Shown piece after piece: positions 1 to 64,000 of a stretch of DNA of 64,000 bases. The position numbers were made by a program, and so were the translations under genes. The stretch lies in contig CAVYGQ010000001.1 of assembly GCA_963768175.1 (NCBI GenBank), positions 840,717 to 904,716 of the forward strand. The letters are read 5' to 3'. The notes beneath the pieces were generated by a model. The model worked only from the letters and a program-made list of their open reading frames with translations. It had not been told where the DNA came from and searched no databases. Each line of letters opens with the position of its first letter. The stretch's first letter is position 1. Source of the stretch: Candidatus Doudnabacteria bacterium (lineage in GTDB: Bacteria > Patescibacteriota > Doudnabacteria > UBA920).

Positions 1-665
1 CTAGGTCTTTAGAGGATTTGTTAAAATAGGTTTCGCTGGCGGCTTCTACGCCATAGGCGTTTCTGCCATAGGGAATTTCATTTAAGTATAGCTGGAGGAT
101 TTGGCTTTTGGAAAAGTGCGCGTCTATGGCAATAGCTAAAATTACTTCGCGGATTTTTCTGTCTATAGATTTGTTGTCGGTTAAAATGGCATTTTTGACA
201 AACTGTTGGGTAATGGTGCTGCCGCCTTGGGCTTTGCGGCCGCTTAAGATATCGGTTAAAATGGCTCTGGCAGTGCCGGTTAAGGATACGCCACCTTCTT
301 TATAAAAACTTTTGTCTTCAATGGCAATGGTCGCTTCTTGGGCCAGGGGTGGAATTTGGTCCAAAGTAACGAGCGTGCGTTTGTATTCGCCGTGGATTTC
401 GTAAAGCAGGCTGCCGTCGCGTGCGTAAATTTTGGTGGACTGGGGAACGTTGCGGTCAAGCAGTTTATTCGGGTCGGGCAGATCTTTGGAATAATACAAA
501 AACATTACTGCAATCAGCACCACCCCCAGCGCCACCAGGCGGAAAGCCCAGGTGAAAAACCTTTTCCAGCCCGATTTAAAGCCGGAACTTTTTTTTATTT
601 TGCTTGGTTTCGGGAATTTCCCCGAAGTGCTGGGTTTGGGGGGTTGGTAGGAATATACACGCATG
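1..665 (-). CDS. Class A penicillin-binding protein, N-terminal transglycosylase (GT51) domain; runs off the window start (partial)
   Basis: Minus-strand translation from ATG at 663-665 gives MRVYSYQPP, then a TM segment, then EDKSFYKEGGVS and GGSTITQQF, which are GT51 motifs. The plus-strand ORFs 108-305 and 338-673 in the track are antisense artifacts. Confidence 0.75.
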
Positions 666-738
666 GTGTATAAATTATAGCTGTTTTTAAGGTTAAAGAA
701 AAATGCTATAATAAGAAGAAGAAATTAAGGTTACGCAA

Positions 739-1941
739 ATGGGCATCATTACGGATAGAAAAAGGATTGATGAAATATTAAACCGGGGCATAGTGGTTGA
801 GGTTTTGCCGTCCAAGGAAGAATTTGTAAAAAAATTACAGTCCGGTGAGCGCCTAAAAATTTATATCGGGGCCGACCCCACCTCAAACTCCTTGCATCTT
901 AGCCACGCGAAAAATTATATGCTCCTCGAGGAGCTGCGTCAGCTTGGGCACCAGGTGACAATTTTGTTTGGGGATTTTACCGCCCAAATAGGCGACCCCA
1001 CGGGTAAAAGCGCCGCGCGGCCCTTGCTTTCCGAAAAGGAAATAAAAAACAATGTTAAAGGCTGGCTGGCACAAATTAAATCGTTAATGGATTTTAAAAG
1101 TAAACAAAATCCTCCAAAAATTGCTTATAACGGCAAATGGCTTTCCAAATTAAGTTTAAAAGATGTAATCAAGCTGGCTGCGAATTTTACGGTTCAACAA
1201 ATGATAGAACGAGACATGTTTGAAAAGCGCTGGGACAGCAATGTTCCGATTTATTTGCACGAGTTTATTTATCCGTTAATGCAGGGTTATGACAGCGTCG
1301 CTTTGGATACGGATGTGGAGATGTGCGGTACGGATCAGACGTTTAATGCGCTCGCCGGGCGGCTGCTATTAAAAAGGTTGAAGGACAAAGAAAAGTTTGT
1401 GTTGATTGTTAATTTAATGGCTAACCCGAAAACCGGCCAGCTTATGTCCAAGAGCCAAGGTACCGGAGTATTTTTATCTTCTCCGCCGAATGAAATGTAT
1501 GGCGCCATTATGGCCCAACCGGATGAGATGATTGAAGTGTTATTTATTAATTGTACCAGAACCCCTTTGGCCGAAAAAAATATAGTTTTAGGGTTGGGGC
1601 CGAGGGACGCCAAGGCCAAAGTCGCGTTTGAGATTGTAAAAAAGTTTTATGGCGAGAAAAGGGCCGTTTTAGCCCAGGAGGCGTTCGTGTCCCAGTTTAG
1701 CAAAGGCGAGCTGCCCAAAGAAATTCCGACAAAAAAAATTAACCCAGGTTCTTATCAGATTTCGCAACTTATTGTTATGGTTGGTTTGGCAGCAAGCCGA
1801 TCTGAAGCCAGACGACTTATGGAGCAGGGAGGCGTTCAATTGTCCGGCCAAGTTGAAAAATTTGATGATACTTTACTGGTCAAAGGCGGTGACAATTTAC
1901 TGTTACAGGTAGGAAAAAGAAAATTTATCAGGATTATCTGA
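739..1941 (+). CDS. tyrS: Tyrosyl-tRNA synthetase
   Basis: HLSH (HIGH-like) and KMSKS-like (LMSKSQG) motifs, a C-terminal S4 domain and 400 aa length. Confidence 0.88.
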   Translation: MGIITDRKRIDEILNRGIVVEVLPSKEEFVKKLQSGERLKIYIGADPTSNSLHLSHAKNYMLLEELRQLGHQVTILFGDFTAQIGDPTGKSAARPLLSEKEIKNNVKGWLAQIKSLMDFKSKQNPPKIAYNGKWLSKLSLKDVIKLAANFTVQQMIERDMFEKRWDSNVPIYLHEFIYPLMQGYDSVALDTDVEMCGTDQTFNALAGRLLLKRLKDKEKFVLIVNLMANPKTGQLMSKSQGTGVFLSSPPNEMYGAIMAQPDEMIEVLFINCTRTPLAEKNIVLGLGPRDAKAKVAFEIVKKFYGEKRAVLAQEAFVSQFSKGELPKEIPTKKINPGSYQISQLIVMVGLAASRSEARRLMEQGGVQLSGQVEKFDDTLLVKGGDNLLLQVGKRKFIRII

Positions 1942-1942
1942 A

Positions 1943-1978
1943 GCAAAACCCCTCCAGTTTGGAGGGGTTTTGCTTTAC
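1943..1978. terminator. Rho-independent terminator hairpin after tyrS
   Basis: aaaacccctccagtttggaggggtttt: GC stem flanked by A and T runs. Confidence 0.7.
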
Positions 1979-2319
1979 GTGTTATATTCTGGCGTAGTCC
2001 GCAGTTTTACAGAGTATCGCCTGGAACTTCACCGTCTTTATCTTCATCCTTGTCGTCATCTAAAGGGGTGGCAACTACGCCGCCATCGGTTAAAGTGTCG
2101 TCTTCGTCGTCAAAAAACATATTATTTTACCCCGCGCCAATTAAGTAAAGTATTGAATTTAACCAATGCAATTTTTTTAATTGGTGATCACCATTTTCCC
2201 AAAAATTAGTAAGGGAATTGGTGCGGGGTGAACTTAATGCTTAAAGCCTTAACTTTTTTGGCTTGCCGCAATTATACCAAGGGGCTTATGGCATTGCAAA
2301 CCCAGTTGTGCACAGCCGC

Positions 2320-2817
2320 TTACAAGCTATTGCGCAGGCTTTTTATAAAATAATGCCCGGCACATAGGGCGATAGCCAGAGCGTCCGCCGCGTCGTCGGG
2401 CCTAGGGGCTGATTTTAATTTAAAAGTCTTTTGGATGATATATTGCACTTGTTTTTTTTCCGCTTTGCCGTAACCGCAAATAAAACTTTTTACTTGTAGC
2501 GGAGTAAATTCCAGAATCGGGAGATTTAGCGTCTGGCAAATTAGCAGCACTACTCCCCTGGCTTGCGAAACGGTCATTACGGTTTTTTGGTTGGTGGTAA
2601 AAAAAAGCTTTTCCACACCTACGGCGTCCGGTTTATATTTTTTTATCAGCTTTTTTAAATCATCAGCCAAAATTTTTAACCGCTTGGCATCGCCCAAAGT
2701 TTTTTTTGTTGTAATAACCCCAAAATCAACCAAAGTAAAATCATTGGATTTTTTTGAGGACTGGATTATTCCAAATCCGGTGGTGGCGGTTCCGGGGTCA
2801 ATTCCGAGTATGGTCAT
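2320..2817 (-). CDS. ruvC: Holliday junction resolvase RuvC
   Basis: MTILGIDPGTATTGFGII N-terminus and 165 aa, matching RuvC. Confidence 0.88.
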   Translation of the reverse strand: MTILGIDPGTATTGFGIIQSSKKSNDFTLVDFGVITTKKTLGDAKRLKILADDLKKLIKKYKPDAVGVEKLFFTTNQKTVMTVSQARGVVLLICQTLNLPILEFTPLQVKSFICGYGKAEKKQVQYIIQKTFKLKSAPRPDDAADALAIALCAGHYFIKSLRNSL

Positions 2818-2884
2818 GTTAACATATTATCATTTTAGCATTCTAACAATTGAAAAATGTTAGTATGTTAAAATGTTTAAATGA

Positions 2885-3601
2885 TCAGAGGTTTGCTGAC
2901 GTGTGCACCGCTATTACGTCTTCGTCATTTTCCAGCTCCTGAAACAGCGCGTCAACTTTCAGTTTTTGCTCTTCGGTTAGGTCCGTGCCTTGGGAGCTTT
3001 CTTTAATAATCTCCGCTTGGGCGATTTTGGCGCCGGCCTTTTCCAGGACTTGTTTGATTTTGTTCAAATCCGTGGGCTTGGTGTAAACTTCCAAACCTTC
3101 TTCTGACTCGCGTACATCATCGGCCCCCGCATCTATAGCCGCCAATTCAATATCAGATATTTCTGCATCGCGTTCTACCAAAATTTGTCCCTTGGTGGAA
3201 AATTGCCACGCCACGCTCCCTTGTGCCCCTAAGTTGCCGCTGTGTTTGGAGAACACATGTTTGATGTCATTGGTTGTCCTGTTGGGATTATCGGTTGCCG
3301 CTTCCACCAAAAATGCCGTGCCAAATGGCCCGTAGCCTTCATAAACCACTTCTTTTACTGCGCCGGCCCCTTCGCCAAGCGCGTTTTTGATTGCCCTGTC
3401 TATATTATCATTCGGCATGCCTTGTGCTTTGGCGGAATCCACGACGCTCTTTAATTTAAAATTCGCTTCTGGGTTTCCACCCCCGCCTTCCTTAACGGCA
3501 ATGGAAATTTTTTTGGAAAATTTGGAAAACAGCAGTCCTTTTTTTTGGTCAAGGGCTCCCTTAGTTCTTTTGATTTGCGACCATTTACTGTGACCGGACA
3601 T
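2885..3601 (-). CDS. yebC: YebC/PmpR family DNA-binding regulatory protein
   Basis: MSGHSKWSQIKRTKGALDQKKG... conserved N-terminus, 238 aa. Confidence 0.85.
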   Translation of the reverse strand: MSGHSKWSQIKRTKGALDQKKGLLFSKFSKKISIAVKEGGGGNPEANFKLKSVVDSAKAQGMPNDNIDRAIKNALGEGAGAVKEVVYEGYGPFGTAFLVEAATDNPNRTTNDIKHVFSKHSGNLGAQGSVAWQFSTKGQILVERDAEISDIELAAIDAGADDVRESEEGLEVYTKPTDLNKIKQVLEKAGAKIAQAEIIKESSQGTDLTEEQKLKVDALFQELENDEDVIAVHTSANL

Positions 3602-3612
3602 AAATAAGTAAT

Positions 3613-3666
3613 GTAGCGCGCCGATTTATCGGCAACTTGAGACAGCCCATAAATGGGCATGCTACG
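3613..3666. repeat. Compound palindromic intergenic repeat (copy 1 of 2; second copy at 55585-55637)
   Basis: GTAGCGCGCCGATTTATCGGCA...AGCCCATAAATGGGCA(T/C)GCTAC. Two inner palindromes, GCCGATTTATCGGC and GCCCATAAATGGGC, sit inside a GTAGCG/CGCTAC outer stem. Both copies carry identical 22-nt and 16-nt blocks. Confidence 0.8.
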
Positions 3667-3672
3667 CTGAGA

Positions 3673-4458
3673 TTATTTAAATGACACTAATACCGTAAAT
3701 TCTCCTTTAATGGAAGGTTTTTCTTTTAAAACATCAGAAACCTGCATCGGCGTACCGCGGATAAACTCTTCGTGCATTTTGGTGATTTCGCGGGCAATGA
3801 CGATTTGCGATGACGGAAAGGCATTGGTAATATAGTTTAAGGTTTTTAAAATCCGTTCCGGGGATTCATAAAAAATTGCTGTGGCTTCGGCATCGGCCGC
3901 GCTCTGCAGCGCCGAAACGGTTTTTGCCGCGGTTTTTTGTAAAAAACCCAAAAACATAAATTTATCGGTCGGCAAACCGGAGGCTGAAAGCGCGGCAATG
4001 GCGGCATTGGCTCCCGGGATCGGGACAACGGCCACATTTTCTTTTATGCACTCGCGCACCAAGCGAAAACCAGGATCGGAAATCCCGGGTGTGCCCGCAT
4101 CGGTAATTAAACAGCCGTCTTGTTTGGCCAGCCGGCGCGCCAGCTCTTTTACAATTTGTTGTTCGTTAAATTCCGCGAACTGAATAATTGGTTTCGCTGA
4201 AATTGCGAGGAGTGCATCCCGCCCCGACTCGCCGTCTTCGGCGAGGCGGGCCGACGAAGCAATCCCGTCTTTGTTTGAGATTGCCGCGCCCTCAGATGCA
4301 TTCGGGCTCGCAATTTCTAGACGTTCAATGTATTGCAGCAGCCTCCTGCTATATCCTGGATTTTCCGCAATAACAAAACTGCACGATTTTAAAGTTTCAA
4401 TCGCGCGCAGGGTTATGTCCCCCAGATTTCCTATTGGAGTCGCAACGATATACAACAT
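3673..4458 (-). CDS. rsmI: 16S rRNA (cytidine1402-2'-O)-methyltransferase RsmI, with an in-frame insertion of about 40 aa
   Basis: MLYIVATPIGNLGDITLRAIETL and ITDAGTPGISDPG motifs. An extra block, LEIASPNASEGAAISNKDGIASSARLAEDGESGRDALLAISAKP, is encoded by a GC-rich palindrome at 4205-4311. Confidence 0.8.
   Translation of the reverse strand: MLYIVATPIGNLGDITLRAIETLKSCSFVIAENPGYSRRLLQYIERLEIASPNASEGAAISNKDGIASSARLAEDGESGRDALLAISAKPIIQFAEFNEQQIVKELARRLAKQDGCLITDAGTPGISDPGFRLVRECIKENVAVVPIPGANAAIAALSASGLPTDKFMFLGFLQKTAAKTVSALQSAADAEATAIFYESPERILKTLNYITNAFPSSQIVIAREITKMHEEFIRGTPMQVSDVLKEKPSIKGEFTVLVSFK
4205..4311. repeat. GC-rich palindromic element inserted in frame in rsmI
   Basis: Arms gcgaggagtgcatc and gatgcattcgggctcgc are imperfect inverted repeats. 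The element contains nested hairpins ccgcc...ggcgg and ctcgccgtcttcggcgag and has higher GC than the flanking sequence. Confidence 0.65.
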
Positions 4459-4487
4459 TAGAATTTTAAATTTAAAATTTTATATCC

Positions 4488-4766
4488 CTACCAGTTTTTA
4501 TCCGGCGCTTCCAAACCAAAAGCCGCTTCTATAAAATCGTATTCCGCCTTAAGCTTGTCGCGGTATTCTTCCAGTTCGTTTTTTTGCTCGCCTTCGGCCT
4601 CGTACCATTCGTCATAGGAATTTTTTAATTCGTCATCAATCTCCTGCAGTCTCGCGTAGGCTTCGGCTTCTCCCTGCGGGCCCTGCTCCGCCCATTCCTC
4701 GTAGCTCATGCCGAGCGTCTTTTTGTATTTATCATCGTATAGGCTTTGTATGTCTTCTTGGTCCAT
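4488..4766 (-). CDS. Hypothetical acidic protein (92 aa)
   Basis: An ORF rich in E, D and Y with no recognisable domain. Confidence 0.4.
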   Translation of the reverse strand: MDQEDIQSLYDDKYKKTLGMSYEEWAEQGPQGEAEAYARLQEIDDELKNSYDEWYEAEGEQKNELEEYRDKLKAEYDFIEAAFGLEAPDKNW

Positions 4767-4924
4767 AGAAAGTTATATGATACGGATATACGGATTAAAT
4801 ACTGATGATACGGATAATACAGATATCCATCAAGACGTTGCCTGACAGAATCCGTATTATCAGTTTCATCCGCATGTATCAGTATATCAGTATCTCCAAT
4901 TAGTTATTATCTCTACCTATTTTA

Positions 4925-4992
4925 CTCTAAATCTCCAAAAAAGAAAAACCCTCTATGTATTGCCAAGGCCGTCGGGCCTGTTTGGCAATAGA
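4925..4992 (-). terminator. Rho-independent terminator for the dipeptidase operon
   Basis: The long inverted repeat ccctctatgtattgccaa...ttggcaatagaggg is followed on the minus strand by a T run. Confidence 0.6.
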
Positions 4993-5212
4993 GGGTCTTT
5001 CCGAAAAGTCAAAAGAAGCTTTTTGTAAGCCGAAAGATTTACCTTGCGGCCCATCGCCTTATAAATAAAGGCGATATACATCCTGACGAATCAGGATTGG
5101 TTAAAAAACTTTTAGTTGTTTTTTATTTTGGTTTCTTCTGATGAAGAACTAACTTTTCTATACTAAGTATAGCAAATTTTTAGGCAGTTGTCTAGGGCCC
5201 TGACCCGGCATT

Positions 5213-6199
5213 TTATAGCCTGCTAACTATTTTTGCCACGTTTCCATACATAATGCCGTAAATTTCATCATCCGTTAGTCCTGCTATTTCCGAGAGCTGT
5301 TCCGCAATAACCGACAGTTTTCCAATCTCATCAAACTCTTCAAAGAGATGTTGGGCGTCAAGCCCGCCGAAATCGGTCCCGATTGCCGAATATTCTGTTG
5401 AACCGGTTATATCACCGGCTTGTTTGTATGTTTCTATATAATTTTTGAAAGTTGGGAAAAAAGGATTTGCTGGCGTGAACCCGACCACTCCGCCGCGCTT
5501 GGCGATTTCTTTAAGTAATTCGGGAGTGATTAACCGCTGTTTTTCCGAACCCAGGCCGGTGTGGGTGGTGACAATTTTATTATAGTTTCGTACGCGCTCC
5601 AAAATATCGGCAGTAGTTTTGTGGTTGGCATGGGCGGTGTCTATTATCATTTTCAGCTCAACAAGCCGGTCAATTACTTTTTTTCCAAGGTCGGTCAAGC
5701 CCCTGTTTGGATCGCCTGACGAACCTCCGCCAAGCAGGTTGTCGTGGGAGTAGATTGGCCCAACTGACCTGACGCCGCGCGCATACAATTCGTCAGCTAT
5801 ATCGGGCGCAGTAACAATATCCCCGCCTTCTAAATGCAGGATGATTTGTTCTTGGCTGTAAGGCTGATTTTGCAAGCGTAAGTCTTGCGGTCGTGTAAGT
5901 ACTTTAAAGTCTTCGGTTGATTGGTAGTAATCGATCAACCTATTATATTCGTTGCGCACGCCTGCCAATACAACTTCATTTCCGGTTAAGGCGGCTTGTT
6001 TTATCTCCGTATTTGCCCGGCGGTAGATGGTGGCAAAATGCAAGTCTAGCAGTCTTAAGCCTTCGCGCGGCAATTGTTTGCCTCGTTCTTTGGCATGGGC
6101 AAGTTCGGGGTTGTTTAAAATTTGGCACAGCCAGGGATTGAGCCGGTCTTGGTGGAAATCCGCAGCGCGAAAATTTTTACCTTCCTTGGTGTTTAACAT
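5213..6199 (-). CDS. Membrane dipeptidase, peptidase M19 (renal dipeptidase) family
   Basis: An M19-like region (GLTDLGKKVIDRLVELKMIIDTAHA) and a 328 aa length. Confidence 0.6.
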   Translation of the reverse strand: MLNTKEGKNFRAADFHQDRLNPWLCQILNNPELAHAKERGKQLPREGLRLLDLHFATIYRRANTEIKQAALTGNEVVLAGVRNEYNRLIDYYQSTEDFKVLTRPQDLRLQNQPYSQEQIILHLEGGDIVTAPDIADELYARGVRSVGPIYSHDNLLGGGSSGDPNRGLTDLGKKVIDRLVELKMIIDTAHANHKTTADILERVRNYNKIVTTHTGLGSEKQRLITPELLKEIAKRGGVVGFTPANPFFPTFKNYIETYKQAGDITGSTEYSAIGTDFGGLDAQHLFEEFDEIGKLSVIAEQLSEIAGLTDDEIYGIMYGNVAKIVSRL

Positions 6200-6202
6200 A
6201 AG

Positions 6203-7141
6203 CTATTTGCGGTTAAGGGATCTATAGAAACCTAAAAATAGATTATTTAAATTTTGGCCTTGGAATTTGGCGCTGGCAGTCGCCACGCTTGCCGCGCTAA
6301 AACCCGGGTGTACATCTACTTCTATGAGAAAAAGCTTGTTGCCTTTAATTAGAATATTGGATTGGGAAAAAGTGCGGCAACCAAGCGCTTGGTGGGCGAT
6401 TTTGCTAATCTGTTTGACTTTTTTGATAATTTTGGGATTTAAGTGTGCCGGGAATTCTTTTAAAATCGCAGCCTTTCCATCTTTGATTTTTTTGGAAAGT
6501 AGGTCGCCGAGGACGCCGACCGGATCAAAAATTTTTGGTTCCCGGTTTCCAACAACAAGGCATGTTATTTCATAAGTCTTATTTATGTACTGTTCGGCAA
6601 TCATAGCCGAAACAGTGCCAATGTGCTTGTTGACTATTTTAATGCAGTTTTTTTGGCTTTTTGCAATAAACAATCCTCGGCTGTCAGTGCCGGCAACGTC
6701 TTTAATAATACATGGATAACCAATTCTGCTGACAGCTTTTAGTATAGTAGCCCTGGAATTTGTCCATAAGACTTTATCAATAAAAATGTCTTTTGCTACA
6801 GGTAAATGGCATTGCCGGAAAAAGGTTTTGGATAAAAATTTATTGGTTCCCAGAAAGGTTGCCAACGGCCCGGAGCCAAAGTACGGGATATTATAAAGTT
6901 CCAAAAAAGATTCTATGTCCGCTTCATTGCCCCGGCCATAAGCATTTTTTAAGACCACGCCGACTTGTTTGCGTTTAAAATCCTTTAATAATTCATCTGC
7001 CCCGGTGCGGCCGAAGTCATAAGCCTTAATCCGGAAATTTTTTAACTCGCGCTTCAAATCCAAAAGCTGTCTTTGATTTGCTTGAGCTTGCCCGGGATTG
7101 CCGTAAATAACGACGCCTAATTTTATAAGTTTGTTTTTCAT
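6203..7141 (-). CDS. ATP-grasp ligase, D-Ala-D-Ala ligase-like paralog
   Basis: An ATP-grasp fold with similarity to the Ddl C-terminal region. The ATGA overlap with the upstream 487-aa ORF indicates translational coupling. Confidence 0.6.
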   Translation of the reverse strand: MKNKLIKLGVVIYGNPGQAQANQRQLLDLKRELKNFRIKAYDFGRTGADELLKDFKRKQVGVVLKNAYGRGNEADIESFLELYNIPYFGSGPLATFLGTNKFLSKTFFRQCHLPVAKDIFIDKVLWTNSRATILKAVSRIGYPCIIKDVAGTDSRGLFIAKSQKNCIKIVNKHIGTVSAMIAEQYINKTYEITCLVVGNREPKIFDPVGVLGDLLSKKIKDGKAAILKEFPAHLNPKIIKKVKQISKIAHQALGCRTFSQSNILIKGNKLFLIEVDVHPGFSAASVATASAKFQGQNLNNLFLGFYRSLNRK

Positions 7142-8601
7142 AAATTGTTAAAGGTAATGCTGGCTAAATCGTTGAAATTTATGGTTTTCTCGAGTTTTTT
7201 TGCGGGCGGGATATATTTGGACGAGATATAGTCGTAAATATCGGCGGCGCCGGTTTTAAAGAAGTCGCCATATTTCATACTCACCGCCGCTTCAAGATAC
7301 TTTGGACTTAAAGGCCCGTCACAAAATATATCATGCGCGTATAAAGCCTTAAGCTGTCCGTCAAAGCGCCTGAAAAAAAGCGCCATACCGGCAACCAGCC
7401 CGGAGGTGTCAATGTTTTTAATAAGCGGGATTTCTTCCATAAAGGCGGAATGTTCAAGCGTTTTTAGCCATGCATTTTTAAACAGGCTTAAATAAATTGC
7501 GGACCCGTAGCCGGTTAGCGGACGCACGCCGGAGTAAAAATTTAACATTGAAAAAATCGAAAACAGGCTCGGGTAAATTTCTTTTTCCGCTAGCTTCTCC
7601 ATTATAGAACCCTTGTCCATATGGATTTTAAGATGTTCAAATCTGCTGTCGGCGGGAATCAGATATTCTCCTTGAAGGTACATGCGTAAAGAACGAGGCT
7701 GCCCGGGGTACTTTCTCCAGAAAAAGTGGGTGCCCTTTCCTTCTCTTTCCCGCCAGGTGATTATAATTCCTCGAAAGTTTTCCAGTATTTGATCCCGGAA
7801 AGGCTTATCAAAATAAGCGGCGGTTATAAAATTGTCTTCTTTTAACAGTTCAAGCAGACATTGGGTAGTAAGTTCTTCCTGGGTTATATAGAGCAAGTCC
7901 GGCAAAGTGGGGCGGGAGGCCTCGGGAAACAACAGTGGCCAGGTTTCTTTCACAATGACGGTAATTTGGTCGGCGTAGTCTTTGCATCTGTCAAAATTGA
8001 TTGATGAAATAAAGGTGTTAAAATCTTGTAAGAACTTTTGTTCTCCTTTAGTGAATTCATGCCATTGGTGGCTGATTTTAAGTCTGGCGACAAAATCAAA
8101 ATCTCTTTTTGTAATATAATAAGAGCAATGTTCCCGTTCGGCTACGCTAAAAAGGGGAACGTGCTTTCCATGCAGACAAAAGCCGCTTTTCCCGAAATAA
8201 TTATTGGGGGGCACATCGCCGCTGGAGACGACGATGGTGGCGTCCGCTTTTTCCTTTTGGAAAAATTTATTGACGCTGCTTATAACGTTGGCAGACAATA
8301 AAAACGGGTGGTTTAGTATCTGGTGATGGTCGGCAATATTGAAAGCAAGGGAATTTGCGAAGTTAATTTTTAATTTTTCTTTTGCATTGCCGCCGAACAA
8401 CCCTTCAAATTTACGGGTGATTTTATTTTTTAGCAGCTCCTGCCGTTTAAGGTGTAGAGCCGGAGTTTTAAAATTATATAGCCCGTCCGAAAACTCCCTG
8501 ATGCTTAATGGCATTTCAAAATATTCCCGGTAAAGCGGCGCATAACGGGTAATTTGGGAGATTATTTGGTCGCGCTCTTTTAAAATTTTAGCTATTTCCA
8601 T
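7138..8601 (-). CDS. Hypothetical protein of 487 aa with no recognised domain
   Basis: A long uninterrupted ORF, coupled to the ATP-grasp gene by a 4-nt overlap. Confidence 0.5.
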   Translation of the reverse strand: MEIAKILKERDQIISQITRYAPLYREYFEMPLSIREFSDGLYNFKTPALHLKRQELLKNKITRKFEGLFGGNAKEKLKINFANSLAFNIADHHQILNHPFLLSANVISSVNKFFQKEKADATIVVSSGDVPPNNYFGKSGFCLHGKHVPLFSVAEREHCSYYITKRDFDFVARLKISHQWHEFTKGEQKFLQDFNTFISSINFDRCKDYADQITVIVKETWPLLFPEASRPTLPDLLYITQEELTTQCLLELLKEDNFITAAYFDKPFRDQILENFRGIIITWREREGKGTHFFWRKYPGQPRSLRMYLQGEYLIPADSRFEHLKIHMDKGSIMEKLAEKEIYPSLFSIFSMLNFYSGVRPLTGYGSAIYLSLFKNAWLKTLEHSAFMEEIPLIKNIDTSGLVAGMALFFRRFDGQLKALYAHDIFCDGPLSPKYLEAAVSMKYGDFFKTGAADIYDYISSKYIPPAKKLEKTINFNDLASITFNNL

Positions 8602-8681
8602 AGGTATTTAAACTTTACTCCAATTCAAAAAATCCCGCCAGAATACGGTAAAATGCCAAAATTGTGTTTTAAAGTAATATT

Positions 8682-9434
8682 TTATTTTGTTTCCGCCTTA
8701 TCCCACATATACCAAAACCATTTACGATAGCTGTCGGCCAAATCCTTACTGTGCAAAATAAAGAATACAACATTATCAGAAAGCCTAAATAGTTCCAGGC
8801 CGGTGTAGGTAACTACATAGTCGCCAAAGACATGAAAAATGGAATTTGTGGAATATTCTTTTGGCAGAAAACGATATTTTAAAAGTCCCGGCCAGGTTTT
8901 GGCAAAATCTGGCGCCTGGGTTTTGATTTCATGATCAAATAATTGGTGAAATTTAATTTTTTTCCTGGCGGCTTCTTTAAAAAACGCCTGCCTGCTGGCT
9001 TCCAGTTTCGGTTCAAACCAGCCGCCTTTGGCCCCTACAACAAAATTTTCCTCACCAACGCGCAAAACATCCCGCCAAAGATTTTTTTGCCCTTCCAAGC
9101 CCCGATAAATATAGGCTTCTTCCGGGGCAATGCGACGGGTGAATTTCTTTTTTAAATCAGGAAGTATTTTTCCTAGGCTGGTTTGTTTTTCCGCCAGTAA
9201 TTCCGTCAGCTTGTCTGGGTCAACTGCATTGTAGAGATTTTCCGAAGATGAAAAAATCTCAAAGACTAAGCCTTTGTCTATAAGCCGGGCAATGGCATCA
9301 TAGGCATTGCGGCGGTGAATTTTGGCACTAACAGCTATCTTGCTAATACCCGCTTCCCCTGTTTCCACAAGGGATTCGTAAATTTTGGCTTCATTTGGCG
9401 AAAGCCCTAAGCTTAGGAATAAATCTTGGTTCAT
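8682..9434 (-). CDS. TrmB-family transcriptional regulator (paralog 1)
   Basis: N-terminal wHTH (LGLSPNEAKIYESLVETGEAGISKIAVSAKIHRRNAYDAIARLIDKGLV) with a TrmB-like C-terminal domain. Confidence 0.8.
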   Translation of the reverse strand: MNQDLFLSLGLSPNEAKIYESLVETGEAGISKIAVSAKIHRRNAYDAIARLIDKGLVFEIFSSSENLYNAVDPDKLTELLAEKQTSLGKILPDLKKKFTRRIAPEEAYIYRGLEGQKNLWRDVLRVGEENFVVGAKGGWFEPKLEASRQAFFKEAARKKIKFHQLFDHEIKTQAPDFAKTWPGLLKYRFLPKEYSTNSIFHVFGDYVVTYTGLELFRLSDNVVFFILHSKDLADSYRKWFWYMWDKAETK

Positions 9435-9569
9435 ATAATGTGGTGATGATTGCTACCATGTGGCGCTATTGGCCACTCAATATAGATAATATATGCTTAT
9501 CTGTCAACCGTCAACCCCGCCGCTCGCGAGCGGCGGGTCAAGAAACGGCTCTGATAGAAGGAGGAATAC

Positions 9570-9894
9570 AATGCTTGATCAAGAGTTGAAGAGTTCTGCG
9601 ATTGCCCAAAACCCTCTCTTGGAACCGATGCTCGGGCGGAGTTCGTATACCTGCACGATTTTCGTGATTGATCTCCTTGGGGGGAAATCGGATAACTTTA
9701 GGATTTCAGACGAAGTTCTGGAGCAAATTCGAAAGAGGGTGGAGGGGGCGGAGGATGCGACCTACTACATCATCCACTTCATCCCCAGAGACTTTGAAGT
9801 TAGTAGTCTTGAGGACTTGCCTGAGTCCGAGAAAAAGAAGGTTCGCGAAGCGCTTAACCAAGCACCCTTTCCTGTTTGTATCGTTTGGGTTTAG
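9570..9894 (+). CDS. Hypothetical protein of 108 aa in a GC-rich island
   Basis: An SD (gaaggagga) lies 6 nt upstream of the ATG. GC content is far above the flanking sequence. Confidence 0.5.
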
Positions 9895-9967
9895 GCTAAC
9901 TATCGTGTGAGGTCGCTAGTACGAGCGAAGCTTGGGCGAGCTAGTGGGAGATTAAGAAAGGGGTAAT

Positions 9968-10552
9968 ATGAAAGCGGTACTGTTTTTGGCCATTTGTCTC
10001 ACCATCCCCGCTTCGGCCCAGGACTGGCAGACGCGGGACAGCCTGCACGTGCAGGCGGACGTCAGCAAAAATTGGTTCGTCTCCGGCTGGTCGGTGACCA
10101 ACCTGCGGACCGAAACCCCCAACAACACCAACCTGTTCGCAGGCGCAGGCTACCGCGGCAAAAACTGGTGGCTGGAGGCCATAGTACAGCACCAGTGGAA
10201 CACTAAGGCTAACCAGTGGATGCTGGACTTCCGGTTCAACAAGCAGACCGAACGGTGGCGCTTGTATGCCGAGGTCTCGCCTTTTCTGATCAAGAAGGCC
10301 TTCTACGAGTACGTTATTGTAGAACGGCGGACTTGGAAAGGCTTCTCGTTCGGCGCGGAGACCGAGAACACGCACCAGATTGGGCCGGACATGATCGCAA
10401 TAGGCCCTAGGGTTAGTCGCAAGCTCGGCCGGTTTGCTGGCTTTGATGCATCGGCCGCTATTGCGGTTCGGCTTAGCCCTGTCGGTGGGCATACTGAACC
10501 GCGGTTGTCCCTGACGTTCAACCGCCGGCTTTATTTGAGAGACCGCAAGTAG
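9968..10552 (+). CDS. Secreted protein with a signal peptide, possibly beta-barrel-like; GC-rich
   Basis: N-terminus MKAVLFLAICLTIPASAQD, followed by alternating hydrophobic/polar beta-like segments rich in W, Y and R. An SD (aagggg) is present. GC is about 60% against about 42% for the host. Confidence 0.5.
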   Translation: MKAVLFLAICLTIPASAQDWQTRDSLHVQADVSKNWFVSGWSVTNLRTETPNNTNLFAGAGYRGKNWWLEAIVQHQWNTKANQWMLDFRFNKQTERWRLYAEVSPFLIKKAFYEYVIVERRTWKGFSFGAETENTHQIGPDMIAIGPRVSRKLGRFAGFDASAAIAVRLSPVGGHTEPRLSLTFNRRLYLRDRK

Positions 10553-10622
10553 CGCGCGGTCTCTCTTTTTTATTTGTTTTTATGCTATAATAAGCAGTAT
10601 ATTATTAAAACAAAAAATTACT

Positions 10623-11357
10623 ATGCAAGATAAGTTTGGCGGAAAAGAACCAAAGTATTACGATATTTTTACTGGTTTGTTTGTGGCAATATTGCTGATT
10701 TCAGAAATTACCTCTACAAAAATTGTGTCTTTGGGGTTTATCCAAACAGCAGGCGCCGCGGTGCTGTTCCCTATCTCTTACATTTTTAGCGATATTTTAA
10801 CCGAAGTTTACGGCTACGCCAGAGCCAGGCGCGTCATGTGGATCGGCTTTGCGTCTTTGGTATTGCTTTCAGCAATCTTAATTATTGTCCAGTATCTGCC
10901 GCCGGCGCCCTCCTGGCACAACCAGGCCGCTTACGACGTGATTTTGGGTGTTGTGCCCAGAATTTCCTTTGCCAGCGTGATAGCTTATTGGGCCGGCGGT
11001 TTTGCCAACGATTTAGTCTTGGCCAAAATGAAGCTTTTGACCAAGGGCAAATATTTGTGGACGCGCACCGTGGGCTCCACCGTGGTTGGCCAGGCCGTGG
11101 ACACTTTTTTGTTCCTTAGCATCGCGTTTTATGGTACCTTGCCCAACGCGGTTATTTTACAAATTATCTTCAGCTTTTATTTGTTTAAGTGCGGTTATGA
11201 AGTCGTAGCCACCCCGATTACTTATTTTGTGGTCAATAAATTAAAAAAGGCCGAAGGCCTGGATGTGTTTGATTACCATACCAATTTCAACCCTTTCAAG
11301 TTCAAGGTTGAAAATTCGGTAGACCAAGGGGCATCCTTGGACCCGGAACAATCTTAG
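10623..11357 (+). CDS. yhhQ: Queuosine precursor transporter (YhhQ/DUF165 family)
   Basis: A multi-TM protein carrying the SDILTEVYGYARARRV motif typical of DUF165/Vut transporters. Confidence 0.7.
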   Translation: MQDKFGGKEPKYYDIFTGLFVAILLISEITSTKIVSLGFIQTAGAAVLFPISYIFSDILTEVYGYARARRVMWIGFASLVLLSAILIIVQYLPPAPSWHNQAAYDVILGVVPRISFASVIAYWAGGFANDLVLAKMKLLTKGKYLWTRTVGSTVVGQAVDTFLFLSIAFYGTLPNAVILQIIFSFYLFKCGYEVVATPITYFVVNKLKKAEGLDVFDYHTNFNPFKFKVENSVDQGASLDPEQS

Positions 11358-11375
11358 ACCAAGGATGCCCCTTGG
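11324..11375. terminator. Perfect 17-bp inverted repeat (CCAAGGGGCATCCTTGG / CCAAGGATGCCCCTTGG) between convergent genes
   Basis: Seen directly in the sequence. A related copy lies at 57743-57781 after rnhB. Confidence 0.7.
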
Positions 11376-11377
11376 TA

Positions 11378-12154
11378 CTATTGGTGTTTCAAAAACGGTT
11401 TTAATATTGGCGCGTATAAATCTTTTTTCGGCGGAATAACCAATTTGTGATATAAATCCTTTTTGGTAAACTTAACAAATTTCGCCCCTCTTAGCACCAC
11501 CACCGGCGTTTGCTCGCCGCCTTCGCCCATTATCAGCGCTCCCAAGTCCGCCAGCGTGTCCACCAAATTGCGCTGGGTGTATTTTAATTTGCGTTTAAAA
11601 ATATCTTTTTGTCCGCGGTAATCAAACAGTGGCTTTAACCCCCAAAAGCCGATGCTTACCCCTTGCGTTCCCCATCTTAGCGGCGTGGTGCGGCTGTCCA
11701 CGGCCACGGCCGCCAGTTTTTTTGTGCCAAATTTTGTTTGGTATCTTTTGACAATTTGTTTAAGTAATAAATTAACATTCTTCGGCCAAAGAATAAAATA
11801 ACCATTGCCGTTGCTTTCATCTATGCCGGCCGAAGGTATAAGCGTGTAGTCTTTAATGGTCAAAATAATTTCCGAATCGCCAATCATGTAAGCCGGCAAG
11901 CTAAAATCGGCTTCTTTTTTTACAAGCTGGTGTTTTTGGTTGTAGCGTGCCGATTTATCCGCCGTCGCTGAAGCTTTGGCGGACAAGTCGGCCTTCTCGA
12001 TTTTCACGCATCTGCCCTGATGAATCGCCAAAATCTTGGAAGCAATCAACAAAACATCGCCTTCTTTAAGCTTAGGCAGGCGTTTGTCCAGCTCTTGCAA
12101 AATGTCGTCCTTTGGCGGCAGGAACTTGCGGGTTTTTATGGGAATGAATTGCAT
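11378..12154 (-). CDS. CofE-like (F420-0:gamma-glutamyl ligase family) protein
   Basis: IPSAGIDESN and LLIASKILAIHQG regions resemble the F420_ligase domain. The family assignment is tentative. Confidence 0.45.
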   Translation of the reverse strand: MQFIPIKTRKFLPPKDDILQELDKRLPKLKEGDVLLIASKILAIHQGRCVKIEKADLSAKASATADKSARYNQKHQLVKKEADFSLPAYMIGDSEIILTIKDYTLIPSAGIDESNGNGYFILWPKNVNLLLKQIVKRYQTKFGTKKLAAVAVDSRTTPLRWGTQGVSIGFWGLKPLFDYRGQKDIFKRKLKYTQRNLVDTLADLGALIMGEGGEQTPVVVLRGAKFVKFTKKDLYHKLVIPPKKDLYAPILKPFLKHQ

Positions 12155-12254
12155 AGAAGTAGTGTATCAAAAAAAATAACCCCTGGTAAGGAGGGTTTGA
12201 CAAGATAAAGAGAACCATATAAAATGTTAATACTTAGTATTAATTTAAGTTATT

Positions 12255-12518
12255 ATGAGAAATACTTCCTTAGTCACCATATCTTTGCCGCCGGCCATGG
12301 TCAGGGAATCCGATAGTAGGGCAAAAAGCAGGCAGATGACCCGGTCGGAACTTGTCCGTGCGGCCTTGCGCGAGTATTTGGAGCGCTACGGCGCCAAAAG
12401 AATCGCCTGGGAAGAACAGGACACCCTGAAAGCCATTCGGTCCTATGGGCGGGCAAAAAAACAGGGAAAACTAAAAATTTTAAGGTCCGGCGATTTAGCA
12501 AAATGGGCAAGAGAATAA
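12255..12518 (+). CDS. Ribbon-helix-helix (CopG-like) antitoxin
   Basis: An 87-aa protein with an RHH-like region (SRQMTRSELVRAALREYLERY) lying directly upstream of a RelE/ParE-like gene. Confidence 0.6.
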   Translation: MRNTSLVTISLPPAMVRESDSRAKSRQMTRSELVRAALREYLERYGAKRIAWEEQDTLKAIRSYGRAKKQGKLKILRSGDLAKWARE

Positions 12519-12522
12519 TCAA

Positions 12523-12789
12523 ATGAAAATCGCCAAAATCAATTATACCCCCTATTTCAAAAGGGCTTATAAAAGGTTGCCTTCGGAAATTAAAACGATT
12601 TTTTCGGAAAGAGAAAAAATGTTCCGTGAAAATTGTTTTGACCCGAAGCTCAAAACGCATAAGCTTTCAGGAAGGTTGGCGGGTTGTTGGTCGTTTTCCC
12701 TTGATTATTCTTACCGGGTCCTGTTTGTGTTTGTTAGTGGTGGCGGAGCGGACTTTTTAAACGTCGGCGATCATTCTATATATCAATAA
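12523..12789 (+). CDS. RelE/ParE-family type II toxin
   Basis: An 88-aa protein with the HKLSGRLAGCWSFSLDYSYRVLF signature, placed 4 nt after the antitoxin. Confidence 0.65.
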   Translation: MKIAKINYTPYFKRAYKRLPSEIKTIFSEREKMFRENCFDPKLKTHKLSGRLAGCWSFSLDYSYRVLFVFVSGGGADFLNVGDHSIYQ

Positions 12790-12795
12790 TTTTAT

Positions 12796-12872
12796 GGGCT
12801 AGTAGCTCAGCTGGTTAGAGCACGTCTCTTATAAGGACGGGGTCGATGGTCCGAATCCATCCTAGCCCACCA
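12796..12872 (+). tRNA. tRNA-Ile (anticodon TAT)
   Basis: Cloverleaf with acceptor GGGCTAG/CTAGCCC, anticodon loop CTTATAA, a GATGG/CCATC T-arm and an encoded CCA. Confidence 0.6.
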
Positions 12873-12901
12873 TTGGGACTATATTATTAAATTGTAGAAA
12901 A

Positions 12902-13132
12902 ATGGCAAATAAACCAAAGCCGCTCGCAAAATGCACTAGGTGTGGAAAAAGTACAACAGACGTGCGTTTGGTGAACCAGAGATGCCCAATTGTTTATAAA
13001 AAGGGTGGTAGATGTAAGGGTGTATATAGAAGTTTTATAATGCCTGGAGATTGGAAAAAATGCCCAGATTGTTTAGGAGAGAATAGTGAATGTGAGACTT
13101 GCCACGGGGCAGGTTGGCTTTCAACCAGATAA
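12902..13132 (+). CDS. Small zinc-ribbon protein (8 Cys, 76 aa)
   Basis: Paired CxxC motifs (CTRCG, CPDC, CETC). Confidence 0.5.
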   Translation: MANKPKPLAKCTRCGKSTTDVRLVNQRCPIVYKKGGRCKGVYRSFIMPGDWKKCPDCLGENSECETCHGAGWLSTR

Positions 13133-13159
13133 ATAGTAGAGCATCTTGGTACGTTTAAA

Positions 13160-13192
13160 AAAACTCCGGCAGTTGCCGGGGTTTTTTCTTTT
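13160..13192 (+). terminator. Rho-independent terminator
   Basis: Hairpin ccggcagttgccgg followed by ggttttttctttt. Confidence 0.7.
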
Positions 13193-13219
13193 CACTAAGC
13201 ACTTAGCACTAATCACTAA
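13193..13219. repeat. Heptamer tandem repeat (CACTAAG/CACTTAG)n, the reverse complement of (GTGCTTA)n at 61898-61936
   Basis: cactaagcacttagcactaatcactaa lies immediately 3' of gyrA. Confidence 0.7.
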
Positions 13220-13220
13220 T

Positions 13221-15686
13221 TTAAATTATCGTCGCACTCGCCACTTTATCTCCCTCATCCAGCCTCATTACCCTTACGCCTTGGGTGGCGCGGCCTAATG
13301 TGGAAACTTTGTTCAGTGGCGTGCGGATGGTTTGGCCGGATTTGGAAATTATGACCAAGTCGTGCTCTTCACTGTTGTTTAAAATATGCATGCTGACAAT
13401 TTTCCCGGTCTTGGGCGTAACTTTTACGGTTTTAATGCCGCTGCCGCCGCGCTTTTGCACTTTATAATACGACGCTTCGGTTTTTTTACCCAAACCGTTT
13501 TCCGTAACCACCAGAACTTCCAGAGTTTTTACATCCACGCTTTTGCGGATAATATCCATGCTGATAATCTTGTCGTCTTTTTTCAGGCGCATGCCGGTAA
13601 CGCCGCTGGCGTTTCGGCCCATGGCCCGGACGTCCTTCTCGCTAAAGCGGATGGCTTGGCCGTTTTCCGTGGACAGCATAATTTGGTCTTCGCCACTGGA
13701 GGTTTCCACCCACTTTAATTCATCGGCGCCTTTTAGGGAAATAGCTATCATGCCGCTGCGCCGTACTTTACTGAATTCGTCGCGGCTGGTTTTTTTAATC
13801 AGTCCGTTTTTGGTGGCCATAACCAGGAATTTGGCGTTGTCTTTTTTGGAAAAAGTAAGCACGGCTTGCGAAGTCTCGCCGCTTTGCAGCTGCAGGAAAT
13901 TCACCAAAGCCTGGCCTTTGGAAACGCGCGTGCCCTCGGGTAGCTCGTAAACTTTGGTCTGGAATACCCGTCCTTTGTTGGTGAAAAAGAGAATATCGTC
14001 GTGGGTATTGGAAGAAATAAGCTTTTCCACCACGTCTTCTTCTTTTAAGGTTTGGCCGATCACGCCTTTGCCGCCGCGGCTTTGGGTTTTGTAGGTGTCC
14101 GGCGCCAGGCGCTTGACATAGCCGGATTTGGTAATGGTAATAATTACGTTACTTTCCGGAATCAGATCTTCGGCAGAGAAGCTTCCAATGGCATTTTTTA
14201 TTACTTGCGTCCGGCGTTCGTCGCCAAAGCGAGACTTCATATCTTCCACCTCACTTCTAATAATTCCCAAAATTTTCTTCTTGGATTGCAAAATACCTTC
14301 CAATTCTTCTATTAAATTCTTTTTTTCTTTTAATTCGTCGTCAATTTTTTTACGCTCCAGGCCGGCCAAAGTTTGCAGGCGCATTTCCAAAATCGCGTCC
14401 GCCTGGATGTCCGTGAGCTTGAATTTTTTGATTAAATTGACTTTGGCTTCTTCCTTGGTGGGTGATTTTTTGATGGTGTTTATAACCTCATCAATACGGT
14501 CCAGGGCTTTTTTTAAGCCTTCCAGAATGTGGGCGCGTTCTTTGGCCTTTTTGAGTTCAAATTCCGTGCGTTTGCGCACCACAATTTCGCGGTGCTGCAA
14601 ATATTTTTCCAGGACAGTTTTTAAATTCAGGACATGGGGCTCAATGCCGTCTACCAAAGCCAGCATGTTCATGTGGAAAGATTCCTGGAGTTGGGTGTAG
14701 GAAAACAGCTGGTTTAAAATTTTGTTGGGCAACCCGTCTTTTTTTATGTCTATGACAATGCGCACGCCGTCTTTGTCGCTTTCGTCGCGTACGTCGCGGA
14801 TGCCTTCTATTTTTTTATCGCGGACCAGTTCGGCAATTTTTTCAAGTAAGGTGGCTTTGTTCACGCGGTAAGGAATCTCGTGGACCAAAATTTGGTAAGC
14901 GCCGGATTTGCTTTCTGTAATTTCCGTTTTGGCGCGCATCACAATACTGCCTTTGCCCGTGGCATAGGCGTTCTTAATGGCCGCGATGTCGTAAATTATG
15001 CCGCCGGTGGGGAAGTCCGGTCCCTTAACAAATTCCATTAGGTCTTCGGTAGTGGCTTCCGGGTCGTCAATTAGTTTAACAATGGCATCGCAAATTTCGC
15101 CTAAGTTGTGGGGCGGGATGTCTGTGGCCATGCCTACGGCAATGCCGAGCGTACCGTTAAGCAACAGATTAGGCAGTTTGCCCGGCAAGACCACTGGCTC
15201 TTTGCGTGTGGCGTCATAGTTGTCGCGCCAGTCCACGGTTTCTTTATCCAAGTCTACCAACAATTCTTCGGCCAAAGCGGACATGCGGGCTTCGGTGTAA
15301 CGCATGGCCGCGGCGCCGTCGCCGTCCATGGAGCCAAAGTTCCCCTGTCCGTCTATTAGCGGATAGCGCATGGCAAACAGCTGGGCCATATGGACCATGG
15401 AGTCGTAAACCGCAATATCGCCGTGGGGATGGTACTTGCCCAACACGTCTCCGACTACGGCCGCGGATTTGCGGAATTTGACGTTGTGGCGCAGTCCCAG
15501 TTCGTGCATCACGTATAAAATGCGCCTGTGCACGGGCTTTAAGCCGTCGCGGACATCCGGCAGGGCGCGGCTGACAATTACGCTCATGGCGTAATCCAAA
15601 TACGATTCCTGCATTTCCGTCTGGATGTCGCGCTGCTTGATTTCCCCGATGTCGGTGCTAAGTTCTGCTTTGGAATCTTTAGGCAT
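13221..15686 (-). CDS. gyrA: DNA gyrase subunit A
   Basis: [27 protein letters not shown] motif with C-terminal beta-pinwheel repeats. The start is refined to the ATG at 15684-15686; the track start at 15701 is a TTG. Confidence 0.93.
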
Positions 15687-15692
15687 AAAGGT

Positions 15693-15770
15693 AATGAACA
15701 AAAATTAAAAAAATGACACAAATGAGCAAAAATGAACTGTGGTAATTTCCGTCATTTTTATTATTTTTTA
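15693..15770. repeat. AT-rich repeat AATGA(A)CAAAAATTAAAAAAATGACA with an inverted TGTCATTTTTATT arm (copy 1 of 4)
   Basis: Other copies are at 19073-19165, 42272-42368 and 54402-54440. Confidence 0.75.
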
Positions 15771-15967
15771 TTGTAGCTCTCTTTTATATTATGAATCCCT
15801 TGGCCAATGGTTTGGAACAACGACATATTTTTGGCCACGTTCTTCTGGAACCTTGTGCTTACAACCCAAACCAAAATTAAAATTACCACAACAGTAACTG
15901 AAACAATCCACATTATCTTAATTTTCGTGTGTTGGGGCTGGTTTTGGATTTTTTGAATTATATTCAT
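15761..15967 (-). CDS. Small membrane protein (68 aa), hypothetical
   Basis: A single TM helix. The call is weak. Confidence 0.3.
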   Translation of the reverse strand: MNIIQKIQNQPQHTKIKIMWIVSVTVVVILILVWVVSTRFQKNVAKNMSLFQTIGQGIHNIKESYNKK

Positions 15968-16056
15968 AATTTTCTACTAAATACTAAAATGGGCTAAATA
16001 CGAAACTTTGGATATCCGTTGTTTAGTATTTTGCTCCTTTTCGTATTTAGTAGAGG

Positions 16057-16683
16057 TTATCTTAATGGTTCCAAAACAACCACTTTTGTCCCCTCTTCCG
16101 GCAAATCTTTTTTCTTGAGCGTCAGTTTGTCCATTTCTTCCTTTTTCCCGCCCATTTCTTTGATAAACTTGTCCAAAGACTCCAAATCCAAAATTAACTC
16201 TTTGGTTTTATAATGGCTGGGGATGACAATTTTCGGCTCAACTTCGTTAATGACTTTGCCGGCGGCTGATGCCGAAAGCACCGTGTTGCCGCCGACGGGC
16301 AGAATTAAAATATCTATATCGCCCAGCTCTTCCAGCTCGTTTTCCGTTAAATTAAATTCTTTAATGTGGGTAAGGTTCAGTATACGGATGTCCTCGCTCT
16401 CAATTAAAAAGATCGTAATGTATTTGTTTTCCTGCTTTAAGGGTATCCCGGTGACCGTTACGCCTTTTATGTCGTATTCGCCGGGATCGGTAATGTCAAA
16501 ATGCCCGCCGGAAATGCCGGAGACAGCCGAGTAAAGTTTGCTGTTTTTTTGGGCCAAAATTAAAATATCAGCCGCTCCCCTTGGCGGAGTCAGGCCGGAG
16601 TCTTTATTAAACGGGTCGGTTATAATGGTGGCTAATTTGGTGCTGATTTTAAACGAAGATAAACCAAAATACTGGATTTGCAT
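16057..16683 (-). CDS. Metallo-beta-lactamase-fold hydrolase (UPF0173-like)
   Basis: MQIQYFGLSSFKI start, an HxHxDH-like core and ILILPVGG / PSHY motifs. The start is taken at the internal Met (16683); the upstream extension is Cys-rich and junk-like. Confidence 0.6.
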   Translation of the reverse strand: MQIQYFGLSSFKISTKLATIITDPFNKDSGLTPPRGAADILILAQKNSKLYSAVSGISGGHFDITDPGEYDIKGVTVTGIPLKQENKYITIFLIESEDIRILNLTHIKEFNLTENELEELGDIDILILPVGGNTVLSASAAGKVINEVEPKIVIPSHYKTKELILDLESLDKFIKEMGGKKEEMDKLTLKKKDLPEEGTKVVVLEPLR

Positions 16684-16802
16684 ATAATGAATTGTATCAT
16701 TTTTTAGGCAAAAAGAAAAGGGCAAAATAAGGCAAAAACAGTCTTGACTTTTAAGAAAATTTGCCATATTCTTAACTGTTGGAGAATTGTTGAGGAGGCA
16801 CT

Positions 16803-17084
16803 ATGTACCTTGAAGTAGGGTTATTTGGCTTCGTTATCATAAAGGAGGGACCCTCTTCTTTTGCAGATATCGAAGTCGAGCTCGTGAGGCAAGAGCTGGT
16901 TGGTCGGGGGGTGATTTTTGACCTCACCGGCCAGCAGGCCGACCCGAGCGAGGTCAAGAAGATTGCCATGGCGCTGCGCGTGCCGTGGATTGTCGTCGGG
17001 AGTGGTGCCGACGGCCTGGAAGGCCACACTGCCCAGACCGTTGAGCAGGCGGAGGACCAGCTCATGAGAGGGTATGGGAGCTGA
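16803..17084 (+). CDS. Hypothetical 93-aa protein in a GC-rich islet
   Basis: A GGAGG SD lies 6 nt upstream. GC content is far above the flanks. No domain is recognised. Confidence 0.45.
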   Translation: MYLEVGLFGFVIIKEGPSSFADIEVELVRQELVGRGVIFDLTGQQADPSEVKKIAMALRVPWIVVGSGADGLEGHTAQTVEQAEDQLMRGYGS

Positions 17085-17131
17085 GACTTTCTCGACGGGG
17101 GTTGGTTGTGCTGTGCGCCGGCCAACCCCTT

Positions 17132-17159
17132 GATTTATATCTTAAAACTGCTATAATCT
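17132..17159 (+). promoter_or_regulatory. Sigma70-like promoter (TTGATT, 16 nt spacer, TGcTATAAT extended -10) upstream of rpsA
   Basis: Assigned by sequence pattern only. Confidence 0.4.
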
Positions 17160-17361
17160 TAATACTTATTTGGCGCAAAGCGCTACATTAAATAAAATCA
17201 TTGACCCCCAAATAAGTTTTATTTAAGCGCTTTTTAACAATTAACCAAATGCAATAAGGTTTGTAATTGGACAACGATTAGCCGTTGTTTTATTTTTGCT
17301 CCGACGGCAATTTTGTTTAATGTTACTTAATTTTATCTAATTTTGGTCAATTATAATTATT

Positions 17362-18588
17362 ATGTCAGAAGAAAAACAGCAAAATGTAATTCCGGCGGCC
17401 GCGGCTACGGCCCAAACCATGGGCGACTTGCTCGGTAGTGGGATTGAAATTAAAGTTTTAAAACAGGGTGATATGGTGGAAGGCACCCTGATTTCCGTAG
17501 GCAAGAACGAAGTCTACGTGGACTTGGAAGGCTATGGCGTAGGCGTAGTGCGCGGGCGCGAACTTTACGACGACGAAGCCACCCTTAGTGCGCTCAAACC
17601 CGGCGACAAAATTTTTGTTTCCGTGGTAGAGCCGGAAAATAAGGAAGGCATTTCGGAACTGTCTTTGCGTCAGGCCGGCCAAGAGCGGGTTTGGCAGACG
17701 CTTAAAGAAAAAATGGAAAACAAGGAAGTTTTGCGCACCAAAATTTTGGAAGCCAATAAGGGTGGGCTGATGGTGGAAATCAACAACGTTATGGGTTTTT
17801 TGCCGGTCTCCCAGCTGTCGCTTGAGCATTATCCGCGCGTGGAAGACGGCGATAAAAACCGGATTTTAGGCGTCCTGCAAAGTTACATTGGCCAGTTGTT
17901 TGACGTGCAGATTATTACTGCTGACTCCGCCGAGGAAAAATTAATCGTCAGCGAAAAAGCCGTATTTGAAAAAGAGATGGAAAATCGCCTGGGCCAGCTG
18001 AAAATCGGCATGGTGGTGGAAGGCGCGGTTACCGGCGTGGTGGATTTCGGCGCTTTTGTGAAGTTTGGCGAAATGGAAGGGCTGGTCCATATAAGTGAGC
18101 TTGCCTGGCAGAGAATCGAAAATCCTAAAGATATTGTAAAAGTCGGGCAAAAAGTAACGGCTAAAATTATTTCCATAGATAAGGGCCGCGTCTCTTTGTC
18201 CATTAAGCAGCTGCAGGAAGACCCGTGGCTGGAAGCGGTAAAGAAATATCAAATCGGCCAGACCGTAAAAGGCAAGGTTGCCAAAATTATGCCCTTTGGC
18301 GTGTTTGTGGAGCTGGATAAAGATATCCAAGGGTTAGCCCATGTTATGGAATTGTCCCACGAAGCCGTAAAAAATCCGGAAGATATTTTAAAGCCTGGCG
18401 AAGAAAAGGAATTTAAAATTATTTCCATTGAACCGGCCGAGCATCGTTTGGGACTTTCTTTAAAAGCTTTGCAGGAAGCGCCCAAGAAGATTGCAGAGCC
18501 GCTGGTTGAAACTCCGCCAGTCGCAGATTCAAAACAGCAAGAAGAACCGGAGAAAGAAAACGAAGTCGTCCCGGAAGAAGCTAAGTAA
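17362..18588 (+). CDS. rpsA: 30S ribosomal protein S1 (four S1 domains)
   Basis: Repeated S1 domains (GDMVEGTLISVGKNEVYVDLEGYGVGVV and similar), 408 aa. Confidence 0.88.
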   Translation: MSEEKQQNVIPAAAATAQTMGDLLGSGIEIKVLKQGDMVEGTLISVGKNEVYVDLEGYGVGVVRGRELYDDEATLSALKPGDKIFVSVVEPENKEGISELSLRQAGQERVWQTLKEKMENKEVLRTKILEANKGGLMVEINNVMGFLPVSQLSLEHYPRVEDGDKNRILGVLQSYIGQLFDVQIITADSAEEKLIVSEKAVFEKEMENRLGQLKIGMVVEGAVTGVVDFGAFVKFGEMEGLVHISELAWQRIENPKDIVKVGQKVTAKIISIDKGRVSLSIKQLQEDPWLEAVKKYQIGQTVKGKVAKIMPFGVFVELDKDIQGLAHVMELSHEAVKNPEDILKPGEEKEFKIISIEPAEHRLGLSLKALQEAPKKIAEPLVETPPVADSKQQEEPEKENEVVPEEAK

Positions 18589-18600
18589 GTCTGTGAATTT

Positions 18601-18636
18601 AAAAACCCCGCTTCTCGCGAGAAGCGGGGTTTTCCA
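18601..18636. terminator. Rho-independent terminator after rpsA
   Basis: aaaaaccccgcttctcgcgagaagcggggtttt. Confidence 0.75.
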
Positions 18637-18648
18637 TATCAGGATAAA

Positions 18649-18891
18649 TTACATTCCGGCCGGTTTGTTCGGCATCATAGGAGACGATGACGAACACGAT
18701 TTACAGTTGGCTTTGTGGGTGAATAACTCGTAAAGAGCGCCGAGGCCTACGAGCACATAAACAATTCTGGCAAGCGTTTCGCCAAGGTAAGTTACGACAT
18801 TAACACCAAACAATCCGACTATCAGCCAGACCAGCCCTCCAATTATAACCAGTATCCAGGCAATCATGTGTAGAGCTTTCATGTTGTTCAC
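18649..18891 (-). CDS. DUF378 family membrane protein
   Basis: MKALHMIAWILVIIGGLVWLIVGLFG...ARIVYVLVGLGALY, which is the DUF378 signature. Confidence 0.7.
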   Translation of the reverse strand: MNNMKALHMIAWILVIIGGLVWLIVGLFGVNVVTYLGETLARIVYVLVGLGALYELFTHKANCKSCSSSSPMMPNKPAGM

Positions 18892-19072
18892 CCCCTTTTT
18901 ATCCGTCTTTGGAGATTTGGTTCAAAGGACGGAGCTTTTGTTTCTTTAAGTTTTAATTTCCGCAAAGACCTGCGCGGATAACCCTTTAATGCCCCGATAC
19001 AGCCAAGGCTAAGAGTCACCTCTAGTATACTGTTTAAGCCAGAAATTGCAAATCGGTTATCCCCCAGAGAGG

Positions 19073-19165
19073 AAATGACAAAAATGAACAAAAATTAAAA
19101 AATGACAAAAGTTATTGCAGTAGTATTTTTGTCATTTTTATTATTTATTTAATTTTTGTCATTAT
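19073..19165. repeat. AT-rich TGACAAAAAT repeat element (copy 2)
   Basis: aaatgacaaaaatgaacaaaaattaaaaaatgacaaaag...tttttgtcatttttatt. Confidence 0.75.
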
Positions 19166-19169
19166 CCCC

Positions 19170-20558
19170 TTACCATCCGAACATTTTTCCGACCTCTTCC
19201 GACGTTTCACGGCGCCGGGCGATTTTAATTTCCCCGTTTTGGGCAATTAGCTTGGCCGGGGAAGACAGCAGGCAGTGGTGCGAGGCCAGGGAGTCTTGGT
19301 AGGCTCCGGTATCTAAAAATGCGATAAACAGTTCGTCTACATCTCCAAGGCGCGGAAGCAGTATATAGCCGCCGCCGGAGGTGTATTTGTCGTCGCTGTC
19401 GCAGGAACTGCCGGCCAGCCAGACCTTCTCGAGTTTTTTGGTTGTCATATTGTTGACCGGAATTACGTGCCATTTTTGGTGGATGGCCCAAGTATCAATT
19501 AAGTCATTCATAAAGCTGCCATCTATAACGTACCATTTGTTGTTGCCTTTATTGGTCACGGTTTTTTCGGCCAAGATTTTGTAAATGGTAATTTGCGCCG
19601 GCGCCGCAACATACCTGCCCCATTCGGCAATTAGATTGGGATGTCGTATGCCCAGTTTTTCGCTGTGGTTTTTTGCCGTTTTTACTAAGGCATGAATTAA
19701 ACTTTTGGCCGAGTAAAAATGTTTTTTCTTTTCGTAAGGCACGCCCGCCCCGCCGCCAATATCCAAAGTATCCAGTCCCGGATTTTTTTCCTTCAGCTTG
19801 GCGTAAAGTTCCAGCGCGCGCTTAAGCGGTTTGGCCATGCCGTCAATTTTTTCTATCTGGCTGGAAATGTGGTAGTGCAAAACCGAGAGGTTGCGGACTT
19901 TCCCCAAATCCAAAAGTTCTTTTTCCGTAAAGCCGTAACGGTTAAATTTTTTATCCCAATGGCTGTTGACTTTAAGGTCTAAATTTACGCGCACGCCCAT
20001 CTCGCCTTTGAATTTGGACATGTGTTCCAGTTCCACATAATCTTCTATAATCGGGATAACAATTAACCCTTTGGCTTTTAGCTCGTCAATTAATTCAATA
20101 TATTTGGGGGTCTTGGGGCCGTTACAAATAACGCGGATTTTGGAATTAAATTTATCCTGCTCTATCATCCTTTTAACTAAAAACAGCTCATTAGCGCTTG
20201 CTACGTCCAGGTTGGCGCCTTCGGCTACCGCCGGCAAAACAATTTCCTTGTTTTGGTTGACCTTCATGGCGTAGTGGTAGTAAAATTTGCCGCGGTAGCC
20301 CAATACTTTAATGTAGGCGTTAAAGGTTTCAATAAGGTCGCGCACGCGGCTTTCAATAACGGTGGGAAAAACAATTTCCGTTGCCGTGCCGTATTTTTTT
20401 ACAATATCAAAAATATTGTATTGGAAGTTCCCCTCCCTTACAATCAACTCGCCGTCCGGAGAAATGTCGAACATCTGGGTGTTGTATTCTTCAATGCCCA
20501 AACGCCAGAATTTTTTAGAGTCATTCTTTTTTTTCTTTGCTCGAGCTGTTGGGGTCAT
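19170..20558 (-). CDS. speA: Biosynthetic arginine decarboxylase-like PLP (fold III) enzyme
   Basis: SpeA-like N-terminus (YNTQMFDISPDGELIVREG) and an alanine-racemase-fold decarboxylase core. The start is taken at the ATG at 20556-20558; the track start is a GTG at 20597. Confidence 0.7.
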   Translation of the reverse strand: MTPTARAKKKKNDSKKFWRLGIEEYNTQMFDISPDGELIVREGNFQYNIFDIVKKYGTATEIVFPTVIESRVRDLIETFNAYIKVLGYRGKFYYHYAMKVNQNKEIVLPAVAEGANLDVASANELFLVKRMIEQDKFNSKIRVICNGPKTPKYIELIDELKAKGLIVIPIIEDYVELEHMSKFKGEMGVRVNLDLKVNSHWDKKFNRYGFTEKELLDLGKVRNLSVLHYHISSQIEKIDGMAKPLKRALELYAKLKEKNPGLDTLDIGGGAGVPYEKKKHFYSAKSLIHALVKTAKNHSEKLGIRHPNLIAEWGRYVAAPAQITIYKILAEKTVTNKGNNKWYVIDGSFMNDLIDTWAIHQKWHVIPVNNMTTKKLEKVWLAGSSCDSDDKYTSGGGYILLPRLGDVDELFIAFLDTGAYQDSLASHHCLLSSPAKLIAQNGEIKIARRRETSEEVGKMFGW

Positions 20559-20577
20559 ACGTGCGATTAGGTTGGAA

Positions 20578-20680
20578 GAGGACTGTCCTCTGGCCACAAT
20601 TAATATCGTTTAATAAATAATAGCTTGGTATTTATAGATCATTTTCTAAAATTATCAGTCTCTGCCAGAGGACAGTCCTC
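20578..20680. promoter_or_regulatory. Pair of near-identical 13-bp palindromes (GAGGACTGTCCTC and GAGGACAGTCCTC) about 90 bp apart, upstream of speA
   Basis: Seen directly at 20578-20590 and 20668-20680. Confidence 0.5.
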
Positions 20681-20688
20681 GTCATCAA

Positions 20689-21867
20689 TTATTGGTTAAT
20701 GTGTACTACCTTGGCCACCGGGAAGCCATTAAAGTCGGTGGCCGAGGCTAAAGTATAGGCGCCAATGTTTTCCGCGTAAAGCAAATCGTCAATCTGTAAA
20801 TCCTCCGGCAGTTCGTCTGCCAAGGAAATCGTATCAAACGCATCGCAGGTCGGACCGAAAGTTGCGCAAACTTTCAAATCGCCGTCCTTAAAAGAATGAA
20901 GCGGGTAATGCTGGTGGTCGTAAACCTGGCCGGAGAAAGTATGGTACACGCCGTCATCTAGATAATAACAGGTCTTGCCATCACGGATAGATTTGCCGAT
21001 AATTTTGGTAATCAAAGTGCAGGCCGTGGCAACCATAAATCGTCCGGGTTCGGCAATAACTTGAATATTGTCTTTTCCAAACAAGCGCTTTATTTCCGAA
21101 TTCAGTTTTTTGGCAAGTATGGTAAAAGATTTGGCGTCAGAGTCGTATTTTACCGGAAAGCCGCCGCCGATGTCCAAAACCTTTTTTCTCTTTTTCTCTT
21201 TGTCTAGAAAACCGATTTCAAACCCGCGCAGTTGCGCTTCTTTAAAAATTGAAGAGCAGATTTGCAAGGCTTGAATGTAATTGTCAAAATTATTGCATTG
21301 GCTGCCGACGTGGAAACTGATGCCTTCCACGCCTAGACCTAAATTAATGGCTTCCGCAATCAAATCCACCGCTTCGCCCGGATGCGCGCCGAATTTGGAA
21401 GACAGCTCTACCATGCTTCCGGTATTGGGGACGCGTATTCTTAATATTAAACCGACATCGGGGGCATGCTGTTTGATTTTTTTCAGCTCCTCTATGTTGT
21501 CAAAGGTTACCAAAATTTTATAAGGGTTAAGTTTGGTCAAAACTTTAGCCGGCTTAATGGTATTGGCATAGATTATTTTGTCCCAAATAAAATCCTGTCG
21601 CTCTTTTTCCGGCCAGTCTTCAATGTGCTTATAAACCAATTTGAATTCAAAAATGGAGGCCACGTCAAAGCTTGAGCCCATATTGAACATGGTCTTGATA
21701 ATCTCCGGATTGGAGTTGGCTTTAACTGCGAAATATAGTTGCACGTCCGGCAGTTTTTCTCTAAATTCTTTAAAATTTTGCTTTAAGATTTCGTGGTCAA
21801 CCACGAACAACGGGGTACCATTTTTAGCTGCCAATTCTAGCAAAAGTTTTTTGCGTTCTTGGGTCAT
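20689..21867 (-). CDS. Fold-III PLP decarboxylase (ornithine/lysine/carboxy(nor)spermidine decarboxylase family)
   Basis: A lysine in YFAVKAN for the PLP Schiff base, a GGGFPV motif and 392 aa. Confidence 0.7.
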   Translation of the reverse strand: MTQERKKLLLELAAKNGTPLFVVDHEILKQNFKEFREKLPDVQLYFAVKANSNPEIIKTMFNMGSSFDVASIFEFKLVYKHIEDWPEKERQDFIWDKIIYANTIKPAKVLTKLNPYKILVTFDNIEELKKIKQHAPDVGLILRIRVPNTGSMVELSSKFGAHPGEAVDLIAEAINLGLGVEGISFHVGSQCNNFDNYIQALQICSSIFKEAQLRGFEIGFLDKEKKRKKVLDIGGGFPVKYDSDAKSFTILAKKLNSEIKRLFGKDNIQVIAEPGRFMVATACTLITKIIGKSIRDGKTCYYLDDGVYHTFSGQVYDHQHYPLHSFKDGDLKVCATFGPTCDAFDTISLADELPEDLQIDDLLYAENIGAYTLASATDFNGFPVAKVVHINQ

Positions 21868-21904
21868 TAGAAAGTTAATAACACTTTTAATTATTCACGC
21901 TTTC

Positions 21905-22459
21905 TTAGAGTATCTGATGATTTTTTGACAAACTTAAACCATGCGATAACAACCAGGCCTCAACCTCTTTAGCTATTTTTTCGCTCATCCAATAACCCCT
22001 GGAAAGAGCAGCAATATCGGTTTTGGTAAGATCTTCAATAGTTTGAATGTTTGATCGTTTTGCCGTGGTATAAAAAGAGTTCGTGGCTCTAGTTCTTGAA
22101 AGCTTAATTATTGTCACTGGTTGTTTTAACAATTCTTGCTTAATATGTATCTCATTTTCTGCTATACGTTCTGCTTCCTTGTCTAATAAAGGTTTAAGTT
22201 TCCTAATCTCCGGATTAGTTTTTTCGTTTCGAGAAAGATCGCGAATAGGTTTTTCAATTTCAGCCATGGTTTCAGCTGTAATTGGATCTTCCACTTGGTT
22301 TATTCTTCTCTCTATTTCTTCGGAGCGGCGTTGAGTATTTTCAGGATTCACGAAATACCCTTTCTTATTATCATTCCCGCGAAAGCGGAAATTAGATTCC
22401 CGATCAGCTTTGGAATGACATAATGATAATAAATTATGGAATAAACCTAAAATTCTCAA
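21905..22459 (-). CDS. Hypothetical protein whose C-terminus resembles an RNA polymerase alpha-CTD-like HhH domain
   Basis: The C-terminal segment NIQTIEDLTKTDIAALSRGYWMSEKIAKEVEAWLLSHGLSL resembles an alpha-CTD. Confidence 0.4.
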   Translation of the reverse strand: MRILGLFHNLLSLCHSKADRESNFRFRGNDNKKGYFVNPENTQRRSEEIERRINQVEDPITAETMAEIEKPIRDLSRNEKTNPEIRKLKPLLDKEAERIAENEIHIKQELLKQPVTIIKLSRTRATNSFYTTAKRSNIQTIEDLTKTDIAALSRGYWMSEKIAKEVEAWLLSHGLSLSKNHQIL

Positions 22460-23924
22460 ACTGCCAAACGTCCGCGGCCGGTTTGCTGGCCGGGTTTTCT
22501 TTGAAGTAGATTTTACGATTCTTTAGGGGCGTCCAGTCAGACGGCGTGGAAATAAAGTCGCCGAGATAAGGTTTTGCAATATCCAGCACAAAATCGTGCG
22601 GCAAGTCGTCAGGCAGGCAAATACCTTTTTTCGGATTTTCAAACATCCATAGTACGGCGGCAATTACGCCTAGCGCGACCTGTAAAGTGGTGGCATTTTG
22701 GCCAGGTGCCAGCCTCCGGGCTTCCTGTATGCTTAAATCGCTCCCTGTCCACCAAGAATTATACCGATGCCCCATCAGTAGCGCGCCTAAAATGTCCGCC
22801 CCGGAAGTAATCTCATCTTCCAAAATTCTTATCTTGGACTGCATTTCGTAATTCCTGCCGCGAAGTTCGCATAAAGAAGATAGTGTTTCGTGGCACGGCA
22901 TATACGCGTAATGCACTGTCGGGCGGTAAACTGCCCTATCTCCATCCCAAACTGTTAACCTGTCGGATAACCCAAATGCTTCGCCGTGGCGAATGACCAT
23001 GCCCACAATTTCTTCGTTGGGAATCCATGACCTTACCCAGGTATTAATTCCCATTTGGGAGAGCATAATCTGATTTTTTGGCCCGTAAGGCGGAATATTA
23101 GCCAAGTCCGGTAGCCTTTGTTCGTGTGTGCCCCAACCCATCTCGGCCGGCGCGGTTCCTTCTTCCCGCAAGCCTTCCACGCTCCAGGTTCCTACAAATT
23201 CATCAACTTCTTTTGGGCGATTGGTAATTTGCGTGTCGCGCTCGCTGCAGTGGATTACTTTGATTCCCAATTTTTGTCCGAGCAAATTGAATTTGAGGTT
23301 TTTAATATAATTTTCCAGTTCTTCCCTGTCTTTGCCAGCCACTTTTTTATCTGCGATTGTTTTATTGCCGATATCAATCAATCCTTGTTTGACAAAATGG
23401 GAGATCAAACCGGGGTTTGCGCCATGGTCCACGACTGCCGTAGTGGCGTCTTTCCAGTCTTTGGACATGTCGTGCAGTTTCATTTGGCGCCAGTAAAGCG
23501 ATTTTTCAAATGGGCTGTCAGTAAATAATCCCTTAATGGAATCCCAGATTTCAACCGAAGTATTTACATACAAAACATTATGGTCGTGGCACCAGCCGAT
23601 AATATCATTAGCACCAATATTCCATGCCAAATCTATAATCAGGCCGCCCTTGTCTGTGTATTTGGCCAACTCCGGGCCTAGGTTTTCCGGCGTAATCCTG
23701 TTGCGTACAAATTTGATGCCCTTGTCCGTGAATTTTTTTAAAGCCGCTGCTTTGTCTTCAAAATCCATTACCGTGACGTTTTTTGGGTCAACCTCAATTT
23801 TTTCCAGCAGAATCGGCAGGGTGCACTGCGACACCGCGCCATAACCGATAATCAAAATTTTGCGGTCAAACTTTTTTTTTCCGCCGGAGGCGGATCCGCC
23901 TTTAGCGGACATACGTTTTTCCAT
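22434..23924 (-). CDS. hss: Homospermidine synthase / saccharopine-dehydrogenase-family enzyme
   Basis: NAD-binding N-terminus (ILIIGYGAVSQCTLPILLEK) and 496 aa. An in-frame AKGGSASGG cassette sits near the N-terminus. Confidence 0.55.
   Translation of the reverse strand: MEKRMSAKGGSASGGKKKFDRKILIIGYGAVSQCTLPILLEKIEVDPKNVTVMDFEDKAAALKKFTDKGIKFVRNRITPENLGPELAKYTDKGGLIIDLAWNIGANDIIGWCHDHNVLYVNTSVEIWDSIKGLFTDSPFEKSLYWRQMKLHDMSKDWKDATTAVVDHGANPGLISHFVKQGLIDIGNKTIADKKVAGKDREELENYIKNLKFNLLGQKLGIKVIHCSERDTQITNRPKEVDEFVGTWSVEGLREEGTAPAEMGWGTHEQRLPDLANIPPYGPKNQIMLSQMGINTWVRSWIPNEEIVGMVIRHGEAFGLSDRLTVWDGDRAVYRPTVHYAYMPCHETLSSLCELRGRNYEMQSKIRILEDEITSGADILGALLMGHRYNSWWTGSDLSIQEARRLAPGQNATTLQVALGVIAAVLWMFENPKKGICLPDDLPHDFVLDIAKPYLGDFISTPSDWTPLKNRKIYFKENPASKPAADVWQFENFRFIP
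23880..23903. repeat. 24-nt palindromic cassette AAAGGCGGATCCGCCTCCGGCGGA (in minus orientation) in frame in hss
   Basis: Identical 24-mers occur at 44773-44796 (murA) and 53990-54013 (murF). Each encodes KGGSASGG. Confidence 0.85.
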
Positions 23925-24167
23925 ATTAAACTTAGATTTAGGGGTAAAAAATAAAAAGACAAACCCTTTTTGAGAATTTGCCTATAATGAACTAAGCCAT
24001 TGGATTGACTTGCAGGTTTCAGATGCGTTAGCCGTGCGAATGTCTTTTCTGTTCACCTCTCTATAAAATATTAAATATTACACCTAATTTAACATCTGCA
24101 GCCGGGTTTGTCAAATCTTGATTTAAAAGCCGATTTCAAGTAAAATAAAAAAGCTATTTACTGATTT

Positions 24168-24244
24168 GGCGCAGTGGTGAAGTAGTCCAACACGGCGGTC
24201 TGCAAAACCGCTATCCATGGGTGCAAATCCCATCTGCGCCTCCA
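24168..24244 (+). tRNA. tRNA-Cys (anticodon GCA)
   Basis: Acceptor GGCGCAG/CTGCGCC, anticodon arm GCGGT-CTGCAAA-ACCGC, CCA encoded. Confidence 0.7.
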
Positions 24245-24247
24245 CTT

Positions 24248-24359
24248 CTTCGCTAAAGCTACGAAGTGCGAGCAACTTAGTTGGTATGCTCATTTTAATA
24301 GTTAACTGTAAATTTTAGAAGCGAAGAAGTGCCCTACGTAGCCTTGGCGAAGTAGGGCA
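24248..24359. repeat. Inverted repeat CTTCTTCGC/GCGAAGAAG plus hairpin GCCCTAC-GTAGCCTTGGCGAAG-TAGGGC (conserved-loop REP-like motif)
   Basis: Loop motif CGTAGC(C/T)TT(G/A)GCGAAG occurs 5 times in the window: at 24248, 24338, 35448, 51493 and 61948. Confidence 0.7.
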
Positions 24360-24388
24360 GAAAACGGCTATATTCGGTGTCCTTATGT

Positions 24389-24473
24389 GCCCGGGTGGCG
24401 TAATTGGCAGCCGCGCTTGACTTAAGATCAAGTGCCGAAAGGCGTGCGGGTTCGAGTCCCGCCCTGGGCACCA
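24389..24473 (+). tRNA. tRNA-Leu (anticodon TAA)
   Basis: Anticodon arm CTTGA-CTTAAGA-TCAAG, a long variable arm, CCA encoded. Confidence 0.8.
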
Positions 24474-24518
24474 CGAACAAATTAAAACCCTCCCTGTGCA
24501 GGGAGGGTTTTATGGTTA

Positions 24519-25205
24519 TTATTGCGCGATTGTCGCCAATTCCCGGTCAGATTGTTGGGTAATGGCGCTGGCCCTGGCTATTTCTGTCCTTTCCATGTTG
24601 GAGAAGTTTTCAAGCTCTTGGAGCTGGGCAAACATTTTTTTGGAGCCGACTTTCCAGTTATAGCTATAAGGCTGGACATAAACGCCATCCATTTTATCCA
24701 AGGTCCAACCATTATAACGGGTTGCCAACACGCTGCTCATATCATCAATCCACTCGCTATAGTTATTATATTTTTTTAGGTATTCCTGACCTCCGATGCC
24801 GCTGCAGTTATAGTAATAACTGTGAGCACACATGTTGCTTTCCACAAAACTTATAGCTACAACGGTTTTCCAGTTATCGTGACTGAGTAGTTGGCTGGCA
24901 AAACCTTGGAGAGGCGAATTATTATCTTGCAGGAAAGCCTGCAAGTTAACCGTTAAAGGGTCTGTAGTCTGGATATCGTTTAAAGTTATGGAATTTTGGC
25001 TGATATTTTGTTTTGGAGCGGAACCAAGCAAACTTGGGTCCGAGATGTTGATTTCAAAAACTTGAGCTGTTGATTGCCCTGAAGCCTGTAGCGCGGCGGC
25101 TGATGCTAACTGCGGTTGTAACAACGGGGTTAGCAAGACCAAAGCAATAATGCCGACAAAAGAGCTTTGATCTATGGCAGACTTGAGAGTTAAAAGAGCT
25201 TTCAT
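24519..25205 (-). CDS. Secreted hypothetical protein with a signal peptide (228 aa)
   Basis: N-terminal hydrophobic signal, then a Gln/Ser-rich linker, then a Cys-containing globular domain. Confidence 0.5.
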   Translation of the reverse strand: MKALLTLKSAIDQSSFVGIIALVLLTPLLQPQLASAAALQASGQSTAQVFEINISDPSLLGSAPKQNISQNSITLNDIQTTDPLTVNLQAFLQDNNSPLQGFASQLLSHDNWKTVVAISFVESNMCAHSYYYNCSGIGGQEYLKKYNNYSEWIDDMSSVLATRYNGWTLDKMDGVYVQPYSYNWKVGSKKMFAQLQELENFSNMERTEIARASAITQQSDRELATIAQ

Positions 25206-25616
25206 TCTTTAAATCAAACTCCTTTCTCCCCTGTCCCGATTCGCCATCTGGCGGACTATCGAGAAAGTACATTATGTTAAAGTGCGACTGTTGGACCCGT
25301 TCCTGTCCGCCAGTTGGCGGATTAAGGAACGTCAGCCGTCCCGCCAAAGCCTAGAAGGCCTTTTTGGGATACACGCTTACTTTTACCCTGTTAAATGCCG
25401 TTTTACGGCTTCTGCCTAAAAGGAAGAAATTTAACTGGGTAAACAAAAAAGTGCTAAAAAGCACCTTTACTATTTAATTATACTCTTTAAGGAGACCTTT
25501 TTCAAGGTCTTTTAGCCATTTTATCGCTCAAATAAGACAAAAAACATTATATTACTGGCAAAATAGGCAATAAAAAACCCCTTGTTTAAAAGAGATTTTT
25601 TATAAAAATTTTAGTT

Positions 25617-26510
25617 TTAAGGCCTGGTCGCCTTGCAATATTTATAAACCTGATAGCCGTAAACGGTAACTAAAGGGGTCCAAACAAGCGAAAAAATATT
25701 GCCTATCCACGAAAGATTATTATATTTTATGCCTGTTAGTGAGCCAAAAATTGCTAAAATAATCATCAAACCAATATAAATGCCAAAAGTTATAATACCA
25801 ACATAAAACAGCTTGCCAAAAATTTGGCTGATTCTTCCTTTTACGTAATATTTGCTTCTTTTTAGCGCGGCGGTGTTGTTTAGGCCTTCTTCTATGACTA
25901 TATATGGCGACTGGCTGAACCATAAAGCAAAAATTATGCCCGGTATTATAAATAAAATCATCCCTCCTAATACCGCCAAGCCGTTAAGCAGGCCGGTAAA
26001 AAAGAATGGGTTTATTTTAGGGCGAGACCTTTTAAAAGACTCTTTCCAGCCAATACCTTCCGTTTGGTCTTTTATGGCGTATAGCTGTGCCACGGTCGCC
26101 CAAACATAAAGATAAATAAAGAAGATAACGGCGATCGCGGCTAAAATTATTCCAACAATGGCCAAGACCTGGATACTGCCGGGGCTTTGTTTAAGAAGTC
26201 CTCCCGTGATGGCGGCTATTAGGGCTCCCAAAAGTATAAATAGCAAGTAACATGTTGCGGGTATTAATATAATAGTGATTAAGGTTTTAAAACGGTTTTT
26301 GTAAATTGCCCAAGACTCCTTTAGGATTTGTTTGGATTTGGGGAGTTCGGCGGCAACCGGCAAGGGTGCGCCGGAAGTCATACCGGCAAAAGCCTGTTCC
26401 ACATCTTGCGCTCGCCAGCCCTTAGCAAGCAAGGCCGTGGTAATTTCTTCTTTATTTTTGCCGGTTTGCGTTTGTTGTTTTATATAATCCAAGAGTTGTT
26501 GGGTAACCAT
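25617..26510 (-). CDS. Polytopic membrane protein, hypothetical
   Basis: A soluble N-terminal domain of about 60 aa followed by about 6 TM helices. Confidence 0.5.
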   Translation of the reverse strand: MVTQQLLDYIKQQTQTGKNKEEITTALLAKGWRAQDVEQAFAGMTSGAPLPVAAELPKSKQILKESWAIYKNRFKTLITIILIPATCYLLFILLGALIAAITGGLLKQSPGSIQVLAIVGIILAAIAVIFFIYLYVWATVAQLYAIKDQTEGIGWKESFKRSRPKINPFFFTGLLNGLAVLGGMILFIIPGIIFALWFSQSPYIVIEEGLNNTAALKRSKYYVKGRISQIFGKLFYVGIITFGIYIGLMIILAIFGSLTGIKYNNLSWIGNIFSLVWTPLVTVYGYQVYKYCKATRP

Positions 26511-26621
26511 AGGTTTTTGTTTGATTATTTATTCTACTTATAGTTTAACCTAGAATCTAATAAACGCAAATTTAAAAGTCTGATGCTAACAAAAAACACC
26601 ATCTTACAATGATGTCTTTTG

Positions 26622-26695
26622 TGGAGCGGCTAACGGGAATCGGACCCGTCCCCCAACCTTGGCAAGGTCGCGTACTACCACTATACTATAGCCGC
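26622..26695 (-). tRNA. tRNA-Gly (anticodon GCC)
   Basis: The reverse complement folds as GCGGCTA..CGACC-TTGCCAA-GGTTG..TAGCCGC-T-CCA. Confidence 0.8.
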
Positions 26696-26720
26696 GTAAA
26701 ATTATTATATCAGATTTTTT

Positions 26721-26796
26721 TGGTGCCGGGCCCCAGAGTTCGAACTGGGCACGCCTGCCTCTTCAGGGCAGCGCTCTACCGATGAGCTAGCCCGGC
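26721..26796 (-). tRNA. tRNA-Phe (anticodon GAA)
   Basis: The reverse complement is GCCGGGCTAGCTCA...CTGCC-CTGAAGA-GGCAG...CCGGCACCA. Confidence 0.85.
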
Positions 26797-26938
26797 GTAA
26801 TAAATTTGTACTGTTTCTTAACTCGTCGTCTAACTCCTCGCTCGAGACACTCGCCTCGCTTTAACGTTCGTGGTTGCTTGAGGCCGTTCTACGGCCGAAA
26901 CCACGAGCGAGCTTTGACGTTAGTCAAAACGAGTTGAG

Positions 26939-27014
26939 TGGTGGGCAATGTAGGGATTGAACCTACGACCCCTTCCGTGTAAAGGAAGTGCTCTACCACT
27001 GAGCTAATTGCCCC
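26939..27014 (-). tRNA. tRNA-Val (anticodon TAC)
   Basis: The reverse complement is GGGGCAATTAGCTCAGTGGTAGAGC..CTTCC-TTTACAC-GGAAG..CCCACCA. Confidence 0.85.
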
Positions 27015-27061
27015 TTAAGTTTGAATATTGTATCAAGATTCGGCCGTTTTGGCAAGAGAAC

Positions 27062-27364
27062 TTAAATAAATTTTGGCCCCAACCTTAAGATATTTTCAAA
27101 ATTGTCTTCCGGAGCTATTTTGTTTTTCTTTTTTTGGCCGCACTTTTGGCATTGGTGGACTAAAATGTAATCGCCGGATTTTATTTCTACAGCTACGGGC
27201 TTCATCATCCCCCCACAGGCTTCGGCGCGATCCCCCGGATTAACATCTATATGTTTGCTCCACAGGCAATTCGGGCAGTGGTTGGTATAACCCGTGCCTT
27301 TTATCTTTGCGCCGCAATGCTCGCAGACAAAATCTTCAATTGTCCTGGTGAATTTTTTGGACAT
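27062..27364 (-). CDS. RNHCP domain zinc-binding protein
   Basis: CEHCG...TNHCPNCL...CQKCG motifs. Confidence 0.65.
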   Translation of the reverse strand: MSKKFTRTIEDFVCEHCGAKIKGTGYTNHCPNCLWSKHIDVNPGDRAEACGGMMKPVAVEIKSGDYILVHQCQKCGQKKKNKIAPEDNFENILRLGPKFI

Positions 27365-27496
27365 AATAGGCTAATTATAGCTTAAAATAAATCAAGGGGC
27401 ACGTCATCAATCCTTTCGGACGAATCAGTGTCCCCTTGGGTTGTTTTGGCCTTTTAGCGGTTCCTCCTCGTGCCGCTTTTAAGCCGGTGGTGTTGT

Positions 27497-28132
27497 TCAG
27501 GCCGTTGGGAACAAGTAGGCCAAGATCTCATCGTGGGTAGCTTGGCCAATCTTCCCTGCCGACAGGTATAGTCCTAGCAGTTCTGATATCCGCCAAGCTA
27601 CGTAGCCTTTATAGTTCGCATTGGCGAGCTCGGCCATGCCGCCCTGCTCCCGGTCCACGAGCATGAAGATACCCGCGACATGGAGACGTTCGGCTTCTAA
27701 CACCTTAATGGACGCCAGTTTGGAATCCGCTTTGGTGATCAGGTCATCGAAGAGAGCCACGCGCTGGCCAGGCTGGTAAGCGCCGTCAATGTTGGCGCCA
27801 GAGCCGTGTGTCTTCATCTCTCGTGGAGTGATCATTGGTATCGTGGTAAAACTGGAGATTAGCGTAACCAGCGGAGTGGCGGCGGTCGGTACGTCGGCAA
27901 CCAAGTCACAGGTCACGCCTTCCATCATTTCTGTTAGGAGCCATGCGGTGTCCACCAGCAGCGTTGGAAACGAGCGGAGCAGGCGGAAGTTCAGGTAGAA
28001 TGGTGAGAGCGGGGCGTCGGGGTTTTTTTCGTGTAACTTGAGACGAAACCCTTTGCCTTGAGGCGACCTGGACTTGTCCAGGAAGATGCCGGCGTCAAAC
28101 CACGCCAGCGCGAGAGTTTCTTTGTCGATCAT
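27497..28132 (-). CDS. pyrE: Orotate phosphoribosyltransferase, second copy, GC-rich (xenolog)
   Basis: PRTase motif VALFDDLITKADS and FRLKLHEKNPDAPLSPFYLNFR. The start is taken at the internal MIDKE, because the upstream part overlaps pyrF. Confidence 0.7.
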   Translation of the reverse strand: MIDKETLALAWFDAGIFLDKSRSPQGKGFRLKLHEKNPDAPLSPFYLNFRLLRSFPTLLVDTAWLLTEMMEGVTCDLVADVPTAATPLVTLISSFTTIPMITPREMKTHGSGANIDGAYQPGQRVALFDDLITKADSKLASIKVLEAERLHVAGIFMLVDREQGGMAELANANYKGYVAWRISELLGLYLSAGKIGQATHDEILAYLFPTA

Positions 28133-28136
28133 GGTG

Positions 28137-28937
28137 TTAGTCCTGGCAGGCCTCGATGATGTTGTCGATGATGAGCTCCACCGCCGCCAGAGGATCCTGG
28201 GCGGCAGTAATGTCGCGGCCAACTACAATGCCGTTAGCGCCGCCGCTGATGGAGTTTCCTGGCGTTGCCACTGCCTTCTGCTCTTGCTTTGCGGAGCCAG
28301 GCAGTCGGACGCCAGGGGTGTAAATCAGGAAGTCCGGCCCGCAGGCTTCGCGGATAGCGGCGACTTCCAAAGGTGAGGCGATGACACCGTCGCAGCCGCA
28401 TTCCTGGGCCAGCTTGGCGTATCGAACAACGAGCTTGAGCCGATATGGCTCCTCGACCCCTTCTGGTTTCAGGCCAAGATCCACCAGGTCTTCCTCGCCG
28501 AGGGTGGTCAAGAGAGTTACGGCCAGCAGGAGAGGCTTGCGTTGCAGGTCGAGCTTAGCGGCGGTGGTGTCGATGGCTTCGCGGGCGGCTTTCATAGCCG
28601 CCTTGCCGGCAAAGGCGTGCATGTTGAACATAAGCGGTCGGAGACGGGTCAGGGCTGTTGCCGCGCCCTTGACCGTATTGCCTATATCGGCGAGTTTGCA
28701 GTCCATGAAGTCGGTGCCGACAAGCTCGCCAAACAGGTCCCGCAGGTCCTCGAGCGCCGTAAGCGCATCATCGTAGTCGGCGGTCACCAGAGTGGTAAAC
28801 ACCGAAAGTATGAACTCAAAGCCGATCTTGAACCCGCGCACCTTGCCTTTCAGCATGGTGACGAGCCCTGTGGCTTTGATCACATTGTCTACATCCAAGG
28901 CCACGATAATCCGTGACCCCGCGTCTTTTCGAGTCAT
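28137..28937 (-). CDS. pyrF: Orotidine 5'-phosphate decarboxylase, second copy, GC-rich (xenolog)
   Basis: IIVALDV start and the DxKxxDIxNT motif (MDCKLADIGNTV). Confidence 0.75.
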   Translation of the reverse strand: MTRKDAGSRIIVALDVDNVIKATGLVTMLKGKVRGFKIGFEFILSVFTTLVTADYDDALTALEDLRDLFGELVGTDFMDCKLADIGNTVKGAATALTRLRPLMFNMHAFAGKAAMKAAREAIDTTAAKLDLQRKPLLLAVTLLTTLGEEDLVDLGLKPEGVEEPYRLKLVVRYAKLAQECGCDGVIASPLEVAAIREACGPDFLIYTPGVRLPGSAKQEQKAVATPGNSISGGANGIVVGRDITAAQDPLAAVELIIDNIIEACQD

Positions 28938-29113
28938 TGTCTAGTCCTTTCACGTGAAATGAAAAGAAGACCCCACTATACAGCTAATTGGGCCTCCTTT
29001 TGCTTGTGGACGGAGTATACCAAAAGGAAAGCTTAAAATCAAGGCTTTTTTAATGGTGAATTTTCCAAAAATTTGATATGATAAAAGCAGCCCAAAATTA
29101 AAAATTATCAAAA

Positions 29114-30004
29114 ATGAGCTCCGCATCCAAGGTAACCTTAGTGTCCCCGAATTTTTCCGATATCTTTACCCCAAATATTGAAATTGGCCAGTTTCCGGAC
29201 GGTGACAGCCACGTGCGCATCCCATTGATTGCGGAGTGCAAAGATGCCGATGTAGTGGTTTTTCACAGGCTTTACCCCAACCAGAACAGCTTACTGGTGA
29301 GCCTGCTTTTTATTTTGGACTCATTAAAAGAAGTTGGAGCAAAACATATAAGCGTGGTAGCGCCGTATTTGCCGTATTCCCGCCAGGATAAAAAAAAGCT
29401 CAACGGCGAAGTGGCAAGCGCGTACGTGGTTTGCAACATGCTTGCCCGGGCCGGCTGCGGCAAGCTGGTGGCGTTTGACTGCCATTTTTTAAATAATGAA
29501 GGTCCGGCGGAGTTTAACGGTTTGAAAATTCAAAACATATCCATGGGCAAGGCTTTGGTGGAGTACGCCAAGACAGCCGCGTTTTTGGGCGAGGACTGCG
29601 AGGTGATTTCGCCGGATATGGGCGCAAACTATTTGGTTAAAGACCTTGGGGGCAAGTCTTATAAAAAATCCAGGAAAGAATATGACGGTGAAAAAATTAA
29701 TTATCGCGACGTGGAAACCATGGACGGCGACTTTGACGTTAAGGGGAAAAACGTCTTGCTTTTGGACGATATGATAAGCACTGGCGCCACCATGCTCCGG
29801 GCTTTGGAAAAATTAACGGCTAGTGGAGCAAAGAAAATCTGCTGCGCCGCCACCCATGGGTTGTTCTTATACAATTGCGTGGATAAAATCAAAAAGTTTA
29901 CGGATTGTGTTTATTCCACGGATACGATTATTAACGACAACGCCAAAGTTTCCATCAAAGAAAAGTTGGCGGACATTGGTAGCAACCAGCCGACGTTATT
30001 TTAA
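29114..30004 (+). CDS. prs: Ribose-phosphate pyrophosphokinase (PRPP synthetase)
   Basis: FPDGDSHVRI and VLLLDDMISTGATM motifs. Confidence 0.88.
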   Translation: MSSASKVTLVSPNFSDIFTPNIEIGQFPDGDSHVRIPLIAECKDADVVVFHRLYPNQNSLLVSLLFILDSLKEVGAKHISVVAPYLPYSRQDKKKLNGEVASAYVVCNMLARAGCGKLVAFDCHFLNNEGPAEFNGLKIQNISMGKALVEYAKTAAFLGEDCEVISPDMGANYLVKDLGGKSYKKSRKEYDGEKINYRDVETMDGDFDVKGKNVLLLDDMISTGATMLRALEKLTASGAKKICCAATHGLFLYNCVDKIKKFTDCVYSTDTIINDNAKVSIKEKLADIGSNQPTLF

Positions 30005-30020
30005 ACCTATCGGCCAAATT

Positions 30021-30647
30021 ATGGAAAATATTCTGGATATCTTAAAAAAATCCGGGGCGATACTAGACGGCCATTTTGTTTTGACGTCCGGCAAGCACGC
30101 CAACGCTTATTTGAATAAAGACGCGCTTTATCCGCACATTCAAGATACCTCGGATGTCTGCAGGATGTTTGCCGAAAAAGTAAAAAATTTGGATATTGAT
30201 ACGGTTGTCGGCCCGGCTTTGGGGGGAATTATCCTTTCCACTTGGACGGCGCATCACCTTTCTAAATTTAAGGGCAAAGAGGTATTTGGCGTTTATACGC
30301 AAAAAGCCGCTGACGGCAGCATGCAATTTGCCAGGGGCTACGATAAATTTGTTGCCGGTAAAAAGGTTTTGGTGGTTGAGGACTTAACTTCTACCGGCGG
30401 GAGCGCGAAAAAAGTCGTGGATGCCGTAAAGGCCATTGGCGGCATGGTGGTTGGGGTTTGCGTTATGGTTAACCGCAATCCCAAAGAGGTGACCGCGGAT
30501 TATTTTGGCGTGCCGTTTTTTCCGCTCGGTACTTTTGAAGTTGAGGCTCATGAGCAAGTCGATTGTCCCATGTGCAAAGCCGGTGTACCGATAAATACAG
30601 AAGTCGGGCATGGGAAAGAGTATTTGGAAGCTAAAGGGTTGTTATAA
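30021..30647 (+). CDS. pyrE: Orotate phosphoribosyltransferase (native-composition copy)
   Basis: PRTase motif VLVVEDLTSTGGS. The start at 30021 (MENILDIL) is the first ATG in frame after the prs stop. Confidence 0.75.
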   Translation: MENILDILKKSGAILDGHFVLTSGKHANAYLNKDALYPHIQDTSDVCRMFAEKVKNLDIDTVVGPALGGIILSTWTAHHLSKFKGKEVFGVYTQKAADGSMQFARGYDKFVAGKKVLVVEDLTSTGGSAKKVVDAVKAIGGMVVGVCVMVNRNPKEVTADYFGVPFFPLGTFEVEAHEQVDCPMCKAGVPINTEVGHGKEYLEAKGLL

Positions 30648-30659
30648 TTTTGCAACTTT

Positions 30660-31358
30660 ATGCTGACGGAAACAAAAGTTATCTTATCGGCCGATGGTTA
30701 CGATAAAGAGGGATTGCTTGGACTTGTGGAAAAAATCGGCAAGAAAGTTTATTGTGTGAAAATCCATAATTTGTATGACCGGTATGGGCCGCAAATTGTA
30801 AATGATTTGCGCAGAGCAGGGGCGCGAAAAGTTTGGGTGGACGTAAAATTACACGATATCCCCAATACGGTTAAATTGAGGGCGCGAGCCTTAGCCGAAT
30901 CCGGCTGTGAGATTATTACGGTGCACGCTTCGGGCGGTATGGAGATGATGCGGGCGGCCAAAGAAGGTTTTAATAAAGGCAAGGTTTTTGCCGTAACAGC
31001 GCTGACCTCCCTGAACAACGAGGCTATTAAGATTATTTATGGCGCCCAAGATGCCAAAGAATTGGTCATGCGTTTGGCGCTTTTGGTTAAAATGTCGGGG
31101 GTGGACGGTTTGGTATGTTCTCCGCAAGAAGTCCCGGCATTGCGCGCAGTTCCCGATTATAATGATTTAGAGCTGGTTGTACCGGGCATCCGCTCGGCAG
31201 GGGTCGGTGTGGATGACCAAAAGCGTTTTGATACCCCTTCAAATGCCTTAAGAGCCGGAGCGAATTTTTTAGTAATCGGCAGGCAAATAACTAAAGCCCC
31301 CAATCCGGTGGAGGCCGTAGATGCGTTGGAGTCTGAAATTGCGCAAGCCGTAAAATAA
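30660..31358 (+). CDS. pyrF: Orotidine 5'-phosphate decarboxylase (native copy)
   Basis: DVKLHDIPNTV (DxKxxDIPNT) and LVCSP motifs. Confidence 0.8.
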   Translation: MLTETKVILSADGYDKEGLLGLVEKIGKKVYCVKIHNLYDRYGPQIVNDLRRAGARKVWVDVKLHDIPNTVKLRARALAESGCEIITVHASGGMEMMRAAKEGFNKGKVFAVTALTSLNNEAIKIIYGAQDAKELVMRLALLVKMSGVDGLVCSPQEVPALRAVPDYNDLELVVPGIRSAGVGVDDQKRFDTPSNALRAGANFLVIGRQITKAPNPVEAVDALESEIAQAVK

Positions 31359-31364
31359 TGGTAA

Positions 31365-32435
31365 ATGTATAAATTATTTAGGCCGTTAATCTTTAAAGCT
31401 TCGTCCGATCCCGAAGACATACACAGGGTGGTGATGGGGCTTTTGCATATGGTTGGCAGCATTAGTCCACTTGGCTGGGCGGAGCGGCGGGTTTTTGATT
31501 TTGCCGACAAAAGGCTGGCACAAAACCTTTTTGGTTTGAATTTTAAAAATCCGGTCGGTCTGGCTGGAGGTTTTGATAAGCATGGGGAAGCCATTTTAGG
31601 CTTGGCCAATGTAGGTTTTGGGTTTTTGGAAATCGGCACGGTCACACGTTTTGGTCAGCCGGGCAACCCCAGGCCGCGCATTTTTAGATTACAAAAAGAT
31701 GAAGCCTTAATTAACCGTATGGGTTTTAACAACGAAGGCGCGGATTTTTTGGCAAGCAAATTGTCAAAAACAAAAAAATTAACAATTCCGCTGGGCATTA
31801 ATTTGGGTAAGTCTAAAGTTACCGAACTGGCCAATGCGGCGGAAGATTATTTGTATTCCTTTTCCAAACTTTACGATTATGGCGATTATTTTGTGGTTAA
31901 TATTAGCTCGCCCAATACCTCGGGGCTGCGGCAGTTGCACGAAAAAAGTTTTTTGGTTGATATTTTGTCGGGTTTGAACGGTTACAGATTAAGGCAGCCG
32001 GTAATAAAACCGGTCTTGGTAAAAACCGTTGTGGACTTGTCTTTGGAGGCAATTGACGAGGCATTGGAAGTTTGCAAAAACCAAAATGTTGACGGTATAA
32101 TTATTAGCAACACTTCAATTGGTAGGGATGGCTTCAAAATTAAAACCGATGAAACAGGAGGTTTAAGCGGCAAGCCGATAAGACAGAAATCTACTGATTA
32201 TATAAAATATATTCATCGGCAGGCTCCAGGCCTTCCAATTGTAGGTGTTGGTGGAATTTTTAGTGCGGAAGATGCTTACGAAAAAATTAAAGCGGGAGCA
32301 TCGCTTGCCCAAATTTATACCGGATTGATTTACGAAGGCCCGGGAGTGGTAAAAAAAATAAACCAGGGTTTGGTAAAATTGCTTGAGCGCGACGGGTTTA
32401 AAAATATTGGTGAAGCGGTTGGGAAAGGAAACTAA
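31365..32435 (+). CDS. pyrD: Dihydroorotate dehydrogenase (quinone), class 2
   Basis: N-terminal extension, GLAGGFDKHGEA, NRMGFNNEG and GVGGI motifs. Confidence 0.88.
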   Translation: MYKLFRPLIFKASSDPEDIHRVVMGLLHMVGSISPLGWAERRVFDFADKRLAQNLFGLNFKNPVGLAGGFDKHGEAILGLANVGFGFLEIGTVTRFGQPGNPRPRIFRLQKDEALINRMGFNNEGADFLASKLSKTKKLTIPLGINLGKSKVTELANAAEDYLYSFSKLYDYGDYFVVNISSPNTSGLRQLHEKSFLVDILSGLNGYRLRQPVIKPVLVKTVVDLSLEAIDEALEVCKNQNVDGIIISNTSIGRDGFKIKTDETGGLSGKPIRQKSTDYIKYIHRQAPGLPIVGVGGIFSAEDAYEKIKAGASLAQIYTGLIYEGPGVVKKINQGLVKLLERDGFKNIGEAVGKGN

Positions 32436-32440
32436 AGGAC

Positions 32441-32548
32441 GACGTCATTCCGAGCGCCTGCAATATCGCGCGAGGAATCTCTTATTGGCAGTTCGTTATT
32501 TAAGAGATCCTTCACCCTTCGGATGCACTCGGGGTTCAGGATGACGCC
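32441..32548. repeat. Palindromic element of the GGCGTCATYCTGA...TCAGGATGACGCC family (copy A, intergenic, degenerate left end)
   Basis: It shares the GAGATCCTTCACCCTTCGGATGCACTCGGGGTTCAGGATGACGCC right half with copies at 43990, 54177 and 57344. Confidence 0.8.
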
Positions 32549-32618
32549 GCTAATTTGGATGTTTGAGCCTTGAAAAATGTCAGTACTTGGGGTATAATCT
32601 ATAGGCAAATTTGATAAT

Positions 32619-32705
32619 GCCCAGGTGGTGGAACTGGTATACACGTAGGCTTGAGGTGCTTATGGGAGCAATCCCGTGCGGGTTCGAGTCCCGCCCTGGG
32701 CACCA
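32619..32705 (+). tRNA. tRNA-Leu (anticodon GAG)
   Basis: Anticodon arm TAGGC-TTGAGGT-GCTTA and a long variable arm. The 3' half is identical to that of tRNA-Leu(TAA). Confidence 0.75.
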
Positions 32706-32852
32706 GACAGGAAAAGTCAAAGAGTTTCGGTTCGCCTCGCTTCGCTCGGCGACTAATTTGTATTCAATTTTGGGGGTAAAAACGAATTCGCGATTTCGCA
32801 TTTTGGGAGAAGAAAATTTTTTAATCATCTGGAAAAAGGAAAAAACTTGAAT

Positions 32853-33239
32853 ATGAATTTTCCAAGCAGAATATTCCATAGGGTCGTTGCAATGCTGTAT
32901 GTGTTCGGCGTTGTTCTCCTTACATCCAGAGTACTTATCGGGTTTGAGCCGAGCTTGATACCGAGAATAGTTGATGTGATTATTTTAATTGGCGCTCTTT
33001 ATGGAGGAATTGGTTATCTAAAGTTCTGGAAAAATATTGATTTTCCAAGAACAATCACAAAGGTACTCTACGCCATTATCACTTTTCATCTTCTTGGATC
33101 TGTTATTATACATGCTTTTGTTATCGCCATTCCCAACAATAAAATCTTAGATATATTTCCTGTCTGGTATAGTTATATTATGGCTCCGATAATGGCTTTA
33201 TTTGCTTACTATAGCTGGAATGTGAGATTTAAAAAATGA
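32853..33239 (+). CDS. Hypothetical membrane protein (4 TM)
   Basis: The hydrophobic profile only. Confidence 0.4.
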   Translation: MNFPSRIFHRVVAMLYVFGVVLLTSRVLIGFEPSLIPRIVDVIILIGALYGGIGYLKFWKNIDFPRTITKVLYAIITFHLLGSVIIHAFVIAIPNNKILDIFPVWYSYIMAPIMALFAYYSWNVRFKK

Positions 33240-33360
33240 TCATAATTTGCCGCCAAAGAAAAACTTGAAATTGTTATCGGCGCGGCTCCGCCGCCTTTCC
33301 GGATTTTCGCGGGGGGGGATTTTCCGGGAAAATGCGTTCGGACTAATTCAAGAATACTGC

Positions 33361-33476
33361 ACCAATTTAAAATTTCAAATATCAAATTACAAATTTCAAA
33401 CGAATGTCCAATGACAGAATTTTGGAATTTAATAATTAGGATTTTATTTGACATTTGAAATTGGAAATTTGGAATT
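33361..33476. repeat. AT-rich direct repeats AAATTTCAAA / GAAATTGGAAATTTGGAATT upstream of the FMN reductase gene
   Basis: Seen directly. Similar AT repeat tracts lie at 35090-35205 and 42858-43000. Confidence 0.5.
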
Positions 33477-34058
33477 ATGCTCAATATCCCCGTAATTTTA
33501 GGTTCGGTGCGCGAGGGCCGCAAGAGCGAGGCGCCAGCTAAATATATAGTGGAAAAAATCAAAACCGCCGGATACCAAACCCAGCTGGTTGATTTTAAAG
33601 AGCTGCCTTTGCCGTTTTATGACGCTAAGGCTGTGCCGGTGGTATATTTTAAATCGCAATATCCCAATGCCAATGCCCAAAAGTGGAGCCAGATTGCCCG
33701 GGCGGCGGACGCTTTTGTTATTGTTTCTCCGGAATACAATCACGGTTACTCGGCGGTTTTAAAAAATGCGCTGGATTGGGGCTATTTGGAGTTTGAGAAA
33801 AAACCGTTTGGTTTGGTCGGGGTTTCTAATGGAACGGTCGGAGGGGCGCGGATGATTGAAAGCCTGCGTCTGGTGGTTGCGAATTTTGGTGCGGTGACTA
33901 CGCAGGAAACCATTATGATCGGCCCGGTACAAAGCTACTTTGCCGATGACGGGGAAATGATAAATCCCGAACTGGACAAAAGAATCGACGGCCTGCTAAA
34001 AAGTTTAACCTGGTGGGCCGAGGCTTTGAAAGATCACAGATACGCAGATAAAAAATAA
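33477..34058 (+). CDS. NAD(P)H-dependent FMN reductase family protein
   Basis: The FVIVSPEYNHGYSAVLKNALDW motif. Confidence 0.75.
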   Translation: MLNIPVILGSVREGRKSEAPAKYIVEKIKTAGYQTQLVDFKELPLPFYDAKAVPVVYFKSQYPNANAQKWSQIARAADAFVIVSPEYNHGYSAVLKNALDWGYLEFEKKPFGLVGVSNGTVGGARMIESLRLVVANFGAVTTQETIMIGPVQSYFADDGEMINPELDKRIDGLLKSLTWWAEALKDHRYADKK

Positions 34059-34068
34059 TAACACAGAT

Positions 34069-34100
34069 TTAAAAACACCTGGCAATCCAGGTGTTTTATT
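34069..34100. terminator. Rho-independent terminator
   Basis: aaaaacacctggcaatccaggtgttttatt. Confidence 0.75.
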
Positions 34101-34134
34101 AGTCTAATTTGCCCCCTATCTGTGTATTTGTGAT

Positions 34135-35085
34135 CTAAACCACTTTCCACTTCCCTTGCTCATCTTTCATCAGCTTTCCGGCTACGGAAAATCCGGCCGC
34201 TAGTTTATGCCCGCCGCCGCCAAAAATATGGGCGATTTTGGAAACATCTATATTTTTAAAAGTATCCGAGCGCAGGCTTCCCTTTATTACCCCGCCGTCC
34301 TGGCGCAAAAACATGGCGAACTTGGCTTCGGGCATGGTATTTAAGGTCTCGGTAAACCCTTCAAAGGCGGCCTGCGGCAAACTTGTGAATTCCGCCAAAT
34401 CTTTTTCCGTCATTACGGAATAAATGATCTTATTTTTTTTGTCGTAGTAGGAATTTTCCATAGCTTTGCCCCAGGCTTTTAAAATTTGAGGCGATTTGTT
34501 TTTGTAGGTTTCCCGGATAATTTTATGGCTCTGCGCGCCTTTGCGCAAAAGCAGTCCGGCGGTTTTTAGTGTGGAGCTTTGGGTGTTTGAGTGCATAAAA
34601 CCACCCGTGTCGGTAATAATTCCTGTGAGCAGACAAGTGGCAATGTCTTTGGTAATTGGCCAGTTATTAAAGTTAAAAAAGTCATAAACCAGTTCCGCCA
34701 CCGAAGATTTTTTTGCATCCACCACATTGACATGGCCAAAGCCCGTATTGTCGGGATGGTGGTCTATATTTAATATTGGGATATCCAATTCCATAATTTT
34801 TGGGCTGCCACAGCGGGTTTTTTCCGAGCAGCCAAAAGTAATCACAAGATCAAAGTTATTATTTTCAATATCATCGACAATTTTTTCCGCACCGGGCAAG
34901 AAGCTTAAATTCGGCGGCACTCCTTTTTTAACGGCGTAAGTTACCTGCTTGCCCATTTTTTCCAGTTGTTGCCCCATAGCCAAAAGCGCGCCCCCGTCAT
35001 CGCCGTCCATGCGCTCGTGCATGGTTAGGATAATACGCTTTGATTGATCAATTAAGTTTTTTGCTTTTGTAAATTCTTGCTCCAT
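34135..35085 (-). CDS. nrnA: DHH-family phosphoesterase (NrnA-like oligoribonuclease/pAp phosphatase)
   Basis: DHH (NIDHHPDN) and GGGH motifs; DHHA1 C-terminus. Confidence 0.8.
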   Translation of the reverse strand: MEQEFTKAKNLIDQSKRIILTMHERMDGDDGGALLAMGQQLEKMGKQVTYAVKKGVPPNLSFLPGAEKIVDDIENNNFDLVITFGCSEKTRCGSPKIMELDIPILNIDHHPDNTGFGHVNVVDAKKSSVAELVYDFFNFNNWPITKDIATCLLTGIITDTGGFMHSNTQSSTLKTAGLLLRKGAQSHKIIRETYKNKSPQILKAWGKAMENSYYDKKNKIIYSVMTEKDLAEFTSLPQAAFEGFTETLNTMPEAKFAMFLRQDGGVIKGSLRSDTFKNIDVSKIAHIFGGGGHKLAAGFSVAGKLMKDEQGKWKVV

Positions 35086-35205
35086 AATACCGTTAATGCA
35101 AAATTTTCAATTTTTAATTTTCAGTTTTCAAACAATTTTTAATTATCCAATTTTAAAATTAAGTTATTGAAAATTGTTTAGAAATTAGAAATTGAGAATT
35201 ATAAA

Positions 35206-35691
35206 TTATTTTTCCTCGTGTATTTTACGTATAACTTCGTCTATATGCTGCACATATCTCGGGCTAGTGTCTAGATGGAAGCTTATTCGGGGAATGACTT
35301 TGGTGGCAAAGTGCTTGTTAACTTCGCCCTGGAGGTCGTAAATGTTTTTTCCCAAAAATGTTAAGATTTTATAGTCCAAAGATAGAGCAGTCTGAGATTT
35401 TTTATCAGCCTGCGACAAACTTTTTTTCCCTCTCCCTTCTTGCCCGCCGTAGCCTTGGCGAAGGCGGGTGGGAGAGGGTGCCCCAAGCCCGTCTTGGGGC
35501 GGGTGAGGGTCTGGGTTAAAAATAGAAATCCAAATTTTGGCGTACTTCATATCTTTGCTGGTTTCCACTTTGGTTATGGTCACCAGGCCTTTTTGCCAAT
35601 CCAAAAATTTATGCAAAACCGGCCCCAATTCGTGCTGGATTAAGGAGTTTACCTTAGCTATGCGGTTGGTGTCTTTTTTTACCGGCTTCAT
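35206..35691 (-). CDS. rbfA: Ribosome-binding factor A with an in-frame insertion of about 40 aa
   Basis: RIAKVNSLIQHELGPVL and the C-terminal KH-like part match RbfA. The middle segment NPDPHPPQDGLGAPSPTRLRQGYGGQEGRGKK is encoded by a GC-rich hairpin element. Confidence 0.75.
   Translation of the reverse strand: MKPVKKDTNRIAKVNSLIQHELGPVLHKFLDWQKGLVTITKVETSKDMKYAKIWISIFNPDPHPPQDGLGAPSPTRLRQGYGGQEGRGKKSLSQADKKSQTALSLDYKILTFLGKNIYDLQGEVNKHFATKVIPRISFHLDTSPRYVQHIDEVIRKIHEEK
35427..35516. repeat. REP-like hairpin element in frame in rbfA (conserved loop GTAGCCTTGGCGAAG)
   Basis: cccgcc-GTAGCCTTGGCGAAG-gcggg, the flanking cctctccc/gggagagg stem and a second hairpin gccccaag...cttggggc. Confidence 0.7.
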
Positions 35692-35750
35692 AAATTTAAG
35701 TTAGCTGAGTATTGTATATCTTTTATTGCCTTTTAGCAAGAGTGTAAAGT

Positions 35751-36482
35751 TTATATGGTATTCCAAAAATGGTTGAGAATTATGCTTACGGTTTCATATA
35801 TATCGGCGCTTTCAACCACCAGCCCCAGCGAGCTGTCCCCTTCCTGGGTAATAAAAGCCACTTTTCCGTTATAGGCAAACATTTCATTTTTAAACGGAAA
35901 ATTTTGGGCTGGTATTAACTTGGTTTGCCTTAAAGCGAATTTGTCTTTTGATTGTAAATCTTGATAAAAGGGAATATCAGGGGCGATTATTTTTACAAAA
36001 TTTCCTTTTTTTACCCTTCTTTCCACGTATTCTTCGCCCCAATAGTCTCGGATTTTTTCATCAGGCAGTTTTGTGGAAAGTACCTCTATATAGTTGGCAT
36101 GCTTGGATAAAATATCTTCATAAATTTCCTTAATGCCCTCAAGCCCTTGATATATCCTGACTGATGGTTTTTTGCCGGCATGGCTCTGGATAGCCAAAAG
36201 CTGTCCCATGATGTTATCTAAGGCATTCTCTTTTTGTTTAATCAATGGAAAAATATTCTGTGGGTCTTCCACGATGTATATTTTGCGTTTGCCTTTCAAA
36301 ATAGTTTTAATCAATCCTTTTTCTTTTAAGCTGTCTACGAGTTCATAAACCGTGGCGCGTTTTAATTTGGCATTATTAACCAGTTCCTGCATAGTCGCGG
36401 GACCGGTTTGCAGGCCGGCCAAGTAAAGAGCGGACTCTTTTTCGCTTAGTCCGATTTTTTGCAGGTTTTGTTCTAAATTCAT
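35751..36482 (-). CDS. TrmB-family transcriptional regulator (paralog 2)
   Basis: wHTH LGLSEKESALYLAGLQTGPATMQELVNNAKLKRATVYELVDSLKEKGLI. Confidence 0.8.
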   Translation of the reverse strand: MNLEQNLQKIGLSEKESALYLAGLQTGPATMQELVNNAKLKRATVYELVDSLKEKGLIKTILKGKRKIYIVEDPQNIFPLIKQKENALDNIMGQLLAIQSHAGKKPSVRIYQGLEGIKEIYEDILSKHANYIEVLSTKLPDEKIRDYWGEEYVERRVKKGNFVKIIAPDIPFYQDLQSKDKFALRQTKLIPAQNFPFKNEMFAYNGKVAFITQEGDSSLGLVVESADIYETVSIILNHFWNTI

Positions 36483-36631
36483 AAAGTATCGGTAAAACCG
36501 ACGATATTTTAATTACAATATAACCTTATTTTAAAGGATATTTTTAATATTGTCAATAATATATATCAAGATTATTGATATATTTAACAAATTAGTGTAT
36601 AGTGTTTGGTCAACCTTAAGGAGGGTTGGGT

Positions 36632-37277
36632 TATGAGAATATTAGTCGTTGACGACGAGCCCATCAATTTGCTCGCCGCGCAGCAGACTTTGGTTGGGCA
36701 CGAGTTAGTGCTCGTTGACGGTTACGATAAGGCAACGGTACTTTTGGAGCCGGCCGCATACGAAGAAGAGATCACAAAACTCCAGGGAGGGGAAGGCCAC
36801 CGCATTAGCTACCGGCAAGTGCAAGAGATGTTACGCAAGTCTACCAAAGTGTTTGATGCCGTCTTAACTGACCTGCTCATGCCCCCAGGCAAGAGGGGGC
36901 AATCACCGCGGTCTCGCGAAACGTTCCAGAACCTCCCATTTCCTTCGGGGGTGATGCTCGCCCTGCACGCGATCCGGCAAGGCGCAAAGTATGTCGCTGT
37001 GTTCACAAGCGGGATCAACCATCACCACAATCCCGCGGTCTGGATGATGGAGCCGCTCAGGTGGGGCTGGAACGCTACGCCGCAGAAGTTCTTGGTCAAC
37101 GGAGCCATTTTGGGATTCTTTGATGAGTGCGATGGCGGTCGCGTCCCTGTAGATGGCACTGTGTGTCAGGAATGCAATGGCAAAGGTTGCCTAACATATT
37201 GTCATGAAACTGGCAAGCTTTTTGCCAAGAACTGGGGAAGGGTTCTTGAGGAGCTCATCAAGCACCACAACAGCTAG
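36632..37277 (+). CDS. Orphan REC (receiver)-domain protein with a Cys-rich C-terminus; GC-rich
   Basis: MRILVVDDEP..DAVLTDLLMP..VAVFTS gives REC beta1, beta3 and beta4 signatures, and CQECNGKGCLTYCH follows at the C-terminus. A strong SD (aaggaggg) is present. GC is about 58%. Confidence 0.65.
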
Positions 37278-37396
37278 GGAGTTTCGTACCGGACGCGAAT
37301 GCACTTTTTGCGCCCGGTTTTCTTTTGGCCAAAAATAAACCCCCTTATGGGGGTTCGGCGTTATCTCAGCGTCGCTATCAGCGATTGATCAGCGGT

Positions 37397-39331
37397 TTAT
37401 AACGTCTTCTGTTTTATCTTTTCCTCAAAACTCTCCAAGACATCCCCGACTAAAATTTTAATCGGGGTTTTTATTTTCATGCCGAATTCTTCGCCGGAGT
37501 TTACCGACTTAGATATAACTTTGCTTTGCTGGAGCTCCTCAATTTCTCCGCGGCCTAGCTCGGTATCGGCTCGCCAAACGTTAATGTGGCTGGTCTTTTT
37601 TAACAAGCCTTCTTCCACGCGGCCGCCAACAATCATTTGGCCTTTTTCCGTCATAAAAATTGCTAGAACTTTAGCCTTGCCTAAAACGTGTTTTTCCAGC
37701 TCAGGCGTAAACATCTTTATAACCGCCGAAGTAATATCTTCCAAAAGTTCGTAAATGACGTCGTAGGTATCTATAATAACCTTTTTTTGCTTGGCTAAAT
37801 TAATGGCTTTGGGGTTTACTTTGGTGCGAAAGCCGACAATTACGGCTTTGGAGCTGCCGGCGAGCAAAACATCGGACTCGTTAATTTCCCCCACGCCTTC
37901 GCTTAAGATGTTAATTTTAACCTCATCATTTTTTAATTTGGCCACGCTCTGTTTAATGGCTTCCAGCGAGCCGGCTACGTCGGTTTTTAAAATCAAATTT
38001 AAAGTTTTATTTTCCAAATTCCCCACAATGGCTTGTTTGCTGGAAAGTTTGTGGCTGTGGTTTTTGCGCTGGACCAAAACGGCAATAGCCTTGGCTTCGT
38101 CCAAAGTCGCGGTGGTCTGCAAAATGTCGCCGGCCTGCGGAACTTCCGAAAGCCCGGAAATTTGCGCGGCCGTGGAAGGCGTGGCTTCTTTAAGCTTGCG
38201 GCCGGTCTCGTCTTCCAGGCTCCTGACCCTGCCAAACGCGGCGCCCGCGGCAAAAATATCGCCAACCCTTAGCGTGCCGTTTTGCACCATAACCGTGGCC
38301 GTGGCCCCTTTGCCCTGGGTGATTTTGCTTTCTATAATTGTGCCCACCATTTTGCCGTGCGGGTTGGCGCGCAAATTTTCCATTTCCGCCGTCAGTAAAA
38401 TCATTTCTAAAAGCTGGTCTATGCCCTTGTTTTGTTTGGCGGAAATTTCGCAGGCAATGACCTTGCCTCCCCATTCTTCGGTAAGCACCCCTTGACCGGC
38501 CAGCTCTTGCTTAACCCTGGTAACGTTGGCTTCGGGCTTATCTATTTTGTTTATGGCCACAATCATGGGCGTGTTGGTGAATTTGGCGCGATTGATGACT
38601 TCCAAAGTCTGCGGCCTGACGCCGTCGTCCGCTGCCACAACCAACACGATAATGTCCGTTACGTTGGCACCGCGCGAACGCATCTCAGAAAAAGCTTCGT
38701 GGCCAGGAGTGTCCAAAAAAGTTATCCATTTGTCGTTTTTCTTTACTTTGTAGGCGCCAATATGCTGGGTAATGCCGCCGCTTTCGCCTTCGGCCACTTT
38801 GGTTTTACGGATGGTATCCAAGAGTGTGGTTTTGCCGTGGTCAACGTGTCCCATAATGGCAACTATGGGCGGGCGCGGTTTTAGGTTTTCTTCTTTTTCA
38901 GCTTTTAAGACTTCGTTTAAAAACCCTAAGCCGTATTCCGCTACGCTCTGGTCAGCTTCTGTCTCTACCTCAAAACCTAAATCCTGGGCCACAATGCTGG
39001 CGGTATCAAAATCTATTTCCTCGTTAATGGAAGCCATGACCCCGTTGTTTATCAGCACGGTAATAACTTTGGTTACCGGCAATTTTAACAGTAAGGCAAA
39101 ATCGCGGACTTTAATGAACGAAGGCAATTTAACTTTTATTGGCGTAATAGGAAGGCTGGTCGAAGATCCTGAGCGATTAGTCGAGGGACCAAAAGCTTCC
39201 AGCAGTTTTCGCGCTACGTAATTGTCTACCTTGTTGGCTTTGGGCGAAATGAAATAGCCTTTCTCCTTGGCCTTAAGGCGAACGTCTTGTATGGACATAT
39301 TCAGTTGTGAGGAGAGAGATGAGAGGTTCAT
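37397..39331 (-). CDS. infB: Translation initiation factor IF-2
   Basis: G-domain [15 protein letters not shown] and DTPGHEAF motifs, 644 aa. Confidence 0.93.
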
Positions 39332-39417
39332 GTTTTATTCCTCTCCTTTTTAAGGAGAGGCTAGGTGAGGTTATTTTGCGTTTAACTTATTGATTATACT
39401 CATAAATCTTAATAAAA

Positions 39418-40174
39418 TCAAGACATTTTAGCGCTTGGACTTGCGTCCCAAATTGTCTCAAACAACTTAATTTCTCCAGCCACGATATCCGGGCTTTCAA
39501 TAATTACCGTTACCAATTCTTTTTTGGAACTGAAGATTGCCACTTTATTTCCGTAAATTAGTTTTGAACTGTTATATAAATGGTTTTCCGGCAAATATTT
39601 TACTTCCCTTAGAAGTTCGGCGTGATTGGCTGTTAAAAAAGATTCCGGCATCTGGGATTTAAAATATAAAGCTTTAAAGTTTATACGTTTTTTCAATCTG
39701 GTTGGGATATAGTAGTTTAAATCCCAGATCCTCGCCGATGACTTTATGGATTTCGCTAATTGAGCCAATGTGCCTGACGGTGGAATTGAAAGTTTTGAGG
39801 GAATCCTCCGAGGCAATAAAGTATCCTTCTTTGCCTTCGTAGTAAGTAATCTGCGGTTTCAGATCTGGTTTTTGCGCCAGACTGTTTAATTGCGGCAAGA
39901 TACTTTTTAAGTCGTCTAATTCTTTTTCTGTTTTAGATGCCAAAATATGCGGCGGTGTGGCCACAAATTTTAACCCGCTCCGCATTTTAAAACTGCCCAT
40001 TAAACCCTTTTTCTCCAAAGCCTGGAAAATTACATAAGCCGAAGTTCGTTTTAGTTGCGCTTCCAGCGCCAATTCCGACATCCCCGCCTCACCAAGTTTA
40101 AGCGATGCCAAATACAAAGCCACTTCGCCGTCTTCCAGCCCTAATTCTTTAAGAGTTTGTTTAATGTCTTGCAT
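39418..40174 (-). pseudogene. TrmB-family regulator (paralog 3), frameshifted into two overlapping ORFs
   Basis: ORF 39674-40174 carries the N-terminal wHTH (LGLEDGEVALYLASLKLGEAGMSELA). ORF 39418-39816, in another frame, carries the TrmB C-terminal region (KVAIFSS..VTVIIESPDIVAGEIKLFETIW), which is homologous to paralog 2. Confidence 0.6.
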
Positions 40175-40432
40175 ATTAAATACAAATAAATTGATGCCTG
40201 AGCTTGTCGAAGGCTCAATTTATTTGTCCCTTCGACTTTGCTCAGGGGACAAATAAATTTAAATTTGACGTTTTTTACGTCAACAGTATATCAAATCTAA
40301 TAAAAATAAGCAAATAAAGGCAAAATATATAATAAATTATGCCACAATTATTGACGTTATGTCAATTTTGATGTATTGTTATCGGTCAAAACAAAAACAC
40401 CTGACGAGGTTAACAACGCAAAGGAGGTAGTT

Positions 40433-40876
40433 ATGAATATTTTGGTTGTAGAAGACGATCCGAAGCATATGAAGGAGGCTGTTGAGGTCATTCAAGCCGC
40501 CGGACACGAAGTGATACAGGCAACTGATATGTATAGAGCCAGGGAGTATCTCTACGATGACCGCCCCGACGGAGTAATTACTGACCTTTTTATTCCGGAT
40601 GGTGCGGGAGGAGTAAATGAAGATGCGGATCAGCCGCGAGGCCTAGGAATTGTCTTAATGGCGCAGCAGGAAGGCATTCCTTGCATCATCTGCACCGCAG
40701 GATATCACCACGGATCCAAGTACAACTGGATCTGCGGACTCGGGCGGAGGTTGCACTGGCCACCGATGGTAGATCAGCTTCAGGATCGGCACAACTACGA
40801 GGTGGAAAGCCAGTCGAAAGACTGGCAAGAAGCGCTCGACACCCTGGTCAAGATCATAGTGGCCAAGGGATATTAA
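40433..40876 (+). CDS. Orphan REC-domain protein, paralog of 36632-37277; GC-rich
   Basis: MNILVVEDDP..DGVITDLFIP..CIICTAGYHHG. A strong SD (aaaggaggt) is present. It is divergent from TrmB paralog 3. Confidence 0.65.
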   Translation: MNILVVEDDPKHMKEAVEVIQAAGHEVIQATDMYRAREYLYDDRPDGVITDLFIPDGAGGVNEDADQPRGLGIVLMAQQEGIPCIICTAGYHHGSKYNWICGLGRRLHWPPMVDQLQDRHNYEVESQSKDWQEALDTLVKIIVAKGY

Positions 40877-40962
40877 CAGCCAATGTGTTCAAAAACCGGC
40901 GGTTGTTCGGCGTTAGGAGGCGCGCGAACTACTGACCGGTTTTGTTTTGGCAGAATTGTTTA

Positions 40963-40994
40963 CTTGCTAAACTCACGGCCGTGAGTTTAGCAAG
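40963..40994. terminator. Perfect palindrome CTTGCTAAACTCACGGCCGTGAGTTTAGCAAG (a family member is at 60009-60040)
   Basis: A 14-bp stem lying between convergent genes. Confidence 0.65.
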
Positions 40995-40995
40995 T

Positions 40996-41322
40996 TTAGG
41001 TATTTGCTCTGGCCAAAGTCGCAAATTGCAAAAAGTATTTATTTAAACCTTCCGGGTTTTGCGGTTTATCGGATAGCTCCAGGCAGGCGTTTTCCCGCAG
41101 GCGGCATAGCTCTTTTAGTCTTGGCCCGCGCCAACGGGGATCGTTTATGGTTAAATCCGTCAATTCAAGCATTCTATCAAAGGCTTTTTGGAAATAAGCG
41201 GGCTGGTTTTTTTGTTTCCATCTTAAAGCCCGTCCGAACTCACTGCCTATGTTGCCAAGCTGTTCTTCAAGCGACATTTTTTGCCATTTTTGTTTTATCT
41301 CAGGACCATGGATGTATCCCAT
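40996..41322 (-). CDS. Hypothetical protein (108 aa)
   Basis: An ORF with no recognised domain. Confidence 0.4.
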   Translation of the reverse strand: MGYIHGPEIKQKWQKMSLEEQLGNIGSEFGRALRWKQKNQPAYFQKAFDRMLELTDLTINDPRWRGPRLKELCRLRENACLELSDKPQNPEGLNKYFLQFATLARANT

Positions 41323-41423
41323 AAATTTATTTTAGGTTATCTGCGTTCTAGATCCCGGATATTTTTTGTGGCTTGTGATAATCATCAGCACAAAAAATTC
41401 CGGGATGGAACACTAAGGGGTAT

Positions 41424-42266
41424 TTAGAATGTACGGTTTTTTCCCACAATCATCTTCAGCCTCTGAGGGATTATTTCCACGGTGCTGGGGAATTTGGCAA
41501 CAACGCGGCCGAGCATGGTCAAATTGGTGCCGCGCGGCTCCAAAAATTCAATTTTTTTGCATTTAATGACTGTGGTATTGGGCACCTTTTCCAGACAGCC
41601 TTCTGAAATAATGTTGCGGTATTTTAAAACCTGCATTTTATTAAGGTGCTCCATTATGAGCAGATCTAAATTGCCGTCCGTGGGGTTGGCGATTTTTTCG
41701 CTTTGGCAGGAAGTGGAACGGATGTTGGCCACCAGTCCGCCGAGCCCGTTTATGGTCACGTTGTAAGAATCATCCACCCGGATGGTAAAGCCTTTTGCCT
41801 CCGAAGAAAGCAGCTTCAGGCTTTGCCACAAAGAGGCGGTTTTGATGTTGTGGGACATTACGCCAAATTCCAGAAAGCTGATAAAATAATTGCCGGAAAT
41901 TTTGGCCAGGTCAATTTTTTCTATGCGCCTGGCGGCAATGGTTTTTACGCCCAAAAAGACGTTTTCAATGCCTAAAATTTTTGCCAAATTTGAATTTTCA
42001 TCAAACGGGATAAAACCCAAAGTAAAATCCCGCCCCTTAAGCGCCGCCAGCATTAAGTTAAAGGTATCGTCACTGCCGCAGGCCACCAAAGTATTGGTGC
42101 CTCTTTGGCTGGCCGTATCCACCAAATCCTGCACGCTGCGCAAGGGAGTTACCCTTGAAGCCTCGCCGGAAACTTTAAATTCGGCCAAAAGCCCGGAAAG
42201 CTCGGTCTGGAGCTTCTCAAATTTTTCCATGGGCAAATTGTGCTGGTCGAGGATATAGTAGTGCAC
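41424..42266 (-). CDS. Diacylglycerol-kinase catalytic-domain lipid kinase (YegS-like)
   Basis: The VACGSDDTFNLMLAAL region resembles the GGDGT motif. The start is a GTG. Confidence 0.6.
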   Translation of the reverse strand: MHYYILDQHNLPMEKFEKLQTELSGLLAEFKVSGEASRVTPLRSVQDLVDTASQRGTNTLVACGSDDTFNLMLAALKGRDFTLGFIPFDENSNLAKILGIENVFLGVKTIAARRIEKIDLAKISGNYFISFLEFGVMSHNIKTASLWQSLKLLSSEAKGFTIRVDDSYNVTINGLGGLVANIRSTSCQSEKIANPTDGNLDLLIMEHLNKMQVLKYRNIISEGCLEKVPNTTVIKCKKIEFLEPRGTNLTMLGRVVAKFPSTVEIIPQRLKMIVGKNRTF

Positions 42267-42271
42267 AAAAG

Positions 42272-42368
42272 AAATGACAAAAATTAAAAAAATAATAAAA
42301 ATGACAAAAATAAATGGGCCTATAATTTTTGCTCATTTATGCCAATTTTGTCATTTTTGCTCATTACC
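42272..42368. repeat. AT-rich TGACAAAAAT repeat element (copy 3)
   Basis: aaatgacaaaaattaaaaaaataataaaaatgacaaaaat...ttttgtcatttttgctcatt. Confidence 0.75.
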
Positions 42369-42369
42369 T

Positions 42370-42788
42370 TTACTCTTCTGGTTCAATAAGGGGTTCGGCT
42401 TTTTCCACGGGAGTTTTCTTGCCGCTGCCCCCGCTTACTCCGTTGCCGCCCATAACGCACTTGCCGGAAAATTGGGCACCGTCTTCCACCCTAAAAACCG
42501 TGCAGACAATATCCCCTAAAACTTTTGCCGTACTCTGTAATATCAAATGCCCGGATATTTTTAAGTTACCCTGTATTTCCCCGCCGACCACGGCATTGCC
42601 CGCCAAAATGTCTGCCGCAATTTTGGCCCCGGGACAACAAATACGCTCTGGCTAGTTTTGACTTTGCCGCTTACCTGGCCTTCTATTTTTATGTTGCCTT
42701 CGCTGTTTAAATCTCCTTGAATTTTAACGCTGGGGCCGACTACGGTTTCGGCCGGGCTGTTTAGGTTCTCGTCTAAGGTTTTGTCCAT
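42370..42788 (-). pseudogene. Bactofilin (DUF583), split by a 1-nt frameshift in a ggccccggg run
   Basis: The N-terminal ORF (42561-42788) ends ...KVKTSQSVFVVPGPKL. The C-terminal ORF (42370-42606) continues in another frame with ...PGAKIAADILAGNAVVGGEIQGNLKISG. Joined, they give a canonical bactofilin. Confidence 0.6.
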
Positions 42789-42857
42789 AAATGTCTTTTT
42801 CCGCCGGGTTTCCCGGCTTAATTAATGGTTGGGTCCGGTATTTGTTTAGGTTTTAAT

Positions 42858-43000
42858 ATAAATTTGAAGCATTAAATCCGAAATTCGAAACAAATTCTAA
42901 TATCTAAATTGTAAATTCAAAATCCTGGATGTGCCCGTTTAAATATTAAGTATTTGAATTTGTGAATTGTTTCGGATTTCGATATTAGGATTTCAAATTT
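42858..43000. repeat. Large imperfect AT-rich palindrome (AAATCCGAAATTCGAAACAAATTC ... GAATTGTTTCGGATTTCGA)
   Basis: Seen directly. It is intergenic and overlaps the 3' end of the DUF4446 gene. Confidence 0.5.
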
Positions 43001-43455
43001 GCCTTTTCTACTGCCTGTTGCTCTTCATCGGTCAGTTTAATCTCACATTTCCCCTGGTCTATTTTTTTGGTGTAAATCCTGTTTTGCTCGCGTCCATACA
43101 TGGAGGTAATAATTATTCCGGTATTGTGTTCATCCAATAAAGCCAAAGAAAAACTAAAATTCCCGCCGCCATCGTTAAACGGATTAAAACGTACAAGCCC
43201 CACTTTCTGAACGGCAAAAGTAACCTTAGTTTTTAGTTCATTTAATTCCTGCATCAAAGCCGTTTCCTGCTCCCGGCTGTTCTGTAATTCTTGCTTTAAG
43301 GAGTAAATCACACTTTCTAAACTTAGAGCTTTTCCACCCGCGAAAAAAGCCTTTTTTAGCTTATTAATAGAAATTATTTGCCAGGTGCAGTATCCGGCTA
43401 AAATCAGGGCCAAGCCGGCCAAAATTAAGGTGATTGTAGGTAGCTGTGTTATCAT
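42985..43455 (-). CDS. DUF4446 family protein
   Basis: N-terminal TM helix and GLVRFNPFNDGGGNFSFSLALLDEHNTGIIITSMYGRE. Confidence 0.7.
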   Translation of the reverse strand: MITQLPTITLILAGLALILAGYCTWQIISINKLKKAFFAGGKALSLESVIYSLKQELQNSREQETALMQELNELKTKVTFAVQKVGLVRFNPFNDGGGNFSFSLALLDEHNTGIIITSMYGREQNRIYTKKIDQGKCEIKLTDEEQQAVEKANLKS

Positions 43456-43989
43456 ATCTAAGCTATTGTAGCACTAGTTATGGCTTGCGTTCAAATGATA
43501 AATTGTATCATTATCCTTTATCTTTTATCCTTGACAACCTTCGCTTGGTAAAGGATAATGGATAAAAGATTAAAGATAAATTTATTATGTCCAAAAAGCA
43601 CAAAAGAAGCGATTACCAAATACCCCAGCAAGCCGGTATTTCCCATGCCGCGGAATACCGCATTATTAAGTTTGATTTGGTAAAAGTGGTAATTTTAAAC
43701 CTTGTTTATTTAGCGGTTATTTTGTCGTTGTATTTTGGCAACCAGCATACGCATTTTTTGGATAACTGGTTTGCGAAACTTCTCCATTTCTAGTTTATCT
43801 TTGAACAACGGGCATCATTGGTCTTAGAAATATTTCAATCCAATGGTGCCCGTTGTTACCTTTTGTTATAGACGCCCCATAATGGGCGGGTTTTGTCATA
43901 TATGATATAAAGTGGATAATTTTGGTTGACCAAAGGGCAAAAATTTGCTAAAATTGTAATACATATATCACATACGATAGTTTCCCTTT

Positions 43990-44075
43990 GGCGTCATCCT
44001 GAGCGTAGCGAAGGATCTCATTAAAGAAAGAGATTCTTCACCCTTCGGATGCTACTTCAGGTTCAGAATGACGCC
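43990..44075. repeat. Palindromic element GGCGTCATCCTGAGC...TTCAGAATGACGCC (copy B, intergenic, upstream of murA)
   Basis: Terminal inverted repeats plus an internal palindrome, GAAGGATCTC..GAGATTCTTC. Confidence 0.8.
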
Positions 44076-44094
44076 TTAGGAAAGAAAATATTAT

Positions 44095-45648
44095 ATGCAA
44101 AACCTTATAAAGGATCAGCAGAAAATCGGCCAGTTTATAGCCGAAGTCCGTGAGCTTAAAGGCTTTACCCAAAGCCAGTTTGCCAAAAGCTTAAAAACCA
44201 GCCAGTCAGCCGTAGCCAGGATGGAAAGCGGCCAGCAAAACTTAACTACAGAGATGCTGGCTAAGATTAGCGCAGTTTTGAACCATGAAATTATTACGTT
44301 GGCCGACAAGTCGGTAAATTTTAAAATAGAAGGCGGGCGGAAACTTTCGGGAAGGGTCGCGGTTAATACTTCCAAGAATGCCGCGGTGGCGCTGTTGTGC
44401 GCTTCTTTGCTTAATGAAGGTAAAACTATTTTTAAGAATGTGCCTAAAATAGAGGAAGTCTACCGGGTAATTGAAGTTTTGGTCAGTCTTGGCGTCTCGG
44501 TAAAATGGCAGGGCGCGGATGTGGAAATTTTGCCGGGCAAAAAAATTACCATAAATAAAATAGACAAAGAAGCCGCGGTTAAAACCAGAAGCGTTCTTAT
44601 GCTGCTTGGGCCTTTGGCTCATATTCTTCCCGCTTTTAACCTGCCTTTGGCCGGCGGCTGCAAACTGGGCGAACGGACCGTGAGGCCGCATTTGTTTGCT
44701 TTGGAAAAGCTTGGAGTTAAAATTCAGACCCATCATGACCATTACGCCGTAAGCTCGGCTAAAGCTCCCGCCAAAGGCGGATCCGCCTCCGGCGGAAAAA
44801 CCGCGGAGGTAGTGCTTTACGAAATGGGTGACACAGTGACGGAAAACACGCTTATGGCCGCGGCAAAAATAAACGGCGTGACCACCATCAAGCTGGCCTC
44901 TTCCAATTACATGGTGCAGGATTTATGTCATTTTTTGCAAAGTTTGGGCGTAAAAATTGAAGGCGTGGGTACCTCCACCTTAAAAGTGCATGGCAAACCG
45001 CACATTAACCAGCGTGTGGTCTTTTATTTAAGCGAAGACCCCATAGAAGCCATGCTGTTTTTGTCTTTGGCTGTCACCACAAATTCTTCCATAACCGTTG
45101 AGCGCTGCCCCATAGACTTTTTGGAGCTGGAACTGTTGAAATTGGAAAAGATGGGGTTTAAGTACCGGATTATTAAGCGTTATAAAAGCCATAACGGTAT
45201 TACCAATTTGGCAGATATTAAGACTTTCCCGTCTAAATTAATCGCGCTGGAAGAAAAAATCCACCCGTTGACGTCCTCGGCCGGAATTAATATAGATAAC
45301 CTGCCGTTTTTTGTGCCCATTGCCACCCAGGCCAAAGGCACCACGCTGATTCACGACTGGGTTTACGAAAATCGCGCTATTTACTATTTGGAATTAAATA
45401 AGCTGCGGGCCAATATAATTTTGGCCGACGCCCACCGCGTTTACATAGACGGCCCGACCGAACTTAAAGCAGGCGAAGTCATTTGTCCCCCTGCCCTGCG
45501 CCCGGCCGCGATAATTCTAATTGCGATGTTAGCCGCCAAAGGCACCTCTATTCTCCGCAACGTTTATTCCATAAACCGCGGCTATGAGAATTTGGTGCAG
45601 CGATTACAGAAGCTCGGAGCCAAGATCGAAATGATACATGGCATGTAA
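44095..45648 (+). CDS. murA: UDP-N-acetylglucosamine 1-carboxyvinyltransferase fused to an N-terminal XRE-type HTH domain
   Basis: Residues 1-65 form an HTH_3 domain (IGQFIAEVRELKGFTQSQFAKSLKTSQSAVARMESGQQNL). The MurA core follows (KLSGRVAVNTSKNAA...). An in-frame AKGGSASGG cassette is also present. Confidence 0.85.
   Translation: MQNLIKDQQKIGQFIAEVRELKGFTQSQFAKSLKTSQSAVARMESGQQNLTTEMLAKISAVLNHEIITLADKSVNFKIEGGRKLSGRVAVNTSKNAAVALLCASLLNEGKTIFKNVPKIEEVYRVIEVLVSLGVSVKWQGADVEILPGKKITINKIDKEAAVKTRSVLMLLGPLAHILPAFNLPLAGGCKLGERTVRPHLFALEKLGVKIQTHHDHYAVSSAKAPAKGGSASGGKTAEVVLYEMGDTVTENTLMAAAKINGVTTIKLASSNYMVQDLCHFLQSLGVKIEGVGTSTLKVHGKPHINQRVVFYLSEDPIEAMLFLSLAVTTNSSITVERCPIDFLELELLKLEKMGFKYRIIKRYKSHNGITNLADIKTFPSKLIALEEKIHPLTSSAGINIDNLPFFVPIATQAKGTTLIHDWVYENRAIYYLELNKLRANIILADAHRVYIDGPTELKAGEVICPPALRPAAIILIAMLAAKGTSILRNVYSINRGYENLVQRLQKLGAKIEMIHGM
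44773..44796. repeat. 24-nt palindromic cassette AAAGGCGGATCCGCCTCCGGCGGA in frame in murA
   Basis: Identical to the copies in hss and murF. Confidence 0.85.
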
Positions 45649-45713
45649 ATTTAAGCCCAGGCAAATTGGCAGGGCTTTTTTGTTTTGTGCTAAAATAAAG
45701 ATATAAAAGCGCC

Positions 45714-48209
45714 ATGGCGGAAACAAACAACAATTTGGGTTTATCATCAGCCGAAGCCGCTAGCAGATTAAGGCAGTACGGCTATAACGAAATTGCGGAA
45801 AGCAAAAGGCTATCCGGGCTTTTGGCTTTTTTGTTAAGGTTCCGCAATCCGCTGGTGCTGATTTTGGTCTTTGCGGCTACGATATCAGCTGTAACCGGGG
45901 ATCCCGTCAGTGCGCTGATTATCATCAGTATTGTACTGCTGTCCGTTATCTTAGATTTTTTTAATACCTACAAATCCCAAAAAGCCGCGGAAGAGCTGAT
46001 AGAAAAAGTGGAAATTACAGCCGAGGTATTGAGAGGCGGCATAGTGACTCCCCTGCCGCTGCGCTTGATTGTGCCCGGAGACGTGGTGGAACTTGAGGCC
46101 GGAGACGTAATTCCCGCAGACGGCAAAATTTTAAGCGCCAAAGATTTATTTTTGAACGAATCTTCGCTAACCGGCGAATCTTTTCCCGCGGAAAAGCAGG
46201 AAGGCTTGCCTATTTTTTTGGGAACCAACGTGGTTACCGGCACTGGCCGGATGCTGGTGGAAGTTACGGGTAAAAAAACCAAGTTCAGCAAAATCGCGGA
46301 AAGTCTGGAAGCGCCGGAAAGGCCTACGGATTTTGACCGCAGCATAAAAGATTTTAGCTACTTAATTATGAAGATAACTTTTGTCTTGGTTATCTTTATT
46401 TTTTTGGTTAACGCCATACTCAAAGGCAGCACTTATATTTTGGAGTTGTTTTTGTTTGCCGCGGCCTTGGCCGTGGGCTTGACGCCGGAGCTTTTGCCCA
46501 TGATTATTACGCTTAATTTATCCAAGGGCTCTTTGGCCATGTCCAAGCACGGCGTAATTGTAAAAAAACTATCGGCCATCCAAAACTTTGGCGCTATGGA
46601 TGTATTGTGCACCGATAAAACCGGCACGTTGACGGAAGACAGGATTGAACTGGTCAAGTACGTGGACGCCGAGGGCAAGCCGGATGAAAACATTTTTAAG
46701 TACGCTTACCTTTCCAGCAGTTTCCGCAGCGGCTTTAAGAATCCGCTGGATGTGGCTGTAAAAAATTTCAAGATGTTTGATATTGGCGGCAAATCCGCCT
46801 TCGCTGAAGCTTCGGCGGATGACTCGCTATCAAATATATTAATGGGAGTCAAAAAAATAGACGAAATCCCCTTTGATTACCGGCGCAAGCGCGATTCCAT
46901 TATCGTGAAAACTTCTCAAGGCTATGAGCTTATTTCCAAAGGCGCGCCTGAAGAAATGTTTGAGACCTGCAGTTTTTATAGCCAGATGGGTAAAAAACTC
47001 ACCCCTACTATAGCCAAAAAATTGGAAAAAGAATATCAGGCTTTAAGTGCCGACGGCTTTAGGGTTTTGGCTGTGGCCTGCAAGACGCTTCCGGAAAAAA
47101 CGGCATACGAAAAAGAAGACGAAAGGGATTTGGTTATATTGGGCTTTATTGCTTTTTTGGATCCGCCCAAAAAGAGCGTGACCGAAACCCTGCGGACTTT
47201 GGAAAATTATGGCATCGCCATAAAAGTTATTACCGGCGATAACGAAATTATTACCAAAAAAATCGCTCAGGAAATTAATTTGCCCGTTTTGGGCAGTTTG
47301 ACCGGGGCAGAGATAGAAAAATTGACCGATCGGCAGCTAGCAATAGATGCGGAGAAAACTACAGTTTTTGCGCGCGTTACGCCGGAACAAAAAAAGCGCA
47401 TTATTTTGGCTTTGCAAAAAAATAAACACGTAGTCGGGTTTATGGGCGATGGTATAAATGACGCGCCGTCGCTTAAGACCGCGGACGTGGGCATTTCGGT
47501 TAACAACGCGGTGGACGTGGCCAAGGAATCGGCCGATTTAATTTTATTGCACAAGAGTTTAAAGGAGCTGGCTTTAGGCGTTATCCAGGGCCGCAAAACT
47601 TTTGCCAATACTTTAAAGTATTTAATGATGGGTTTGAGCTCAAATTTCGGCAATATGTTTTCCATGGCCGGAGCATCCATGTTTTTTCCGTTTTTGCCCA
47701 TGCTGCCGGCCCAGATTTTGCTAAATAATCTGCTGTATGACGGCTCGCAGTTTGTCATTCCGCTGGACAATGTGGATGAGCAGGACATTGCCAGGCCACG
47801 GCAAATGAAGATCCATTTTTTGCGCAGATTTATGGTGGTTTTTGGCATTTTAAGTTCGGTGTTTGATTTTGTGACGTTTTTAGTGTTAACTTTTGTCTTC
47901 CATTATACCAACCACTACTTCCAGACCGGCTGGTTTATTACCTCTTTTGCCACGCAAATTTTAGTGGTATTTGTTATCCGCACCAAGCAGGTGCCGTTTT
48001 TCAAAAGCAAGCCGGCTAAGTCCTTAGTTATTTCCGTGTTTAGTTTTTTGGCTTTAGCCCTGCTTTTGGCCTTAGGCCCGATAAAAAATATCTTCGGCTT
48101 TGCCCCGCTTTCGCTGGCCATGGTTTTAAGCGCTTTCCTTATTACCCTGCTCTATTTAATCTGTATTGAGTTCGCCAAAAGCAAATTTTACCAATATGTT
48201 TCGGAATAA
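45714..48209 (+). CDS. Cation-transporting P-type ATPase (MgtA-like)
   Basis: DKTGTLT, TGDN and GDGINDAPSL motifs, 831 aa. Confidence 0.8.
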   Translation: MAETNNNLGLSSAEAASRLRQYGYNEIAESKRLSGLLAFLLRFRNPLVLILVFAATISAVTGDPVSALIIISIVLLSVILDFFNTYKSQKAAEELIEKVEITAEVLRGGIVTPLPLRLIVPGDVVELEAGDVIPADGKILSAKDLFLNESSLTGESFPAEKQEGLPIFLGTNVVTGTGRMLVEVTGKKTKFSKIAESLEAPERPTDFDRSIKDFSYLIMKITFVLVIFIFLVNAILKGSTYILELFLFAAALAVGLTPELLPMIITLNLSKGSLAMSKHGVIVKKLSAIQNFGAMDVLCTDKTGTLTEDRIELVKYVDAEGKPDENIFKYAYLSSSFRSGFKNPLDVAVKNFKMFDIGGKSAFAEASADDSLSNILMGVKKIDEIPFDYRRKRDSIIVKTSQGYELISKGAPEEMFETCSFYSQMGKKLTPTIAKKLEKEYQALSADGFRVLAVACKTLPEKTAYEKEDERDLVILGFIAFLDPPKKSVTETLRTLENYGIAIKVITGDNEIITKKIAQEINLPVLGSLTGAEIEKLTDRQLAIDAEKTTVFARVTPEQKKRIILALQKNKHVVGFMGDGINDAPSLKTADVGISVNNAVDVAKESADLILLHKSLKELALGVIQGRKTFANTLKYLMMGLSSNFGNMFSMAGASMFFPFLPMLPAQILLNNLLYDGSQFVIPLDNVDEQDIARPRQMKIHFLRRFMVVFGILSSVFDFVTFLVLTFVFHYTNHYFQTGWFITSFATQILVVFVIRTKQVPFFKSKPAKSLVISVFSFLALALLLALGPIKNIFGFAPLSLAMVLSAFLITLLYLICIEFAKSKFYQYVSE

Positions 48210-48284
48210 ACTTTAACTCATTCTCTAGTGCTTATTCGTGCGAATTAGCACTCGCTCGATAAAAAACAAGCCCTGCGATGAGGC

Positions 48285-48524
48285 TTATTTTTTTATCAGT
48301 TTTAACTTTTTTATCCGTGGCCACTTTTTTATTTCCGCCTCGCGCTTAAGCGCCTTGCCCCAGCTCTTGAATTTTTCATGGTAAACAATTTTTCCGCCGC
48401 CGTGGGCGATTACATATTTGGAACCTTTACCGGAATTGTGTTTTTGCTCCCGCTTTTTTAAATCCTTGGCGCTGCCGGAATATAGCGTGCCGTCTTTGCA
48501 TTTTAGGATGTAGAAATAGAACAT
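48285..48524 (-). CDS. GIY-YIG nuclease-family small protein (UPF0213-like)
   Basis: FYFYILKCKDGTLYSGSAKDLKKREQKH. Confidence 0.65.
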   Translation of the reverse strand: MFYFYILKCKDGTLYSGSAKDLKKREQKHNSGKGSKYVIAHGGGKIVYHEKFKSWGKALKREAEIKKWPRIKKLKLIKK

Positions 48525-48570
48525 GTCTTTACTTAAGTTCGGATTATAGCTAAAATTATAGAGATTTACT

Positions 48571-48602
48571 GGGCCTATAGTAAAGTGGTATTACGCGGCA
48601 TT
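48571..48602 (+). other. tRNA-like 5'-half fragment (a diverged duplicate of the tRNA-Ala 5' half)
   Basis: gggcctatagtaaagtggtattacgcggcatt compared with the intact gggcctatggtccagtggtaagacacggcatt. Confidence 0.5.
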
Positions 48603-48639
48603 TTCACCCCGTCACTAAATTGCATACAATACAAATGCT

Positions 48640-48713
48640 GGGCCTATGGTCCAGTGGTAAGACACGGCATTCGCATTGCCGGGACGCGAGTTCGATTCTC
48701 GCTAGGTCCACCA
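48640..48713 (+). tRNA. tRNA-Ala (anticodon CGC)
   Basis: G3:U70 pair, anticodon arm CGGCA-TTCGCAT-TGCCG, CCA encoded. Confidence 0.75.
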
Positions 48714-48743
48714 GCGTTTAGTGACGGGGCGAGTTGCTGAGGC

Positions 48744-48771
48744 GGGAGTTCGATTCTCCCTGGGTCCACCA
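48744..48771 (+). other. tRNA-like 3'-half fragment (T-arm, acceptor and CCA)
   Basis: gggagttcgattctccctgggtccacca. The inverted repeat ccccgtcactaaa/tttagtgacgggg brackets the intact tRNA. Confidence 0.5.
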
Positions 48772-48944
48772 TTTGACTTCGTTTCAGCAAGTTGAAACTT
48801 CGCTTATGGTTTTCGACCATATTACCGACGAATGTTTATACTTAGATAAAGTCGAATGTCTTGAGCGAGCGAAGCGAGTCGAAAGGCACTCACTCTCGTG
48901 GCCTTCGGCCAAATAATTCCCCCGATAAGGGGTTTTATCGTCTT

Positions 48945-49415
48945 ATGTTAAAAATTGAAATAATCGCTTTAGGAAAATTCAAGGAAAAGGCTTACAGGGA
49001 TCTGGAAGCCGAGTTTTTAAAGCGCTTGTCCCCCTTTGCCAAAATTAAAGTTATTGAACTGCCGGAAATCGGTTACGGCAAGAACCAGGATTTGGGAAAA
49101 ATTAAACAGCAGGAAGCGGAAAAAATAGTTAAACAATTGCCGGACGGCGGGGTAATAATTTTGCTGGAAGAAAAGGGAACATTGCGCAATTCCAAGGATT
49201 TTGCCGGTTTTTTAGAGCGGGTTGGCGGCTTGGGCAAAAAATTGGTTTTTGTCATCGGCAGCGGTATTGGTCTGCACGAATCAATCCGCCAATACAGCAA
49301 CTACACCATTTCCCTGTCCCCTCTTACTTTCCCGCACAATATGGCCAGGATCATTCTTGAGGAGCAGATATACAGAGCGTGTACCATTTTGTCCGGGAAA
49401 GACTATCATAAGTAG
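48945..49415 (+). CDS. rlmH: 23S rRNA (pseudouridine1915-N3)-methyltransferase RlmH
   Basis: The SPOUT fold (MLKIEIIALGKFKEKAY...VFVIGSGIGL). Confidence 0.75.
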   Translation: MLKIEIIALGKFKEKAYRDLEAEFLKRLSPFAKIKVIELPEIGYGKNQDLGKIKQQEAEKIVKQLPDGGVIILLEEKGTLRNSKDFAGFLERVGGLGKKLVFVIGSGIGLHESIRQYSNYTISLSPLTFPHNMARIILEEQIYRACTILSGKDYHK

Positions 49416-49509
49416 ATTTAAGATTAAAGATTTAGGTTTTAAGACTTCCCTCACCCGAGGGATTTTTTGAATCCGCGGCGATCAATGCCAAAAATATCCA
49501 AAGTAAAAG

Positions 49510-50772
49510 TTAAGTCTGGTCAAGAGTGTAAAAGTAGTGGTCAAATTGCATCAAAATTAGAAAAGTTACAAAAATAGTAACAAGAAGTAAGCTATAAGTA
49601 GTAAGTTTTTGTTTTAAAAGTTTATAAAGGTGTGAGAAAAATATCCAAACCAAAATTAACATTGCCGGGATGCCCATTTCCGCGGCGGCGATAATAAAAT
49701 AGTTGTGCGGCGGTTGTTTGTCCCACGGGGCTAGTGTTTTACCAGAGATGGTGTCCATCTCAAGCAGGCTCTCCCCTAGCCCAACTCCAAAAATTGGATT
49801 TTTTACTGCCATTTTTATGCCGGTAACATCGTAAAATTTTCTTGCTATAGTGGATTGGTCGAAAAAGGTCGCTCGGGTAATGAGAAAAGGCTTAAAAAGA
49901 ATAAACGAGGCTATAAGCGAAGCAACAAGAATAATTATGGCTGACGCTATCCTTCGAATGCCGGTCTCGGTATGATGCCAAAGAAGAAAACCAAAGAAAA
50001 TAACCAATCCGGCGGCTAGAGCAAGGAATGCTCCACGTGAAAAGGTAACTGTAAGCCCAAGAATATCAATGAATAGCAGAATTGAGTATAAAACCCTAGA
50101 TTTTTTAGTAATTAGGTTGGTTAATAAGTAAATAGTAATTAGAATCCCCGCCACCAGGAAGGCAGAAAATGGGTTTGGGTGAGGAAAGGTGCCATATCCG
50201 CGTATATAGGCTGTTCCACCTGAAACAATTTTTGCCACCCCAAGGATGCTTGGAGCCAAATGCGACTCCCCTAGTTTGTAAAGTCCGATTGAAGATTGCT
50301 TGGCAAATTGAATTAGAGCAAGGATGGATTCCAAGCCACAGAGCCAGGCAAAAAGCTTTAAAAACAAGTTTTTTATGGCATTTTGCTCAAATAGTAAGCT
50401 AAATGTTCCATATGCAACAATTAATTCTAGCCATTTTATCAATAAATAAGCATTAAGCCTTATATTTAAGCTAAAATGTATAAAAAATATAACAAAAATG
50501 GCTAAAATAAGCCATTTTAACGATTTTGCCACGTGGTAGAAATTTACACCACGTGGTGGAAAAACGGTCAAAGCAGTAAAAAATATCAATATGTCGCTTA
50601 AATATAAGGAAAAAGAAGTAAAATCCGAATAATCGCCGATTAAATAAGCTTCTTTTGTCAGAAAAACATGGCGGACAGGGAAAAAGATGCTAAAAATCGC
50701 TAAAATAAACAGCAAAACGAGGATTTTGTAATAATTTTGACTATTTTTAAGATTTATGATATAATTATGCAT
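49510..50772 (-). CDS. O-antigen ligase/polymerase-like polytopic membrane protein
   Basis: More than 10 TM helices and a Wzy_C-like loop region (TFSRGAFLALAAGLVIF). The start is uncertain. Confidence 0.5.
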   Translation of the reverse strand: MHNYIINLKNSQNYYKILVLLFILAIFSIFFPVRHVFLTKEAYLIGDYSDFTSFSLYLSDILIFFTALTVFPPRGVNFYHVAKSLKWLILAIFVIFFIHFSLNIRLNAYLLIKWLELIVAYGTFSLLFEQNAIKNLFLKLFAWLCGLESILALIQFAKQSSIGLYKLGESHLAPSILGVAKIVSGGTAYIRGYGTFPHPNPFSAFLVAGILITIYLLTNLITKKSRVLYSILLFIDILGLTVTFSRGAFLALAAGLVIFFGFLLWHHTETGIRRIASAIIILVASLIASFILFKPFLITRATFFDQSTIARKFYDVTGIKMAVKNPIFGVGLGESLLEMDTISGKTLAPWDKQPPHNYFIIAAAEMGIPAMLILVWIFFSHLYKLLKQKLTTYSLLLVTIFVTFLILMQFDHYFYTLDQT

Positions 50773-50888
50773 AATAAATAATTTTGCCAGGACAATGGTG
50801 CCCATTGTAAAATACGCTTATCTCTTTAACCATTCTAGCACAGCGGGTTTTTGTGTTATAATTTTTGAGTCCTGATGCTAAATTTTAT

Positions 50889-50963
50889 CTCCTCGTAGCT
50901 CAACGGATAGAGCAGCGGCGTCCTAAGCCGTTGATGTTGGTTCAATTCCAGCCGAGGAGACCA
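50889..50963 (+). tRNA. tRNA-Arg (anticodon CCT)
   Basis: Acceptor CTCCTCG/CGAGGAG, anticodon arm GCGGC-GTCCTAA-GCCGT, CCA encoded. Confidence 0.7.
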
Positions 50964-50988
50964 AAATAATCTATGTTATAATAAAACC

Positions 50989-51357
50989 ATGATTGACCCG
51001 GATTTAAAAAGCCAATTAGATCAAGTTAACGCAAATCTGATTGTTATCAAAAATCGAAAGAGTGGGGGAGTCTGGCGTGCTTTTTTTAACGGCGTGTTTG
51101 GGGCCCTTGGTTATGTGGTCGGTTTGGCAATCGTTGTACTCATTTTGGGCTGGTTTTTGCAAAAAAACGGCTTGCTGGGTGCATTTGAGACGCAGCTAAA
51201 GAATTTTACAGACTTAATTGACTCCGCTAAAAATTTAATTCCCAGCAATCAAAGCACCTCAACCTCAAAGACCATCCAACAGAACGGGGGAACGCCAACT
51301 ATGGTAACCTTGCCGAACGGCCAGCAAATAAAGGTAAATTTGCCTCAGGGGTACTGA
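50989..51357 (+). CDS. Hypothetical small membrane protein
   Basis: One TM helix and a Ser/Thr-rich tail. Confidence 0.4.
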   Translation: MIDPDLKSQLDQVNANLIVIKNRKSGGVWRAFFNGVFGALGYVVGLAIVVLILGWFLQKNGLLGAFETQLKNFTDLIDSAKNLIPSNQSTSTSKTIQQNGGTPTMVTLPNGQQIKVNLPQGY

Positions 51358-51424
51358 CCCCGTTAGAAGTCCAGCATATATCTTTTTAGCGGGTACTTTT
51401 AAGGTGTCCGACTTCTAACGGGGT
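51356..51424. repeat. Inverted repeat GACCCCGTTAGAAGTC ... GACTTCTAACGGGGT (paired family member at 51868-51969)
   Basis: Seen directly. Confidence 0.7.
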
Positions 51425-51485
51425 TGATAAAATAAGCTAAATCTAATAAAATATCTAAGCAACATTTTGTTGATCGTTTAAGGTT

Positions 51486-51515
51486 TGCCCTACGTAGCCT
51501 TGGCGAAGTAAGGGC
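51486..51515. repeat. REP-like hairpin GCCCTAC-GTAGCCTTGGCGAAGTA-AGGGC abutting the tRNA-Ala(GGC) 5' end
   Basis: The same loop motif as at 24338 and 35448. Confidence 0.7.
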
Positions 51516-51585
51516 CTGTAGTATAATGGTAATACGGATCCATGGCATGGATTAGTCGGGGGTCCGATTCCCCCCAGGTCCACCA
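51512..51585 (+). tRNA. tRNA-Ala (anticodon GGC)
   Basis: G3:U70 pair, anticodon arm GATCC-ATGGCAT-GGATT, CCA encoded. Confidence 0.75.
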
Positions 51586-51727
51586 CTCGACTCGCTTTGA
51601 CTAAAAGTCAAAGCTCGCTCGTGGCCTTCGGCCAAATCGAAGCGAGTTGACTGTCCCGAACGAAGTTGAGGGGCAAAAGTAACTCTCGTTGCGAGGGTTA
51701 TTTTTGTAAGGTATAATTAACCAGATT

Positions 51728-51801
51728 CGGGATGTAGTATACCGGTAGTACACACGCTTCGGGTGCGTGGAGACTGGGTTCGATTCCCAGCATCCCGACC
51801 A
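51728..51801 (+). tRNA. tRNA-Pro (anticodon CGG)
   Basis: Acceptor CGGGATG/CATCCCG, anticodon arm CACGC-TTCGGGT-GCGTG, CCA encoded. Confidence 0.8.
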
Positions 51802-51949
51802 GAGATAAAGCCCCAGTAAAATCTGGGGTTTTATCTTAGGTAAAGCAATGGTATGATATAGGTATGAACCCCGTTAGAAATTTATTCTTTCGGGAAACTT
51901 AGAGTAAATTGTTGAACATATCAAATATCTATTGTTTTATTGTTATTCC

Positions 51950-52783
51950 ATGGCTATTTCTAACGGGGTGAATAAGCAGGTTGTTATAAACAATCTTTTG
52001 ATTAGTTACAGCGAGGTACAAAGCGGCGGCGCTCAAACGCTGTTGTTTTTGCATGGCTGGCGGAGCCAAAAGGAAGTTTGGCTGCCGGTAATCCAAAAGT
52101 TGTCGGTCATAAACAGTCAGTTATCAATTTACGCAATAGATTTGCCTGGATTTGGCGGGTCGCAAGCTCCAACCACCCCGCCCCGTCAGACGGGCCACCC
52201 CTCCTTAAATAAGGAGGGGAATACTGCAGGATGGACGGTGGGGGATTATGTGAATATTGTTGCGGAATTTATTGGGAAATTAGAATTAAAAAATGTCATC
52301 GTTGTTGGCCATTCTTTTGGCGGCAGGGTGGCTATAAAATTAGCTTCGGTAAATCCGAAATTGGTAAATAAAGTGGTGTTGGTGGATAGCGCTGGATTTG
52401 CTATGGAAGCATCAAAGAAAAAATTGGCGGCCTTAGCCGCAAAAATTGTTAAACCGGTTTTTAAGCCCAAAGTCATGCAGGGACTACGCAAAAAAATTTA
52501 TCAGACAATCGGCGCGGAAGATTACGTAGCCATCCCGGAACTGCAAAAAACTTTTGTGAACGTTACGAACGAGGATTTGTCGGATGACATGAAAAAAATA
52601 CAGGCACCTACTCTTATAATTTTCGGGGAAAACGATAAAGAAACGCCGGCAACTTACGGCGAGTTAATGAAGTTTTTAATCCCAAAATCCAAATGCTTAA
52701 TTTTGAAAGGCACTGGGCACTTTAGTTTTTTGGAAAGGCCGGAGGAATTTGTAAAAATATTAAGTGATTTTATTCTATCTTAA
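51950..52783 (+). CDS. Alpha/beta-hydrolase-fold protein with an in-frame hairpin insertion
   Basis: LLFLHGW and GHSFGG nucleophile-elbow motifs. The start is taken at the ATG at 51950. The extra segment APTTPPRQTGHPSLNKEGNTAGW is encoded by hairpins at 52180-52219. Confidence 0.7.
   Translation: MAISNGVNKQVVINNLLISYSEVQSGGAQTLLFLHGWRSQKEVWLPVIQKLSVINSQLSIYAIDLPGFGGSQAPTTPPRQTGHPSLNKEGNTAGWTVGDYVNIVAEFIGKLELKNVIVVGHSFGGRVAIKLASVNPKLVNKVVLVDSAGFAMEASKKKLAALAAKIVKPVFKPKVMQGLRKKIYQTIGAEDYVAIPELQKTFVNVTNEDLSDDMKKIQAPTLIIFGENDKETPATYGELMKFLIPKSKCLILKGTGHFSFLERPEEFVKILSDFILS
52198..52219. repeat. Hairpin CCCCTCCTTAAATAAGGAGGGG inside the alpha/beta hydrolase gene (family members at 59294-59320 and 59361-59385)
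   Basis: A perfect 9-bp stem with a 4-nt loop. The similar hairpins are CCTCCCCTTAGAATAAGGGGAGG and ACCCCCTCTTATGAATAAGAGGGGGT. Confidence 0.65.
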
Positions 52784-52819
52784 CTATCTCTAATTCGCGC
52801 GAATAGGAGAACACTTAAA

Positions 52820-54403
52820 ATGGACTTGTTTGTTCCAAAATTTATCCAATACCAATTATACCTGCTCCAGCTGGAAAATTATGAGCTGGGAAGGTATTGG
52901 AAATTGCTTATAAAAAAGGGAGTTTTCCCTAAAAAAAGCCAACCTTTGCGCAAAGAGCTGGTCTGGACCGCTAAAGCTCGGGCGTTAATGCTTATGGCTG
53001 TGGCCCTGCATGGTTTGGTGGTCGTTTTGGTTGGGCTTATGGTTTTAACTTTAAAGCCGGGCATAGATAACTTTTTTACCACAATAATTTTGGCGGTATT
53101 AATTTTGTTGCCGTTTTATTTTGTTTTTTTCAGTCTGGCTTTGTTAATCCTTAAGCCTTTGGACACTCTGGTAAAACAAAGCCTTGTGGCTAAAGCCAAA
53201 ACCAAGCTGGCTGGATTGCCTGATGTCAAGATAATCGGCGTTGCCGGCAGTTACGGCAAAACTACAATGAAGGAAGTGTTGAGGGCAGTGCTAAGTGCTA
53301 AGTTCAAAGTGCTAAGTACGCCGGAGAGCATAAACACGCCGGTGGGGATTGCCAGATGGATTATAAATAAAATAACGGACGAAACCCAAATTCTGATTGT
53401 AGAAATGGGGGAGCATTATGAGAAAGACGTTAAAGAAATTTGCGATATAGCAAAACCCGACATCGCGGTGGTTACCGGCATTAACGAATCCCACTTGGAG
53501 CGGATGAAAAAAATGGATACGGTTATTGCCACAATTTTTGAAATCGTGAGTAACGCCCAGCCCGGCGCGGCTATTGTGCTAAACGGCGATGATCGCAGGG
53601 TTATGGAGAATTATAAAAAATTTGTCTGGCCAGACCATCGGCTGGAATTTTTTACAAAAAATCCCGGCAGTGAAAAGTGTAAAGTGAAAAGTGCAAAGTT
53701 TAACACAGACAAGCTGTGTTGGAATTTAGAGATTGATGATCTTGGCTCGGTAGAACTGGATTTACTTGGGGAATACGCGTTGGGCGACGTTGACGCGGCC
53801 GTGAAAATTGCCAAAAGTTTGGGTATGAGCAATGAGCAAATTATCGCGGGGATCAAAAATATCAAGCCCGTGGAGCACAGGCTCCAGCCGATAAAGTCTG
53901 CCACGAATGTTTTGGTAATAGACGACAGTTACAACGGCAATTCCGACGGAGTAGTGGAAGCCATAAAAGTTTTGTCGCGCTTTTCCGCCAAAGGCGGATC
54001 CGCCTCCGGCGGAGAAGGCCGCCGGAAGATTTATATCACTCCCGGGCTGGTGGAAATAGGCAAAAGTTCCGCCGATATTCATCGCAGTATTGGCAAACAG
54101 CTGGCGGACGTTGCGGATGTGGTTATTTTGATAAAAAATAGCGCGACGGGGTTTATTGAAGAGGGAATCCTCTTAGGGCGTCATTCTGACCCTGAGCGGA
54201 GCGAAGGGGAAGAATCTCAAACTAAGGATAAAGAGATCCTTCGTCCCTCGGATGCACTCGGGGCTCAGGATGACGCCGCTGGTAAGAGACCAAGAATTAT
54301 CTGGTTTAATTCCGCCTTGGAAGCGTACGCGGGGCTAAAAGACATTTTAAAACCCGGGGATGTAATTTTGTTTCAGAACGATTGGGGAGACCAGTATTTG
54401 TAA
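52820..54403 (+). CDS. murF: UDP-N-acetylmuramoyl-tripeptide--D-alanyl-D-alanine ligase with an N-terminal TM extension and two in-frame repeat insertions
   Basis: Mur ligase ATP-binding motif GVAGSYGKTTMKE. Two in-frame inserts are present: the KGGSASGG cassette at 53990 and a palindromic element of about 100 nt at 54177-54277. Confidence 0.85.
   Translation: MDLFVPKFIQYQLYLLQLENYELGRYWKLLIKKGVFPKKSQPLRKELVWTAKARALMLMAVALHGLVVVLVGLMVLTLKPGIDNFFTTIILAVLILLPFYFVFFSLALLILKPLDTLVKQSLVAKAKTKLAGLPDVKIIGVAGSYGKTTMKEVLRAVLSAKFKVLSTPESINTPVGIARWIINKITDETQILIVEMGEHYEKDVKEICDIAKPDIAVVTGINESHLERMKKMDTVIATIFEIVSNAQPGAAIVLNGDDRRVMENYKKFVWPDHRLEFFTKNPGSEKCKVKSAKFNTDKLCWNLEIDDLGSVELDLLGEYALGDVDAAVKIAKSLGMSNEQIIAGIKNIKPVEHRLQPIKSATNVLVIDDSYNGNSDGVVEAIKVLSRFSAKGGSASGGEGRRKIYITPGLVEIGKSSADIHRSIGKQLADVADVVILIKNSATGFIEEGILLGRHSDPERSEGEESQTKDKEILRPSDALGAQDDAAGKRPRIIWFNSALEAYAGLKDILKPGDVILFQNDWGDQYL
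53990..54013. repeat. 24-nt palindromic cassette AAAGGCGGATCCGCCTCCGGCGGA in frame in murF
   Basis: Identical to the copies in hss and murA. Confidence 0.85.
54177..54277. repeat. Palindromic element GGCGTCATTCTGA...CTCAGGATGACGCC (copy C), inserted in frame near the murF C-terminus
   Basis: It encodes GRHSDPERSEGEESQTKDKEILRPSDALGAQDDAA and keeps the reading frame. Confidence 0.85.
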
Positions 54404-54440
54404 TGACAAAAATTAAAAAAATGACATAATTGACAAAAAT
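54402..54440. repeat. AT-rich TGACAAAAAT repeat (copy 4, short) between murF and alr
   Basis: taatgacaaaaattaaaaaaatgacataattgacaaaaatt. Confidence 0.7.
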
Positions 54441-54442
54441 TC

Positions 54443-55588
54443 ATGGGGACAATCGGAAAAATTTTTAATAAGATAGTATCACCAAAAATTAACTATCAAC
54501 CGCTTATAGAAGTGAGGATTTTTAAAGATGCCTTGCTGCATAATTTACACGTTTTCCAAGAAAAATATCCGAGCCTTGAGTTTGCCCCAGTGATAAAAAG
54601 CAACGCTTACGGACACGGTATGGTACAGGTGGCAAAAATTTTTGACAGCAAACCCAAAGCTTTTTTTATGGTGGACTCATTTTATGAGGCTTTGGTGTTA
54701 AGGCGCGCCGGAATTAAATCTAAAATTTTAATGCTGGGTTTTAACCGGATTGAGCAATTGATTAACCCCAAATTAAAAAATTGTTCCTCGGCGATTATTG
54801 ATTTCTCCACTTTGCAGGAAGTGGTGGCAAAATTAAAAAAGCCGGCGATCTTTCATCTCAAGATTGATACGGGTATGCACCGGCAGGGACTGTGGGGGGA
54901 AGAAGTAAATAAGGCAATTGCGTTAATCAAGTCTAACCCAAACTTTAATTTGGAGGGCTTATGCAGCCATTTGGCGGATGCCGACGGGGCTGGGCAGGAT
55001 TTTACCAAACAGCAGATTAGACTGTGGAATCAAGTCGTGGAAAAATTCAAACAAAACTTTCCCTCCATTAAATATTTCCATTTAGCCAATACCGCCGGGA
55101 CTTTTTATACCAACGAAATTACGGCCAACGTGGCGCGCATCGGCATCGGGCTGTATGGGTTAAATAATTCACAGTTTGAAAAGTTGGACTTAAAACCGGC
55201 TTTGGAAATGGCCTCTATTGTCACTTCCGTAAAAACTATTCCGGCTGGGGAGAAAATCGGTTACAATATAACTTATGAGGCGCCGAAAGAAACAAAAATC
55301 GCCACCGTACCGGCGGGATTCAACGAAGGCGTGGACCGCAGGCTTTCAAATAAAGGATTTTACCAAATTAAGGGGCAAAACTGTCCTTTGCGGGGCAAGG
55401 TGAGCATGAACATAAGCAGCGTGGAAGTAACCAGTGTCCCTGGAGTTAAAGTGGGGGATGAGGTGGTAATTATAAGCCGAAATCCGAGCGATAAAAATTC
55501 GGTGGAAAATATTGCCAAAATGTGCGACACGGTACATTACGAAATTCTGGTTCATATACCTTCTATATTAAGAAGAATAATAGTGTAG
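54443..55588 (+). CDS. alr: Alanine racemase
   Basis: PLP-lysine motif VIKSNAYGHG, 381 aa. Confidence 0.88.
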   Translation: MGTIGKIFNKIVSPKINYQPLIEVRIFKDALLHNLHVFQEKYPSLEFAPVIKSNAYGHGMVQVAKIFDSKPKAFFMVDSFYEALVLRRAGIKSKILMLGFNRIEQLINPKLKNCSSAIIDFSTLQEVVAKLKKPAIFHLKIDTGMHRQGLWGEEVNKAIALIKSNPNFNLEGLCSHLADADGAGQDFTKQQIRLWNQVVEKFKQNFPSIKYFHLANTAGTFYTNEITANVARIGIGLYGLNNSQFEKLDLKPALEMASIVTSVKTIPAGEKIGYNITYEAPKETKIATVPAGFNEGVDRRLSNKGFYQIKGQNCPLRGKVSMNISSVEVTSVPGVKVGDEVVIISRNPSDKNSVENIAKMCDTVHYEILVHIPSILRRIIV

Positions 55589-55637
55589 CGCGCCGATTTA
55601 TCGGCATCCTAAGATAGCCCATAAATGGGCACGCTAC
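55585..55637. repeat. Compound palindromic intergenic repeat (copy 2 of 2)
   Basis: GTAGCGCGCCGATTTATCGGCA...AGCCCATAAATGGGCACGCTAC. Confidence 0.8.
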
Positions 55638-55653
55638 AGATGGAAAAAATTTT

Positions 55654-56853
55654 ATGAAAAAAAACATTGGCGTATTTTTTGGCTCGGGCTCTACAGAACA
55701 CGATATTTCGATAATTACGGCCCAGCTGATTATTGCCGGGCTAAAAGGTTTGGAATACCCGGTAACCCCCGTCTATATTACCAAGCAGGGCAAATGGATG
55801 CTCGGGGAAGAGCTGGGGAACTTGAAATTTTTTATTGACCCGAGTAAAAAAGTTGAAGACGAAAAAAAATATTACGAATATTATTTGGATATGCAAGAGT
55901 TGGTGGGGAAGATGGTGTTTAAGCGTAAGGGATTTTTGGGCAAATCTATTGTCATCGATGTGGCTTTTCCGGCCTTACACGGCGCTTTCGGCGAAGACGG
56001 AACCATTCAGGGGGTGTTCGAGATGCTCGGTGTGCCTTACGTGGGCTGCGGCGTGCCGGCCTCGGCCATTGCCATGGACAAGGCTCTGACCAAGATAATT
56101 ATGAAGGACGCGGGCGTGCCGACCACTAAATTTGCTTTTTTCTATAAACAGGATTGGGAAAATAGCAAGCCGCAAATTATAAATCAAATTAATCAGCTCA
56201 AGTGGCCGGTGTTTGTAAAACCGGTACATTTGGGCTCTTCCATCGGCATCGGCAAAGTAAAGGCGGGGGATATTAAAGATTTGGAAAATAAGATTGAAGT
56301 TGCGCTACATTATGACGAAAAAGTTTTGGTGGAAGAAAGCGTGGAAAATTTAATGGATGTGACATGCTGTATAATCGGCAACAACCAGCTGCGCGCCTCG
56401 TTGCTTCAGGAGTCGGTGTTTAGCAGCGAACTGTTTGATTTTGAAAACAAGTATATTTCCGGCGGCGGCAGCCAGACCGGCAAAGCCGTCAATAATTTGA
56501 TTATTCCCGCCAGACTGGACGAGGCCACCACCAAAGCAATTCAGGATTGCGCCATAAAAGTTTATAAAGCTTTGGGCTGTTTTGGCATCGCCAGGGTGGA
56601 TTTTTTATACAACAAGCAAACCAAAGAATTTTTTGCCAATGAAGTTAATCCTTTACCGGGTACGCTTTATCACCATTTGTGGAAAGCCAGCGGTTTGGAA
56701 TTAGGCCAACTTTTGCAGCAGCTGATAAAATTTGCGGAAGAAAAATACGAACAAAAACGCGAAATTACTTTTACCTTTGAATCTAGCGTGTTAAAACAGT
56801 TAAGTAGCGTTAAGTTAAAATCAAAAAAGTTAGATAGTGGTGTTTCATCATAA
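55654..56853 (+). CDS. ddl: D-alanine--D-alanine ligase (canonical copy, with a C-terminal extension)
   Basis: N-terminal Dala_Dala_lig_N (IGVFFGSGSTEHDISIITA) plus an ATP-grasp C-terminal domain. Confidence 0.88.
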   Translation: MKKNIGVFFGSGSTEHDISIITAQLIIAGLKGLEYPVTPVYITKQGKWMLGEELGNLKFFIDPSKKVEDEKKYYEYYLDMQELVGKMVFKRKGFLGKSIVIDVAFPALHGAFGEDGTIQGVFEMLGVPYVGCGVPASAIAMDKALTKIIMKDAGVPTTKFAFFYKQDWENSKPQIINQINQLKWPVFVKPVHLGSSIGIGKVKAGDIKDLENKIEVALHYDEKVLVEESVENLMDVTCCIIGNNQLRASLLQESVFSSELFDFENKYISGGGSQTGKAVNNLIIPARLDEATTKAIQDCAIKVYKALGCFGIARVDFLYNKQTKEFFANEVNPLPGTLYHHLWKASGLELGQLLQQLIKFAEEKYEQKREITFTFESSVLKQLSSVKLKSKKLDSGVSS

Positions 56854-57010
56854 TAATGACGATTTTATGAGGAAATATGATTTGCCCCGCCAGACAAGGG
56901 TATTTTGTCTTGTTTCATTTAAGCTAGTTGGCAATAAACTTAGTAATAAGCCGGTAATTTTGTCTGACGGGGTGAAACCCTCCCACTACGTGGTGGGTTT
57001 GATATAAAAC

Positions 57011-57739
57011 ATGACTTTTAGATACGAAAACCAAAAGTACAAACAAGGCTATAGCCATGTTATCGGCTGTGATGAAGTGGGTAAGGGCAGTTTGGCCGGG
57101 CCGGTGGTCGCGGTGGCAATAATATTGGATTTAAGATGTAAGATTAAAGATTTAAGCGAAGTCAGGGATAGTAAAATGTTGTCTCAAGAACAGAGGGAAA
57201 AACTTCAACCATTGATAAAGCAACATTGCCTGGCTTGGGGGATAGGCGTAGTCGATGAAAAAACTATAGACAAAATAAATATTCACCGCGCAACCTTGGC
57301 CGCGATGAAACTGGCTGTGGGAAATTTGTTGGCCTCTTTCTCCGGCGTCATTCTGAGGCCAAAGTGCTACTCCGAGGCTGAAGAATCTCAAACCGGGAAG
57401 AGATCCTTCGCCCGCACTGATAACTCCAGGGAACGGGCCCAGGATGACGCCGCTAAAGGAGTTTTGGTAGCCATAGACGGCAAGTTTATTATCCCCGATT
57501 TGAATTTGGAACAGGAAGCCGTAGTAGGAGGCGACAATAAAATTCTTTCCGTTGCTGCTGCCTCCATTGTTGCCAAAGTTTACCGCGATGATTTGATGCG
57601 CAAGCTTCATCGTCAATATCCGGTTTACAATTTTGCCCGGCACAAAGGCTACGGCACTTTGTTTCATCGAACAATGATTAAACAAAATGGTCTGTCGCCA
57701 ATACATCGCAGAAGTTTTTGCAAAAACCTATCAATTTAA
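57011..57739 (+). CDS. rnhB: Ribonuclease HII with an in-frame palindromic element insertion
   Basis: DEVGKGSLAGPVVAVA (DEVGRG motif). It is 242 aa against about 200 typical. The insert at 57344-57452 encodes VILRPKCYSEAEESQTGKRSFARTDNSRERAQDDAA. Confidence 0.85.
   Translation: MTFRYENQKYKQGYSHVIGCDEVGKGSLAGPVVAVAIILDLRCKIKDLSEVRDSKMLSQEQREKLQPLIKQHCLAWGIGVVDEKTIDKINIHRATLAAMKLAVGNLLASFSGVILRPKCYSEAEESQTGKRSFARTDNSRERAQDDAAKGVLVAIDGKFIIPDLNLEQEAVVGGDNKILSVAAASIVAKVYRDDLMRKLHRQYPVYNFARHKGYGTLFHRTMIKQNGLSPIHRRSFCKNLSI
57344..57452. repeat. Palindromic element GGCGTCATTCTGA...CCCAGGATGACGCC (copy D), in frame in rnhB
   Basis: Terminal inverted repeats shared with copies A, B and C. Confidence 0.85.
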
Positions 57740-57742
57740 TCC

Positions 57743-57781
57743 ACAAGGGGCATCCTTGTGCTGCACAAGGATGCCCCTTGT
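57743..57781. terminator. Inverted repeat CACAAGGGGCATCCTTGTG / CACAAGGATGCCCCTTGTA 3' of rnhB (related to 11324-11375)
   Basis: Seen directly. Confidence 0.7.
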
Positions 57782-57844
57782 ATTGATTGGAAGCCGCTGA
57801 CAAACAGCGGTTTTTGTTTTATAATAAGCTAAGTAGCCACTTAT

Positions 57845-57936
<92 letters not shown>

Positions 57937-57963
57937 AATTAGAAAAATTAGATTAAAATTTTT

Positions 57964-59286
57964 ATGAAAAAATATTACGGTGAGCAAACGCAAAAAGCCA
58001 TCAGAAATTTTCCTTTCCACGTTTACCGCGTGCACAGCGAATTTATTATGGCTCTGGCCATGATAAAGCGCTCTGCCGCTATTGCCAATTGCGAAGCGGG
58101 TAATTTTAGCCAGAGCATTAAAGGCGCGATTGTAAAAGCTTGTGATGAAATTTTAGCCGGCAAAATGCTCGACCAGTTCCCGTTAAGGGCCCTGCAGGGC
58201 GGAGCAGGCACTTCCATTAATATGAACGTGAATGAGGTAGTAGCTGCCCGGGCCACGGAAATATTGGAAAAGCAGGGCAAGAAAATCGTGGTTCATCCGA
58301 ACGATCATGTAAATTGCAGTATGTCTACAAATGACGCTAACCCCTCGGCCATTAAAATCGCCTCCATTTTTTTAGCCCGTGACTTGCAAAAGACCACGGC
58401 AATTTTGGCTAACGCCTTGGAAGCCAAAGCCAGGGCGTATAAAAACATTATTAAGCTTGGGCGCACTCATTTGCAGGACGCAGTGCCAACAACTCTGGGC
58501 GCGGTCTTTGCTTCTTATGCTGGCATTGTCCGTTGGCATCAGGAAAAAATAAACCGGGTTATCTCCTATATGCAGGAGCTAAATTTAGGAGGCACGGTTT
58601 TGGGTAATAGCATTAATGCCAGTCCAAAATATATTAAAGTAGTATATCGTGAGCTAAATAAACTTACTAAACAGAATTTTCACCCGGCAAAAAATTTAAT
58701 GTCCCAGACTTCCAGCCAGACCGACTTTTTGGCCATTTCTCAGGCAGTTACGGCCCTGTGCGTGGATTTATCCAAAATAGCCAATGATTTAAGGCTACTC
58801 TCCAGTGGGCCGCGCGGCGGCATCGGCGAAATTACCTTGTTGGAACTGCAAAAAGGCTCTTCTATTATGCCCGGAAAAGTGAACCCGGTATTGCCGGAAA
58901 CCGTAAACCAACTTTATTTTTTAATTTCTGGTAACAATTTAACCATTGAACATGCCGCCGCCGCCGCGCAATTTGAACTGGGCGTGATGTTTCCGATTAT
59001 CGCCGACCGCTTGCTTCAAAGCTTAAAATTGACTTCAGAAGTGATTGAACAGTTTGTGAAGGTATGCATTAATAAGATTAAAGCCAATCCTAAGCGTTGC
59101 AAGGAGCTTTTAGAAAAATCCACGGCTTACGCCACGCTATTTAGCCCCAAACTTGGTTACGACGCCACGGCAGAGCTTGTCAAAGAATCGGTTAAAAGCG
59201 GCAAAACTATCCGCGAACTGGTTTTGGGGAAAAAGCTAATGGCTAACAAAGAGTTTGAGGCGGTGGTGAAATCTTTTAGACCGTAA
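57964..59286 (+). CDS. Aspartate ammonia-lyase / class II fumarase family enzyme
   Basis: GSSIMPGKVNP signature, 440 aa. Confidence 0.75.
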   Translation: MKKYYGEQTQKAIRNFPFHVYRVHSEFIMALAMIKRSAAIANCEAGNFSQSIKGAIVKACDEILAGKMLDQFPLRALQGGAGTSINMNVNEVVAARATEILEKQGKKIVVHPNDHVNCSMSTNDANPSAIKIASIFLARDLQKTTAILANALEAKARAYKNIIKLGRTHLQDAVPTTLGAVFASYAGIVRWHQEKINRVISYMQELNLGGTVLGNSINASPKYIKVVYRELNKLTKQNFHPAKNLMSQTSSQTDFLAISQAVTALCVDLSKIANDLRLLSSGPRGGIGEITLLELQKGSSIMPGKVNPVLPETVNQLYFLISGNNLTIEHAAAAAQFELGVMFPIIADRLLQSLKLTSEVIEQFVKVCINKIKANPKRCKELLEKSTAYATLFSPKLGYDATAELVKESVKSGKTIRELVLGKKLMANKEFEAVVKSFRP

Positions 59287-59399
59287 TTTCAGGCCCCTCC
59301 CCTTAGAATAAGGGGAGGCAGGGAGGGGATATTATTCGAGGATAAATATCATCCTCTAACCCCCTCTTATGAATAAGAGGGGGTAACTCGTATCTATTT

Positions 59400-60044
59400 A
59401 TGTACATAGACCTCTCCCACATTTTTAATAACAACATGCCAGTTTACCCCGGCGATCCAGAGCCGGAGCTGGTTAAAATTGCCTCTGTGGGAAAAGACGG
59501 TTTTGCAAACCACCAGCTTAAAACCACCATGCATGTGGGCACGCATATGGATGCGCCGGCGCATATGATTCAAGATGGAAAATATTTGTCCGATTATCCG
59601 GCGGGGAAATTTTTTGGTCGTGGTGTTATAATCGACGCCCGTGGAAAGCCGTTGGCCGATGCCAATTTGTTGGCAAGTCACGAAATCCAGGCCGGCGATA
59701 TAGTAATAGTTAATTTTGGATGGGCACAAAATTTTGGCAGGGATGAATATTATAAAAAATATCCCGAACTGACCGAAGCTTTTGCAAAAAAATTAATTGA
59801 TCTTGGCGTTTCCATCGTGGGCACGGATACCCCAAGTCCGGATCGCCCGCCTTACAATGCCCATAAAATTTTACTTTCACATGATATCTTAATTATCGAA
59901 AACCTTACAAACCTGGAAGCCCTTATCGGCAAAACAAACTTTGAAATTATTGCTCTCCCAGCTAAATTTGCAGCCGAGGCCGCGCCTTGCAGAGTTGTGG
60001 TAAAGCTACTTGCTAAAACCGCGGCCGCGGTTTTAGCAAGTTAA
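59400..60044 (+). CDS. Cyclase-family protein (kynurenine formamidase-like)
   Basis: HVGTHMDAPAH motif. The C-terminal 12 aa are encoded by a palindromic repeat. Confidence 0.7.
   Translation: MYIDLSHIFNNNMPVYPGDPEPELVKIASVGKDGFANHQLKTTMHVGTHMDAPAHMIQDGKYLSDYPAGKFFGRGVIIDARGKPLADANLLASHEIQAGDIVIVNFGWAQNFGRDEYYKKYPELTEAFAKKLIDLGVSIVGTDTPSPDRPPYNAHKILLSHDILIIENLTNLEALIGKTNFEIIALPAKFAAEAAPCRVVVKLLAKTAAAVLAS
60009..60040. repeat. Perfect palindrome CTTGCTAAAACCGCGGCCGCGGTTTTAGCAAG overlapping the cyclase gene 3' end
   Basis: A family member of the palindrome at 40963-40994. Confidence 0.7.
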
Positions 60045-60072
60045 TCTAATCTTTGCAACTTTTTAATTCCAA

Positions 60073-61164
60073 ATGAATAAGAAGATCCTCATTTTTTATA
60101 CTTCTGTAGGTCTGGGGCATAAAAGCATTGCCGAGAATATCGGTTTTTATTTGGAACAGGCCGGTTACGAGGTTAAACTCACCGATATTGGCAAAGTGCA
60201 AAAGGGGAAGTTTGAACATATTGTGGTCGGTGTCCACCAATTTATCAACCGCAATCTCCCATTTGTCTGGGGCTGGCTATATCGGTGGGGGTATTATCCG
60301 ACTTTGCCATTTCGAACCTTTATTGCCGGGTTTAATTATAAATCGGCCAAAAATTATATAGATGAGTTTAAGCCCGATCTGATTATTAGCACTCAAACCA
60401 CCGCCTCGGCCGTGGTTGCTTACTTAAAAAAGCAAAAATTATACAATGGCAAGTTTGGCATAGCGTTTTCGGATTTCCATTTGCACAAGTATTGGCTATA
60501 CCATCAAGCCGATTTTTATTTGGCCAACACCGAGGAGCAAAAAAAGCAAATGGTAGAGCTTGGCACATCAGAAAATATAATTTATGTCTGCGGCATTACC
60601 CTAAAACCGCAAATAAAGATTGCTCTATTATCAGTAAAACAAAAACTTGGCATCCAGCCTACAGAAAAGGTGGTTTTGGTCGGCACCGGATCTTTGGGCT
60701 TGGGTTTTAAGGAAAAAGATTTGGAAGAACTGTCAAAATTGCAGAGCACAAAAATAATTTTTGTCTGTGGGAAGAACGCGGAGCTTTATCAAAAAATTAA
60801 AAAATTAAATTATCCAAATATTTTACCCTTAGGTTTTTATCAGCCCATGGACGAGCTTTACGCCATTGCCGATATTTTTGTGGGCAAGCCCGGGGGCTTG
60901 AGCACGGCGGAATCTTTAAGGTGGGATTTGCCTTTGGCGGTTTGTTACACTTTGCCCGGACAGGAAGAAGAAAACCTTAAATATTTAAATAAACGCAAGT
61001 TGGTTATTGCAAAACCAAAGCATCTTATTTCGGCGGTCAGCGGGGAACTTGAGACCGGAGAGTTTAGAGAATCGTTAAAACACAATCCCGAGAAACTTAA
61101 AATGTTTCAGGAAGGCGAGGCGCCGGTTTTGGCTGTAAAAACAGTTTTAGAGGGTTCTATTTGA
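60073..61164 (+). CDS. Diacylglycerol glycosyltransferase (MGDG synthase/UgtP-like, GT28)
   Basis: ILIFYTSVGLGHKSIAENI N-terminal MGDG_synth signature. Confidence 0.65.
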   Translation: MNKKILIFYTSVGLGHKSIAENIGFYLEQAGYEVKLTDIGKVQKGKFEHIVVGVHQFINRNLPFVWGWLYRWGYYPTLPFRTFIAGFNYKSAKNYIDEFKPDLIISTQTTASAVVAYLKKQKLYNGKFGIAFSDFHLHKYWLYHQADFYLANTEEQKKQMVELGTSENIIYVCGITLKPQIKIALLSVKQKLGIQPTEKVVLVGTGSLGLGFKEKDLEELSKLQSTKIIFVCGKNAELYQKIKKLNYPNILPLGFYQPMDELYAIADIFVGKPGGLSTAESLRWDLPLAVCYTLPGQEEENLKYLNKRKLVIAKPKHLISAVSGELETGEFRESLKHNPEKLKMFQEGEAPVLAVKTVLEGSI

Positions 61165-61303
61165 AGAGTGTTGCACGGGGGTTTGGCATACATCTTAAAG
61201 TTTGATTGGCCGGGTTTGACGTAATTTTAGTGATAGTTTATTATGAAGGTAATCAGAGGGAAAAGTTTGACAAGATTTTGAAAATTATATTAAGCAAAAA
61301 TTT

Positions 61304-61900
61304 ATGGCAAAGAAAGAAAAAACATCGTTTTTTGGCAAGATAATGGGGGGAAACGTTACAGAGGACACGGTTGTGACGCAGCCTGTTTCACAAACGCAGG
61401 AAGAAGATCTGGCTGAAGAACTCGCGCCGGATGATGACAATATAGTGGAGGAACGGGAAATGGTCATAGAGGAAGACTTGGTAGAGCCAGCTGTGCCGGC
61501 AGAGAAGGCCGCGGGGCAACAGGAGGCAGGTCAAGCCAAAGAAGGCAACGAGGAATGGCTTAACGACTTTGAGGGCCAGCTGAACATAGATATGTATCAG
61601 ACCAAGGACAATGTTATTATTAAGTCCACCATTGCCGGAGTCCGCCCCGAAGACATAGATATTACCGTGGCTAACGATATGGTAACCATAAGGGGCGCGC
61701 GCAAAAAAGACGAGAATATCCCGCAGGACGATTATTTTTACCAGGAATGCTACTGGGGCAATTTTTCCCGCTCGGTCATTATTCCCGTGGACATTGAAAG
61801 CGAAAGCATTGAAGCCGACCTAAAAGATGGTATTCTGACAGTGATTATACCAAAGGCGGCTAAGGCGAAGACAAAGAAAGTAAAAGTAAAAGGTTTATAG
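61304..61900 (+). CDS. Hsp20/alpha-crystallin family small heat shock protein
   Basis: ACD with GILTVIIPK. The N-terminus is acidic. Confidence 0.75.
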   Translation: MAKKEKTSFFGKIMGGNVTEDTVVTQPVSQTQEEDLAEELAPDDDNIVEEREMVIEEDLVEPAVPAEKAAGQQEAGQAKEGNEEWLNDFEGQLNIDMYQTKDNVIIKSTIAGVRPEDIDITVANDMVTIRGARKKDENIPQDDYFYQECYWGNFSRSVIIPVDIESESIEADLKDGILTVIIPKAAKAKTKKVKVKGL

Positions 61901-61936
61901 TGCTTAGTGCTTAGTGCTTAGTGCTTAGTGCTTAGA
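61898..61936. repeat. Tandem heptamer (GTGCTTA)x5 immediately after the hsp20 stop
   Basis: tagtgcttagtgcttagtgcttagtgcttagtgcttag. It carries TAG stops in all three frames. Confidence 0.85.
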
Positions 61937-61947
61937 GAGTAGTGAAT

Positions 61948-61971
61948 CCGCCTTCGCTAAAGCTACGGCGG
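61948..61971. repeat. REP-like hairpin CCGCC-TTCGCTAAAGCTAC-GGCGG (loop motif in reverse orientation)
   Basis: The loop is the reverse complement of CGTAGCYTTRGCGAA. Confidence 0.65.
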
Positions 61972-61989
61972 ACAAGTAGGATAAAACAC

Positions 61990-62235
61990 ATGAAAATTGT
62001 CAGAAATATTTATCAATACACCGCGGTATTTGAACCTGACAAAAAACGGGGCGGATTTACCGTGACCATTCCTTTTTTGCCAGGGTGTATTTCCGAAGGC
62101 GATACTTTTGAACAAGCTACCTTAAACATTCAGGAAGCCGCTGAGCTTTATCTTGAAGTAATGAAAAAGAAGAGAACAAAAATCTTGCGGGAAGAAAAAG
62201 GCGTGGTTGTGGCGCCCATTCAAGTTAGAGCTTAA
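61990..62235 (+). CDS. hicB: HicB-family antitoxin
   Basis: YTAVFEPDKKRGGFTVTIPFLPGCISEGDTFEQATLNIQEAAELYLE. Confidence 0.75.
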   Translation: MKIVRNIYQYTAVFEPDKKRGGFTVTIPFLPGCISEGDTFEQATLNIQEAAELYLEVMKKKRTKILREEKGVVVAPIQVRA

Positions 62236-62236
62236 T

Positions 62237-62455
62237 ATGCCAAAATTACCCGTTCTTACACCCAGAGTGGTTTGCAAGGCTTTGGAAAGAGCGGGTTTTG
62301 TTTTGGTTCGGCAAAAAGGCAGCCATAAAATGTATTTAAAAGATAGTTTAGGAGTAACCGTCCCGTATCACAACAAGGATTTAAAACCAAAAACTCTAAA
62401 ACACATTATTCAGGCATCCGGAATGGACTTGGTTGAGTTTATGGATTTGCTGTAA
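62237..62455 (+). CDS. hicA: HicA-family toxin
   Basis: MPKLPVLTPRVVCKALERAGFVLVRQKGSHKMY. Confidence 0.75.
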   Translation: MPKLPVLTPRVVCKALERAGFVLVRQKGSHKMYLKDSLGVTVPYHNKDLKPKTLKHIIQASGMDLVEFMDLL

Positions 62456-62619
62456 AAGTTATTTAACAATTCCGCTCCCAAAAGGCGCGGGATTTTGAAT
62501 ACAAAAAGAAAAGGCAAGTCGCGACGGCCTGCCTTCAATACTGGAGAGATGTCGCTCTTCCGGGCGCTTTGCGTTGGTACCCCGCAAAGCGGGTTTGTGA
62601 TGTGACGCCCAATTTCCAT

Positions 62620-62922
62620 TCAGATGGACGGCAAGTCTTTCCTTTTTTGGAACTCTTGATAAGAGATTTTTTCGCCGTTGGGCAAAAGGACGTGGGTTAT
62701 TGGTTGATTCCAAACAAGCTTCCGCCGATGGTCAAAAACAAGATACTCACAACTCAATTTACCAGAGCCTTTGCAAAAGCCGCACGCTTTTGCTACCGTG
62801 TCGCCTGGGTCAACTGGCCCCCAAAGTCCTGTCATACAGCAGTGGTGGCATCCGGTTATTATGAGTTTAGTTTTTATTTTCATTCTACTTATCCCCGAGT
62901 TTTTCAAGAAGGTCAAGGACAC
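62620..62922 (-). CDS. Hypothetical Cys-rich protein (100 aa), GC about 50%
   Basis: CHHCC and CGFCKGSGKLSC motifs. Only an ORF-level call. Confidence 0.35.
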   Translation of the reverse strand: MSLTFLKNSGISRMKIKTKLIITGCHHCCMTGLWGPVDPGDTVAKACGFCKGSGKLSCEYLVFDHRRKLVWNQPITHVLLPNGEKISYQEFQKRKDLPSI

Positions 62923-63130
62923 CCCCGTAAAGCAGGTACCAAACGGAGAAAACCTTCAGCCCAATTGCTCCAAGCATAGCCGCACTGACTAACAACACTT
63001 TGCCGATAGTTCCTCCGAACACTAAGGCAAGAACAACGAGAAACAGAGCGGCGATGAAAAGGGATAGCGAGATTTTTCCGCAAACCCGTTTTTCCCTCTC
63101 AAAACTCAGTTCTTTGTCCGTATCCATCAT
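62885..63130 (-). CDS. Hypothetical small membrane protein (2 TM)
   Basis: The hydrophobic profile only. It is divergent from TrmB paralog 4. Confidence 0.4.
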   Translation of the reverse strand: MMDTDKELSFEREKRVCGKISLSLFIAALFLVVLALVFGGTIGKVLLVSAAMLGAIGLKVFSVWYLLYGGVLDLLEKLGDK

Positions 63131-63285
63131 AGTTTCCTCCTTGGGGATTGAGCTTTATAATCGTCAAAAAATGAAAAATAGTCAATAAAAATCGACTATT
63201 TATTTAGTGGATATAAATTTTATTAGTAAACATTGATTAAATATGTTATATTTTTGTTGTCAGAAAGCAATGACAAATATTGTTT

Positions 63286-64000
63286 ATGGAAGAAGAATTG
63301 CAAAAATTAGGCTTAAGTGAGCACGAAGCCAAAATATATTTGGCGGCTTTGAGTTTGGGTCCTTCATCGGCGGCCCAAATATCGACGCAGACTAGTATAA
63401 AGCGGCCCACTGTTTATTTGGCTTTGGACAGTTTAATTAAGCAAGGATTAGTTTTAGAAAATTTTGCCGGGAAAAAGAGGTTGTTTGAGGCTGAGAAGCC
63501 TCAAAAGTTAGAAAAGCTGACCAAACGAATGAGGCGGCAAGTTATTGATGCGGAAATTTTGTTAGAAAGCGTATTGCCGGGACTAATTAAACTTCCTAAA
63601 CAATACTCACAAGAGCCGAAAGTAAGTTTTTATTCAGGAGAAGAAGGTTTAAAAAATATTGCGCTTGAAATTTCAGCTTGCTCATCTTCCTGGTATGCTT
63701 TTGGCTCCGGCGCAAAAATATTGGAAAAACTTGCAAAATTCAAAAGGATGGACATACTTTACGATTCTTGGGATATACGCAGTAGCCCGAGCAGGCCGAA
63801 AATTTATATAATTACAGACGCAGGAGTTTTTTCTTTGGGAAAAGAATGGGAAAAAAACAAAACTCCCTGGCGGGAAGTAAAGATTTTACCCGGGATCATT
63901 GGTGTCGGCTCCGGACTTATTATTTATGAAGATAAAGTGGCAGTATTGAGTCTTGAAAATAAACCTTTTGTTGCGGTAATTAAGAGCAAAGAGGTTGTGG
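63286..64000 (+). CDS. TrmB-family transcriptional regulator (paralog 4), running off the window end
   Basis: MEEELQKLGLSEHEAKIYLAALSLGPSSAAQISTQTSIKRPTVYLALDSLIKQGLV. It is not in the ORF track because no stop falls within the window. Confidence 0.75.
   Translation, partial: MEEELQKLGLSEHEAKIYLAALSLGPSSAAQISTQTSIKRPTVYLALDSLIKQGLVLENFAGKKRLFEAEKPQKLEKLTKRMRRQVIDAEILLESVLPGLIKLPKQYSQEPKVSFYSGEEGLKNIALEISACSSSWYAFGSGAKILEKLAKFKRMDILYDSWDIRSSPSRPKIYIITDAGVFSLGKEWEKNKTPWREVKILPGIIGVGSGLIIYEDKVAVLSLENKPFVAVIKSKEVV

Follow-up and report, generated by a model that had tools for sequence, protein, structure and literature searches.

Two pyrimidine gene sets at one locus

The window, by which we mean the whole 64-kb stretch of DNA that was analysed, belongs to the small genome (~0.95 Mb) of a CPR bacterium and carries two sets of pyrE and pyrF genes next to each other. 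As a preliminary description of this DNA had reported, a second, GC-rich pyrF-pyrE pair lies on the minus strand beside a prs-pyrE-pyrF-pyrD cluster, here called AT-normal, and the open reading frames and their positions were found as described (Table 1). The pair and the cluster are arranged back to back, with a divergent region of 176 bp between them. The pyrF stop codon and the pyrE start codon of the GC-rich pair are 4 nt apart, which suggests translational coupling. We place the start of this pyrE at the ATG at 28132, not at the TTG at 28222 given by the ORF lister, because the N-termini of homologs read MIDKE and the deposited protein P0001 has 211 aa. All four pyrE and pyrF genes are full-length open reading frames with start codons and SD-like sequences.

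Table 1. Features of the pyr locus (positions in the window)
Feature	Position	Strand	Description
tRNA-Gly, tRNA-Phe, tRNA-Val cluster	26622..27013	-	Beyond RNHCP; conserved in L087, L092 and L093
RNHCP-domain gene	27062..27364	-	100 aa; Pfam PF12647 at 1.5e-31; conserved border of the variable pyr slot
Inverted repeat	27394..27437	-	AAGGGGCAC...GTGTCCCCTT, then T-rich run; downstream of pyrE; read by eye
GC-rich pyrE	27497..28132	-	Predicted divergent UMPS-like orotate phosphoribosyltransferase (OPRT), 211 aa
GC-rich pyrF	28137..28937	-	Predicted type-1 OMP decarboxylase, 266 aa, with two clade-specific insertions
GC-rich operon: promoter-like site, then a structured and conserved 5' leader	28938..29042	-	
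AT-normal cluster prs-pyrE-pyrF-pyrD	29114..32435	+	NCBIfam matches; GC 45%
prs	29114-30004	+	TIGR01251, 185 bits
AT-normal pyrE, Thermus type	30021-30647	+	TIGR01367, 155.9 bits (cut-off 150.25)
AT-normal pyrF, type 1	30660-31358	+	NF001273, 206.9 (>193)
AT-normal pyrD, quinone type	31365-32435	+	NF003652, 438.9
tRNA-Leu(GAG)	32619..32705	+	ARAGORN; opposite conserved border of the pyr slot

The GC-rich block (27497-28937) has a GC content of 58.0% versus 43.7% in the remainder of the window, and is the highest-GC 1.44-kb stretch of the 64 kb, ~4.5 SD over the mean. The contrast of 62% versus 43% in the preliminary description is real in kind, but values of 62% are confined to a local stretch of pyrF, a gene with 60% GC overall. 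With GC3 values of 0.715 and 0.678, the GC-rich pyrF and pyrE rank second and third among 60 ORFs (mean 0.50, sd 0.08). Composition changes abruptly at each end of the block, as might be expected of a chimeric assembly or a co-assembled contaminant, which the preliminary description had named as a possible refutation. To this explanation we assign a negligible probability, since prs, the pair, and RNHCP also occur together in a separate Logan assembly (run ERR10755942) that is 100% identical across both junctions, and three further genomes, from other samples or projects, have the cassette joined to the same neighbors.

Upstream of the GC-rich pyrF, a promoter-like TTGATT-17-TATACT is found at 29042..29014 on the minus strand. 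Between this site and the AUG, in the leader at 28938-29006, a stem formed by AAAAGGAGGCC/GGUCUUCUUUU and a palindrome, UUUCACGUGAAAGG, are conserved in the window and in the related genomes L087, L092, and L093, and the leader has a minimum free energy of -19 kcal/mol (z -2.4). Rfam returned only tRNAs at gathering thresholds, with one chance miRNA match over the leader at E<=1. The inverted repeat 3' of pyrE is a possible terminator, judging from its letters; a scan for consensus terminators over 26.9-29.3 kb flagged none. Leader-based control of pyr genes is known from the UTP-sensitive attenuation of pyrBI and pyrE in E. coli and from PyrR attenuation in Bacillus. These systems and the GC-rich operon alike have a structured, U-rich leader that separates the promoter from the first pyr gene, but the leader described here has no PyrR-binding motif, Rfam match, conserved leader peptide, or evidence of termination.

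The GC-rich PyrF and OPRT-like proteins

The GC-rich PyrF scores above the cut-offs of Pfam PF00215 (139.2 bits, cut-off 27) and TIGR01740 (135.9, cut-off 92.3) and falls narrowly under that of the stricter equivalog NF001273 (181.9, cut-off 193). D15, K37, D79-x-K81-x-x-D84, T88, R211, Q220, and G240-R241 are invariant in our PyrF alignment, which includes both window copies. The GC-rich protein thus keeps the catalytic Asp, Lys, and D-x-K-x-x-D tetrad as well as the phosphate-gripper Gln (Q220) and Gly-Arg (G240-R241), and every OMP-binding residue is retained. Catalytic and phosphate-gripper residues are held in common with the bacterial type-1 OMP decarboxylases of known structure (PDB 3TR2, 1DBT, 1EIX), from which the GC-rich protein differs in its score below the NF001273 cut-off and in two insertions of ~15 and ~10 residues. 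The insertions are specific to its clade, a small one of ~20 clusters at 53-67% identity. By these sequence features the GC-rich PyrF is a type-1 OMP decarboxylase, predicted to decarboxylate OMP to UMP.

The product of the GC-rich pyrE is far more divergent. It has no match to Pfam PF00156 at E<=0.01 and lies below the cut-offs of all NCBIfam OPRT models (TIGR00336, 71.1 versus 106.8), being far under two of them (NF010382, 74.2 versus 208; NF004034, 66.9 versus 656). Its PRPP loop, VALFDDLITKADS, is degenerate: the PRPP motif VALFDDLITKADSK retains the acidic pair and the Thr, with Gly replaced by Ala and an Asp inside the loop. The preliminary description had credited both copies of each enzyme with their catalytic signatures. 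This stands for both PyrF proteins and for the AT-normal PyrE, but only in part for the GC-rich PyrE. The disruption of catalytic residues that it had named as grounds for rejection was not seen, the invariant PyrF residues being kept in both copies.

The best PDB sequence matches of the OPRT-like protein are the Leishmania UMP synthase (3qw4) and human OPRT (2wns), at ~1e-20. An AF2 model (pLDDT 94.9) compared with the PDB by Foldseek gave OPRTs for all of the top 40 matches, the best being 2wns (TM 0.84/0.90, rmsd 2.1), and the predicted fold is of the OPRT type, a type I PRTase core with an N-terminal hood. The alignment of the OPRT-like family retains the flexible-loop K107 and H109, the acidic pair D129-D130, T133, and the arginine of DREQGG (R161); K107, H109, and R161 show no variation among 29 family members and line up with their equivalents in 2wns and 3qw4.

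Among known systems, the GC-rich PyrE comes closest, by both sequence and fold, to the UMP-synthase OPRT domain (human 2WNS, Leishmania donovani 3QW4). The two have the DREQGG motif and the flexible-loop lysine in common, and the family's xADSK loop is comparable to STGETK of the Leishmania enzyme, both being acidic-plus-lysine PRPP loops. The OMPDC-OPRT domain order of UMP synthase and of the cyanobacterial bifunctional PyrF/PyrE (NF004034) is also the pyrF-then-pyrE gene order found here. Unlike in UMP synthase, the two activities would be on separate genes, with a stop codon at 28137-28139 before the intergenic gap, and the OPRT-like family has an extra HEKxPDAP insertion and an Ala for the loop Gly. 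The hood of the window's protein contains a 4-residue insertion, and a further 7-residue insertion is found in its clade. The unusual PRPP loop and N-terminal hood are strongly conserved throughout the family.

This family is large, under-annotated, and centered on Chloroflexota and CPR, with 692 representative clusters at E<=1e-30 and at least 218 species-representative genomes. Many members carry the label "hypothetical protein" because their scores sit below Pfam and NCBIfam cut-offs. Neighboring genes were counted by tblastn at the loci of 80 species-representative genomes. In 55 of these, the OPRT-like gene is immediately preceded by a pyrF, and within 5 kb are found pyrD (36), pyrC (13), pyrB (9), and the RNHCP gene (24), with some pyr gene present at that distance in 74/80. 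The best family matches include OMPdecase-OPRT fusions, in which three different OMP decarboxylase types occur. Chloroflexia operons with pyrF, pyrC, pyrB, and pyrD show no PRTase gene other than the OPRT-like gene, and in the GC-rich Ktedonobacterales and Chloroflexia the OPRT-like gene looks native, with a GC content equal to that of its flanks. The suggestion of an archaeal or actinobacterial type of enzyme is not borne out by this distribution, as the closest homologs of both the GC-rich PyrF and the OPRT-like protein are from CPR.

From context, fusions, and predicted fold, the OPRT-like protein is most likely a real OPRT, expected to form OMP. The missed profiles, the Ala and acidic residue in the loop, and the hood insertion make an altered specificity conceivable. 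The preliminary description had raised a different substrate specificity for the foreign pair; we found nothing that points there, and operon context, fusions, and fold indicate an ordinary OPRT.

In other phyla, the pair is preceded by a large HTH protein and lies in defense-like neighborhoods. This protein has an HTH match only and no solved relative. An anti-phage defense role was considered and rejected: PADLOC, applied to the pair, RNHCP, and neighbors from related loci, returned nothing for the pair. Searches of the literature on RNHCP, and on CPR with OPRT or pyrimidine genes, found nothing usable.

A variable slot between tRNA-Leu(GAG) and RNHCP

The two sets in the window are of different types. 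One combines a type-1 PyrF with insertions and a UMPS-like OPRT, and the other a plain type-1 PyrF and a Thermus-type OPRT, whose PRPP motif is normal and which has dense relatives throughout CPR (60-87% identity). Identity between the PyrF copies is 33%, and the PyrE copies have no BLASTP match to each other at 1e-5. The proposal that these are xenologs and not tandem duplicates is upheld by these comparisons.

Neither set is disrupted, and purifying selection acts on both. The dN/dS ratios called for as a check on decay, calculated versus a sister genome, are 0.21 for the GC-rich pyrF and 0.165 for the GC-rich pyrE, with 0.04-0.16 for flanking genes. In the same comparison dS is 0.52 for pyrE, 1.33 for pyrF, and 1.0-3.6 for the flanks, and the low pyrE value hints that lineages exchanged pyrE at a later time. 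If one set were a decaying remnant, pseudogenes in the making without present function, the identity to the sister genome of the GC-rich PyrF, 64% versus 66-78% for the flanks and 84% for the GC-rich PyrE, would be in keeping with it, as would the loss from this locus of a pyrD and pyrC found in a relative (see below). This is very unlikely, however, given four full-length ORFs, retained catalytic residues, dN/dS of ~0.2, and a conserved promoter and leader.

Five related Doudnabacteria-like genomes (the window, L087, L090, L092, and L093) have in common a slot that runs from tRNA-Leu(GAG) to RNHCP and is filled by five different combinations of equivalent pyrimidine genes. RNHCP borders the slot in all five, and the tRNA-Leu(GAG) is at the equivalent position in each of the four relatives. 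The comparison covered ~20 kb of each relative, and absences hold for that stretch. A GC-rich pyrF cassette is present in 4/5 genomes, accompanied by pyrD and pyrC in two of the four, and the AT-normal prs cluster in 2/5; only the window has both sets. L087, with which the window is collinear over 23.2 to 35.7 kb, contains pyrF-pyrE-pyrD-pyrC at 55-59% GC without a prs cluster. Neither this pyrC nor the island-type pyrD, nor a LOG-like gene, was found by tblastn in the 64-kb window, and pyrB was likewise not found there. The L090 slot contains prs-pyrE-x-pyrF2-pyrD and lacks the GC-rich genes, while L092 and L093 have the GC-rich pyrF alongside other PRTases and lack the AT-normal cluster. The idea of a displacement in progress fits this pattern well, with the AT-normal set only in L090, GC-rich genes only in L087, L092, and L093, and both in the window.

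In a tree of flanking genes, L092 and L093 fall outside the trio of the window, L087, and L090 in 200/200 bootstraps; branching within the trio is divided 68% against 32%. The topology of the pyrF tree is compatible with that of the flanks. The cassette is found on both sides of this best-supported split, so it is at least as old at this locus as the AT-normal cluster. The cassette is the conserved occupant here, so its high GC need not point to recent arrival; its GC3 is 0.61-0.77 in CPR genomes of 36-51% GC.

This bears directly on the recent acquisition that the preliminary description had read from composition. A GC of 58% versus 44%, a GC3 of ~0.7 versus 0.5, and the native look of the family in GC-rich Ktedonobacterales and Chloroflexia would agree with a recent transfer whose donor was distant and GC-rich (Actinobacteria, archaea, or Chloroflexota), but L087, L092, and L093 have the same cassette and leader at the syntenic position, with flanking genes that share only 66-80% identity with those of the window. 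This largely refutes the idea, and the CPR affiliation of the closest homologs further argues against it; we regard it as highly improbable. Also against it, no integrase or transposase was found among the neighbors, and when the cassette borders were searched for direct repeats or shared sequence, also versus the RNHCP-prs spacer of L090, nothing beyond chance emerged. The block resembles a genomic island in its deviant composition and patchy presence, while mobility genes and flanking repeats are absent. Xenologous displacement at tRNA-flanked loci has the same appearance, in that equivalent but unrelated sets with contrasting composition alternate at one slot. The present case differs from the typical one in having no integrase, transposase, or flanking repeats, and in that the set of odd composition is the conserved occupant and not the newcomer.

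A probable gene replacement and its implications

The GC-rich pair is probably a working pyrF-pyrE operon, the remnant of a pyr island, and a redundant intermediate of xenologous replacement. It would be read as a two-gene minus-strand operon from its own promoter and structured leader, and presumably is expressed and yields active enzymes. Its PyrE, an OPRT of a divergent family that is akin to UMP-synthase OPRT domains and under-recognized by curated models, would convert orotate and PRPP to OMP, and its PyrF would convert OMP to UMP, the same reactions as those expected of the adjacent pyrE-pyrF. The cassette would be what remains of a GC-rich island, pyrF-pyrE-pyrD-pyrC, in the tRNA-Leu(GAG)/RNHCP slot of the Doudnabacteria-like clade. 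Here the island pyrD and pyrC would have been lost, and the CPR-typical prs-pyrE-pyrF-pyrD would have come to occupy the same slot. Relatives would have resolved the replacement one way or the other, with the window keeping the redundant stage. A common ancestor carrying both sets would be one parsimonious scenario. The original donor was presumably GC-rich, with partial amelioration afterward; a source very rich in GC (GC3 0.8-0.9, as in Ktedonobacterales) and incomplete amelioration since then would suffice to account for a persistently high GC.

It is also conceivable, though unlikely, that both sets are kept because the GC-rich pair is non-redundant, acting on another base or nucleotide or filling a role under separate regulation, for instance the salvage of host-derived orotate. 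Purifying selection on both sets in a reduced genome would be expected under such a role, but the slot of L087 has only the GC-rich pair, with pyrD and pyrC, and the OPRT-like gene is the sole PRTase seen in Chloroflexia pyr operons. The conserved loop and hood and the missed curated OPRT models likewise leave room for another substrate, against which stand the fusions with three OMP decarboxylase types, the OPRT-like fold and orotate-site residues, and a PyrF that retains its full OMP-binding site. A separate role could further be read into the conserved structured leader, which the prs cluster does not have, and into the HTH protein and defense-like surroundings of the pair elsewhere. Rather improbable, too, is that the cassette is a separately regulated "split UMP synthase", in which the altered loop would give the OPRT a different specificity for substrate or effector, the PyrF insertions would serve complex formation, and the leader would be a new RNA. 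Such a cassette would circulate among CPR as a unit of distinct composition and be kept beside the standard set for something that standard enzymes cannot do, for example the use of host-derived orotate or an orotate analog.

The data support reading the two sets as a gene-replacement intermediate with no new function, and as ordinary biology that is seen here in unusual detail. The locus is a clean natural example of the swapping of essential pathway genes in ultra-small genomes. A second lesson is that anomalous composition can belong to the longer-established occupant of a locus and not to the newcomer, which calls for caution in GC-based identification of foreign DNA. Since the OPRT-like family falls under current cut-offs, pathway reconstructions in Chloroflexota and CPR may wrongly report pyrE as missing.

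Two pyrF-pyrE sets side by side

The GC-rich block is a second, predicted functional pyrF-pyrE operon that duplicates reactions of the neighbouring genes. Its two ORFs are separated by 4 nt, and a 176-bp spacer is shared with the divergent AT-normal cluster, which consists of prs, a Thermus-type pyrE, a plain type-1 pyrF, and a quinone-type pyrD, each exceeding its curated cut-off. This pyrD is of the membrane-associated, quinone-dependent class 2 (NF003652, 438.9 bits), and no pyrB or pyrC was found within the 64-kb window. GC-rich PyrF matches Pfam PF00215 at 2.4e-40 and TIGR01740 with 135.9 bits (cut-off 92.3). GC content is 58.0% in 27497-28937 versus 43.7% elsewhere, the highest of any 1.44 kb of the window, and the two genes rank second and third in GC3 among 60 ORFs. 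The ORFs, profiles, and composition confirm the pair reported beside the native cluster in the preliminary description, with two adjustments: its GC had been put at 62%, and catalytic signatures had been attributed to both copies of both enzymes. Both PyrF proteins keep theirs, but the PRPP motif of GC-rich PyrE is degenerate. Identity between the two PyrF proteins is 33%, and BLASTP found no match between the two PyrE proteins, which agrees with the proposal of a xenologous pair and not a tandem duplication.

Alignment showed that both PyrF copies retain all residues invariant across the sampled type-1 enzymes, namely the first Asp and Lys, the D-x-K-x-x-D tetrad, and the phosphate-gripping Gln and Gly-Arg. 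Two insertions set GC-rich PyrF apart; they are shared by a small clade (about 20 clusters) that includes one with the NCBI name Doudnabacteria OMP decarboxylase. Against the sister genome (L087), dN/dS values of 0.21 (pyrF) and 0.165 (pyrE) compare with 0.04-0.16 in flanking housekeeping genes, and a sigma-70-like promoter is predicted 77 nt upstream of pyrF. Kept catalytic residues, low dN/dS, and this promoter argue against either gene being a pseudogene. A co-assembled contaminant, the other doubt raised beforehand, is contradicted by the junctions: a separate Logan assembly of run ERR10755942 matches prs, the pair, and RNHCP without a difference (100% identity) through both, and genomes from other samples join the cassette to the same neighbours. 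Surrounding genes are housekeeping (ribosomal protein S1, polyamine decarboxylases, IF-2, RbfA, DHH phosphoesterase), and no mobility genes or flanking repeats are present around the cassette.

The highest GC3 in the window (0.749) belongs to a 194-aa ORF with a signal-peptide-like N-terminus and no Pfam family, lying in a locally GC-rich kilobase (51.8%), which may be a further compositionally foreign gene.

A leader upstream of GC-rich pyrF is conserved in all four cassette carriers (window, L087, L092, L093). In its 11-bp stem the SD-like AAAAGGAGGCC pairs with GGUCUUCUUUU around a variable loop, and 3' of the stem a palindrome, UUUCAC(GC)GUGAAAGG, overlaps the real SD. Neither arm varies among the four carriers, at a divergence that has saturated their synonymous sites; the MFE is -19 kcal/mol (z -2.4), and an Rfam search gave no family match. 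The leader may control pyrimidine genes by attenuation or by switching translation.

Features of the pyr region in the window and in homologous loci and proteins
Feature	Location	Strand	Details
GC-rich pyrF (OMP decarboxylase)	window 28137-28937	-	266-aa ORF
GC-rich OPRT-like pyrE	window 27497-28132	-	211 aa; true start ATG at 28132
Conserved 5' leader of GC-rich pyrF	window 28938-29006	-	
Same leader in relatives	L087 9095-9182; L092 7915-8003; L093 7918-8003		
AT-normal pyrD	window 31365-32435	+	
ORF of highest GC3	window 9968-10552	+	
RNHCP-domain zinc-ribbon gene (PF12647)	window 27062-27364	-	
RNHCP gene in L005	6389-6841		
LOG/TIGR00725-like gene in L090	2292-2864		190 aa, between pyrE and pyrF; weak ThcA-like match
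pyrF in L090	2866-3666		type 2 (TIGR02127); window AT-normal pyrF is type 1
LAGLIDADG-like ORFs, low GC	L087 13807-14556, 19209-19880; L092 7185-7835		
Other CPR blocks, pyrF + OPRT-like gene	L045/L047 ~9300-10500; L076 ~300-1500		
Large protein upstream of pyrF + OPRT-like genes	L003 3744-7181; also L014, L021, L056		
OMP decarboxylase/OPRT-like fusions	P0361, P0363, P0369, P0377, P0409, P0451		435-555 aa; profile search

Identity of the OPRT-like protein

GC-rich PyrE has no match to Pfam PF00156 at E<=0.01, and its best scores against NCBIfam OPRT profiles, 74 and 71, fall below the cut-offs of 208 and 106.8. Among proteins of solved structure, its sequence comes closest to the OPRT domains of UMP synthase from Leishmania and human (~1e-20). 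The family is large, with 975 matches in a word-indexed search and 692 representative clusters at E<=1e-30 in a profile search; most members lack a Pfam domain and all those named by NCBI are "hypothetical protein". Family relatives were found in 218 species-representative genomes, most of them from Ktedonobacterales, Chloroflexia, Dehalococcoidia, and CPR bacteria and a few from Acidobacteria, Planctomycetes, and Bathyarchaeia, a distribution that lends no support to the archaeal or actinobacterial type suggested earlier.

The curated profiles thus miss this protein, while fold, catalytic residues, gene context, and fusions all place it among OPRTs. An AlphaFold model built on the family alignment (pLDDT 94.9) has only OPRTs among its 40 best PDB matches, the top one being human 2WNS (TM 0.84/0.90). 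The family shares very strong motifs (FRLKLHEKxPDAPLSPxY, ADVPTAATP, PMITPRExKTHG, DDLITxADSK, VLVDREQGG) and keeps, relative to known OPRTs, the flexible-loop Lys and His, the acidic pair with its following Thr, and the DREQGG Arg. Of 80 species-representative loci, 74 have one or more other pyr genes in the vicinity; a same-strand pyrF lies directly upstream in 55 of the 71 with upstream room, and within 5 kb are found pyrD (36 loci), a dihydroorotase-like gene (13), and a carbamoyltransferase gene (9). Chloroflexia have the order pyrF-[OPRT-like]-pyrC-pyrB-pyrD. Among the best profile matches are single-protein fusions with the OMP decarboxylase domain N-terminal to the OPRT-like domain, one of them exceptional at 753 aa with two decarboxylase stretches. 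At least three decarboxylase types are used, and the decarboxylase half of P0361 resembles the AT-normal PyrF of the window. On this sequence and model evidence, we predict with high confidence that the OPRT-like protein is a genuine, under-annotated OPRT.

A different substrate specificity had been suggested for the GC-rich pair, and is not borne out by the OPRT fold, catalytic residues, pyr context, and fusions. It is still the main rival, since the conserved loop changes of the family lack an explanation and both pyr sets are kept, yet we consider it unlikely. The loop of the Leishmania UMP synthase OPRT, an active enzyme, reads STGETK, close to the odd xADSK of this family.

A gene for a protein of 943-1537 aa immediately precedes pyrF and the OPRT-like gene in Pyrinomonadaceae, Dehalococcoidia, and Pirellulales. 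In the L003 protein, an excisionase/MAD1-like HTH was recognised at the N-terminus along with a faint PRTase-like stretch, and nearby genes encode HipA, a DNA methylase, an HNH nuclease, and a helicase. Pair copies following the large protein form a short-branched clade spanning phyla, which suggests a mobile module and a non-housekeeping use of the same enzymes.

The pyr slot in relatives

The protein most similar to GC-rich PyrE (85% identity) is encoded on 78-kb contigs assembled in two other projects (L087, L089), in a region collinear with 23.2-35.7 kb of the window. Between tRNA-Leu(GAG) and RNHCP, L087 has a 4-kb block of 55-60% GC encoding pyrF, OPRT-like pyrE, a class-1-like pyrD, and dihydroorotase, and the prs cluster is absent from this slot. 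L090, found via AT-normal PyrE (82% identity), has the same borders around only prs-pyrE-(LOG-like gene)-pyrF-pyrD, all of host-like GC. Given its type-2 pyrF and interposed LOG-like gene, the "native" cluster is therefore mosaic among relatives too. The slot thus holds the GC-rich set only, the AT-normal set only, or, in the window, both, which upholds the earlier suggestion of a displacement in progress; about 20 kb was viewed per relative, and sets missing from the slot may lie elsewhere in those genomes. More distant are L092, a Doudnabacteria MAG, and L093, in whose slots GC-rich pyrF precedes other PRTase genes with only distant similarity to the Thermus type; the L092 slot additionally holds pyrD and pyrC. 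All five genomes share the borders of the slot, FMN reductase with tRNA-Leu(GAG) and, opposite, RNHCP; a tRNA-Val/Phe/Gly cluster lies past RNHCP in all except L090, whose contig ends there.

A tree of four flanking proteins from the five genomes (714 columns, 200 bootstraps) separated L092 and L093 from the window, L087, and L090 in 200/200 bootstraps and left the order within this trio unsettled; the pyrF tree is compatible with its topology. The AT-normal cluster occupies the slot only in the window and L090, and the GC-rich pyrF cassette occurs in both branches of the deepest split and is therefore the conserved occupant of the locus, contrary to a recent acquisition. In the simplest history, the ancestor of the trio would have carried both sets; L087 would have lost the prs cluster from the slot, L090 the GC-rich island, and the window genome only that island's pyrD and pyrC.

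LAGLIDADG-like ORFs adjoin the slot-bordering tRNA genes in relatives, not in the window, and homing endonucleases could contribute to turnover at the slot. In two phyla that are far apart, RNHCP recurs beside pyr genes (24 of 80 species-representative loci), and many Ktedonobacterales have the order RNHCP-pyrF(type 2)-OPRT-like-pyrD; a literature search on RNHCP found nothing.

Age and significance of the GC-rich pair

In Ktedonobacterales and Chloroflexia, the GC of the OPRT-like gene matches that of the genome. The window's copy sits in a CPR-only clade marked by a shared 7-residue insertion, in which GC3 is 0.61-0.77 (except L016, 0.49) and flanking GC 0.36-0.51. Comparable 1.4-kb blocks of 58-62% GC, in two CPR genomes of ~37% GC (L045/L047, L076), adjoin nrdR and an intein-containing ribonucleotide reductase gene (nrdR-nrdJ). 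Recent acquisition in the window genome does not fit the GC3 pattern across this clade; the composition is consistent with a pair that came long ago from a very GC-rich source and has since partly ameliorated. Between the window and its sister, dS is 0.52 for pyrE, well below pyrF (1.33) and the flanks (1.0-3.6). One explanation may be a later exchange of pyrE between lineages, in keeping with the differing PRTase partners of GC-rich pyrF among relatives.

The pair is a well-documented case of a known process and not categorically new, and it exposes an annotation gap for a large OPRT subfamily.

Follow-up and report, generated by a model that had tools for sequence, protein, structure and literature searches.

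The hairpins dispersed along the 64,000-nt stretch of DNA analysed here (the window, taken from the 949-kb genome of a Candidatus Doudnabacteria bacterium, a member of the CPR) are probably copies of a non-autonomous, REP/RPE-like element of 30 nt, which would move as folded single-stranded DNA. Behaviour as mobile DNA, in line with the REP-like reading of the initial annotation of the sequence, is supported by the exact presence or absence of 30 nt in rbfA, in infB and in a pair of phages, and by the nesting of copies at a fixed site.

The exact 16-mer CGTAGCYTTRGCGAAG is found at five places in the window (24248-, 24337+, 35448+, 51493+ and 61952-, the sign denoting the strand), each within one of the five hairpins initially annotated; a sixth site, with 2 mismatches, is located at 46799-. 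Shuffled sequences produced 0.2 matches on average, and none out of 100 shuffles reached six. An unfiltered covariance-model scan of the whole window identified seven clear copies, scoring from 38 to 53 bits, the next match being at 16.6 bits; the five annotated copies are therefore genuine, but are not the total. The copy contained within rbfA (35439..35468, plus strand, CTTGCCCGCCGTAGCCTTGGCGAAGGCGGG) scores 53.2 bits. The annotated contacts of three copies with tRNA genes were all found. The copy at 24243..24272 (minus strand, stem CACTT/AAGTG, tail CTCG, 43.4 bits) shares 2 nt with the CCA end of tRNA-Cys (24168-24244), and that at 24328..24357 (plus strand, stem CCCTA/TAGGG, tail AGTG, 43.8 bits) precedes tRNA-Leu (24389-24473) by about 30 nt; these two are arranged tail to tail, 55 nt apart, and form the only loose doublet of the window. 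The third, at 51484..51513 (plus strand, stem CCCTA/TAAGG, tail TTTG, 42.2 bits), has a 3' arm which, when extended to 51515, covers the first 4 nt of tRNA-Ala(ggc), starting at 51512. A canonical intergenic copy, CTTGTCCGCCGTAGCTTTAGCGAAGGCGGA, is located at 61947..61976 (minus strand, 53.0 bits), 14 nt upstream of a hicB-like ORF (61990-62235).

The remaining two copies are diverged, and both are in frame within genes. One, with core GAAGCTTCAGCGAA, at 46794..46823 (model match 46792-46823, minus strand, 38.1 bits), falls within a P-type ATPase gene (45714-48209, plus strand), where it encodes SAFAEASADD; P-type ATPase homologues, 35-50% identical over the segment of the copy, miss about 19 aa at this place. 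The other, with core AAAGCTTCAGCGAC, at 11958..11987 (model match 11956-11987, minus strand, 38.5 bits), falls within an F420-ligase-like gene (11378-12154, minus strand) and is inserted at the edge of the loop of a further hairpin, in the order GCCGA (11949-11953), TTTA, element, TCGGC (11988-11992). Paralogous uninterrupted hairpins, GCCGATTTATCGGC, are contained within 3609-3665 and 55581-55637. Three of the seven window copies are thus in frame inside genes: the rbfA copy had been correctly described as such, but it is not the single case.

The unit has a fixed length of 30 nt and fixed ends, and includes a 5' CTTG tail, whose four positions are occupied by the consensus base C, T, T and G in 75, 61, 91 and 94 cases out of 121, respectively. 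The tail is followed by a stem, 5-6 bp long and unconstrained in sequence, then by C, GTA, GC-Y-TT-R-GC, GAA and G, and by the complementary stem. The conserved block folds into a C-G pair, a GTA·GAA internal loop, the pairs G-C, C-G and Y-R, and a TT apex; the internal loop is a symmetric 3x3 one, its pairs being given as G·A, T-A and A·G. Since the block folds, what had been called a conserved 15-nt loop is a structured region, composed of an internal loop and an apical stem, rather than a plain loop. In a scan which left both the Y and R positions free, the two covaried: CG was found 73 times, TA 48, CA 5 and TG once (Fisher p = 5e-28). The outer stems comprise many pair types, with 75 cells changed on both sides, a value as high as which was reached by none of 500 shuffles. 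When IMG/VR was scanned with the 16-mer only, 45 out of 133 matches were flanked by sequences pairable at 5/5 positions, for a chance expectation below 1%. The initial description, a family of REP-like hairpins scattered along the DNA, constant in the core and variable in the stems, is supported, the stems covarying freely. Membership among K-turn or sarcin-ricin motifs was ruled out by the symmetry of the 3x3 loop, and the d(GCGAAGC) mini-hairpin by sequence mismatch.

Single stem mismatches, read on the top strand of the element, are more often G·T than A·C (31 vs 10), and the bias is alike in the two transcription directions (10:4 and 12:4). G·T, not A·C, is tolerated in the stem, on the element's own top strand. 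Indirectly, this wobble bias suggests that the active form is a hairpin folded from one particular strand.

The rbfA gene (35206..35691, minus strand, Pfam PF02033) encodes a protein of 161 aa, with an insert of about 45 aa (about residues 60-104) between the strand at 50-58 and the helix at 101-115. The insert, which contains the peptide stretch PSPTRLRQGYGGQEGR, is predicted to be disordered, residues 63-102 having a pLDDT below 50 in the AlphaFold model. The initial annotation had ascribed about 40 of the added residues to the hairpin element. Its actual share is exactly 30 nt, or 10 aa, TRLRQGYGGQ in the minus-strand reading, and the remaining residues derive from older palindromic modules. 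The element sits in the 3-nt loop (TT^T) of an older host hairpin (35428..35478), whose arms CCCTCTCCC (35428-35436) and GGGAGAGGG (35470-35478) encode PSP..GRG. The insert also contains another GC-rich hairpin, unrelated to the previous one, GCCCCAAG-cccgt-CTTGGGGC (35480..35500), which encodes PPQDGLGA and differs in sequence among relatives. The alignment of RbfA orthologs, which the initial annotation had called for, showed presence or absence of the segment among relatives, and no conservation of it independently of the hairpin. The rbfA copy is probably a tolerated passenger, drifting as ordinary coding sequence.

Filled and empty rbfA alleles were compared. The element occupies the same rbfA nucleotide in the window and in four relatives, L003, L004, L326 and L327, and is cleanly missing from three contigs belonging to two lineages (L001 and L002; L005). 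Relative to these three, the filled allele is longer by exactly 30 nt, whose boundaries are unique and which are not accompanied by a target-site duplication; at the empty sites of L001 and L005, the sequence is CCCTCTCCC-A(A/G)R-GGGAGAGGG. The DHH gene neighbouring rbfA gives the order ((window, L003), L005), with L327 and L326 outside. Combined with the empty site of L005, this order implies either a precise loss or repeated insertion at one nucleotide. Precise excision at rbfA is what we infer, on the basis of one neighbouring gene and of short contigs, a pattern that recombination between lineages could mimic. On the upstream side of rbfA, different relatives carry different TrmB paralogues, and the tree of the upstream gene was dropped for this reason.

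Other differences of the same kind were found. The infB gene of one relative, encoding IF-2, contains an extra 10-aa copy of the element, intergenic copies missing from the window are present in a relative, and the phages L036 and L070 differ by another exact 30 nt, again with no duplication. The element is therefore gained and lost between close relatives.

Insertions are placed in hairpin loops. Among seven self-nested cases, five are located at host position 12|13 and in the same orientation as the host copy; these five include a multi-layer stack of copies (an 'onion') in L199. The element lands among the unpaired bases that directly follow the 5' arm of a hairpin already in place, position 12|13 of older copies included. 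The flanks have a weak consensus, CCGR^...^AGCC, with CCGR on the left. In a wider sample, 27 intragenic copies were found vs 23 assignable intergenic ones. About a third of the copies lie within coding sequence. Intragenic copies are oriented forward in 13 cases and reverse in 14, and those between co-directional genes in 9 and 10, respectively; the orientation of the element does not depend on the direction of transcription. Inverted doublets seldom occur.

The element is present in more than 15 phyla, with a patchy but multi-copy distribution, as well as in uncultured phage contigs. About 35 extra copies were found in 726 kb surrounding the seed matches, vs none in 1.015 Mb of control contigs, namely those with P-type ATPase homologues which a metagenome scan for close relatives of the gene had returned, all at 44-55% identity only. 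The motif therefore recurs widely beyond the window; its confinement there would have spoken against the family initially annotated. An identical 16-nt core is shared by phyla ranging from 31% to 76% GC, for which a strongly conserved enzyme, or else frequent spread by horizontal routes, would be needed. BLAST searches with a 31-mer in cultured phages, PLSDB plasmids and 5,426 E. coli genomes returned nothing or partial matches at chance level. In Rfam 15, only tRNAs scored above the gathering thresholds, and nothing relevant was obtained at E <= 10 on a 71-nt slice. Full-text literature searches for the element or its peptides also returned nothing relevant.

A RAYT or IS200/IS605 TnpA gene was looked for in the window and not found. 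In about 2 Mb of element-bearing DNA from other organisms, phmmer searches with three approximate Y1 queries (IS200-, YafM- and IS608-like sequences) detected no RAYT or TnpA either; the one weak match fell in a control locus which does not contain the element. ORFs in or near 193 element-bearing loci were clustered by blastp and phmmer, and no linked transposase emerged: the recurring ORFs belong to generic families only (ABC, ankyrin, sigma-70) or are shared phage structural genes. Pairs of copies flanking a single ORF were considered as well, and none of the ORFs is transposase-like. Recognition by a RAYT/TnpA-like protein, as initially suggested, is favoured by the apparent strand-specific folded single-strand form, which is that of HUH/Y1 substrates, and disfavoured by the failure to find such a gene in the window or in the ~2 Mb of loci and by the lack of a terminal GTAG or CGTC tag, the GTAG of the element being located within the internal loop and not at its end.

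According to the mechanism proposed, the top strand would fold as single-stranded DNA, for instance at the replication fork. A trans-acting strand-transferase would then recognise the CTTG tail together with the internal loop (G·A / T-A / A·G), cut exactly at both ends and paste the unit into the loops of other folded DNA; it might also excise the unit precisely. The leading candidate is a putative HUH/Y1 enzyme of the IS200/IS605-RAYT kind. Insertion into surface loops, as in RbfA, IF-2, the P-type ATPase and the F420-ligase-like protein, would be tolerated because the unit spans exactly 10 codons and is open in 4-5 of its six frames. Against this reading stand the failure to find a transposase of any kind beside the copies, in the window or in the ~2 Mb of loci, a core common to more than 15 phyla, unlike the REP/RAYT pairs which differ from species to species, and the weakness of the flank consensus. 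The strand distribution within the window also counts against it: the copies are divided 3 vs 4 between the two strands, although the GC skew is mostly positive, with a cumulative value that rises across the window. More tentatively, the element could be a pan-bacterial 'nano-transposon' of 30 nt, the smallest self-defined mobile unit so far, whose internal loop and tail would be read by a widely conserved enzyme with no link to transposition to date, perhaps a single-strand DNA strand-transferase, either housekeeping or phage-borne, other than a classical RAYT; moving precisely in and out of hairpin loops, it would act as a reversible, stop-free cassette of 10 residues in essential proteins of CPR and many other phyla.

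Several known systems resemble the element in part. The Rickettsia palindromic elements (RPE), reportedly described by Ogata et al. in 2000 (a work cited in PMC3733652), are about 100-150 bp long and confined to Rickettsia. They too are palindromic selfish DNA, found in frame in genes, essential ones included, with the resulting peptide tolerated. In-frame palindromes with the host protein retained were likewise found in rbfA, infB, the P-type ATPase gene and the F420-ligase-like gene; compared to RPE, the element is only 30 nt long, adds exactly 10 aa and crosses phyla. IS200/IS605 elements and PATEs transpose as single strands, by 'peel and paste'. Exact ends and no target duplication, as seen in rbfA and in the phage pair, are shared with them, together with an imperfect hairpin carrying unpaired bases, strand specificity and, possibly, precise excision. 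The short IS200/IS605 sequence between the cleavage point and the foot of the hairpin could correspond to CTTG. IS200/IS605 elements, however, have distinct left and right subterminal hairpins, a defined left target of 4-5 nt and a TnpA, whereas the element has one hairpin, a weak CCGR^ flank and no TnpA detectable with the approximate queries, in the window or in the ~2 Mb of loci.

REP sequences, as known with REPINs and RAYTs from E. coli, Pseudomonas and Stenotrophomonas (SMAG), are imperfect palindromes of 20-40 nt present in many copies; like the element, they carry a conserved unpaired tetranucleotide beside the stem, are apparently active as one folded DNA strand and sometimes lie inside ORFs. 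The GTAG and CGTC super-families are defined by the terminal tetranucleotide, and intragenic REPs, with other sequences, have been recorded, for example in Opitutus terrae (PMC3733652). The corresponding tag of the element is CTTG, and its length is fixed, unlike that of REPs. REPs are mostly extragenic, located downstream of genes and frequently arranged as inverted doublets, in contrast with the intragenic third and the rare doublets described above; they are usually species- or genus-specific, while the core of the element is common to more than 15 phyla, and the RAYT gene is typically flanked by REPs (REPtron), whereas neither RAYT nor REPtron was found in the window or in the ~2 Mb of loci. 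MITEs such as Correia/NEMIS and Nezha (reviewed in PMC10969869), which end in inverted repeats and duplicate their target, are also non-autonomous, multi-copy and sometimes intragenic. The element differs in having no target-site duplication and no inverted-repeat ends of the DDE type, and is 3 to 10 times smaller. Other candidates were discarded: intrinsic (Rho-independent) terminators, since no T-run is present and copies are intragenic and in both orientations; IS91-type CTTG targeting, since CTTG is carried by the insert and not by the target; and integron attC sites, the element being too short and devoid of a GTT box.

Movement might also occur with no dedicated transposase, by templated repair, template-switching between GC-rich hairpins or gene conversion, a housekeeping topoisomerase or structure-specific nuclease cutting and joining the strands. 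The failure to find a transposase, the presence of the element in very small CPR genomes and the similar G+C-rich arms of the target hairpins fit such a process, and a universal enzyme would more easily explain one core in many phyla. We regard it as rather unlikely, given that the same exact 30-nt ends and unpaired CTTG tail recur in unrelated targets with no microhomology, and that a patchy distribution, with no copies in 1 Mb of control contigs, is unlike a universal host process. The copies could instead be functional RNA elements under selection, such as transcript-end or processing signals, mRNA stabilisers or sites for an RNA-binding protein, with an accidental copy in rbfA. The structure is kept by compensatory changes with G·U-type wobbles favoured, and the GUA/GAA internal loop under a CUUG-type loop is reminiscent of a protein platform of the loop-E kind; tRNA genes, touched by three of the seven window copies, are also near the element across phyla (8 of 125 copies within 100 nt vs 1.6 expected), and the copies of phage L107 lie between co-directional structural genes. 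Orientation is nevertheless random with respect to transcription, the wobble bias tracks the strand of the element and not the transcribed one, about a third of the copies lie within coding sequence, and neither a T-run after the hairpin nor an Rfam match was found. Exact 30-nt presence or absence in essential genes, as well as self-nesting, would be unexpected for a cis-regulatory RNA, and this explanation is judged unlikely.

The E. coli BIMEs have been proposed as sites for gyrase and IHF. Retention of the hairpins as sites to which a nucleoid or topology protein binds, in the service of chromosome organisation, would agree with dispersed, orientation-indifferent, multi-copy sequences sharing a conserved core. 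It is very improbable in view of the many copies in coding regions and phage genomes, of their gain and loss between close relatives and of the lack of the element in most bacteria; the strand-asymmetric wobble, besides, argues for a single-stranded form and not for a duplex. A fortuitous resemblance, or an artefact of assembly or adapters, is suggested by the shortness of the motif only and is effectively refuted: no shuffle out of 100 reached the observed count, the stems vary with compensation, and independent JGI, ENA and NCBI assemblies carry the copy at one and the same rbfA codon while differing at single bases.

If the reading as a mobile element which moves as folded single-stranded DNA is true, small palindromic mobile DNA would not be confined to the well-studied Proteobacteria, and one family would span ultra-small CPR genomes, Acidobacteriota, Verrucomicrobiota, Planctomycetota, Bacteroidota and uncultured phages. 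The same reading would account for odd peptides in metagenomic protein predictions, such as ...SAFAKATADK..., ...RLRQGYGGQ... and ...RSFSEGG..., which would inflate the apparent length variation of essential proteins; the element could then be masked in gene calling and homology searches. The exact-ended filled and empty alleles would provide a clean system for finding the enzyme, of interest as a minimal, sequence-programmed activity for inserting single-stranded DNA, and lineage-specific insertions could be used as markers for tracking CPR strains.

The exact 16-mer CGTAGCYTTRGCGAAG was found at 24248(-), 24337(+), 35448(+), 51493(+) and 61952(-) in the window, and a version with two mismatches at 46799(-). 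Dinucleotide shuffles of the window contained a mean of 0.2 matches, and none attained 6. A covariance model made of 37 copies of the element, run on the window without filters, recognised seven copies scoring between 38 and 53 bits, the next-best match being at 16.6 bits. The two copies beyond the five lie on the reverse strand, at 46792-46823 (unit 46794-46823) and 11956-11987 (unit 11958-11987), and both were also tied to the copy at 61946 by a repeat finder (repeat family D4). The repeated hairpin family reported by the initial annotation is confirmed and enlarged: all five of its copies are exact, but the count is seven. Directly upstream of the copy at 61947, a TAGTGCT heptamer is tandemly repeated six times (about 61893-61935), with an inverted partner array 48 kb away, at 13193-13219.

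All copies share one fold, in which a C-G pair closes the outer stem and is followed by a 3x3 internal loop (5'-GTA and 5'-GAA), a G-C and a C-G pair, and a YTTR cap. The previously described 15-nt loop surrounded by variable stems does correspond to a constant core with varying outer stems, but this core is structured rather than a plain loop. In GTDB genomes, scanned without imposing anything on Y or R, the two positions were occupied by CG in 73 cases, TA in 48, CA in 5 and TG in 1 (Fisher p = 5e-28). The five outer stem pairs show many different Watson-Crick combinations among copies, and both-sided stem changes fill 75 cells of the model alignment, a value not reached by any of 500 shuffles. 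Since this alignment had been chosen for pairing, a second, independent measure was taken on 133 bare 16-mer matches, drawn from the window, the first relatives retrieved and IMG/VR contigs: the five flanking positions were all pairable in 45 of them, against a chance expectation of less than 1%. An unpaired CTTG tail is conserved 5' of the stem (C 75, T 61, T 91, G 94; n = 121) and model matches are nearly all full-length and without indels, which sets the length of the unit at 30 nt. In variant copies the triplets are swapped or degraded (GAA/GTA, GAA/GAA, GTA/GTA), or the apical stem is lengthened. A hairpin at 25302-25323, CCTG-TCCGCC-AGTT-GGCGGA, shares its tail and stem with the element, with a 4-nt loop replacing the conserved core and an outer GTTCC/GGAAC stem around it; this hairpin might be a precursor of the element or a relative that lacks the core.

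The GTDB species collection, searched with the pattern YCCNN-core-NNGGR, returned at least 120 matches. Among the matches listed, the element occurs in more than 15 phyla, within host DNA of 31% to 76% GC; the carriers include many Patescibacteria lineages, Verrucomicrobiota (with the cultured Cerasicoccus arenae), Planctomycetota, Acidobacteriota, Bacteroidota, Pseudomonadota, Nitrospirota, Elusimicrobiota, Dependentiae, Bdellovibrionota, Lentisphaerota and others. The 726 kb surrounding 100 seeds contain 135 model matches, corresponding to about 35 additional copies, and phage-like contigs from IMG/VR hold up to eight copies apiece. No copies were found in 1.015 Mb of metagenome contigs picked for an unrelated reason, nor in cultured phages, plasmids and E. 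coli genomes. The family, multi-copy in its carriers and absent from these comparison sets, thus ranges widely but patchily, the distribution to be expected if mobile DNA spreads horizontally. Eight of 125 copies lie less than 100 nt from a tRNA gene, versus 1.6 expected (maximum of 6 in 200 randomisations); this roughly five-fold enrichment supports the remark that copies abut tRNA genes, and may reflect a mere preference for non-coding, hairpin-rich DNA.

Within rbfA (35206..35691(-)), where the element occupies 35439..35468(+), homologous proteins range from 116 to 177 aa and vary in length at a single point, between WISIF(NGD) and D-KIL. Several of these homologues are named Candidatus Doudnabacteria, which puts the window in a CPR bacterium. 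At the DNA level, exactly 30 nt, CCCGCCTTCGCCAAGGCTACGGCGGGCAAG on the coding strand, are present in the window and in the contig L003 and missing from L001 and L005, all three from relatives; the boundaries are unambiguous and the junctions free of any duplication. An older hairpin, CCCTCTCCC-AAA-GGGAGAGGG, which codes for PSP..GRG and is adjoined by another hairpin, GCCCCAAG...CTTGGGGC, holds the insert in its 3-nt loop. Because exactly 30 nt are inserted inside an older hairpin, the element accounts for 10 residues (TRLRQGYGGQ) and older palindromic modules for the other 35 or so; the alignment of filled and empty sites thus overturns the attribution of about 40 aa to the hairpin. In an AlphaFold model of modest overall confidence (mean pLDDT 58.7), the whole insert (residues 63-102, pLDDT below 50) falls in a loop between the strand 50-58 and the helix 101-115.

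At the identical rbfA nucleotide, the element is also present in L326 and L327, which are more distantly related; its stem is unchanged there, and the few point differences include some within the core. By the neighbouring DHH gene, the window and L003 group together (91%), L005 follows at about 80-83%, and L327 and L326 fall outside, at 66-75%. The site is empty in L005 and also in L001, whose rbfA is the nearest to that of the window (90% nucleotide identity). On these sequence comparisons, the element would either have been precisely lost at least once or twice, or have been repeatedly inserted at one nucleotide; the alignment of filled versus empty rbfA sites contains no flanking direct repeat able to explain a slippage deletion. 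In L005 (ENA contig_26783) infB, pyrD and a TrmB gene are each broken into several ORFs, as is typical when errors of a long-read assembly are left uncorrected; indels at this locus therefore call for caution. Upstream of rbfA, the close relatives (window, L001, L003, L005, L326, L327) do not share one orthologous gene. Most have a different TrmB-family paralogue (25-33% identity, versus 85-89% within types), one type being common to the window and L326 only (85%), and the gene found in L001 and L002 has no similarity whatever to those of the other relatives; these differences point to a putative local gene replacement.

In-frame palindromic insertions have a known precedent in RPEs. The copy at 46794-46823(-) is in frame in a P-type ATPase gene, where it encodes SAFAEASADD; metagenomic homologues, 35-50% identical over the segment, show a gap of about 19 aa at its place. 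The copy at 11958-11987(-), in an F420-ligase-like gene, splits a hairpin of a second type, GCCGA-TTTA^-TCGGC, uninterrupted examples of which are found within 3609-3665 and 55581-55637. These two intervals are copies, 89% identical, of a 57-nt intergenic repeat made of two hairpins within GTAGC/GCTAC; a third, partial copy, at 11941-11995, is the host of the nested element. An additional 10-aa copy, WR[PSSAKATEGE]AE, is present in infB of L003 and missing from infB of the window, as are intergenic copies found in L005 and L326 from the window. Two related phage contigs (L036/L070) differ by exactly 30 nt beside an older element copy, and by 32 nt in a 5' leader.

Insertion points are unpaired nucleotides, located 0-2 nt past a hairpin's 5' arm: rbfA is entered at TT^T, and the ligase gene at GCCGA^TAAA (in top-strand orientation). 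Self-nesting was scored where the flanks of one copy rebuild another copy: in five of seven cases the host is broken at position 12|13, in the same orientation (CCG-N^AGC), including a multi-layer stack in contig L199 and the independent cases L009/L241, L050 and L175. The same weak consensus, CCGG^...^AGCC, is shown by element flanks in general. The stack in L199 (1-130) has at least five layers, and tandem arrays, where the element is part of longer units of about 87 nt and of 51 nt, are found in contigs L239 (80-450) and L236 (5000-5250), respectively.

The orientation of the element relative to transcription, forward to reverse, is 13:14 in genes and 9:10 between co-directional genes, as counted from crude gene calls on loci below 56% GC only. 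On the CTTG...GTAGC strand, G·T is tolerated in the stem far above A·C, with 16 versus 4 at unconstrained pairs, 8 versus 2 at the outermost (Y-R) pair, and 31 versus 10 among single-mismatch stems. The bias is equal whichever way transcription runs (10:4 and 12:4), which speaks for single-stranded DNA in a fold intrinsic to the element and against an mRNA structure. No T-run follows the hairpin at the window copies inspected, and the element has no match in Rfam.

No recognisable transposase was found within the 64-kb window, whose sole nuclease-like small ORF encodes a GIY-YIG protein. No gene family recurs beside copies across 193 loci, no copy pairs flank a transposase-like ORF, and three approximate query sequences detected no Y1 transposase in the window or in element-bearing loci; such surroundings would be expected if the element is non-autonomous and depends on a single-copy gene acting in trans. 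Its exact ends, its insertion without duplication, the one imperfect hairpin next to a tetranucleotide, its specificity for one strand, its loop targets and its probable precise excision would, by analogy, best fit HUH/Y1 single-strand chemistry, as a mechanism and not as membership, such an enzyme being a candidate. The element lacks the terminal GTAG/CGTC tag which defines REPs and the two-hairpin architecture of IS200/IS605, and a core identical across phyla is atypical for systems of these types. The proposal of a REP-like, protein-recognised hairpin appears right in kind, as a mobile element recognised through a conserved unpaired core; its enzymatic part stays at the level of a candidate, as no RAYT or TnpA was found in window or loci. 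In-frame REPs are already known (PMC3733652). Searches of Rfam and of the searchable literature turned up no description of this family; its length, fixed at 30 nt (10 codons), its self-nesting at a specific site and its presence in more than 15 phyla are unusual and make it worth following up.

Other repeats were observed in the window. A second family of small hairpins, constant at the ends (GAGATCC...AGGATGAC) but varying in the inner stem and in the loop, is located at 32502-32551, 44028-44077, 54231-54280 and about 57400-57456; one member is in frame in the IF-2 GTPase domain of L003 (EGIPRSARDDF), where IF-2 of the window has no insert. A double mini-hairpin, CCGCC-AAA-GGCGG-A-TCCGCC-TCC-GGCGGA, occurs in three copies of 94-97% identity (23876-23913, 44768-44800, 53980-54017), all within ORFs (22434-23924(-), 44095-45648(+) and 52820-54403(+), respectively), with the peptide ...AKGGSASGG.... 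An AT-rich repeat based on AATGACAAAAATTAAAAAAATGACA, present in both orientations at 15686-15759, 19065-19164, 42264-42372 and 54393-54445, has arms that are up to 98% complementary from one locus to another; a role as promoter or operator motif is possible. At 48734-48771, 20 nt past tRNA-Ala(cgc) (48640-48713), lies the orphan 3' half of a tRNA, with T arm, acceptor strand and CCA. It is 84% identical to the 3' end of tRNA-Ala(cgc), neighbours the 79-aa GIY-YIG ORF (48285-48524) and resembles a scar left by integration into that tRNA gene.

Follow-up and report, generated by a model that had tools for sequence, protein, structure and literature searches.

Single-domain receivers encoded beside winged-helix proteins have been reported in Thaumarchaeota, where REC-only genes are divergent from ArsR-type winged-helix genes, for example Nmar_0452-Nmar_0453 (Galperin et al. 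2018, PMC5847659). Two gene pairs in the 64-kb window (the whole stretch of DNA that was analysed, part of a 949-kb genome) resemble these: a single-domain receiver adjoins a divergent winged-helix gene, and in neither setting is a functional link more than putative. They differ in the receiver subfamily, in the regulator (ArsR/HTH_20 in Thaumarchaeota, TrmB or AsnC-type here), and in the hosts, which here are CPR bacteria and DPANN archaea. The earlier note did not recognise the arrangement as a described system, but it has genomic precedent.

The pairs, modules 2 and 3, lie on either side of infB, as ORF and Pfam analyses confirm (Table 1). The boundaries first given for REC3 were correct, but REC2 starts at 36633 rather than 36632. 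A strong AAGGAGG Shine-Dalgarno sequence, as had been described, is found before each REC gene, at 36618 and 40421. REC2 and REC3 (25% identity, E 3e-5, BLASTP) are genuine but old paralogs, as are the proteins TrmB2 and TrmB3 (35% identity), and a recent duplication is not supported. The REC genes are richer in GC (54.3% for REC2 and 51.6% for REC3, whole ORFs) than the trmB genes (38.5% and 39.9%), although the figure of about 58% in the earlier note was overstated. The ORFs as listed give GC z-scores of 1.9 (REC2, 36606-37277) and 1.1 (REC3, 40376-40876), and GC is higher still in three further window genes.

Table 1. Genes and sequence elements of modules 2 and 3, in window coordinates.
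Feature	Position	Strand	Description
rbfA	35206-35691	-	Pfam RBFA 1.9e-15; module 2 lies between rbfA and infB
trmB2	35751-36482	-	Short TrmB-family regulator, 243 aa; PF01978 match 3.1e-13
Module 2 divergent spacer	36483-36632		24.7% GC
-35 box TTGACA	36556-36551	-	
Inverted repeat TCAATAAT / ATTATTGA	36553-36560 / 36571-36578		Overlaps back-to-back -35 boxes
-35 box TTGATA	36575-36580	+	
REC2	36633-37277	+	Stand-alone atypical receiver, 214 aa
Two hairpins	37289-37356		Between convergent REC2 and infB
Hairpin CCGG...CCGGTTTTC	37289-37321		
G/C hairpin	37337-37356		
infB	37397-39331	-	Core gene between modules 2 and 3; relatives 43-91% identity
trmB3	39418-40174	-	TrmB-family regulator broken by +1 frameshift; Pfam TrmB 5.6e-9
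Palindrome ACAAATAAATTGA / TCAATTTATTTGT	40182-40194 / 40215-40227		Third copy 40249-40259
Window-specific palindromic insert	40182-40259		ACAAATAAATT direct repeats around strong hairpin
Palindrome TTGACGT-N5-ACGTCAA	40265-40283		Both arms invariant in 5/5 orthologous spacers
TTGAC-N5-GTCAA	40351-40365		Overlapping divergent -35 boxes; kept in 3/5 orthologous spacers
REC3	40433-40876	+	Stand-alone atypical receiver, 147 aa, without zinc finger
Long imperfect hairpin AACCGG...CCGGTT	40894-40941		Directly 3' of REC3

In a synteny comparison of 37 infB loci, the conserved order in relatives is DAGK-infB-rbfA-DHH, where DAGK is a diacylglycerol-kinase-like gene and DHH a DHH-family phosphoesterase gene, and both pairs are insertions relative to this order. 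No gene separates infB from rbfA in at least 13 related contigs; thus module 2 occupies an otherwise tight junction and, as first proposed, splits the infB-rbfA linkage. DAGK lies directly before infB in many relatives. In others, including L028, L029 and L033, whose infB is 90-91% identical to that of the window, the two slots hold different genes. Both infB junctions are hypervariable, fast-turnover slots. This is the pattern of flexible genomic islets or hot spots, where the accessory ORFs in a given slot between core genes differ from one close relative to the next; integron gene cassettes offer an analogy. A fixed promoter and Shine-Dalgarno sequence border the cargo ORF at one end, and a hairpin borders it at the other. 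The modules differ from these known systems in that a single ORF may be the unit of exchange and in that searches revealed no integrase, attI/attC consensus, transposase or target-site duplication. The suggested mobility gained no support: no integrase, transposase or viral link was seen, there is no recombinase among the module neighbours, no terminal repeats were found bounding the modules, no relatives were found on IMG/VR contigs, and PHROG gave no informative matches (receiver-like or HTH families only, mostly of unknown function).

The REC proteins superpose on receiver domains of solved structure, with the same (beta-alpha)5 flavodoxin-like fold, and share with CheY-like REC-only regulators (PF00072) the lack of an output domain, an acidic pair, an acceptor Asp in a D-L-x-M/I-P context, Thr/Ser after strand 4 and Lys after strand 5. 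All five of these receiver residues are present in both REC2 and REC3, in agreement with the initial description of canonical receiver residues and no recognisable output domain. Neither, however, clearly passes the Pfam threshold. REC2 has no match to PF00072 at E < 0.1, and REC3 scores 30.7 bits against a gathering threshold of 30.2, over profile positions 1-57 of 111 only. REC2 and REC3 belong to a previously unannotated receiver family, with 192 representatives at E < 1e-30 and 2,567 at E < 1e-10. Nearly all members stand alone, at 126-307 aa, and they come from Patescibacteria, Woesearchaeota and Pacearchaeota. Unlike CheY-like regulators, the family is confined to Patescibacteria and DPANN in the sample, lacks nearby kinase or chemotaxis genes, and carries the motifs T-D-x-N-H-H-x-H-P and K-D-W, a loop of 15-20 residues after the acceptor Asp, and optional inserts, one helical after helix 2 and the other a DnaJ-type zinc finger before strand 5. 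In REC2 there are extra helices after helix 2, a lengthened loop after D80, and a Cys4 zinc finger (C178, C181, C186, C190); the CxxC...CxxxC motif, previously taken for a tail, is in fact an insertion before strand 5, K199 and helix 5.

Conservation across 167 family representatives is nearly complete for D/E7 (166/167), D8 (165/167), D80 (167/167), T/S125 (167/167) and K199 (164/167). H131 is as strict as the catalytic Asp (167/167), and H130 is found in 151/167. The invariant H131, together with its His and Asn neighbours, hints at a chemistry that ordinary receivers lack. The proteins might accordingly be receiver scaffolds that lack Asp phosphorylation, in which H131, with H130, N129, H133 and D140, binds a metal or ligand or catalyses a reaction, while the zinc finger makes nucleic-acid or protein contacts. 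DnaJ-type CxxCxG motifs in 58/167 representatives, and one weak match of a family member to the BSD2 cysteine-rich domain, are consistent with this. ORFs in the same slot in L051 have lost the acceptor Asp (VIANE, VMANE), although these were judged receiver-like by eye only. As the earlier note observed, there is also no histidine kinase nearby: none was found in the 64-kb window by Pfam or by motif scan (no H-box or G1-box), nor in the sequence flanking related REC-like loci. The window ORFs read or Pfam-scanned are housekeeping or carry no kinase domain, and a few (e.g. 48861-49415 and 62569-62979) were covered by the motif scan alone. As CPR and DPANN genomes encode very few kinases (PMC10805038), REC phosphorylation may not occur. 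However, at least 98% of members keep the quintet, which would be difficult to account for if no phosphoryl chemistry took place, and the non-phosphorylated scaffold is considered unlikely.

Both TrmB proteins carry an N-terminal TrmB-type winged helix-turn-helix (PF01978), which in TrmB3 falls in the N-terminal ORF (39674-40174) and is present in 35/35 TrmB homologs among the matches listed. The sugar-responsive TrmB/TrmBL1 regulators of Thermococcales (PDB 3QPH) likewise have this winged helix followed by a dimerisation helix, but are about 340 aa long, compared with 243-250 aa for window-type TrmBs, which are bacterial, multi-copy and each beside a variable cargo gene. The window TrmBs have no match to the C-terminal sugar-binding effector domain: Pfam matches end at residue 72, and the alignment of TrmB2 with P. 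furiosus TrmB (3QPH, E 4e-6) covers residues 10-185 of 342 and ends there. NCBIfam equivalog cut-offs are also missed (29-40 bits vs 500-650; 39.8 vs 600). trmB3 consists of two overlapping ORFs, because it has gained a base near 39727 in comparison with the intact L033 and L032 orthologs, and its orthologs in L033, L032 and L038 are single reading frames. As trmB3 is frameshifted in the window genome, REC3 may be deregulated.

The palindromes proposed as operators exist in both spacers, although their coordinates were off, and the one flagged in module 3 is absent from every orthologous spacer. It belongs to an insert that folds strongly (-17.6 kcal/mol, z -5.5) and is missing from the L032, L015 and L012 spacers; L033 has another GC-rich element. 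The best candidate operator for TrmB3, judged by sequence conservation, is instead the palindrome TTGACGT-N5-ACGTCAA. At TTGAC-N5-GTCAA, promoters are predicted toward REC3 on the + strand and toward trmB3 on the - strand (11/12 match). The Thermococcales glycolytic motif (TGM), bound by TrmB-like proteins, has the same geometry as the window's 6- to 7-bp arms and N5 spacer. In module 2, the trmB2 spacer is 85% identical to that of the L039 ortholog, through the Shine-Dalgarno sequence, and the TGTCAATAAT / TTATTGATAT half-sites are kept while the central spacer varies. The palindromes could, however, simply be two mirrored -35 boxes without a separate operator. Downstream, the two hairpins between REC2 and infB are probably a bidirectional terminator, and region 37289-37396 is kept in L032 despite an unrelated convergent gene there. 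Related copies of the hairpin after REC3 occur in L032, where they follow two cargo genes that are unrelated, and in L028, where the module is missing and the copy lies upstream of infB.

A TrmB gene faces the receiver at about 8/21 REC-like loci (facing pairs are seen in L002, L011/L015, L012, L019, L021, L033 and the P0015 contig); about 8/21 have no TrmB neighbour, and 3 more have one only within 3 kb. Such pairs recur in independent genomes, archaea included. Regulator and receiver might therefore form an unfused, two-polypeptide response regulator, in which the phosphorylated receiver binds the TrmB-like C-terminal region and switches DNA binding, with an AsnC-type partner in some archaea. 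A divergent winged-helix neighbour at about 10/21 REC-like loci in bacteria and archaea, from two regulator families (TrmB in L002, L011, L019, L021 and L033; AsnC-type in L013 and L020), is consistent with this, as is the shortness of TrmBs that have no recognisable sugar-binding domain, and the same question has been posed for archaeal REC-only and HTH pairs (PMC5847659). However, the two are not co-inherited as a fixed pair, and the facing gene is swapped in relatives. trmB2 orthologs are common (at least 14 clusters at 76-90% identity), whereas REC2 has no homolog above 38% identity. The trmB2 ortholog in L039 (77%) faces an unrelated 95-aa gene, and trmB3 orthologs face REC3, another REC-like protein, or, as in L032, an unrelated protein (181 aa in one case). 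In addition, the TrmB beside the L002 member of the REC2 family resembles trmB1 more than trmB2, and no HTH fusion was found among the ten longest family members scanned. A split response regulator thus appears decidedly unlikely.

Conversely, some REC adjacency is expected by chance, as TrmB paralogs are dense (four within the 64-kb window). The neighbours could be coincidental, with TrmB-like genes very abundant in this lineage, REC-like genes ordinary accessory genes, and the TrmBs regulating other targets or acting as nucleoid proteins. Four tandem TrmB paralogs in L032 and the high heterogeneity of the cargo opposite TrmB fit such an arrangement without regulatory meaning. However, both window REC genes are directly divergent from a TrmB gene, for which the chance is about 0.004 (about 4 TrmB per 60 genes), and distantly related bacteria and archaea show the arrangement again. 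The trmB2 spacer is also more conserved than the protein (85% vs 77% identity), which is stronger than usual non-coding conservation, and the conserved spacers take in the inverted repeats as well as the Shine-Dalgarno sequence of the cargo. Coincidence is therefore very improbable. Spacer, promoter and Shine-Dalgarno sequence all persist beside TrmB orthologs whose facing ORF has been replaced by unrelated ones.

The explanation preferred here, with somewhat more confidence than doubt, is that each module is an accessory islet in a fast-turnover slot, with TrmB controlling a divergent orphan receiver. The genes for the regulator and the orphan single-domain response regulator diverge from one AT-rich spacer, where a TrmB-like dimer would bind inverted repeats over the back-to-back -35 boxes and control, most probably repress, both the trmB gene itself and the REC gene opposite. 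A ligand sensed via the truncated effector region may release it from DNA. Given the complete phospho-acceptor chemistry of the REC proteins, phosphorylation is expected on D80 (REC2) or D51 (REC3), both conserved, with a distant kinase or a small molecule such as acetyl phosphate as the putative donor. For output, the REC protein would contact other proteins by its helix 4 / strand 5 / helix 5 face, which carries the N-H-H and K-D-W motifs and, in REC2, the zinc finger. The regulator is tied to its cargo in a generic way, not a specific one: in this lineage many unrelated cargo ORFs lie behind the same platform of TrmB, promoter and Shine-Dalgarno sequence, and REC-like genes recur among them. 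As both pairs lie in fast-turnover slots, they are a variant of the known arrangement of a receiver and a facing winged-helix gene and not a new signalling system.

Two divergent TrmB/REC pairs lie around infB, as the earlier note had observed: the ORFs, Pfam matches and coordinates all confirm them (see table), with REC2 starting one base away from the figure given there. The window is part of a 949-kb contig of the Patescibacteria (candidate phyla radiation). Residues 10-185 of the P. furiosus TrmB (3QPH) align with trmB2, and the regulators of the window are TrmB-family proteins by their DNA-binding domain, without the sugar-binding domain. Relative to two intact orthologs, trmB3 carries one additional base near 39727 that breaks the gene. 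The GC contrast of the REC genes is present but had been overstated: the values are 54% and 52%, not 58%. A foreign origin was considered from this moderate enrichment (z 1.9 for REC2, 1.1 for REC3). Some housekeeping genes, the one at 28137-28937 for example, are richer, so GC content is suggestive at most. Two further TrmB-like paralogs with the same layout are found in the window, at 8682-10552 and 62620-64000.

Genes of the infB region and further TrmB-like paralogs in the window
Gene	Position	Strand	Evidence or neighbours
TrmB-like paralog	8682-9434	-	faces 9493-9894 (133 aa, GC 0.50), then 9968-10552 (194 aa, GC 0.58, no Pfam match)
rbfA	35206-35691	-	ORF
trmB2	35751-36482	-	Pfam TrmB 3.1e-13
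REC2	36633-37277	+	ORF with strong AAGGAGG ribosome-binding site
infB	37397-39331	-	ORF
trmB3	39418-40174	-	N-terminal half: Pfam TrmB 5.6e-9
REC3	40433-40876	+	ORF with strong AAGGAGG ribosome-binding site
TrmB-like paralog	from 63286, past window end	+	small facing ORFs, one of them (62620-62922) for a CxxC...CxxCxGxG protein

Fold and catalytic residues identify the REC proteins of the window as receiver domains, and they form a distinct subfamily missed by curated models. Sequence models give a marginal call: REC3 scores 30.7 bits against a Pfam cut-off of 30.2, with the match confined to the first half of the domain, and REC2 has no match in Pfam, NCBIfam, PHROGs or PADLOC. A sequence search of REC2 against PDB returned nothing meaningful, and Foldseek gave only weak receiver matches. 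REC2 and REC3 are distant paralogs in one family (25% identity, E 3e-5). With a profile of 25 members, 192 cluster representatives were retrieved at E <1e-30 and 2,567 at E <1e-10 from 1.84 billion proteins; nearly all stand alone, at 126-307 aa. Across 167 representatives the receiver quintet (D/E7, D8, D80, T/S125 and K199, REC2 numbering) is essentially invariant, as are the family-specific residues G106, H130, W201 and H131, the last found in 167/167. CxxC motifs, often of the DnaJ type CxxCxG, lie between helix 4 and strand 5 in ~40% of these representatives. The Cys-rich segment of REC2 (C178, C181, C186, C190), previously taken for a tail, is likewise an insertion, after which come a conserved K-N-W, a motif that reads K-D-W in most family members, and helix 5.

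The hosts of the family are Patescibacteria and Woese- and Pacearchaeota. No relatives were detected on viral contigs in IMG/VR scans with both family alignments. A phage or defence origin was rejected, as IMG/VR held no relatives, PHROGs gave only receiver-like or HTH families with mostly function-less annotation, and the sole PADLOC match was the receiver domain of one Shedu model. Among the ten longest family members scanned there is no Rosetta-stone fusion of a receiver to an HTH domain, and one of the ten (P0162) has two receivers. [quoted passage not shown]

In favour of a meaningful pairing, the immediate divergent neighbour of both REC genes in the window is a TrmB gene, although only 4 of ~60 genes there are TrmB-like. 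A TrmB gene facing a REC-like gene recurs in independent bacterial contigs (L002, L011/L015, L012, L033 and the P0015 contig) and in the archaeal L019 and L021, while in the archaeal L013 and L020 a divergent AsnC-type double winged-helix regulator takes the place of TrmB. Of ~21 independent REC-like loci tallied, eight face TrmB, two face another winged-helix regulator, three have TrmB within 3 kb, and eight have none. At least 14 ortholog clusters of trmB2 are found at 76-90% identity; no REC2 homolog above 38% was found in 5.8 billion proteins. In L039 a 77% trmB2 ortholog faces an unrelated 95-aa gene. Opposite the trmB3 orthologs lie REC3 in L011/L012, a 59-aa peptide and then another REC-like protein (hhalign probability 98%) in L033, and an unrelated 181-aa protein in L032. 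The idea of TrmB and REC as a fixed signalling unit therefore fails, since the same TrmB orthologs face varied genes and 8 of the ~21 REC-like loci lack TrmB. Our conclusion is that the TrmB-like protein probably acts locally, regulating whichever gene faces it, and that REC-like genes are a recurrent, non-exclusive cargo; a dedicated protein-protein partnership of TrmB and REC is unlikely. A like gene arrangement is seen in Thaumarchaeota, where receiver-only genes are divergent from winged-helix genes of the ArsR type rather than TrmB; the paper raises an interaction of the two products as a question (PMC5847659). The literature search found no paper in which TrmB is mentioned alongside either Patescibacteria or CPR.

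Synteny was compared in 37 contigs with infB relatives (29-94% identity, best segment). Their backbone order is murA / DUF4446 / bactofilin / DAGK (a diacylglycerol-kinase-like gene) / infB / rbfA / DHH phosphoesterase / FMN reductase. In at least 13 contigs, more distant ones included, rbfA follows infB by ~35-150 bp, bearing out the proposal that module 2 (trmB2 and REC2) splits this linkage, and in many of the 37 DAGK stands directly before infB. In the closest relatives (90-91% infB identity) the infB-rbfA slot holds differing genes: a putative metallo-beta-lactamase-fold protein in L028, a GC-rich 189-aa protein in L029, and a zinc-ribbon protein with another TrmB paralog in L033. DNA homology to the window ends at the infB stop codon (37397) and restarts just upstream of rbfA (~35699); at the opposite flank of infB the break extends from near 39430 to DAGK (~41421). 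Given these homology breaks and the variable slot fillings, each module is the derived filling of its own hot spot. The modules are accessory, orphan and inserted, as had been suggested, but not the recently duplicated or fixed signalling unit also proposed; REC2 and REC3 share only 25% identity.

Other genes were also seen at these sites. Putative toxin-antitoxin pairs resembling BrnT/BrnA lie in the same hot spots of L028 (4953-5511, 5883-6432), L033 (4085-4745), L039 (8774-9410) and L041 (8975-9527). Two ORFs of 124 and 117 aa in the infB-rbfA slot of L051 (1233-1978) are receiver-like by eye, with the acceptor Asp replaced by Asn (VIANE, VMANE), and no TrmB gene is present beside them. In relatives, short duplicates of the DAGK 3' end (L028 5697-5837, L030 5162-5230) lie on both sides of the 108-aa gene, which suggests an insertion with target duplication.

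Where trmB2 was compared between the window and L039, and trmB3 between the window and L033, homology spans the TrmB gene, the spacer and AAGGAGG(T) and ends at the cargo start codon (the regions compared were window 35700-37396 and 39431-41421, L032 1-7001, L033 3899-6099 and 8956-10885, and L039 8700-10634). In these two independent comparisons the swap of cargo beside the conserved TrmB-like gene is exact to the ORF: the junction falls directly after AAGGAGG(T), with hairpins on the 3' side. In L032, which has four tandem cargo/TrmB pairs, the infB-proximal hairpins are kept up to a point 12 bp from the stop codon of REC2, and the convergent gene is unrelated. The GC of the cargo ORF is usually above that of its locus (0.50-0.60 versus 0.38-0.46). 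One rather improbable explanation is that, in this Patescibacteria lineage, each short TrmB-like gene forms a fixed expression dock together with its divergent promoter, operator and Shine-Dalgarno sequence, and receives single, usually GC-richer ORFs. These would be exchanged at junctions just after AAGGAGG(T) and at the downstream hairpin by recombinase-less, cassette-like swapping, perhaps via microhomology at the Shine-Dalgarno sequence and terminator, atypical receivers being one recurrent cargo class.

In the module 2 spacer, the inverted repeat TCAATAAT (36553-36560) / ATTATTGA (36571-36578) falls on a back-to-back pair of -35 boxes, belonging to predicted promoters toward trmB2 (TTGACA-17-TAAAAT, 11/12) and REC2 (TTGATA-17-TATAGT, 10/12). 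This spacer is 85% identical to that of the L039 ortholog, with the half-sites kept and the centre variable. In module 3 (trmB3 and REC3), TTGAC-N5-GTCAA (40351-40365) is an overlapping divergent -35 box pair, and the arms of a second palindrome, TTGACGT-N5-ACGTCAA (40265-40283), are invariant in 5/5 orthologous spacers. The palindrome earlier put forward as the module 3 operator is absent from all orthologous spacers; it folds to a strong hairpin (40182-40259, z -5.5) and is a window-specific inserted element, not the operator. It sits in the trmB3 leader and spacer between 11-bp direct repeats (ACAAATAAATT) and resembles a small insertion of the MITE/REP type that has duplicated its target; L033 carries a different GC-rich element at the equivalent place. 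A known RNA element in the spacers was considered and rejected: between 35000 and 42500 the sole Rfam match at E <1 was to a miRNA model, which is implausible here and scored far under the gathering threshold. On the simplest reading, a TrmB-like dimer, presumably responsive to a ligand, would bind the inverted repeats and occlude both promoters, and the REC protein, once made, would be phosphorylated and work through protein contacts as a single-domain response regulator.

A hairpin of ~48 nt (AACCGGCGGTTGTTCGGCG..CGCGCGAAC..CCGGTT, 40894-40941) has copies 3' of unrelated L032 cargo genes (1864-2274, 5339-6067) and just upstream of infB in L028 (6705-6765), a relative without module 3. The modules may have this hairpin as a common terminator, or it may mark their boundary or a site of recombination. 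The CCGG...CCGGTTTT hairpins were also considered as a DNA-uptake sequence and rejected as a genome-wide signal, as CCGGTTTT is ~2-fold enriched (14 versus 7 expected) with most copies off the modules. A 34-bp perfect loopless palindrome (ACTTGCTAAACTCACGG|CCGTGAGTTTAGCAAGT, 40962-40995) has the REC3 hairpin on one side and the 108-aa gene's stop codon on the other. Within rbfA there is an in-frame GC-rich insertion of ~45 aa (PHPPQDGLGAPSPTRLRQGYGGQEGRG..., 35371-35517), absent in L033, L037, L038 and L043 and different in L028, L029 and L061, whose palindromic repeat recurs at 24330 and 51486. Multiple families of short GC-rich palindromic repeats are dispersed (11957-11991, 46793-46827, 61946-61980; 23876-23912, 44768-44800, 53981-54016; 32502-32551, 54231-54280), some within coding regions, such as the GGSASGG-encoding copies in ORFs 22434-23924 and 44095-45648. 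AT-rich intergenic repeats of AATGACAAAAAT units occur at four sites (15686-15770, 19065-19165, 42264-42372, 54393-54445) with copies in direct as well as inverted orientation that reach 98% complementarity over 40 nt.

The receivers belong to a sizeable family of hundreds to thousands of 50%-identity clusters, common to CPR and DPANN, that Pfam and NCBIfam miss or barely detect. Judging by residue conservation, the family appears to have kept the full phospho-acceptor chemistry together with an invariant His motif, often with a probable zinc finger added. It is a concrete biochemical target, for phosphorylation, its donor and the binding partner. Both flanks of infB are hot spots for accessory genes, in which conserved TrmB-like regulator and promoter units face ever-changing cargo; this bears on the ways in which a streamlined genome takes up foreign genes and keeps them under control. 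Current understanding is not overturned; orphan receivers, local winged-helix regulators and flexible islets are extended to a new lineage and subfamily.
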